The translations under genes and the position numbers were made by a program. From IMG/VR virus record IMGVR_UViG_3300042549_010585: a DNA stretch of 20,000 bases, one strand, 5' to 3'. This stretch comes from an uncultured virus (IMG/VR IMGVR_UViG_3300042549_010585) (Duplodnaviria > Heunggongvirae > Uroviricota > Caudoviricetes). Shown piece by piece: positions 1-20,000 of the stretch. Each line of letters starts with the position of its first letter. Within the stretch, counting starts at the first letter, position 1. A model generated the notes under the pieces. The model had not been told where the DNA came from, made no database searches, and saw only the letters and a list, made by a program, of their open reading frames with translations.

Positions 1-843
1 TGTGAACACAGTGTCTTCTTCATAAAATACATAACTTCCAGAATATACAGATGGTCCAGAAGCAGAAATTTTTGTCAAACTAACAGCTACGGGATTTGTG
101 ATTGTATCCAAACCATTTGGTAAATAAATTAATAACTTTACAGGCAAGTCACTCGAAAGTTCTTGACTACAAACTACCCTAAAATACATAGTTTTACTTT
201 TAGGGCCTTTACCTTGATCATAATAATATTGCTCTTCGTCAGTTAGGTCTTCGCCGTGGGCTGGAACTGTAGATATTACAGGAACGCCAAATCTAATAGG
301 CCTTGGATGAGTCCAGGCATGATCAAATATACCAATTGAAAATTCTGGGCCTCGACTTCCTATTGGAACAAATATATTTGAATCAATAGTTAATGGAGAA
401 AAATAATTCAAAGCCTGAAAGTCTTTATTTTCCTCAACTTGATATATTTCTATTCTTAAGTCTGGAGAAGATGTATTTAAGGTTAAAATATTTTTATTAA
501 ATGTTACAATTGTTCCATCTATAATATCTATTGCTATATTTAATTTGCCAAATTTTCCAATTGCTTTATTTTTTTGATAATTAAATGACTCGAAAGATTC
601 TAATTTTAAATTTATAGATCTTACTTTTGGAGATTCTTGGGTATATAAAATATTTAATTTATTATTTTCTGCATAGAGTGCTATATGAAAATTTTCTTCA
701 ATCTGATATGCAATTGCTTGCGATATGGCACCCAGGCATGAGTTAACTGGTGCATCAATTAATGTTAATTTTAATTTGTTTTTGCCAATAATAATATCAA
801 GATTGTTATCATTTAAATTTGATTGTATTTTTAAATTTTCCAT
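1..843 (-). CDS. Hypothetical protein, probably virion structural; 3' end runs off the window (>=281 aa)
   Basis: Not in the ORF track. Manual translation from ATG at 843-841 gives MENLKIQSNLNDNNLDIIIGKNKLKLTLIDAPVNSCLGAISQAIAYQIEENFHIALYAENN...FDHAWTHPRPIRFGVPVISTVPAHGEDL...SGSYVFYEEDTVFT, with no stop down to base 1. It starts 4 nt after the TAA of the upstream gene, suggesting coupling. Confidence 0.85.
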   Translation of the reverse strand, partial: MENLKIQSNLNDNNLDIIIGKNKLKLTLIDAPVNSCLGAISQAIAYQIEENFHIALYAENNKLNILYTQESPKVRSINLKLESFESFNYQKNKAIGKFGKLNIAIDIIDGTIVTFNKNILTLNTSSPDLRIEIYQVEENKDFQALNYFSPLTIDSNIFVPIGSRGPEFSIGIFDHAWTHPRPIRFGVPVISTVPAHGEDLTDEEQYYYDQGKGPKSKTMYFRVVCSQELSSDLPVKLLIYLPNGLDTITNPVAVSLTKISASGPSVYSGSYVFYEEDTVFT

Positions 844-847
844 ATAT

Positions 848-3800
848 TTACTCAGAAATTAAAATGTCTCCATTAGGTGTGAACTGCAAACCAACTGGAT
901 GAATAACCCCACTCCAGTCTGCCCTAACTCTTCCAGAAACATCATATTTAACCAGCCTGCTATTGGTGCCATTTGTTGCAACATCATCTAAAGCCACCCA
1001 GAAATACAAATTATCTGGATCTGGCAAGGCCCTGACGGCATCTGCGCCTACAGTTGTTATAGTAGCCAAAAGAGTATTATTTCCAGACGTGGTTTGATTT
1101 ATCAAAAGAACTTTGCCGTTAGTTGATGGACTCAAGGCAGGAGCTGCTACTAATAAATTTCTACTCGTTAAATCTAGTGGATCAGGCGTATACAAATATG
1201 CACTACCACCCTTGCCTTCTGTAAATTCTACAAATGTTTTCGAAATTGTTTTAGAATCTATAGTTTCTCCAAGATTACTGTAATTTTTGACTGAATTTTC
1301 ACCCACCATGGCTACTACCCAATTATTAGATTCTATAACTTGGATACTTATTGGCGAATAAATATTATCAAAAACTATTTCTCCAACAAATACAAGTATT
1401 TTTACTGGTGTTTCTGATTGAGGGCCTATCAAATCAGAATCAATTGCGCCATTTAAATTAAAATCTCCATTTACAGTAGCAGTTGTGCTTTCAGTTAATA
1501 ATCCAGTAAAAGATACAAATTCAGTCTGTGCATAACTTCCCGATCCTACAATTTCATAAAGCTTTGTATCTCCATCAATATATGATGGGAGATCTGTTCC
1601 ATCATTGTTGTCTGTAGATGTAGATTCGGTAGAATACGCCACTCCGTCGTTACCGTCAGATGTAATAAAGCCAGTTCCAATATTCAGGAATATATCGCTT
1701 GACCATGAGTCAATTTGAGTTTTTAAAGTTCCAGTAAACGTCACGACCAATGTTGCTGTTTTTTGTGTAGTGCTATTTAAAGGCGTTACTGGTGAGAATT
1801 TTTCAATTTTAACTTGGTTGACTGCAGGTCTCCCTGTGTTATCAAACCCTATGACCTGAACACCCGAAGACACGGATGCTTTTTTTAGTGCATCACTTGT
1901 GTTAGCAAAATTAATATATTGACTAAAAGATATCCACATCTTTCCAAGTCTTGGATTATATTGAGCCGTTAACGCCACTAAGTCTCTGTTGTTTCTTTTG
2001 AGTCTTAAGTTGCCTTGGATAGCCCTAACAAAATAACCGTCTTGATCTACCTCTACAACTCTATCGTTTGCTGTGTCAGCAAAAATATAATGATTATCAA
2101 CAGTCTGAAAAACATCTCTAGGGCTTTCAAGGCCTTTTCTAACACTATAGTTAAATGCTTGGACTGGTGTTGTATATAAATCAGACAATCCTATTAATAA
2201 ATTATTATTTTCTGTTGTGCCAAATCCATTAGAATAGTCGCCAAGCCCATCGTTCCATTTAATAAAATTAAAATAACCAACTTCACTTGTATCATTAAGC
2301 TGAATTCTGTTATTTGTAGGAGGATTTATTATATTAGTAAATGTCCTACCTGTTAAGAAGTCTGCATTGGTAGTCCAGACCTGAGGCGCTGCTGCTCCAG
2401 AAATACTAGTAAAGTGAAGTTGAATAGAATCAACTTCTGGAGAGGACAATCTGTCACTTGATGATGTAAGCAAAACAATTACATCTATATATCTGCCAGT
2501 ATTGTTTCTTGCATCTATTTCATATGTTGTTTGTGAAACATCATAGGGTAAAGCGCCATTAAGTGCTAGATGTGTGTCTTTTGTTCTAGTTTTAATAACA
2601 TAAGAACCATTATTACTAACTATATCCCAAGTAACTTTATTATATAAAGGAGGTGGAGTATTCCCATCGAATCTAAAGGTAAAGGTTCCAGATTGATTAT
2701 AATAAATATCATTCCAGGTAAATATACAGCCTTGTAAATCAGGGAAAATACCTTCTGCTGGCGCTCCGTTTTGTCTTACATAGCTAACTCTGTATGGAAG
2801 ATCTCCTGGATATGTCGTAGGTACGTTTAATTCTATTTTAAATTCAAAATCGTTGTTATAATAAAAACCAAAACCTACTACCTGCGCTCTGCTTGATGAA
2901 GCTATAAAACTATCCATGTTTACTTCAGTATAGTACTGAACGCCTGCGCTTGGCCTGGCCGCTGCATCATGTATCAACACAGCATCCGAAACATAAATAC
3001 CTTCACCCTCTAGAAAATTAACTGAAGTTCCTGTGCCATCACTCAAAATCAAATAAGCATAGATATTTGTAAATCCAGCCCTTGGATCGGCTGGGTTGTC
3101 TGGCAGATTTACAGTATAGCCTATTGCTAATTTATTTACTCCACTGTAATCTCTTGGGTCTCCACTAAATAAAGTATAAAGGTATTCAAATAAACTAATA
3201 TCTGAGTTTCCGTCTAGCGAACTTGATGCAAAGACATGGTTATAATACCAAGGACCGCCAGAACCTGTATTAATAGTTGAATCACTTATCTTGCTATAAG
3301 CATAAGGCTTAGACAAAGTAAAATAACTACTTGCTGTAGTTCCAAATATTTCAATATTTCTTGAAAAATAACTACTACCAACTTCGGCTGATGTATCAGT
3401 TGCGGCATAAGCAGTGCTAAAATCGGTATTAGTCGTCCAGACAACAAAATCAGATATGGCTGTTTGAGCTTCTCCACCAATGATTTGATGATTAGTTCTG
3501 TCAATGGTAGCTAGCGTCACATCCACTGGGACATAAGGTCTGGAAACGCCAGTTAAGCCCACCCCTGCCCATGTACTATACCAAGACACAAACGAGTCAT
3601 TTTCATTGTATCCTGGTAAATAAAGTATTGCATTAATTAAATTTTTATCTACATCACTCAAGCCTGATTGTTTTTTAAGTGCTATGGCCAATTGAAGCAT
3701 GTTGGCTATAAAAATATCTGACAATCTGGGCGCGCTTGAATCTTGCAGCTCTGCCAACAAAGAATCTATCTCACTATGGGTTAGTGTGCCTTTGTTGGAA

Positions 3801-4495
3801 AGCGTTTCGTGATCTATTTGGGGTATTCTTTCGGGCGCAAAAGTACCCGATGTAACAGTTGATGCATCTAAGTCAGAAAGAAACACTCCAGATAATTTAC
3901 CTTGGACATGAGCTCCTAAATCTATAGGGCTTGGATTTCTTGTTCCGCCAATATGCTTGTGAGCGTTTATTCTTGCATTTAAGGTTTCAAATAAGCTAAT
4001 TACTACTCTTCCATAGTCAGCTGTATTATAAACGGTATATGTAAAATTGGTACCATCATAATCAATTTCAACCGCACCGAGACCTATGTAATAATTTGGA
4101 TCATTGATTTCTGAAAGAGATGCAACAAAGTCGACTGTTGATAATTCTGGAGTTGTAGCGTTAGGAGTAGCATATATCCAATATGTGATAGGATAAACAC
4201 CACCAACCGGATATGACAATGTAACATTTATGTTACCAGTTGTCCTAGCATATTTCCAAGCTACATGACCTTCACCTGATGTAATATATACTGATAGTCC
4301 AGTTGTATCAGTTGGTGGTTGTATTAACCATGAAGCAGTATTTCCATCTTCTAAAACACCATTACCAAAGATAGTATATAGGTGCAAAAGATTATTTTCA
4401 ATGGCAAGAAAACGAATCTGATCCATATCTAGCATTTCGCCAGTACGATCTGAAGCCTCTAAATAACCAAATCCATAAATGTTCGTTTTCTTCAT
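848..4495 (-). CDS. Large tail-fibre/baseplate-associated protein with tail-fibre repeats and a C-terminal NHL-like beta-propeller (1215 aa)
   Basis: Long ORF. The N-terminal part has HxH (HKHIGG) and the tail-fibre-type motifs DLDASTVTSGTFAPERIP and DHETLSNKGTLTHSEIDSLL. The C-terminal part has NHL-like blades (ESPRDVFQTVDNHYIFADTANDRVVEVDQDG; YSPISIQVIESNNWVVA; HPVGLQFTPNGDILISE). It is T/S/N/G/Y-rich, typical of beta-strand structural proteins. Function is inferred from motifs. Confidence 0.7.
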   Translation of the reverse strand: MKKTNIYGFGYLEASDRTGEMLDMDQIRFLAIENNLLHLYTIFGNGVLEDGNTASWLIQPPTDTTGLSVYITSGEGHVAWKYARTTGNINVTLSYPVGGVYPITYWIYATPNATTPELSTVDFVASLSEINDPNYYIGLGAVEIDYDGTNFTYTVYNTADYGRVVISLFETLNARINAHKHIGGTRNPSPIDLGAHVQGKLSGVFLSDLDASTVTSGTFAPERIPQIDHETLSNKGTLTHSEIDSLLAELQDSSAPRLSDIFIANMLQLAIALKKQSGLSDVDKNLINAILYLPGYNENDSFVSWYSTWAGVGLTGVSRPYVPVDVTLATIDRTNHQIIGGEAQTAISDFVVWTTNTDFSTAYAATDTSAEVGSSYFSRNIEIFGTTASSYFTLSKPYAYSKISDSTINTGSGGPWYYNHVFASSSLDGNSDISLFEYLYTLFSGDPRDYSGVNKLAIGYTVNLPDNPADPRAGFTNIYAYLILSDGTGTSVNFLEGEGIYVSDAVLIHDAAARPSAGVQYYTEVNMDSFIASSSRAQVVGFGFYYNNDFEFKIELNVPTTYPGDLPYRVSYVRQNGAPAEGIFPDLQGCIFTWNDIYYNQSGTFTFRFDGNTPPPLYNKVTWDIVSNNGSYVIKTRTKDTHLALNGALPYDVSQTTYEIDARNNTGRYIDVIVLLTSSSDRLSSPEVDSIQLHFTSISGAAAPQVWTTNADFLTGRTFTNIINPPTNNRIQLNDTSEVGYFNFIKWNDGLGDYSNGFGTTENNNLLIGLSDLYTTPVQAFNYSVRKGLESPRDVFQTVDNHYIFADTANDRVVEVDQDGYFVRAIQGNLRLKRNNRDLVALTAQYNPRLGKMWISFSQYINFANTSDALKKASVSSGVQVIGFDNTGRPAVNQVKIEKFSPVTPLNSTTQKTATLVVTFTGTLKTQIDSWSSDIFLNIGTGFITSDGNDGVAYSTESTSTDNNDGTDLPSYIDGDTKLYEIVGSGSYAQTEFVSFTGLLTESTTATVNGDFNLNGAIDSDLIGPQSETPVKILVFVGEIVFDNIYSPISIQVIESNNWVVAMVGENSVKNYSNLGETIDSKTISKTFVEFTEGKGGSAYLYTPDPLDLTSRNLLVAAPALSPSTNGKVLLINQTTSGNNTLLATITTVGADAVRALPDPDNLYFWVALDDVATNGTNSRLVKYDVSGRVRADWSGVIHPVGLQFTPNGDILISE

Positions 4496-4508
4496 ATTTG
4501 ACTATCCG

Positions 4509-4730
4509 CTATGTTGTTTTTGGAGCATTCTCTGATGTAATGTCTTCCACGCCCCAAGTAGAAATACCCCATCTGAATACTTCAGTTGATTGCTTAATGT
4601 TATATTCTGTAGTAAGAGGCACATTTCCGACAAAAGTATTTGCAGCCGAGCCATCTGGCATTTTCGTATTTGGAACTGTTTTAGCAATTTGCGCTGCAAT
4701 TACCGAAGACAAAGATGTAAATCTAGGCAT
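4509..4730 (-). CDS. Small hypothetical protein, possibly baseplate/tail accessory (73 aa)
   Basis: ATG start with SD AAGGGG (4745-4740) 9 nt upstream. It fills the gap between two large genes on the same strand and carries a WGxxxWG motif (FRWGISTWG). Confidence 0.75.
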   Translation of the reverse strand: MPRFTSLSSVIAAQIAKTVPNTKMPDGSAANTFVGNVPLTTEYNIKQSTEVFRWGISTWGVEDITSENAPKTT

Positions 4731-4751
4731 AAATCAAAACCCCTTTAGAAA

Positions 4752-7700
4752 TTATTCTCCAATAATGTCTGGAAATCTTTCACCATTAATACTTGCTCGG
4801 ATAATATTCTCACCAATATCGAAAGTATAATCTACATTTGCATAAATATAACTACCGGTTTGGTTATCAGACCCACCCTCAAATGATTTAACCATGAATG
4901 TGCCAGATGTATTAAGTGGCTTAGTCACAAATACGTTCAATTTTATAGCGGTAAATGTTTCCCTTGCAAACTTTTCGCGGAAACTAAATTGTTCTCTAGC
5001 TATAGCCTCATTTTGGAAGAAATTTGTCGTTTCATCAATGTCTAAATATTCTTTATGGTACCCAACATAGCCCAAAACAGGTTGGCTTTGATAACTACCA
5101 ATATCTGTATCAGCACTTGGATTTCTCACAAATTTATTCAATTTTTCCAAAGATGTTGAACTCAAAGCATTATTGATGCTTTTGGATGAAGACTCTTTAT
5201 AAAAAATTGATAAGTCGTGTAATTTTGTAGCCAATATGACTTTACTATGTAAGTTTGAAATCCTTGTTGTTTCTGTCCACCCTTGGGCTTCTACTATACC
5301 ATGTTCTCTATCAGGATTTGAGTTTGCAAGCTTAATAATTCCACTGGGGTCTGAATTATCACCAGCAAAAAACAAACTATCTTGTGGCTCGTCACTCCTA
5401 AGGCTTAACACATATCTGTGCTTTTCTGGATTCCAATAAAATACTGGCAAGCCTTGGTCTCTGCTAAATGGATCTCCTGGAGTGTAAAGCATTAAACTCA
5501 AAAGAGTTTTAACTACATCTTTAATTTTTTTAGACTTGTCAACTGTTAAGATATCTCTTGCTAAGCTTGTTGGAAAATTTAAGCCGAGCGCGCCGATAAC
5601 TTTATTAAAAAAGTTTTTATATAATGCATCATATGTACCGTCTGTTCTTTCTGGCCTTGGTTCATAAACTTTTGATAAGCCCGCAAAATAAAAACTATCT
5701 TCAAGCATTCTTTTAAAGTTTCTATTACTCATGGGATAAGCTGAAGTTGTATTAAATCTGATGTCTGAAAGCAAAGAGTCTCCTAAATCTTGACAGCTTA
5801 CAGTAACTGTAAAGCCATCTGGAGTTCTGTTTACAGTAACGTCTCTACCTATGCCTTGAAAATATGTATTTAATTTAGAGTCATAACCAGCTTTCAGTGT
5901 AAACACCAGTGTATTCTCCTGAATTGCATTTAAAATTTGTATACCAATTAAATCATTTGTCAAATTAGCAAAAATTAATTCAGCAGTTGCTTCTTGATAA
6001 GAATTATTTCTATTTGCACTTTTGTAGTTGATACTTACACGAGCTGAAGCCAAATAAGAAGACAAATCTGAATAATTACCCCAAATTGGACGAGTAATCA
6101 GATCTCTTTGGGCAGCTTCTGGAAAATTTCTAAAATAGAAGAATACAGGTCCTTCTATTGTTGTTTCATAATTAATTTGGCCTGTGACCAAAGATCTTTT
6201 ATTATCTGGAACAGTATTGTCTGTAACAACGCTATTTTCTTCATAACTAAATTCTGGAGTATCAAAATAATCTGAATCTGAAGCATTTCTTCTTCTCCAG
6301 TCACCATAGAATGTTGGAGAATCAGATTCTCCAGTACCTAATATATCTGTATATATTGGCTTTCTCTTTGTAATAAAACCTTGTTTAAGTTGAGTAGGAC
6401 TACAGGATCCTGTAAGGTACTCTTTTTCAGGTACATTGAAGTTAACAACAATTCTATTTCTGGCATCATTATTTGCTGGACTTATATAATCAGCATTAAA
6501 ATTATTAAAACATATTGGTGAATATGTAAAACTAGATGCTATATTTTTAAAATAAATTTCAATTATAGATTTTTCTGGAGTGTACGGCTCATAAATAGAA
6601 TCGTCGCTTGATTCTTCTGTAAGTTGGTCTACTTTAATAGGCTCAAATACATTCCAAGTAGATATATCTGGATCGAAACCAATATACATATTTGAACCAG
6701 CATAATGCACAAATATATCAACTTTATTTGATGATCCAAAGGTTGGGCCATTCAAATCTACTCTACCCCAGTTATTCAATATACTTTGTATTGTGTTACT
6801 TTGTGTGCCTGGTCTTTTATACCTTAAACTTGGAGCTTGATTTGCTGTAAAAACTATTACAAATTCAGTGATTCTTCTCTTGGCTGGCAATTCATTTTTA
6901 TAGCCCCAGTAAACTAAAAGTTGACTTGTTTCAGCCGAATCTTTGGTTACAACCCTTGAAGGATTTGTGATATCTAAATGTATCCAAAAACCACAATTTG
7001 GACCACCTTTAGCTTTGATATCTTCTGGTGGATTAATTATATTATTAACACTAGGATAATATAATTTACATTTGCCTTCGTCGGTATTATCATAGATAAA
7101 ATCATCAGCTATTGGAAATATTCTTCTTAATATACAGGGTTTCCCTTGAGCATGAACTGTAACCCTCGCACCATTTTGAGTTACATTTGTTCCAACAGAA
7201 TTTCCGCCTGCAGCTTTATAGTTAACAACACCAGTATTGAGCAAATAAGTTAATTTTGTTTGATCAACATTTTGCTGAGTCCAGATATTGTATGTTGATC
7301 TTTCTTTCAAAGATTCAAAAGGACCAACTTTAGCCATAGGGACAAATGGAAAAGAACCTGGAGGGTAAACAAAACTAACGCCTGTACCTGAGCTAATTGG
7401 TTGTGTGTTTTCCCTTAGTGTGTTCTCGTCTGACCCTTGAGGGACCGTATATGTTGTCTCTGGACTGAATTTAGAATAAATTCCACCTTTAAGCAAATTG
7501 AGAATTGGATGAGCTTTGCCAGGCACTATTGCACCCTCGGCAAATGTAGCAGCAGGAGCCCCAATTAATAAATTTAATTTAGGAATTAATCCACCTGCGC
7601 CGCTGGATAATGTTGCTATATTTGGAGAGTATTTATTTCTTTCAATTTGTTCATAAAAGGTAGCTGAAAGAGTATTTGAAGGATCTTTTTGTTGCTTACC

Positions 7701-7799
7701 TCTAGAGTATGCTCCAAAAATAGATCCTTGTTCAGGCAAATAAACAGCACTTACAGTACAATTGATATTAAGTTGTCTTGGCGAATTGTTAGAAGCCAC
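4752..7799 (-). CDS. Putative baseplate hub / tail-tip protein (Mu gp44 / P2 GpD / XkdQ-like C-terminal half) with a long N-terminal extension (1015 aa)
   Basis: GTG start with SD AAGGAG (7815-7810). From about aa 577: DLSSYLASARVSIN...ATAELIFANL...FTLKAGYDSKLNTYFQGIGRDVTVNRTPDGFTVTVSCQD...KIKDVVKTLL...FYWN...GSYIYANVDYTFD. This matches the 'l.aGY.....F.G....v......vtv.c.D' pattern and terminal 'G.Y....V.y.f' strand of hub proteins, recognised by eye. Confidence 0.6.
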   Translation of the reverse strand: MASNNSPRQLNINCTVSAVYLPEQGSIFGAYSRGKQQKDPSNTLSATFYEQIERNKYSPNIATLSSGAGGLIPKLNLLIGAPAATFAEGAIVPGKAHPILNLLKGGIYSKFSPETTYTVPQGSDENTLRENTQPISSGTGVSFVYPPGSFPFVPMAKVGPFESLKERSTYNIWTQQNVDQTKLTYLLNTGVVNYKAAGGNSVGTNVTQNGARVTVHAQGKPCILRRIFPIADDFIYDNTDEGKCKLYYPSVNNIINPPEDIKAKGGPNCGFWIHLDITNPSRVVTKDSAETSQLLVYWGYKNELPAKRRITEFVIVFTANQAPSLRYKRPGTQSNTIQSILNNWGRVDLNGPTFGSSNKVDIFVHYAGSNMYIGFDPDISTWNVFEPIKVDQLTEESSDDSIYEPYTPEKSIIEIYFKNIASSFTYSPICFNNFNADYISPANNDARNRIVVNFNVPEKEYLTGSCSPTQLKQGFITKRKPIYTDILGTGESDSPTFYGDWRRRNASDSDYFDTPEFSYEENSVVTDNTVPDNKRSLVTGQINYETTIEGPVFFYFRNFPEAAQRDLITRPIWGNYSDLSSYLASARVSINYKSANRNNSYQEATAELIFANLTNDLIGIQILNAIQENTLVFTLKAGYDSKLNTYFQGIGRDVTVNRTPDGFTVTVSCQDLGDSLLSDIRFNTTSAYPMSNRNFKRMLEDSFYFAGLSKVYEPRPERTDGTYDALYKNFFNKVIGALGLNFPTSLARDILTVDKSKKIKDVVKTLLSLMLYTPGDPFSRDQGLPVFYWNPEKHRYVLSLRSDEPQDSLFFAGDNSDPSGIIKLANSNPDREHGIVEAQGWTETTRISNLHSKVILATKLHDLSIFYKESSSKSINNALSSTSLEKLNKFVRNPSADTDIGSYQSQPVLGYVGYHKEYLDIDETTNFFQNEAIAREQFSFREKFARETFTAIKLNVFVTKPLNTSGTFMVKSFEGGSDNQTGSYIYANVDYTFDIGENIIRASINGERFPDIIGE

Positions 7800-7866
7800 T
7801 TTTTATTTACTCCTTCTTTTAACTTTTCGAGCCTAATAACCTGAGGCCCTTTAACAATACAAGTTA

Positions 7867-8409
7867 TTAATTTTTAGGAGCTAATATCATGATCATAGAT
7901 TTACCATCAAGAACAGGATGTTTTTCAACTGTTGAAATATCGGAAACTGATGCGACCAATCTATTTAAAATATTTTCAGCATATTCAGGATAGGTGATTT
8001 CTCTGCCTTTGAATTTAATTAAAACTTTAACTTTATCGCCGTGCTTTAAAAACTTAATTGCACTATTAAGCTTTACATTGAAATCGTGATCTTCAATCAT
8101 AATGCCAAGCGTAAGAGTTTTCATGTCAACCTGCTTTGCTGCTGCCTGGTGTTCTCTTAGCTTTTTAGATAGTTGATATTTATATTTACCATAATCTAAA
8201 ATTTTACAAACTGGTGGTGTGGCATGTGGTGCGATTTCAATCAAATCCAAATTCATGCTCTTGGCCATCTCCAAGGCCTTGACAGCCGCTACTATACCCT
8301 GCTGTTCGCCATCTTCACCCACTAACCTAACTTCTCTAGCTCTAGGCAAATCATTAAAAAATTTAAGGATTTGATCATTGACTCTTGGCAACAAATTATT
8401 TTCTGACAT
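7867..8409 (-). CDS. infC: Translation initiation factor IF-3 (orphan, probably phage-encoded; 180 aa)
   Basis: Hallmark IF-3 motifs: RVNDQI..RAREVRLVGEDGEQQGIV, ALEMAKSMNLDLIEIAPHATPPVCKILDYGKYKY, IEDHDFNVKL...FLKHGDKVKVLIKFKGRE, PVLDGKSMIMILAP. ATG start with SD AAGGA (8420-8416) 6 nt upstream; double TAA stop. Confidence 0.97.
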   Translation of the reverse strand: MSENNLLPRVNDQILKFFNDLPRAREVRLVGEDGEQQGIVAAVKALEMAKSMNLDLIEIAPHATPPVCKILDYGKYKYQLSKKLREHQAAAKQVDMKTLTLGIMIEDHDFNVKLNSAIKFLKHGDKVKVLIKFKGREITYPEYAENILNRLVASVSDISTVEKHPVLDGKSMIMILAPKN

Positions 8410-8415
8410 TTATAT

Positions 8416-8449
8416 TCCTTTTAATATAATTATAATAAATTGTACACTA
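8416..8449 (-). promoter_or_regulatory. SD sequence and possible internal promoter -10 box for infC
   Basis: The minus strand reads TAGTGTACAATTTATTATAATTATATTAAAAGGA. It has TATAAT (8434-8429), TACAAT (8444-8439) and SD AAGGA. There is no convincing -35 box and the region is very AT-rich, so the promoter is weakly supported. Confidence 0.3.
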
Positions 8450-11400
8450 TTACGAAACTTTTAATCTTTCTGAAACACTACCTGAGTTAAATAATTTTCT
8501 CACCATAATATCAGATTCATTATCATTGGTAATTTTATAATATACAAACATTTCACTATCATGATCTGGGTTTTTACTCACAAAGAAACCTACAGACTGC
8601 CTATGAATGTCTACTTCTACAGCACCATCTTGATCCACAGCTAAATATCCTGAACTTACAAGAGTTTGAAGATATGGGTGTGCAGGATTATCAGAAGCTG
8701 TAAAATCTCTGTTTCCAGCAACTAAATAAATATTATTTACCATATATCGATCATAAAAATCTTTATATTGTATCTTTGCTACAAATATTTTTCCAGCACA
8801 CCAAAATGCACAATATGTTAGATCCAAAGGTTTATAATAGCACAATACCGGGCAATATACAGCAGTTTCATTTGAAGCAGTGCTAGAGAAACCCATGTCA
8901 ATAACTGCAAATGCAGTTGTTATTTCTTCGGCGCCAGATGTATAAACTTTGGCTGTAATCTGATTTGGAGTGCCCTCTAAAACATACGCCATAGTCAAAA
9001 ACCCATTTTTATCTATACTTATGCTAGGCCTTGTTTCAATAACTGTTGCTCCACTCAAATATTTTGTGTACTCCACATATTCGCCTGTAAAGTCTATAGT
9101 GGTAGCAATATCAGTCGGACCATCTACCAAATAATTATAACCTGGAGCCAATGTGCCATCAATACTTGCATCGTAGGGATTTAACACTCGGAGCATTAAA
9201 GCACCTGGGCTTACAATTCCAACTACATAAATATTTTTGTCCAAAGGCCAGAACCTAACATCTGGTTTGGTAATTTTAAATGTAATTTGTCTAAGTACAT
9301 TTGCAAAACTATCATCAGTAAGATTATAATTTGGTCCAATCCAGTAATCTAATGTACCCGCATCTGAATTCAAAGATAAATTTATTTTACTTCCATCAGT
9401 ATCTTGAGTTTCTGTAGCCAAACCTAATATATCTCCAATTTGGCCTGATTCATCTGCGCTTAGGTGAAATAGGATTGGATCTTCACCAGATAATATTTTT
9501 CTAGATCCATTAGATTGACCAGCTATTAACCCAGAATACATTGGTGTATTCATAGGATCATTTAATTTAATATATCTTATTGGAGTTGAAACATCTGAGC
9601 CATCCTCCTGAACGCCATTTGATACAATATGAGTACTTATTTCAAGTTCATCTTCGATTGCTTTAACTGTGTCTTCTGTAGCTATCGTAACTGAGTCATC
9701 TAATACAGTTCTTATCTTCAGTGCGGCTGGGAATGTAGAATTAAAAGCAAATCCGCCAATAACACTTACTTCTATTCCCTGTGGTAACTTAACAAACCAC
9801 GTTGGAGAATATAAAGCGCCCATGATCATAAATTCTTTGCCATTAGCAATTAATTGTGCCTTCAGGGTTTCTGCATCTGCGAAGAACCAAAATTGCTGCG
9901 AGTCTAAAGAACTACTAGGTACCAAATCTAAATCTTCATAGAATCTAGTAGATCCTGTAAACCCACCAGCATCAACTATATTTAATTTTGTCAGACCAGA
10001 TGTGCCAGGCGTTGCCGAAGTAACTGTTAAATAAAAATTTTTAATTCTTGTGCCAATTGGATTGCCATTTAGTGCAGCTCTAATGTTCGCAAGTTCTGCA
10101 TCTGTTAAAATTTGATTATTTGATGATCTTGGATATGCAATGATTCTAAAAATAAGCTGTGTATCAGTACCTGTTATAAAATATGGCTGATTAATTGTTG
10201 CAGAATATGATAAATAAGCTAGATTCGCATTAGATGCATGGCTAGGTGTGAGATAAGGAGATGTAAATACTCTTTCGGTTACTATGCCATATCTATCAAC
10301 AAAAAATGCCATCAATTTATATGTTGCCGGAATTCTTAAGCTGTCTAAATTATAATCAAGTTGAAAACTTACATTCCAAGTGCTTGCATTTACTCTTCCG
10401 TCTTGAAATGTAGAACTATTAGTGGAGAACTCTGCATAGTAACTCACTGATTTGTCATCAAAAAGTGACCATGATGGATACTCAAGACACAAAAGTGGTT
10501 CTGGGGGCGCATAATTACCTGGCCCACTTTCGAGTGACAGTAATCCAACACGAGAGTCTCCTGTTGGATTAATATTAGAATCTATAAGAGTAAACTTATT
10601 ATTATATGGGATATAACTTGAGCCAATACCTATGACTCCTCCCTCGTAATAATTTCTCGTAATTCTTAAAGAGTTTGAGGCATCTGTATTAAAATGAACA
10701 TAATTTGTTCTGTTAAATAAATAATATCTTGATGCACTCAGAGAATCAGGTGTATTTTGTAATATACTTGTTTCCAAGCTGGTAGTAACAGGATCTAATT
10801 CTAGCTCTATGGTTGGAGGGTTCAGGTTTTGTGCAAAATTATTTGCACTTGTTGCATTCTGTGGGTATGAGAAAGTATAGACACCAACTACTACTTTAGT
10901 CGTTGGTGAAGCAAAAATACTTTGATAAATATTGTTTACAGATTCTCCTATCAAACCATCTGCAAATCTCAAGATTTCATAACTATTTAAATCCTGAGTC
11001 AGTGGTGGAGAAACAATCAAATTTTCTAAACTAGAAGGCGATCCTATGCTTAATTTTATGGATGGCTTTGGATCACTTATATTGGTTGGATCAGTATCAT
11101 ATTTTTCAAAAATTATTTCTGTATTAGAGTTCCTATATTGATGAGGATTATTATAATTTATAACTTCTTCGCCAGGGTGGAACCAAAATCTTAAAAATAT
11201 ATGTGTATTAGTTTGATTGCTTGAGTCATTAGATCTTGCTTTAAAATTAAATTTCCATTGGCCTTTTCTAAACAAAATGCTAGAACCAAGCAAATCATCA
11301 GTCAAATCAACTGTAAAGTAAGCTAAAGGATCTAAGCTCAAAGGATCAAAGTTAAAAGGATCTTCATTTTCAAGCAAAGAAACACTTCTAACTAAATTAG

Positions 11401-13114
11401 TAATTTCTGCATTAGACACCCCCGTGGTTTCTAATAACAAAGATGACTTTTCAGAATATATTTGACCTTTAAAAGCAGATGAAAATTCTGTAACAGCCGT
11501 GTTTAAGTCTGTTTGCCCAATTCTATACCAAGAGTTGACATTGCCAGAAGAATCATAATATAGCCATGGAGCTATAAAAGCATCGCCTAGATTGGGAGGA
11601 TTAGATGTATTTTCTAAAAAATATAAATCTTGCCAACTTGATGTAGCTGTAGGTTCAGTTGTAGAATTAATTTTTTGTATTAAAATACTTGAGTTTGTGT
11701 TTAAATTAATATTATTAATTCTTACAAGCCTACCGCCAATCGAACTTCCCGAAATTGGAGTTCCTGTAAGATAATAAATAACAGATTTTTTGCCTAAAGT
11801 CGGTCCAACAAATACAACCCAATAATCATTTGCGCTAATCGAACCACCTAATGTAATTCCATTAAATGAATAAATTGGAAAACTGGGTACAAAAAATCTT
11901 AAATCTATAGCGTGTGCAAATCCTCTAGCCTTGATTGTATCTTCTGGATGGAATGCTTTGACATAAAATGTTGGATTGTTGTTGTCATTTGGATAATAAT
12001 CATTGAATCCAGGAATTGATTTTCCACAATTAATATTAAATGCATAAGCAAGTATTCTGCAGGGTAATTGAGTGTTGCTAATATTGACACGGGGATTTGA
12101 TAAAACACGAAACAACATAACTTTCTTTAATGAAAATTTTATTGATGGCCCGTCTACATAAAAAGCTTGTATTCTAAGTTTGCTTATGTCCCTAAAGTCA
12201 CTAGAGCCATAATCAAAATGTACGGTTATAGTTTTTGTTGTTGAGTCACTATCAGAATTGCCATTATAATATCCTGTTGCTAGTATAGGAGTTGTATTTA
12301 TGGTAATATTTACTACTGTATTTTCTGGCTGTTGTGATTTGAATTTAATTGTATTATTTAAATAATTAGCACTGTATAAATCGGGCGAAATTGCAATAAA
12401 ATCCTCATCAGGTAAAGCTCTGTAAACCTGAATAGTATCTTCTTGATCCCAATTAACAGAACTTGTGTAAGTAGTTCTGTCTGTTGTGGTGGTAGAAGCA
12501 TTCAAAACAGATGATGGAAATGAAGTTGCGGTATCTTCTGTGTCAGTGCTTTGATATAATTTTATTTTACCAAATATATATTTGGCCCAATCTATGTTTA
12601 CATTATTGCTTGCACCAGTCTGATAAGCCAATAAATTATTATAATCATCAGCCGCCCCATACACTGCAGATTCATTTAATATAGTAAGTAAGTTTGGATC
12701 ATTTATATTTACAAGCAATGAATATTCAAAAGTTATTGCACTTAAATTTGTAGCTATAGTGGAAAAATCAGCTTGCCACCAATAAGTATTACTTTTGATC
12801 CAAAATATTTTATCTGGTACGGGTGGAACTAAAGGGGTTGGATTTTGCTTCCTTCTAAATGCAATATTGACAGGCCATTCTGGCTTGCCATAATAACTTA
12901 CTCCAGTCCCAGAATTATTAGACGGTATTAGAGTGTAGTTTGTTGAAACAGAAGAGCTAATAAAATAATCATTCCTGAAAGAGCCTCTTTCATGAACCAG
13001 GTCTAACCAACCCAATCCTGCGGTAGATCCAGCAGTTGGAATATAAGATGGTACCCAATTGTATTTACCTGAATAGGGTTTTTTATCAGGATTAACATAA
13101 CCGTCGTCAGGCAT
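8450..13114 (-). CDS. Large beta-rich virion structural protein, probably baseplate/tail (1554 aa)
   Basis: Long ORF rich in S/T/N/Y/F. It contains a phage-structural-type module (NWDQEDTIQVYR...DLYSANYLNNTIKFKSQQPENTVVNITI) and propeller-like C-terminal blades (RPSISIDKNGFLTMAY; CPVLCYYKPLDLTYCAFW). ATG lies 6 nt after the upstream TGA with no SD, suggesting coupling. Confidence 0.6.
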   Translation of the reverse strand: MPDDGYVNPDKKPYSGKYNWVPSYIPTAGSTAGLGWLDLVHERGSFRNDYFISSSVSTNYTLIPSNNSGTGVSYYGKPEWPVNIAFRRKQNPTPLVPPVPDKIFWIKSNTYWWQADFSTIATNLSAITFEYSLLVNINDPNLLTILNESAVYGAADDYNNLLAYQTGASNNVNIDWAKYIFGKIKLYQSTDTEDTATSFPSSVLNASTTTTDRTTYTSSVNWDQEDTIQVYRALPDEDFIAISPDLYSANYLNNTIKFKSQQPENTVVNITINTTPILATGYYNGNSDSDSTTKTITVHFDYGSSDFRDISKLRIQAFYVDGPSIKFSLKKVMLFRVLSNPRVNISNTQLPCRILAYAFNINCGKSIPGFNDYYPNDNNNPTFYVKAFHPEDTIKARGFAHAIDLRFFVPSFPIYSFNGITLGGSISANDYWVVFVGPTLGKKSVIYYLTGTPISGSSIGGRLVRINNINLNTNSSILIQKINSTTEPTATSSWQDLYFLENTSNPPNLGDAFIAPWLYYDSSGNVNSWYRIGQTDLNTAVTEFSSAFKGQIYSEKSSLLLETTGVSNAEITNLVRSVSLLENEDPFNFDPLSLDPLAYFTVDLTDDLLGSSILFRKGQWKFNFKARSNDSSNQTNTHIFLRFWFHPGEEVINYNNPHQYRNSNTEIIFEKYDTDPTNISDPKPSIKLSIGSPSSLENLIVSPPLTQDLNSYEILRFADGLIGESVNNIYQSIFASPTTKVVVGVYTFSYPQNATSANNFAQNLNPPTIELELDPVTTSLETSILQNTPDSLSASRYYLFNRTNYVHFNTDASNSLRITRNYYEGGVIGIGSSYIPYNNKFTLIDSNINPTGDSRVGLLSLESGPGNYAPPEPLLCLEYPSWSLFDDKSVSYYAEFSTNSSTFQDGRVNASTWNVSFQLDYNLDSLRIPATYKLMAFFVDRYGIVTERVFTSPYLTPSHASNANLAYLSYSATINQPYFITGTDTQLIFRIIAYPRSSNNQILTDAELANIRAALNGNPIGTRIKNFYLTVTSATPGTSGLTKLNIVDAGGFTGSTRFYEDLDLVPSSSLDSQQFWFFADAETLKAQLIANGKEFMIMGALYSPTWFVKLPQGIEVSVIGGFAFNSTFPAALKIRTVLDDSVTIATEDTVKAIEDELEISTHIVSNGVQEDGSDVSTPIRYIKLNDPMNTPMYSGLIAGQSNGSRKILSGEDPILFHLSADESGQIGDILGLATETQDTDGSKINLSLNSDAGTLDYWIGPNYNLTDDSFANVLRQITFKITKPDVRFWPLDKNIYVVGIVSPGALMLRVLNPYDASIDGTLAPGYNYLVDGPTDIATTIDFTGEYVEYTKYLSGATVIETRPSISIDKNGFLTMAYVLEGTPNQITAKVYTSGAEEITTAFAVIDMGFSSTASNETAVYCPVLCYYKPLDLTYCAFWCAGKIFVAKIQYKDFYDRYMVNNIYLVAGNRDFTASDNPAHPYLQTLVSSGYLAVDQDGAVEVDIHRQSVGFFVSKNPDHDSEMFVYYKITNDNESDIMVRKLFNSGSVSERLKVS

Positions 13115-13120
13115 TTTTTA

Positions 13121-16100
13121 TCAGCTATTCAACATGTCTATATACATGTCTTCAATCATCCTTCTGTAAATTATTCTCATCTTCTGCTCATGGTCTAATT
13201 GCATCTGTTTAAATTCATACTTAAGTTCTCGTTCAATTCGTTGCCTTAATAAGAATTCGTCTATTTCCTGGCCACCAGCAACAGTTTGATTATTCTGAAT
13301 CATTTGAATAATTCTCGTTGCATCAATGATAATTTCTTCTTTATCTTTTCCGCTATCAACCAACGATCTTACAACTTGTGAAATAGGATCGTTTGGAGAT
13401 TGCGTTGTTGAGGCTTGAGGATTGGTTGTAAGAACATCAATTAACTGTCTTTGGATCTGCTCTTCTGATCTTCTTAAGGCAGCTTTATTTTGCTCTCTTT
13501 CTTCAGATAATGCTTCTTGGAATCTTTCTCTTTCTTTTACCAGTTCCCTATAGAACATAGTTTCACTATCTGCACTTAATTCCGAAGCTTGATTTTCAGC
13601 GTTTTCTTTGATAATGATATTTTCTTCAAGTGCTTTATTTAATTGCTGCTGAATATCATGCTCTGCCTTTCTCAAAGCAATTTTATTCTGTTCCTGTTCT
13701 GAAATTGTTAAGTTCTGGAATCTATCTCTTTCCCCTACCAGCCCTCTGTATATATTTGACTCTTCGTCGCTAGGCAAAGACTCGATAGGTGGATCATTTG
13801 ATGTTTGTAAAAATTTTGGTTCTAGACTTGAGCCAACTGGCAAATACCTTAGATTTCTTCTTTTTCTTCTACGCTTTCTTAGATCTTCTTGATAATCTTC
13901 ATCTAGCGCTTCTCTTACACCCGTAATTCTTGGGTATCTATTGATAACATTATCTTCATCACCAAATTGATAATCGTCTGGTTGTAAGCCGTCTTCATTT
14001 AAATCTTCAAATTTTGAGTTTTGTAATTGTTCTTGTTGATCTGGTATTGTATATTCTGGAATAGAAACTGTTTTTTCATTATTACCAAAGACTTTATTTA
14101 AAGTTAAAGACACTTTTTGCTTTAAATTATTTGATTCTTCAAATTGTCTTTGAGCTTGTTCTTGGCTTCTATTAACTGGTCTATCTTGTTTGTTTCTAGT
14201 GAATAACTTAGCAAATCCTCTGGGCTCTGATTTATCCTGTATAGGCTGGCCACCTGATAAAACATTACCCGATAAAACAGAGTTTGATACAGAATCATCT
14301 TGTTGACTTTGTGTTATTGAATCTTTTTGAACCTGAATTTCTTGTTTTACATTTATTACTCGTGATTTAGATTCTTCATCAAGTTTTTTAAATTCATCTG
14401 AATTTAAAAATTCTTCCAAAAGCTCTTCGTTAGATATAGTTCTAGAGCCTTTGTATTCATAGAAATCATTAGGCATGTCTGTGTCTAAATTAAATTTAGA
14501 TGTATCAGTTGTACCTCCAGCAGAATATGTATTACCTACTTGAACATAATCTAATTGTCCATTCTGTTGGTCTGCTTTGCCAATTATATCATTTGATAAA
14601 TATTGATTGCTATCAGAGTTAGATGTATTTTGCTGCCCCATTGATGAACTTAAAACTCTAGACGTAGCAATTCCTTGAGTTATAAAATCATCACTTGCTG
14701 GTACATCTTCATTGTATATACCATCTGTACCTCTGTTTGATACATTTGAATTAATTGCATTGTCTGCTGAACTACCATCGTCCGACCCAACTGTTCTAGT
14801 TTGATAAACTCTAACACCATTATCTGATGGAATCTGCTCACCGGATGGCTGTACGGGCAAAACTGTTTGTGCTGCTGTTTGTACTGCTGTTTGTACTGCT
14901 GTTTTATTATCGACCTGAGTCGTATTTGAACCATCTGGACCTACAGACTGATAAATAGCGCCTGTTTGAGATTGATTTTTAACTTGATTATTTTCAATTA
15001 ATTCTGATGGACTAGATCCCAAATTATTATTTAAATTAGTTTCTGAAACTTGCTGGTATTCATCAGCCTGATTTTTATTTAAACTTTGAGAATCTACTCC
15101 AGAATTAAATATAGTCGAATCTGTAAGTTTTTGATTTTCAGAAAAAACTCCACCATCGGATTCTGCAAAACTATTATTTTTGCTTTCGCCTGACAAGTTT
15201 GATTCTTGAAGTTTGCCAGGCGAGCTTGATTGTTGATCAAAATTTTCAAATGCTGCATTGCCACTTGATAAATTCCCTGGTTGATCTAATCTGCTAACCG
15301 AGATTGCTTCTGGCAATTTTTGATATTCTGCACTTTGACCTGATGCATTACCAAATTGAATATTTTCATTTTCAATAATACCCGAAGATTCACTATCTCG
15401 GAGTGGAGTATTAGTGCTAAATGTTTCCACAGATCCATTCAAAGGTCTATTTTGTGTTATTGGCAATCCATTTTGATCTAACTCAAATGATTGACTTATA
15501 ATAACTCCATCTGGAGTATAACCAAGTGGAGCATTTTGGCTTATAGGCCGACCATCTTGTGATAACCCAAATGGCGTAGAATTGGGAAGTTCTGCATTTC
15601 TGCTTGTAGATTCTTGGCTGTTTGATAAAGAATTATTAAAGCTTGTGCCTTGGTCGTTTACTGAATTATTATTTATAAAATTTTGGTTAGAACTAAAGCC
15701 CTCGTTTGTATCTGGCAAGGGTTTGTTTCCAGAAACATTTGAAAATTCTTGATCTGATCCAGCCAGTGTTCTAAACCTGGTAACTTCGGGGCCTGTATCT
15801 TGATCTTGATTAAAATTTCTACTTTCAAGTGCTGGTGTATTATCAAACACCACTGACTTTTGGCCATTTATTTGATCTACTGTGAGGAATGATCTCTGGT
15901 TTTCTAGAGGTTTATTTTCACTCTTTGGCAAATCTGCAGACACACTCGTGTCTGCTTTTCCTAAATTAGCTTTATTGTCCTCTGTGACTAATTTAACTTG
16001 GTCTGGTAAAGCTGCATTACCAGTTGTTTCAATTGGCTCTGTATTAGATTGAGGAAGTTTCTGGAATGTAGAATCTGATTCTATGTTATCTGAAGCTATT

Positions 16101-16366
16101 GATAAAGCGGAAGGCTTAACAACTGCCTTGAAGGGAGTGAGTGTAGTTCCACCGCTTGTTAATTCTACACTATATGTGCCTTTCTTAAGCTTTACTAAAC
16201 CTAAAGGCAATGACCCATCAGAACTTACGTTCCCAGAAAATGTTTCAACTAATGTTCCATCTCTGTAAAATTTAGCCGAGAATGAATCACCTAGCTGAGT
16301 TAAATCTTCTCCAGTAAGTACTACGCTTGAGCCTTCTGTAAACTCAACATCTGGAGAACGCTGCAA
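13121..16366 (-). CDS. Low-complexity S/N/Q/D/E-rich protein with an N-terminal Ig-like domain and C-terminal coiled coils; probably the -1-frame continuation of the 217-aa ORF
   Basis: 1081 codons from a TTG with no usable SD. The frame stays open upstream to a TAA at 16492-16490 and overlaps the end of the 217-aa ORF. The true start is uncertain (see frameshift finding). Confidence 0.85.
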   Translation of the reverse strand: MQRSPDVEFTEGSSVVLTGEDLTQLGDSFSAKFYRDGTLVETFSGNVSSDGSLPLGLVKLKKGTYSVELTSGGTTLTPFKAVVKPSALSIASDNIESDSTFQKLPQSNTEPIETTGNAALPDQVKLVTEDNKANLGKADTSVSADLPKSENKPLENQRSFLTVDQINGQKSVVFDNTPALESRNFNQDQDTGPEVTRFRTLAGSDQEFSNVSGNKPLPDTNEGFSSNQNFINNNSVNDQGTSFNNSLSNSQESTSRNAELPNSTPFGLSQDGRPISQNAPLGYTPDGVIISQSFELDQNGLPITQNRPLNGSVETFSTNTPLRDSESSGIIENENIQFGNASGQSAEYQKLPEAISVSRLDQPGNLSSGNAAFENFDQQSSSPGKLQESNLSGESKNNSFAESDGGVFSENQKLTDSTIFNSGVDSQSLNKNQADEYQQVSETNLNNNLGSSPSELIENNQVKNQSQTGAIYQSVGPDGSNTTQVDNKTAVQTAVQTAAQTVLPVQPSGEQIPSDNGVRVYQTRTVGSDDGSSADNAINSNVSNRGTDGIYNEDVPASDDFITQGIATSRVLSSSMGQQNTSNSDSNQYLSNDIIGKADQQNGQLDYVQVGNTYSAGGTTDTSKFNLDTDMPNDFYEYKGSRTISNEELLEEFLNSDEFKKLDEESKSRVINVKQEIQVQKDSITQSQQDDSVSNSVLSGNVLSGGQPIQDKSEPRGFAKLFTRNKQDRPVNRSQEQAQRQFEESNNLKQKVSLTLNKVFGNNEKTVSIPEYTIPDQQEQLQNSKFEDLNEDGLQPDDYQFGDEDNVINRYPRITGVREALDEDYQEDLRKRRRKRRNLRYLPVGSSLEPKFLQTSNDPPIESLPSDEESNIYRGLVGERDRFQNLTISEQEQNKIALRKAEHDIQQQLNKALEENIIIKENAENQASELSADSETMFYRELVKERERFQEALSEEREQNKAALRRSEEQIQRQLIDVLTTNPQASTTQSPNDPISQVVRSLVDSGKDKEEIIIDATRIIQMIQNNQTVAGGQEIDEFLLRQRIERELKYEFKQMQLDHEQKMRIIYRRMIEDMYIDMLNS
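13442..13750 (-). repeat. Internal duplication of a 37-aa coiled-coil segment (66-aa spacing)
   Basis: YRGLVGERDRFQNLTISEQEQNKIALRKAEHDIQQQL (~13750-13640) versus YRELVKERERFQEALSEEREQNKAALRRSEEQIQRQL (~13552-13442). Confidence 0.85.
14863..14904. repeat. 12-bp tandem repeat, ~3.5 copies, encoding TAVQ-TAVQ-TAAQ-T
   Basis: The + strand reads ctgtttgtgctg ctgtttgtactg ctgtttgtactg ctgttt. Confidence 0.9.
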
Positions 16367-16368
16367 TT

Positions 16369-16420
16369 TCTGAACAATTTGCTCTTTTTCAGAATTGTTC
16401 AGATTGTAATCTTTTTTTTT
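16369..16420 (-). promoter_or_regulatory. Candidate programmed -1 frameshift signal: A9G slippery run plus 3' stem-loop
   Basis: The minus strand reads GTA AAA AAA AAG ATTACAA TCTGAACAATT CTGAAAAAGAGCA AATTGTTCAGA. Heptamer A_AAA_AAG at 16417-16411, 7-nt spacer, perfect 11-bp stem (16403-16393 with 16379-16369), 13-nt loop. Confidence 0.7.
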
Positions 16421-17052
16421 ACCCCATTTTGGGTTTTTCGCATTGAATCTGGTATATAAAGCCTCGGAGCTTCTTTGATACGATCGTAATTATAATTACT
16501 ATTATTATTTTTTGGAGCTTTTGCAGCAAGCTTTTTACTAAGAGCAATTTCTTGTGGAATTTCTTTGCCTTGTTTTTGCAACAAGCTCATAATTCCAGGG
16601 TTTGCAGGAACAAAATCTTGCATGATTTCAGATTCGTAATCATGATATAAGGTTTCACTAGAACTTGCTTTATTTGCATAAACTTCTGTAAATGTTGATA
16701 ACTTATCTTGCGGCTTAGGGTAAACAATACCAGAATCCTGTTGCTCCTCCTCATCTTTGAAAAGAGGAAATTCAGGTCGTTCTTTGCTAGTTAGTACAGG
16801 TATATTGTCTTTTGTAGTTGGTACATATCTTCTAGTGATACGCATTGGCGTTCTTGCCAATGGAGTATCTGGTAATTCTAAACTTTGATCATCAACAGTA
16901 TACATATTTACCGGTAGAGGCCTAGCATGCATAGCCGACCCTGTAGCCACTGGTTCGTAAGCATCAGTGAGGCCAGCCTCTAAATGCGAAGCATCTACAT
17001 ATTCGGATTCATCTGGTCTGATAATTGATGATAAAGATATCTTTTTTGCCAT
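16399..17052 (-). CDS. Hypothetical P/E/S-rich protein (217 aa); zero-frame product of the putative frameshifted gene
   Basis: ATG at 17052 with no clear SD. It ends ...NGVKKKITI-TGA, three codons after the slippery site. Confidence 0.85.
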   Translation of the reverse strand: MAKKISLSSIIRPDESEYVDASHLEAGLTDAYEPVATGSAMHARPLPVNMYTVDDQSLELPDTPLARTPMRITRRYVPTTKDNIPVLTSKERPEFPLFKDEEEQQDSGIVYPKPQDKLSTFTEVYANKASSSETLYHDYESEIMQDFVPANPGIMSLLQKQGKEIPQEIALSKKLAAKAPKNNNSNYNYDRIKEAPRLYIPDSMRKTQNGVKKKITI

Positions 17053-17067
17053 TTAATTCACGTTAAA

Positions 17068-17104
17068 ATAATTTGAACCACTATTAGGTAGTGGTTCAAA
17101 TTAT
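17068..17104. terminator. Perfect 16-bp inverted repeat (terminator-, operator- or processing-site-like hairpin)
   Basis: ataatttgaaccacta (17068-17083), ttagg, tagtggttcaaattat (17089-17104). On the minus strand the 3' arm ends ...AAATTATTTT. It is intergenic, 10 nt after the stop of the 710-aa gene. The repeat is certain; the terminator function is inferred. Confidence 0.6.
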
Positions 17105-17129
17105 ACAGTTAAATCTAATTCTTTTTGAA
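17100..17129 (-). promoter_or_regulatory. Candidate sigma70-type promoter for the 217-aa/frameshift gene
   Basis: TTCAAA (17129-17124), 18-nt spacer, TATAAT (17105-17100). The -10 box is perfect and the -35 box matches 4/6. The AT-rich background lowers significance. Confidence 0.4.
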
Positions 17130-19247
17130 CCTAGACTTTGCAGCTGGTTTTTTAAATTTTCTCATGGTTTTCTTGTGAAGCTTTGCGTCTTCTTCTGTAG
17201 TCAAATTGCCATGTTTCGGTTTTTCTTCAATAATATCACCCATTGGCCTTGGGTCTTTAGATTGCATAAATAAATTGTTCCAATAATCTCTAAATTTCTT
17301 ATCACTTTCAACTTCTTTATCCATAAATTTGCCTGCCAATCTAATATTTCTAAACATATCAGCATCTGCTGCACCTCTAAGACTTAAAGAAGGTGATATG
17401 CTTGGCTTTGTCGCCTCTATACCAATAGAAGCAGCCATGCCTGGATAAATATCTTTGAAAACGAAAGCTCTTTGTTGTTTTGCAAAGTTTTCGAATCTTC
17501 TTGCAGTTTTTTTTGCTTGCTCTGCTCTAAAAGGATTCAATCCCGCAATTTCTTTAAATCTATTTGCTATATTTTCTAAAATATCTGCCATTCTAAAACC
17601 AGCTAAAATCGCCTTTGGAGCTAAAACAGGTCTTGCTGAAACGTTTGACTCCATTTCGACTTTAACATTTTCATACAGGTCTTCTGCCTCAGAATATGCA
17701 TTCTCATTTTCAATCAAAACTCCATTGAATTTAAGGCCAAGTTGCTTTGAACGTGCATCTTTAATAAAAATACCGAATCTCTCTTCGATAGCAATTTTAG
17801 CGTTCTTTCTTTGTAGGACTGTGTCCTTTGTGTCGACGCTACCAATAGTTTCAATCAAAGTGCTTCTAGCATCACTTACCCCACTGATAACATCATCTAC
17901 TAATCCTATGACTCTCTCTATCTCTTCTAAAGATTCTTTTTCATTTTGAAGATATTGGAATACGCTGCCTGACTGGAATGGGCCAATTGTAGTAGGGGAT
18001 GCTGATTTATTCAGAACAAATTCAATATTTTTATTGATAAGCTCCATTCTTTCTTTTGCTACAGTTTCAAAAAATAATATTTTTTGATAATTTTCTCCAT
18101 ATATCTCTGCAAAAGCTCCTGAGTCTGTAGTTTCCTTAGTAGTTTTAGGAGGCGCTGTTAAAGTAGGAGGTGTAACATTTACTTCTTCAGAGATTTGTTT
18201 TGCTGTATTTAGTACTGAATCATTAGTAAAAAGGGACCCAGGGCTTCCATAAGGATTTTCTTCGGCAAAAACTCTCCTTCTTACTTTGTCAGAAACATAA
18301 TTCTTTGTGCCAGAGTTAGTACCCACGCCCACTCCTGTAGCTGCTTCCGGAGGTAAGCCACCACTTAATACTGTGCTTTCTTTAATTGTACTAAAATAAA
18401 GTGCATCCTTAAACAATTTAAGCCATATACCAAGTTTATTCCAGCTTATACCCTGCCTGAAAGCAGTAGTTAAATCCTGGTAATTCTGCTTTTGCATAGC
18501 CATTAATGCCAAAGTGACACCTTGATTTACTTTATTTTGTTCACTTAAGAATATATTTTTAACATGCAAATATTTTAAATACTCACTTTCATATCCAGAA
18601 ACATCAGATCTTAATTTTTCAAGTGTTTCAGTAGCCTTAATTATATCTGATCTCTTGTCTTCTGGAATTTCTCTGTAAAGCCCATATCTTAATACCATAT
18701 GATATAACAAATATTTTTGAAATTCGTCAGCACTTTTTCCGGATGTCAGAAAATCCAAAGCCTTATAAAGCGCTTCATCCGATGTGCCCATTGTCTTTGA
18801 AAGATTTGGGAAAACACTAATTAATGATTTTAATGCTTCATCAACATCAGCAGGGGACTTAAGTCTTTGACATACTCTACCCAATAATTCTAAAAATGTA
18901 TTAAAGCTAATATTTTTTTCACGCAACATTGGCCAAAATCCAATAATATATTGATCCCATTGGAAATTAGGTACAGAAAAAGCAATCATTGCGTCTTTGA
19001 TATCTTGATTGTAATCTTCTTCGCTTTTACCATTACTTGTATAAATTGATATTGCAGATTTACTATTATTTATTTTTTTCCCAGCATCTTCTATAGCTTT
19101 ATCTGCAGATTGCTTTCTCTGTTCATCAGTTTGCCCCAGAATTCCTTGTATGATTTGGCCCTCTACTGATCTTTTATCAAATACTGGAGTTGTTACGCCA
19201 TCAAGAATTTGTGCAGTGGTTATTTTGTGTTCTATAAATCTTTTCAT
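17115..19247 (-). CDS. Hypothetical, largely alpha-helical protein (710 aa), possibly internal head/ejected protein
   Basis: ATG with SD AGGGA (19260-19256) 8 nt upstream. K/E/A/L/I-rich amphipathic helices are separated by a G/P/T-rich linker, and the C-terminus is highly basic. I recognised no family. Confidence 0.85.
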   Translation of the reverse strand: MKRFIEHKITTAQILDGVTTPVFDKRSVEGQIIQGILGQTDEQRKQSADKAIEDAGKKINNSKSAISIYTSNGKSEEDYNQDIKDAMIAFSVPNFQWDQYIIGFWPMLREKNISFNTFLELLGRVCQRLKSPADVDEALKSLISVFPNLSKTMGTSDEALYKALDFLTSGKSADEFQKYLLYHMVLRYGLYREIPEDKRSDIIKATETLEKLRSDVSGYESEYLKYLHVKNIFLSEQNKVNQGVTLALMAMQKQNYQDLTTAFRQGISWNKLGIWLKLFKDALYFSTIKESTVLSGGLPPEAATGVGVGTNSGTKNYVSDKVRRRVFAEENPYGSPGSLFTNDSVLNTAKQISEEVNVTPPTLTAPPKTTKETTDSGAFAEIYGENYQKILFFETVAKERMELINKNIEFVLNKSASPTTIGPFQSGSVFQYLQNEKESLEEIERVIGLVDDVISGVSDARSTLIETIGSVDTKDTVLQRKNAKIAIEERFGIFIKDARSKQLGLKFNGVLIENENAYSEAEDLYENVKVEMESNVSARPVLAPKAILAGFRMADILENIANRFKEIAGLNPFRAEQAKKTARRFENFAKQQRAFVFKDIYPGMAASIGIEATKPSISPSLSLRGAADADMFRNIRLAGKFMDKEVESDKKFRDYWNNLFMQSKDPRPMGDIIEEKPKHGNLTTEEDAKLHKKTMRKFKKPAAKSRFKKN

Positions 19248-19280
19248 TGTTATGTTCCCTGTTAAATTATTTTTAAAAAA

Positions 19281-20000
19281 CTAACCACCCATACCCTTGA
19301 AAAGGGCTCTAAAGAATCTACTTCTACCACCAGGTAACATATATTCTGGGGTGACAATAGTCTTTGAGGTTGGGTATCTTGCGAGTGGGATTTTTTCTAA
19401 AAATTTATCAAAATCTTCTTTGTACATTCTTGCATCTTCTTTAAACTGATTAAAGATGTCATTGTTTTCTGGATCAGCCATAAGAAGCTTAAATTCTCTA
19501 TTTTTAAGCTGTACGGTTAAACTTCTTAACAAATAATATGTCGCACCAGTTATAAGTGCTGCATCATAATAAAATGGTGCCTGTGTTACTGATGTGTACT
19601 TTGATGTACCAGGCTGCGCATTGATTGCTTGCAAGGCCATATATAAAGCGTTGTTTAATTCACTATGAGTGAACATCTTAACCCAATAAGATGCATATAT
19701 TGTATCATAAGGCTCTATAGTAGCTCCTGTACCCGTAGCATCTTTAAAAAATAATCTGCCATTGTAATCTGCGGAGCACAAAAGACCTTGAGGGTAATTG
19801 TTCGTTGTTCCATTTACCGTTTTGTAAATTGGAGTAACATCATCTAAATGAACATAAGGATCTATATTGCCATCTGAAGAGAATCCAGAAATTCTAATCT
19901 CTGGTCTTGGATATGCGTTCCAATATTTATGAACAAATCTACAAGATGACCTATTAAAATGTTCGAATATGCCTTCTTCGCTTTCAACATGAACTTCCAT
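19281..20000 (-). CDS. Putative head-to-tail adaptor/neck protein (>=239 aa; may start beyond the window)
   Basis: The C-terminal helical block FTHSELNNALYMALQAINAQPGTSKYTSVTQAPFYYDAALITGATYYLLRSL resembles the HK97 gp6 / SPP1 gp15 adaptor pattern. It is preceded by a beta-insert (DYNGRLFF...DTIYASY). ATG coincides with the last three bases of the window, so the start cannot be verified. Confidence 0.55.
   Translation of the reverse strand: MEVHVESEEGIFEHFNRSSCRFVHKYWNAYPRPEIRISGFSSDGNIDPYVHLDDVTPIYKTVNGTTNNYPQGLLCSADYNGRLFFKDATGTGATIEPYDTIYASYWVKMFTHSELNNALYMALQAINAQPGTSKYTSVTQAPFYYDAALITGATYYLLRSLTVQLKNREFKLLMADPENNDIFNQFKEDARMYKEDFDKFLEKIPLARYPTSKTIVTPEYMLPGGRSRFFRALFKGMGG

Follow-up and report, generated by a model that had tools for sequence, protein, structure and literature searches.

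The protein encoded at positions 7867–8409 of the window (the whole 20,000-nt stretch of DNA that was analysed) is a complete two-domain, bacterial-type translation initiation factor IF-3, and its gene lies directly upstream of one whose predicted fold is that of a phage baseplate hub. Phage IF-3s as such are already known; what is new here is the fixed position in a baseplate module, together with a small set of clade-specific changes in the IF-3 itself. Most likely, the window belongs to the tail/baseplate module of a jumbo phage, a freshwater one that is uncultured and has a hub of the contractile-tail type. All ten large open reading frames (ORFs) of the window are on the minus strand, and its features are as follows.

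1..843, minus strand: N-terminal 281 aa (g281) of a protein of ~320–340 aa, conserved after g1215
848..4495, minus strand: conserved 1,215-aa protein (g1215) with an NHL-type repeat, presumed baseplate/fibre component
4509..4730, minus strand: 73-aa protein (g73), directly after the hub gene in all relatives, with no family match
4752..7799, minus strand: predicted baseplate central hub protein, 1,015 aa, gp27/Mu gp44/VgrG-like fold, GTG start
7800..7866, minus strand: 67-nt spacer between IF-3 and hub, with an AAGGAG ribosome-binding site (RBS) for the hub GTG start and no convincing terminator
7867..8409, minus strand: IF-3 gene, 180 aa plus stop, ATG start and TAA stop; N- and C-terminal domains joined by a Lys-rich linker helix, from profile searches and AF2
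8344..8367, minus strand: 8-aa insertion LKFFNDLP, IF-3 residues 15–22, between the conserved PRxN[DE]QI and RAREVRL
8410..8449, minus strand: 40-nt spacer upstream of IF-3, with an AAAGGA RBS and a GTAC..TATAAT (−10-like) element
8450..13114, minus strand: 1,554-aa protein (g1554), presumed from context to be a tail/baseplate component, of no recognisable family
13121..20000, minus strand: upstream co-directional genes, encoding a 1,081-aa low-complexity/coiled-coil protein, two proteins of 217 and 710 aa, and part of a ~369-aa protein (its C-terminal 239 aa)

Both Pfam domains of IF-3 are present, IF3_N (PF05198; 97.3 bits, residues 23–86) and IF3_C (PF00707; 103.1 bits, residues 95–179). 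The whole protein scores 183 bits against the NCBIfam infC equivalog TIGR00168 (cut-off 60) and matches phrog_9787 in PHROGs at 1.2e-44, and solved IF-3 chains align over its full length (5me0_Y, E 2.7e-48), with 50% identity to the family of the best solved chain. In the AF2 model (pLDDT 79.1) both domains are predicted with confidence, including the N-terminal strands and helix, and residues 73–90 form the helix of the inter-domain linker; the linker net charge of +3.9 in the phage IF-3 equals the mean of the 50 cellular rows of our alignment. Six residues, R28, Q36, K69, Y78, D109 and R136, are invariant in all 17 rows from the related IF-3-bearing loci (clade A) and are the equivalents of E. 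coli R25, Q33, R66, Y75, D106 and R133, the last three of which we take to be functional positions. E. coli R25, Q33 and R66 contact the elbow of the initiator tRNA, as described in PMC9723500. Judged by its sequence, the window protein is most likely a working IF-3 that would bind the 30S subunit of the host.

The hub assignment comes from structure prediction. The AF2 model of the 1,015-aa protein (alignment A1; pLDDT 69.9, pTM 0.49) gave 76 PDB matches at E ≤ 1e-3 in Foldseek, nearly all of them to hub/spike proteins, the best being AlgoCIS (7aef_q, 8.8e-12), Mu gp44 (1wru, 3e-11, TMt 0.63) and T4 gp27 (1k28_D, 2.9e-8), and one homologue (L004) also matches the baseplate hub family phrog_196 weakly, at 5.9e-5. 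The predicted fold is that of T4 gp27, Mu gp44, the T6SS VgrG and the eCIS hub, with target-normalised TM scores of 0.55–0.63 for gp27 and gp44; unlike these two, the window protein is about three times longer, has extra domains and shares only 8–12% sequence identity with them.

Cellular infC stands in an infC-rpmI-rplT operon, often after thrS. In the window no rpmI, rplT or thrS adjoins the IF-3 gene, because the hub gene follows it after only 67 nt; nor did any of the ten ORFs scanned with Pfam and NCBIfam match these families. The first-pass annotation had described an orphan, full two-domain IF-3 lying co-directionally between a 1,554-aa structural gene, 40 nt away, and a hub-like gene, 67 nt away. 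Its reading of the domains and of the orphan placement holds, both gaps are exact (8410–8449 and 7800–7866), and the fold search now supports a gp27/Mu gp44/VgrG-type hub. The word “structural” for the 1,554-aa protein, by comparison, found support in no search, and it is a reading from context, since the protein has no recognisable family: Pfam, PHROGs, NCBIfam, the phage database and the PDB profile search gave no match, and the Atlas no usable one. Homologues of g1554, 30–84% identical, hold the same position in clade A and in one further locus (L003).

None of the nine window proteins other than IF-3 matches a family in Pfam, PHROGs or NCBIfam. Against PDB profiles, g1215 has a single match, to an NHL repeat (9.3e-7, roughly positions 800–836 of the profile), and g281 has none; the Atlas gave nothing usable for g1215. 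Homologues of g73 are 28–100% identical across the loci of clade A and of a second clade, clade B, and the 239-aa piece at the end of the window is 47% identical to an ORF of a 358-kb relative, G001. A structural role of g1554, g1215, g73 and g281 is putative, that of g1554 being presumed from its context. No tRNA genes were found in the window.

The phage context follows from the company that this block keeps. The series hub-g73-g1215-g281 recurs in 11 IMG/VR viral contigs, which were retrieved with a hub alignment as query (a single-protein hub query found none), and in 45 metagenome loci. Among its carriers is G001 (CheckV 89% complete), which encodes a major head protein (phrog_2522, 4.8e-68), a portal (1.4e-28) and a large terminase subunit, TerL (phrog_2, 9.6e-29), as well as a prohead protease, UvsX, a clamp loader, rIIB and 9 tRNAs; the terminase was found by PHROG models only, the Pfam models PF17289 and PF03237 giving nothing in G001–G005. 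Because the block is shared with a 358-kb record that has head protein, portal and terminase, we read the window element as a jumbo phage, these head and packaging genes being known from this distant relative (hub 25% identical). Hub relatives are absent from 185,579 species genomes, and neither megablast of the window nor tblastn of the 1,554-aa and 1,015-aa proteins found anything in 50,697 phage records. The earlier view of a phage IF-3, as opposed to a cellular infC, is supported. An identical IF-3 protein occurs on 82 contigs, the longest of 188 kb, and contigs of 168–204 kb with this IF-3 are on record. Metagenomes from lakes and the subsurface show how widely the phage occurs, 19 DNA runs from 15 studies containing 50% or more of the words sampled from an 8.4-kb stretch of the window; in one subsurface run the contig depth is about 200-fold.

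The position of the gene is conserved throughout its lineage. IF-3 lies directly upstream of the hub in 17/17 clade-A loci that include the upstream flank (one of which, L014, is probably the window's own contig) versus 0/38 clade-B loci, and a TIGR00168 search of five IMG/VR records found no IF-3 in any of them. In a sister lineage a CCA-adding enzyme occupies the slot that IF-3 holds in clade A, and in distant relatives the slot is empty. An assembly chimera is ruled out by the recurrence of the g1554-IF-3-hub junction in all 17 loci and of the 8.4-kb stretch in the 19 runs.

The clade-A IF-3 has a single origin. In the hub tree the loci with IF-3 fall into a single clade (SH-aLRT 100); their IF-3s likewise group together (SH-aLRT 100, stem branch 0.59), apart from nine other phage IF-3s and from the cellular ones, the closest of which are at most 53% identical (41–50% within the genomes searched). 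The cellular rows of this tree represent 40 of 80 genome loci and 10 named proteins, without Bacteroidota or Cyanobacteria. The tree does not point to a donor or host, and we dropped that inference because the clade branches from an unresolved polytomy and because the search pattern biased which cellular sequences were sampled. The top “phage” database matches (50% identity; unannotated Listeria, Enterococcus and Staphylococcus records) look host-type and were not used.

The gene is also under strong purifying selection. Its ORF is intact in 17/17 loci, down to a hub identity of 35%. The dN of IF-3 is roughly half the value for its neighbours and lower at all four depths compared: 0.067 for IF-3 vs 0.10 and 0.13 for the two neighbours, and 0.195 vs 0.30 and 0.32, in the closer pairs; 0.25 vs 0.55 and 0.54, and 0.32 vs 0.67 and 0.62, in the deeper ones. 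Values of dN/dS are only rough, because dS is saturated in all pairs, even the closest usable one. The GC content of the IF-3 gene (0.348) is close to that of its flanks (~0.34).

Against this background of conservation, the clade-A proteins differ from cellular IF-3 at a few well-defined places. The 8-aa insertion, which precedes the first strand of the N-terminal domain, is found in 17/17 clade-A rows vs 0/50 cellular rows; its columns are fully gapped in eight of the nine other phage IF-3s and gapped at 7 of the 8 positions in the ninth. In the AF2 model residues 1–22, which include the insertion, have a pLDDT below 50. In the C-terminal domain, the position of E. coli R99 is glycine in clade A (G102, 17/17), as against arginine in 44/50 cellular rows, and that of R112 is asparagine, isoleucine or threonine (residue 115, 17/17; asparagine in the window), as against arginine or lysine in 44/50. 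R99 and R112 are residues which we take, from mutagenesis in E. coli, to contribute to 30S binding; if they do, their loss could weaken or alter ordinary IF-3 activity. Between them, the added N-terminal residues and the two missing C-terminal-domain arginines suggest that the interaction with the ribosome may have been retuned.

An AAGGA-type RBS precedes IF-3 at all 16 loci examined, and the start codon is ATG in 10 and TTG in 6 (ATG in the window); among cellular infC genes, at least 26 of the 80 loci compared offer no canonical start codon ahead of the core. Given the canonical start, the good Shine-Dalgarno sequence and the lack of a called terminator in the IF-3/hub spacer (hairpin fold z-score −1.22, not significant), IF-3 would be produced alongside the late virion proteins, and we take these signals to suggest late expression. 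With a canonical start, the phage IF-3 should therefore also escape the AUU-type self-repression of many cellular infC genes. A TATAAT-like hexamer lies before IF-3 in most of the 16 loci (degenerate in L021 and L022); because a sigma-70 promoter scan of the whole window was at chance level (94 found vs 84 ± 8.8 expected), we do not call this conserved −10-like element a promoter. In a freshwater metatranscriptome, 39 contigs map to the window, over IF-3 and neighbouring genes; they cover 24/30 bins and may be DNA carry-over, and the 6/30 bins left uncovered in this RNA library (X20) have no bearing on expression. One of its contigs, of 474 nt, covers 7937–8410, the contigs giving neither strand nor transcript ends.

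Initiation factors are listed in surveys of huge phages, and we know of no role shown for any of them. The presence of an IF-3 in a phage, to which the first-pass annotation had drawn attention, is not in itself novel, being in print (PMC7162821, PMC7824862, PMC11895373) and having its own PHROG (phrog_9787); the novelty that stands is that of the position and of the clade-specific changes. Other phage IF-3s are those of Agrobacterium phage Atu_ph07, Sinorhizobium phage Phosso, Erwinia phage Hallingskeid and the LR7565xx huge phages. Like these jumbo and huge-phage proteins, that of the window is a full-length IF-3 associated with a genome above 200 kb; unlike the nine compared, it has a separate origin in the tree (31–39% identity) and carries the insertion. 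The neighbourhoods differ as well. In those phages the neighbours of IF-3 are small non-structural genes: in Atu_ph07 and Phosso they are a Clp-type ATPase and a topoisomerase; in Hallingskeid they are a helicase, a protease and a topoisomerase, with “virion structural protein” CDSs interspersed within 6 kb; and in six metagenomic phage loci they are peptide deformylase, dCMP deaminase, a CCA enzyme and rIIA/B. The window IF-3, by contrast, lies between giant tail genes, directly before the hub. Compared with cellular IF-3 (TIGR00168), it has the same two domains, 180-aa length, basic linker and equivalents of R25, Q33, Y75, D106 and R133, and it differs in being phage-encoded outside the infC-rpmI-rplT operon, in its ATG/TTG start, in its 8-aa insertion and in having Gly and Asn at the R99 and R112 positions.

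The analogy drawn by the first-pass annotation to phage bS21 is a real one: according to Chen et al. (2022; PMC9723584), the bS21 gene of freshwater Bacteroidetes phages lies together with core structural genes and is proposed to serve late-stage protein production. In both cases an initiation component is fixed in a conserved structural-gene region of large freshwater phages. Unlike bS21, IF-3 is a factor and not a ribosomal protein, its neighbours are baseplate as opposed to head/packaging genes, and it is co-directional with them where bS21 is on the opposite strand; furthermore, bS21 expression was seen there by RNA mapping, while the window IF-3 is known here from sequence.

The explanation that we consider probable is that of a once-captured, active IF-3 made with the late virion genes in the tail/baseplate module of a jumbo phage. 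An ancestor in the phage lineage would have captured a bacterial infC once and placed it at the junction of the giant tail gene with the baseplate hub gene, where it would thereafter have been inherited vertically. With both domains, the basic linker and the contacts to the initiator-tRNA elbow retained, the protein would bind the host 30S subunit, and its role may be to keep enough 30S subunits ready for initiation, and start selection accurate, while very large structural proteins are made late in infection. The first-pass annotation had suggested that it could boost or redirect initiation on the long structural polycistron, repress host infC or be packaged in the virion. The main competitor, to which we give an appreciable but clearly smaller share of belief, is a retuned or antagonistic IF-3, which would bind the host 30S subunit with changed behaviour instead of simply adding IF-3 activity, and which might give phage mRNAs an advantage, shut out host or leaderless mRNAs, displace the IF-3 of the host or serve as a decoy against a host defence aimed at initiation. 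The invariant insertion in a conserved and predicted-disordered N-terminal tail, the two lost arginines, the long stem branch and a canonical start that would release the gene from IF-3 feedback all speak for it; the other positions tested, the linker charge and both domain folds are, however, ordinary, such a protein has no known partner or target, and the presumed effect of the substitutions is taken from E. coli mutagenesis. That IF-3 instead travels in the virion, packaged or bound close to the hub, and enters the cell with the DNA so as to act as infection begins is improbable: the fixed position immediately upstream of a hub/spike gene and the CCA-adding translation enzyme in the same slot of the sister lineage fit it, and the same idea is voiced for bS21 in PMC9723584, but gene position is no proof of packaging, and IF-3 has no signal, fusion or domain that would tie it to a structural protein.

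Two further readings would remove the phage role altogether, and we give very little credence to either. Hub folds also occur in eCIS and T6SS, the best Foldseek match is AlgoCIS, and the window itself has no capsid or terminase gene by Pfam or PHROGs, as would be expected of an eCIS/T6SS-like cluster or prophage remnant in which IF-3 would belong to the cell, as its regular or a second infC; such a cellular locus is very hard to reconcile with the absence of hub relatives from the species genomes searched, with the lack of any cellular-genome IF-3 above 50% identity and of rpmI/rplT, with the block's presence in the 358-kb G001, which encodes head, portal and terminase proteins, and with the dense one-stranded coding and giant ORFs, which are as in jumbo phage tail modules. 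A neutral passenger, that is, a recently captured or decaying host gene without a role in the phage, would suit the sporadic nature of most IF-3 matches in the phage database and the lack of IF-3 in clade B, and is just as implausible for a gene with an intact ORF in all 17 loci, a dN half that of its flanks, ameliorated GC and invariant key residues. As a more tentative extension, which we think unlikely as it stands, the tail/hub junction could be a cargo slot for translation genes (IF-3 or the CCA-adding tRNA nucleotidyltransferase), in which a remodelled IF-3 (with its insert and two lost arginines) reprogrammes the host 30S subunit to late phage messages or is delivered by the virion, instead of only supplementing the IF-3 of the host.

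The lineage is a particularly tidy natural experiment, with one capture, a fixed position in a late tail/baseplate module and a conservation above that of the flanking genes. The clade-specific changes are few, one insert and two lost arginines, and are amenable to mutagenesis in vitro. Together with the case of bS21, the window suggests that freshwater jumbo phages place components of initiation under late-gene control, which, if true, would bear on how ribosomes are supplied for the synthesis of very large virion proteins.

The window holds ten large ORFs, tightly packed and all on the minus strand, and Pfam, PHROG and NCBIfam gave no family match for any of the nine proteins other than IF-3 (a sub-threshold FANCL_d1 row among the window proteins, at 0.0091, was dismissed as noise). 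The genes of interest are:

7867-8409, minus strand, IF-3 ORF, 180 aa
8450-13114, minus strand, 1,554-aa gene upstream of IF-3
4752-7799, minus strand, 1,015-aa hub gene downstream of IF-3
4509-4730, 848-4495 and 1-843, minus strand, the three genes after the hub gene (g73, g1215 and g281)

The reading of the gene as a full two-domain IF-3 in the first-pass annotation is confirmed by Pfam IF3_N (97.3 bits, residues 23-86) and IF3_C (103.1 bits, residues 95-179), by the NCBIfam infC equivalog TIGR00168 (183 bits, cut-off 60) and by end-to-end alignment with solved IF-3 chains, of which 5me0_Y is the best (E 2.7e-48) and the 180-aa chain 8jsg_A matches at 2.8e-40; phrog_9787 “translation initiation factor” matches at 1.2e-44. 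The spacers to the 1,554-aa gene (40 nt, 8410-8449) and to the hub gene (67 nt, 7800-7866) are exactly as first described. IF-3 starts with ATG, preceded by AAAGGA, and the hub gene with GTG, preceded by AAGGAG.

The 1,015-aa neighbor has 46 relatives in a large protein collection, all without names and on contigs of up to 168 kb. An alignment of 20 of these (A1) found no relative among 185,579 prokaryote species, searched as one genome per species, 11 loci on IMG/VR viral contigs of 21-358 kb, and 45 metagenome loci. The AlphaFold model built from A1 is usable (pLDDT 69.9, pTM 0.49), and its 76 Foldseek matches to the PDB at E ≤ 1e-3 are almost without exception hub or spike proteins of baseplates, among them AlgoCIS 7aef_q (8.8e-12), Mu gp44 1wru (3e-11, TM to target 0.63), T4 gp27 1k28_D (2.9e-8), VgrG1 and the pyocin R2 hub. 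Because of these matches, and of a weak match of a homologue from the more distant clade B (see below) to phrog_196 “baseplate hub” (5.9e-5), the label “hub-like” was correct.

Elsewhere in the module, a 1,081-aa protein (13121-16366, minus strand) without family match is of low complexity and rich in Ser/Asn/Gln over a long middle part, followed by a C-terminal part of repeated coiled-coil in which two “YRxLVxERxRFQ...” segments resemble each other; a role as tape-measure or internal protein is possible.

A tblastn comparison of all ten window proteins with 58 loci gave two groups: clade A (L014-L031, 18 loci, hubs at least 35% identical, L014 being probably the window's own contig) and clade B (38 loci, hubs 23-28% identical). 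The synteny in related phages that had been proposed for inspection is clear: IF-3 lies directly upstream of the hub gene, at 57-100% identity, in 17/17 clade-A loci with an upstream flank, which L019 lacks and which in L029 holds the C-terminal end of IF-3 only, at the locus edge. Clade B keeps the order hub-g73-g1215-g281, and tblastn found no IF-3 inside the flanks of its 38 loci, nor did TIGR00168 match any of five whole IMG/VR records searched. The clade-B ORF just before the hub gene is open to the locus edge in 32 of 35 flanked loci (up to 3,312 aa), with 2,488 aa in L040 and 1,172 aa in L004; it carries 11 PKD repeats plus RCC1 repeats in L009, and looks like an adhesin or fibre. The exception among clade-B flanks is L003, where a CCA-adding enzyme sits exactly between the homologue of the 1,554-aa gene and the hub gene, in the slot of the clade-A IF-3.

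L009:1-9942 and 345791-356230 of the 358-kb IMG/VR relative G001, giant gene before the clade-B hub gene, >3,300 aa (3,479 aa in G001)
L003:7490-9835 (IMG/VR contig), CCA-adding tRNA nucleotidyltransferase, 781 aa (phrog_2244, 1e-62; PolyA_pol, HD and tRNA_NucTran2_2)

In a hub tree (26 rows, IQ-TREE quick, LG+G4), the eight IF-3-bearing rows form one clade (SH-aLRT 100) with L003 as sister, a placement made less sure by its long branch and odd composition, and the 17 other rows lie beyond a 100-supported branch. Read most simply, IF-3 was gained once, at the root of clade A, and entered the junction where the sister lineage has another translation enzyme.

Megablast of the window against phage records gave no match, and neither did tblastn of the two giant proteins flanking IF-3; the phage nature of the element is seen through its relatives. 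In G001 (CheckV 89% complete, 394 ORFs, 95% coding, 9 tRNA genes), 178 ORFs have a length of 180-900 aa and lie inside one 20-kb piece; the first 149 of them were scanned with PHROG. Among the matches are a major head protein (4.8e-68), a portal (1.4e-28) and a large terminase (9.6e-29), the last by PHROG models, two Pfam terminase models giving no match in the IMG/VR relatives including G001. Furthermore, there are a prohead protease, UvsX, clamp loaders, ribonucleotide reductase, rIIB, three sigma-factor-like proteins and GroEL. G001 and the window have hub, g73, g1215 and g281 in unchanged order, and a homologue of the truncated last window ORF:

19281-20000, minus strand, incomplete last ORF, its 239 aa being the C-terminal part of a 369-aa G001 protein (47% identical)

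The exact window IF-3 protein occurs on 82 contigs of up to 188 kb, and contigs as long as 201 kb carry near-identical proteins. From the head and packaging genes of G001, the shared hub block and these long contigs, the element is a jumbo phage with a contractile-tail-type baseplate, its head and packaging genes being seen only in the distant relative G001, and the phage reading of the first-pass annotation is thereby supported.

The 369-aa protein is the best-conserved one common to the window and clade B. G001 (L146-L163) also carries a sugar-modification island (at least six nucleotide-sugar epimerase paralogues, an aminotransferase and a FabG-like reductase) and several DNA methyltransferases.

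Translation factors in large phages, also mentioned at first pass, are in print: passages of PMC7162821 report IF1 and IF3 in huge phages, of PMC7824862 IF-3 in “a few group 2.2 jumbo phages” such as Atu_ph07, and of PMC11895373 an IF-3 in E. coli phage Sharanji, its function stated there as unknown. In nine other phage loci we examined, IF-3 lies among small non-structural genes. Whereas the window IF-3 precedes a baseplate hub gene, those of Atu_ph07 and Phosso are near a Clp-type ATPase and topoisomerase; that of Hallingskeid is near a helicase, protease and topoisomerase, and some CDSs named “virion structural protein” are scattered among these within 6 kb; and those of six metagenomic phages are near peptide deformylase, dCMP deaminase, CCA enzyme, acyl carrier proteins, rIIA/B and methyltransferase. 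The closest analogue in logic is phage bS21, likewise mentioned at first pass. According to passages of PMC9723584, in freshwater Bacteroidetes phages it keeps a constant place next to TerL, portal, protease and MCP, with which it is expressed; the bS21 gene, however, is on the opposite strand and adjoins head genes, while the window IF-3 is co-directional and adjoins the hub. In a limited search of open-access literature we found no report of an IF-3 inside a tail/baseplate module, or of the insertion described below, and the supplementary tables of huge-phage papers may list such genes.

The best phage-database matches to IF-3 (H1-H11, 43-50% identity) are unannotated records that bear the label of Listeria, Enterococcus or Staphylococcus phage or human faecal “Bacteriophage sp.”, some being just 2-7 kb; these may be host DNA in phage preparations.

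Of 3,626 IF-3 relatives, the first 31 are unnamed environmental proteins (52-94% identity), followed by cellular IF-3s at ≤53%, with Paenibacillus, Clostridia and Capsulimonas among them; species genomes gave 593 relatives, of which the best 80, spread over several phyla, have 41-50% identity. The IF-3 tree (76 rows, IQ-TREE quick, LG+C20) comprised 17 clade-A sequences, 9 other phage IF-3s, every second of the 80 genome loci (40) and 10 named proteins, omitting L014-L016 because they are identical to the window, L025, L026 and L030 as near-duplicates, and L029 as partial. Clade-A IF-3s are monophyletic (SH-aLRT 100, stem length 0.59) and apart from other phage IF-3s. Because they fall in a polytomy with Bacillota, Chloroflexota, Armatimonadota and Pseudomonadota, this phylogeny, proposed at first pass, names no donor or host. 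The divergence order of IF-3 is that of the hub in trees and synteny, as expected of vertical inheritance. At every depth its dN is below that of both neighbors, the dN/dS ratios being rough because dS is saturated. IF-3 has the GC of its flanks (0.348 vs 0.338 and 0.341) and a somewhat higher GC3 (0.29 vs 0.21).

dN between the window and four clade-A loci
L017: IF-3 0.067; 1,554-aa gene 0.103; hub 0.127
L021: IF-3 0.195; 1,554-aa gene 0.295; hub 0.322
L022: IF-3 0.247; 1,554-aa gene 0.555; hub 0.543
L023: IF-3 0.324; 1,554-aa gene 0.672; hub 0.622

The IF-3 on a 916-bp metagenome contig (P0078) is identical over its N-terminal 73 residues to one clade-A subgroup (that of P0063) but diverges in its C-terminal half, which is similar to other IF-3s; either recombination or a chimeric assembly accounts for this protein.

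In all 16 clade-A loci examined the IF-3 start codon is canonical (ATG 10, TTG 6), with an AAGGA-type site 5-8 nt ahead. By comparison, 26/80 cellular infC loci have no ATG, GTG or TTG in the open frame before the core, so a non-canonical start must be used there, consistent with the known autorepression of cellular IF-3; judged by its start codons, the phage gene would escape such control. A TATAAT-like hexamer, often preceded by GTAC, lies 15-25 nt upstream of the start in most of the 16 loci (degenerate in L021 and L022), a lead only, because a promoter scan of the whole window was at chance (94 found vs 84 ± 8.8 expected). No terminator was found after IF-3 by window scan or fold test of the spacer, and read-through into the hub gene is therefore expected.

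At least half of the sampled words of an 8.4-kb stretch occur in each of 19 DNA runs from 15 studies (lake water, freshwater and subsurface), two runs being possibly the source sample. One freshwater metatranscriptome (X20, share 0.14) has 39 contigs on the window, in 24/30 bins, among which one of 474 nt spans 7937-8410 and so almost all of the IF-3 ORF, with 16 differences. These RNA-library contigs weakly support IF-3 expression, since they may include DNA carry-over and do not tell strand or transcript ends.

A DNA contig of a related strain (run X3) matches up to 8413 and then diverges. This break and that of the X20 contig both coincide with the IF-3 start, beyond which lies the far more variable 1,554-aa gene, and so look like a mosaic or divergence boundary. 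Separately, the 62-nt spacer before a 217-aa gene (17053-17114, minus strand) has a TATAAT, then a perfect 10-bp hairpin (TTGAACCACT...AGTGGTTCAA), then a T-rich run; it is not among the sites called by the window scan, and could mark a terminator/promoter boundary within the module.

The protein itself is peculiar. Clade-A IF-3s have an 8-residue insertion, L[KR][FY]FN[DN]LP (window residues 15-22), between conserved PRxN[DE]QI and RAREVRL. It is present in 17/17 clade-A rows and 0/50 cellular rows; among other phage IF-3s, it is fully gapped in 8/9 rows and at 7/8 positions in the ninth. AlphaFold is confident for both domains and the linker helix 73-90 (mean pLDDT 79.1), with residues 1-22 below 50. 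Because R9, N11, Q13, I14, L15, N19, L21 and P22 are invariant in clade A despite this, the N-terminus would fit a short binding motif.

According to passages of PMC9723500, R25, Q33 and R66 of E. coli IF-3 touch the elbow of the initiator tRNA and influence how start codons and tRNAs are discriminated. Their equivalents, R28, Q36 and K69, are invariant in 17/17 clade-A rows, and Y78, D109 and R136 are also retained. At the position of E. coli R99, however, there is Gly in 17/17 clade-A rows (R in 44/50 cellular rows), and at R112 Asn, Ile or Thr (R/K in 44/50); these two arginines have been linked to 30S binding. In net charge, the domains and the linker resemble those of cellular IF-3s. An IF-3 with retuned or antagonistic activity is conceivable, and we consider it unlikely; delivery of the protein with the virion, whose baseplate hub gene is its neighbor, we regard as very improbable.

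Phage IF-3s are thus a known kind, of which the window gene is a new variant, independently acquired and long retained, set apart by its constant location immediately before the hub gene, by the CCA-adding enzyme in the same slot in the sister lineage, and by clade-specific changes in the N-terminus and C-terminal domain. We hold this description with high confidence; for the role taken by itself, the balance is even. Overall, the reading we somewhat favor as the most likely is that the phage IF-3 would be a working factor that binds 30S, co-expressed with the late genes, where it would sustain or bias initiation.

Follow-up and report, generated by a model that had tools for sequence, protein, structure and literature searches.

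A conserved run of nine adenines as a probable programmed -1 frame switch in a gene of uncultured tailed phages

Introduction

When a short reading frame ends beside a homopolymer and a much longer one lies open in the -1 frame across the same site, are these two genes or one gene with two products? The question is raised by a locus on the minus strand of a 20,000-nt stretch of DNA (the window) from an uncultured virus of the Caudoviricetes (IMG/VR record IMGVR_UViG_3300042549_010585), in which a 217-aa ORF (ORF1) stops just past a run of nine A's and is followed by an ORF of 1,096 codons (ORF2). A first-pass annotation, made from the letters of the window, had read the junction as a complete -1 frameshift cassette and had preferred ribosomal slippage as its route. 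Our analysis supports, with a probability of about 0.87, a programmed net -1 frame switch at the A9 run that yields 217-aa and 1,310-aa isoforms from one gene. Comparison of relatives bears out the three parts of this reading, namely the conservation of the switch site, an ORF2 without a start of its own, and the joining of both parts in a single predicted polypeptide in distant relatives. The switch is of a known kind and lies in an unstudied phage protein family.

Results

ORF1 (16399-17052; all features described here lie on the minus strand) encodes the zero-frame short product, which has the C-terminus KKKITI followed by TGA, and its 3′ end reads GGG GTA AAA AAA AAG ATT ACA ATC TGA. The A run (16412-16420) is exactly nine long, and the stop falls three codons past G_GTA_AAA_AAA_AAG. 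Overlapping the run in the ORF1 frame is the heptamer A_AAA_AAG (16411-16417), of the X_XXY_YYZ type, and the 7-nt spacer ATTACAA (16404-16410), invariant in all five DNA sequences compared below, separates it from a predicted stem-loop with an 11-bp stem and a 13-nt loop (16369-16403). On the other side of the run, the minimum-free-energy and centroid folds both contain a 4-bp G+C hairpin, ACCC-AAAAUG-GGGU (16421-16434), an element absent from the first-pass annotation. The -1 frame crosses the run as GGT AAA AAA AAA GAT TAC AAT CTG and remains open to 13121; from the GAT after the run to the stop, ORF2 (13121-16411) holds 1,096 sense codons. The A run, heptamer, spacer and stem on which the first-pass annotation had built its case are all present on this strand. 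Normal decoding would halt three codons past the run and give the 217-aa protein, while a net -1 shift at the run would join the first 214 residues to the 1,096 codons to give 1,310 aa, the length also computed for a transcript with ten A's. The run alone is not unusual, as the window contains one A9/T9 tract against 3.57 expected from dinucleotide shuffles; its conservation and its position exceed chance.

Eight related loci were found in metagenomes, and the junction is readable in four of them (L001, L003, L004 and L007), the other four being cut off. Together with the window, these four supply the five DNA sequences on which all counts out of five are based, representing about four lineages of one sub-clade. 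Identity of ORF2 to the window is 94, 56, 56 and 50% in the four junction-bearing loci, and a 42-nt block around the run is near-identical in these diverged relatives, with GGGGTAAAAAAAAAGATTACAATCTGA exact in 4/4. In all four the A9 run and the break of frame are retained: an ORF of 217-220 aa comes first and a long ORF in the -1 frame follows it. The phase of the run, xxA AAA AAA AAG, is the same in 5/5 sequences. In the 14-codon block around the run only one third position varies, compared with 68/96 in the nearby background (0.71), a suppression of synonymous change with a binomial P of about 1e-6 when codons are treated as independent. The eight codons 5′ of the run likewise contain one variable third position against the 0.71 background, one of these codons being an ATG that cannot vary. 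A 39-nt slip block that includes the 5′ hairpin is also common to the contig of a more distant relative.

Outside the one sub-clade with DNA, the A run is read back from protein sequences. Searches returned 41 ORF1 homologues of 119-225 aa. Of these, 39 were aligned with the window, giving 40 sequences whose identity falls as low as 50%. All 40 have KKK, though the residues before it vary. The residue that directly precedes it is V in 30, L in six, A in three and I in one, all of which have A-ending codons, and the ORF1 stop lies three codons after KKK in 37/40. Among the short, distant ORF1 relatives, 5/6 end with [AILV]KK[KN] plus 1-7 residues. The 214 + 1,096 = 1,310-aa product that had been proposed for this locus is therefore upheld by the break conserved in 4/4 loci and the KKK of 40/40 proteins, as well as by the purifying selection on ORF2 and the single-ORF relative P0061, both described below.

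The switch could be made by two machines. RNA polymerase would slip on the nine A's, a length equal to that of the RNA-DNA hybrid and with a small hairpin adjoining on the 5′ side, so that one A would be added to some transcripts and these would be read straight through. Ribosomes on unedited A9 mRNA would slip back one base on A_AAA_AAG at the stem-loop 7 nt downstream. Probably both act on this cassette; that both contribute substantially is a more tentative view, which we hold as possible and no more firmly than that.

A route by ribosomes alone, with -1 slippage on the heptamer at the stem-loop and negligible slippage by polymerase, is nested within the frame switch as a variant that we regard as doubtful. 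The heptamer has the correct phase in 5/5 and is compatible with the KK[KN] of the distant relatives. The downstream stem is a perfect 11 bp, TCTGAACAATT/AATTGTTCAGA, placed 7 nt from the heptamer; the predicted minimum-energy fold includes this stem, and the ORF1 stop TGA (16399-16401) lies inside its 5′ arm. The 106-nt stretch folds with z = -2.72, and 2/200 shuffles fold equally well. An 8-bp core of the stem is kept in 5/5, with one A>G change that retains a G.U pair, and breaks occur at pair 2 in two sequences and at the top pair in one. Third positions in the conserved stem arms vary at 1/8 (1/6 outside the ORF1 overlap) versus 0.71, while the loop and 3′ flank vary freely. Of what the first-pass annotation had proposed to look for in an alignment of homologues, the retention of the frame break and heptamer is borne out and the covariation of the stem is not, there being no compensatory double changes in it among the five sequences and about four lineages. 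Against ribosomes acting alone, the heptamer requires six A's and nine are kept, an RNA contig carries A10 (see below), and the contig of the more distant relative has no obvious equivalent stem in the 30 nt shown past the stop, where its sequence differs. In addition, PMC5009743 describes high-efficiency in vivo slippage by bacterial RNA polymerase on nine A's or T's, so that some polymerase slippage would be hard to avoid.

We consider it unlikely that polymerase is the only route, with A10 transcripts arising by slippage on A9 and the stem-loop being incidental or otherwise used, as a second variant nested within the frame switch would have it. This would account for the conserved run length of nine and for the hairpin that directly adjoins the run on its 5′ side, in which all four pairs are invariant in 5/5 and the sole change lies in the loop. 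This hairpin is a candidate nascent-RNA stimulator of polymerase slippage, or a modulator of ribosomal slippage. The 39-nt block shared with the more distant relative, without the stem, points the same way, as does metatranscriptome X20, which contains one contig (166 nt, depth 2) with A10, the run lying 12 nt from the contig end. The A10 could be due to reverse-transcriptase or sequencing slippage, or to a strain with A10 in its DNA. Contigs of a second RNA run, X19, flank the site and end at 16224 and 16504, with none lying across it. Polymerase slippage alone is at odds with the suppression of synonymous change in both stem arms next to a variable loop and flank, and with the conservation of the run's codon phase, to which a slipping polymerase would be indifferent. 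The -1 switch and the hairpin of the first-pass annotation are upheld, and its preference for ribosomes over polymerase is not, in view of the A9 length, the 5′ hairpin and the A10 contig.

A more elaborate version of the frame switch would make the cassette a two-level device, with a terminator-like hairpin and A9 for polymerase and a heptamer and stem-loop for ribosomes on the transcripts left at A9, that replaced an ancestral single ORF; taken as a whole, we judge this speculative and rather unlikely. Were it true, poly-A slippage would set the stoichiometry of a virion protein and would be tunable by the RNA polymerase that transcribes the late genes. A pseudoknot and a second downstream hairpin were considered and dropped, several pairs of that hairpin being broken in relatives. 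Rfam at gathering thresholds found no family in the window, and the window contains no tRNA.

Does ORF2 have a start of its own? The sole nearby start in its frame in the window is a TTG at 16364-16366, which was called as the ORF2 start, and the corresponding codon is TTA, CTA, TTA and TTA in L001, L003, L004 and L007. By this comparison the TTG, which the first-pass annotation had described as SD-less and next to a hairpin, is in fact only an internal Leu codon. The first ATG, GTG or TTG in the -1 frame occurs at codon +71 in L001, L003 and L007 and at +35 in L004, and initiation at +71 would delete four of the seven strands of a predicted Ig-like domain. ORF2 homologues gave 18 matches; the annotated starts differ in 10/10 of those inspected and are internal Leu codons within those 71 codons. 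In the 75 codons that follow the run, the differences at first, second and third codon positions number 3/5/33 (window versus L004), 5/5/29 and 12/5/32, a pattern by which this start-less stretch at the 5′ end of ORF2 is judged to be under purifying selection in the -1 frame.

Relatives in which the gene is not split provide a second view of the junction. A profile search with the ORF1 family found seven single-ORF proteins of 380-1,072 aa, each with the ORF1-like part at the N-terminus and all without KKK. In one of them, P0061 (621 aa, one ORF), hhalign matches the C-terminal 140 residues to the last part of ORF2 (probability 96.9%, E 1.5e-10). With ORF1-like and ORF2-like ends in one ORF, P0061 indicates that in distant relatives the two parts belong to one protein. 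The corresponding alignments of ORF2 with P0071 (probability 54%) and P0066 (26%) are too weak to count. Protein P0076 was examined as a possible ORF1-ORF2 fusion and rejected, as it consists of an unrelated membrane-protein N-terminus and the last half of ORF1, still ending KKKITI, and is probably from a chimeric contig.

These data bear on the proposal of two genes, in which ORF2 starts at a non-canonical codon, such as the CTG sharing bases with the ORF1 stop (CTGA), by termination-reinitiation coupling. Overlapping start and stop codons are commonly used for such coupling, AAT CTG A is unchanged in 5/5 sequences, and gene callers annotate ORF1 and ORF2 separately. However, CTG is a rare start codon, and two genes would leave unexplained the invariance of KKK in 40/40, the A-ending codon before it and the near-total synonymous freeze over 20 nt upstream of the run, in addition to the presence of both parts in one ORF in P0061. 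We therefore consider two genes highly improbable.

Even less probable, to the point of being nearly negligible, is a switch at the level of DNA, either as phase variation or as a recent inactivating frameshift, in which the long protein would come only from genomes with A10. Homopolymer tracts are classical contingency loci, and DNA of such a variant, as a contaminant, could have given rise to the A10 contig of X20. The assembled loci nevertheless carry A9 in 5/5 cases and the DNA runs in 2/2: a contig of 2,926 nt from X3 (depth 8.8) and one of 707 nt from X8 cross the site without a gap and carry A9, run lengths in X3, X8 and X20 being taken from contigs. No fused close relative appears among the protein matches (0/10 inspected of the 18 ORF2 matches, and 0/1 in a search for longer proteins). 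The break is old, being common to ORF1 relatives down to 50% identity, and ORF2 is still under the purifying selection described above. Homopolymers are error-prone on some platforms, and the last alternative, a sequencing or assembly error that hides a true A10 and a single ORF, has practically no likelihood left and is dismissed along with the concern raised in the first-pass annotation, since the same A9 and frame break recur in four independent metagenome assemblies, A9 is found in the two further runs X3 and X8, and 39 ORF1 proteins, each predicted independently, share this stop position.

Read from its N-terminus, the long product of the frame switch would begin with a conserved module, continue through an Ig-like domain and a long, variable linker rich in S, N and Q, and finish with a conserved helical module at the C-terminus. 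The extension opens with a predicted Ig-like β-sandwich of seven strands (16115-16351), modeled by AlphaFold2 from a 5-row alignment with moderate confidence (mean pLDDT 63.8, pTM 0.60) and 68-91% identical to relatives in this region. Foldseek searches with this model returned Ig-like sandwiches in the PDB and, in BFVD, domains from the tail, baseplate and fibre proteins of phages, at TM scores of 0.4-0.6. The middle of the extension (14447-16096) is hypervariable and rich in S, N, Q, T, G and P, which make up 0.545 of its residues; it varies in length, has 19-60% identity to relatives, and in P0012 contains a long PGQTQPL-type repeat. The C-terminal region (13124-13786), with the last residues MLNS, is conserved (65-91% identity), charged and helix-prone.

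The family of this gene is unannotated and comes from uncultured tailed phages of fresh water. ORF1 has no match in Pfam or PHROG at E <= 0.01. A Pfam match of ORF2 to FANCL_d1 is sub-threshold (E 0.0091, 16.4 bits versus a cut-off of 23.8) and was treated as noise; besides this, only IF3 was matched when nine window proteins were searched against Pfam and PHROGs. Sequence searches of the PDB gave nothing below E 0.7 with profiles of the ORF1 and ORF2 families and nothing below E 0.19 with seven queries. No relatives were found among GenBank phages (blastn of 4.2 kb, tblastn of ORF1 and of the ORF2 C-terminus), in IMG/VR (single proteins, family alignments A1 and A2, and the slip-block pattern) or in GTDB genomes (family alignments A1 and A2). 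Literature searches found nothing on the protein family and, being general, are no proof that it is undescribed.

The neighboring genes were searched in the same manner. The upstream protein of 710 aa and the downstream protein of 1,554 aa have no family match, and the Atlas gave no usable match for the 710-aa protein. For a 356-aa neighbor, the nearest Atlas clusters in an embedding-based look-up are labelled viral, with Uroviricota the commonest, and candidate links to adaptor or head-completion proteins stay under a score of 0.9; its AlphaFold2 model has a pLDDT of 31.9. Family searches with the five upstream proteins of L001 found only a zinc ribbon.

Discussion

Phage virion proteins with C-terminal extensions added by frameshifting, often Ig-like, include T7/T3 gene 10A/10B, SPP1 gp17.1* and proteins of Listeria phages, and such extensions were reportedly described by Fraser et al. 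in 2006. As in T7/T3 10A/10B and SPP1 gp17.1*, the gene described here would give a product with and without a C-terminal extension that opens with a predicted Ig-like sandwich. By this analogy we infer that the 217/1,310-aa protein is a component of a tailed-phage virion, in which the switch would govern how many subunits are plain and how many carry the long extension, itself probably exposed at the surface. Besides this analogy, the suggested virion role draws on the embedding-based look-up of the 356-aa neighbor and on the generic Foldseek matches. The extension here is far longer, about 1,100 aa compared with some 50-100 aa in the T7/SPP1 type; it adds a variable linker and a helical end, and its virion location is putative.

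A second comparison is with lambda gpG/gpGT, of roughly 140 and 280 aa and with the slip motif G_GGA_AAG. The products here are 217 and 1,310 aa, have no chaperone-family similarity and are encoded without recognisable tail tube or tape-measure neighbors. In both cases a conserved -1 shift close to the 3′ end of the upstream ORF links, or here would link, a pair of tailed-phage ORFs, so that a short and a long product arise, as PMC5009743 and PMC10885494 describe for lambda. A gpG/GT chaperone role for ORF1/ORF2 is not supported by family searches, in line with the earlier remark that neither ORF looks like a known chaperone: there is no match to a chaperone family in Pfam or PHROG.

In E. coli dnaX, a Shine-Dalgarno-like stimulator lies 10 nt before the slip site, of which there is no clear counterpart here. 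The two cases also differ in that the shift yields the shorter product in dnaX and the longer one here, and that dnaX has six A's where this locus has nine; the proteins are without sequence relation. What they have in common, going by PMC5009743 and PMC4344849 on the -1 ribosomal frameshift that yields dnaX tau/gamma, is the heptamer A_AAA_AAG with a stem-loop several nt after it, and a pair of products with the same N-terminal part.

The length of the run is matched by dnaX of T. thermophilus, where transcriptional slippage on a 9-nt A/T run produces mixed transcripts and hence a long and a short product of one gene (PMC5009743). In that gene a single ORF of the template specifies the long form and slippage yields the short one, whereas here the template encodes the short form, and the RNA heterogeneity documented for T. 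thermophilus is hinted at here by one depth-2 contig. The 5′ hairpin has a parallel in the Roseiflexus IS630 element, in which, according to PMC5009743, realignment of the polymerase is made possible by a nascent hairpin that immediately precedes the slip motif; that stem has 6 G+C bp and precedes U5C5, compared with 4 bp before A9 here. As in the OrfA/OrfAB arrangement of the IS3 family, a start-less downstream -1 ORF is fused to the upstream ORF and the shift gives the long product; unlike IS3 and IS630 transposases, the protein here is of phage origin and has no transposase similarity. Citrobacter rodentium tssM, according to PMC4256274, is likewise a large gene interrupted at an A run, where transcriptional frameshifting on the poly-A yields both length variants. 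It is, in that account, a bacterial secretion-system gene with a lineage-specific break, whereas the break described here is conserved across a phage family.

Annotation pipelines record ORF1 as a 217-aa "hypothetical protein", and the 1,310-aa product is missing from protein databases because they split the gene and give ORF2 an arbitrary wrong start. The site is a clean, deeply conserved case beyond the tail-chaperone paradigm that carries signatures of both ribosomal and transcriptional slippage, and the distant single-ORF relatives are natural controls. Together, the dual signatures and these controls make the locus a good system in which to ask why a phage trades one ORF for a frame switch and what share each route has. 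The KKK three codons before the stop provides a marker by which the protein family can be recognised in metagenomes.

A programmed frame switch joins ORF1 to ORF2

The window's genes lie on the minus strand, and the site contains every element described for it in the first-pass annotation. The 217-aa ORF1 (16399–17052 (−)) terminates GGG GTA AAA AAA AAG ATT ACA ATC TGA and carries a run of exactly nine A's (16412–16420 (−)). The ORF2 frame, −1 relative to ORF1, reads GGT AAA AAA AAA GAT TAC AAT CTG across the site and continues from GAT at 16411 to 13121 (−) with 1,096 sense codons. As computed from the window sequence, a ten-A transcript would encode 1,310 aa, and from eight or eleven A's the product would be a 220/221-aa variant whose short tail differs. 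An A9 run occurs once in the window versus 3.57 times expected from shuffles; the run alone is within chance and the weight of the case lies in conservation. The site is a deeply conserved, programmed frame switch (net −1) and belongs to a known kind of recoding.

A scan of metagenome contigs yielded eight related loci, four with the junction inside (L001, L003, L004 and L007, with ORF2 94%, 56%, 56% and 50% identical to that of the window) and four cut off. In 4/4 a 217–220-aa ORF is followed by a long −1-frame ORF, and GGGGTAAAAAAAAAGATTACAATCTGA is identical in every letter. The only nearby start codon in the −1 frame of the window, TTG (16364–16366 (−)), is TTA, CTA, TTA and TTA in these loci, respectively, and is therefore an ordinary Leu codon. 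Between the upstream stop and codon +71, the −1 frame of L001, L003 and L007 has no ATG, GTG or TTG; that of L004 has none before +35. Over the first 75 codons after the run, differences at the three codon positions number 3/5/33 (window versus L004), 5/5/29 (L003) and 12/5/32 (L007): the stretch evolves as coding sequence in the −1 frame. It is also the most conserved part of ORF2 (68–91% identity). The protein collection holds 18 ORF2 homologues; among the ten inspected, annotated starts are scattered among the 71 codons that follow the run, and none carries an ORF1-like N-terminus. Such entries would suit two independent genes, a reading that several lines of evidence contradict; database entries split the ORF1/ORF2 gene wrongly.

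ORF1 has 41 homologues of 119–225 aa. When 39 of these are aligned with the window (fragments P0054 and P0059 excluded), KKK is invariant (40/40) after ten variable residues, and the stop falls exactly three codons past it in 37/40. KKK is preceded by V in 30 sequences, L in 6, A in 3 and I in 1, all of them residues with A-ending codons. A profile search of 1.84 billion representatives, run without a length filter, returned 18 hits. Five of six short distant relatives end in [AILV]KK[KN] plus 1–7 residues, and KKK is found in none of seven single ORFs of 380–1,072 aa with an ORF1-like N-terminus. In one of these, P0061 (621 aa), the final 140 residues align with the extreme C-terminus of ORF2 (hhalign probability 96.9%, E 1.5e-10), so the window's two ORFs correspond to one polypeptide elsewhere; for two further single-ORF relatives the hhalign match to ORF2 is too weak to count. 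A search for longer close relatives turned up no ORF1–ORF2 fusion, the sole match being the chimeric P0076, which still ends KKKITI. The start-less coding −1 frame, the conserved block and P0061 together bear out the proposed fusion of ORF1 to ORF2.

In P0076 (461 aa), probably the product of a chimeric 1.7-kb contig, the second half of ORF1 follows sequence from an unrelated multi-pass membrane protein. In the short, distant P0062 and P0068, the zero-frame tail past the lysines is ILNS or NLNP, resembling the long-form C-terminal [IL][IL]N[SP] (P0071–P0075 and P0061; MLNS in the window, 13124–13135 (−)), and short and long isoforms may have a C-terminal signal in common. The window's short-product tail, ITI, bears no resemblance to the long-form C-terminus.

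Constraint and RNA structure around the run

Third-position variability was scored over five sequences (window, L001, L003, L004 and L007). Away from the site 68/96 third positions vary, versus one in the 14 codons round the run (binomial P about 1e-6). One varies in the eight codons 5′ of the run (P about 1e-3; one of these, ATG, is unable to vary), one in the eight stem-arm codons (P about 1e-3) and one in the six stem-arm codons beyond the ORF1 overlap (P about 0.01). Third positions vary freely in the stem loop and in the five codons 3′ of the 3′ arm.

The downstream stem-loop (16369–16403 (−)) lies 7 nt 3′ of the heptamer. Its 11-bp stem is perfectly paired, its loop measures 13 nt, and the predicted minimum-energy fold includes it; for the 106-nt stretch containing it, z = −2.72, with an equally stable fold in 2/200 shuffles. 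In the consensus fold of the window and four relatives, the 8-bp core is present in 5/5 sequences, a single A>G substitution leaves a G.U pair in place, and three pairs at the periphery are lost in some of the five. The first-pass annotation had looked to homologous loci for a conserved frame break, heptamer and stem covariation: the frame break and slip block are kept in all four relatives, but the consensus fold contains no compensatory double change in the stem. A predicted 4-bp hairpin (16421–16434 (−)) adjoins the 5′ end of the run and is invariant across the five sequences, bar one loop change.

The stretch is present in lake, freshwater and one marine metagenome run, from many studies. 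Run length was compared at the level of contigs, and A9 was confirmed, gapless, in two DNA contigs spanning the site (X3, 2,926 nt, depth 8.8; X8, 707 nt). In a 166-nt metatranscriptome contig (X20, depth 2) the run is longer by one base and lies 12 nt from the contig end. A sequencing error hiding a continuous ORF is contradicted by several lines of evidence, as is phase variation through run length. A 201-nt X3 contig from a more distant relative has only 16399–16437 in common with the window (5′ hairpin, run, spacer and stop) and diverges on both sides, with no obvious equivalent of the downstream stem in the 30 nt shown past the stop.

The slipping machine may be the ribosome, RNA polymerase or both. 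The right heptamer phase, the right stem-loop spacing and the conserved stem arms point to the ribosome. Pointing to RNA polymerase are the nine A's kept though six suffice, the conserved hairpin adjoining the run, the single RNA contig with A10, and the slip block without the stem in the more distant relative. The review PMC5009743 describes highly efficient in vivo slippage of bacterial RNA polymerase on runs of nine A's or T's, a 9-A/T run used in this way by T. thermophilus dnaX, and a hairpin in the nascent RNA, immediately 5′ of the motif, that enables slippage in Roseiflexus IS630. According to PMC6260861, what a slippage site needs varies strongly with the polymerase: T7 RNA polymerase slips on far shorter runs than that of E. 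coli, which requires at least 7 T's, and more if A's. Because of these properties, ribosomal and RNA polymerase slippage would both be expected to contribute.

Predicted domain organization of the long product

The long product would begin with a conserved module, followed by a predicted Ig-like domain, a hypervariable central stretch rich in S/N/Q (19–60% identity, variable in length among relatives) and a conserved charged C-terminal module. AlphaFold2 models the first 104 residues after the run as a seven-strand sandwich (mean pLDDT 63.8), from which a start at +71 would remove four strands. Foldseek matches this model to generic Ig-like sandwiches only in the PDB, and, in BFVD, to accessory domains from the tail, baseplate and fibre proteins of phages. 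In the variable middle, P0012 (an ORF2 homologue of 1,364 aa) has about 40 tandem PGQTQPL-type heptapeptide repeats and P0002 has a duplicated 30-residue segment; the linker evidently tolerates changes in length. The C-terminal module (13124–13786 (−)) contains two copies of a ~45-residue motif (…RDRFQ…EQEQNKIALRKAEHDIQQQL…, …RERFQ…EREQNKAALRRSEEQIQRQL…), the second being the segment common to the ORF2 C-terminus and the single-ORF relatives.

Neither ORF1 and ORF2 nor the neighbouring 710-, 1,554-, 1,015- and 1,215-aa proteins have a match in Pfam, PHROG or the PDB, and ORF1–ORF2 is an unannotated phage protein family. Identity with the gpG/GT chaperones failed a similarity test. Capsid and tail proteins with frameshift-added extensions are known in phages, and by analogy we infer that the locus may encode a virion protein, some copies of which would bear a long, exposed extension.

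Genome context

The element is A+T-rich (G+C 34.6%) and has no match in GenBank phages, IMG/VR or GTDB genomes; contigs that carry ORF1 family members reach 446 kb. Two genes upstream, a 356-aa protein (L001 2034–3104; L003 70–1140; L007 2070–3140; window 19281–20000 (−), last 239 residues only) has nearest Atlas clusters labelled viral, Uroviricota being commonest, and weak Atlas leads (<0.9) to a head-tail adaptor or head-completion protein. Loci with ORF2 identities of only 50–56% share this protein at 95% identity; evolutionary rates differ greatly inside one gene block.

Between the 710-aa gene's stop and the ORF1 start, an inverted repeat seen by eye (TTTGAACCACTA / TAGTGGTTCAAA, 17072–17100 (−); 12 bp, 5-nt loop, then TTATTTT) resembles either an intrinsic terminator or a hairpin of the 5′ leader; it is not among the results of a terminator scan of the window. 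The repeat and the end of a promoter-like site (17100–17129 (−), TTCAAA-18-TATAAT, 10/12) overlap. A complete, bacterial-type IF-3 gene (7867–8409 (−); IF3_N E 6e-28, IF3_C E 8e-30, phrog_9787 E 1e-44) sits between giant unannotated genes. In the related locus L008, the corresponding place past a 1,546-aa gene is taken by a 179-aa ORF, an IF-3 candidate by position.
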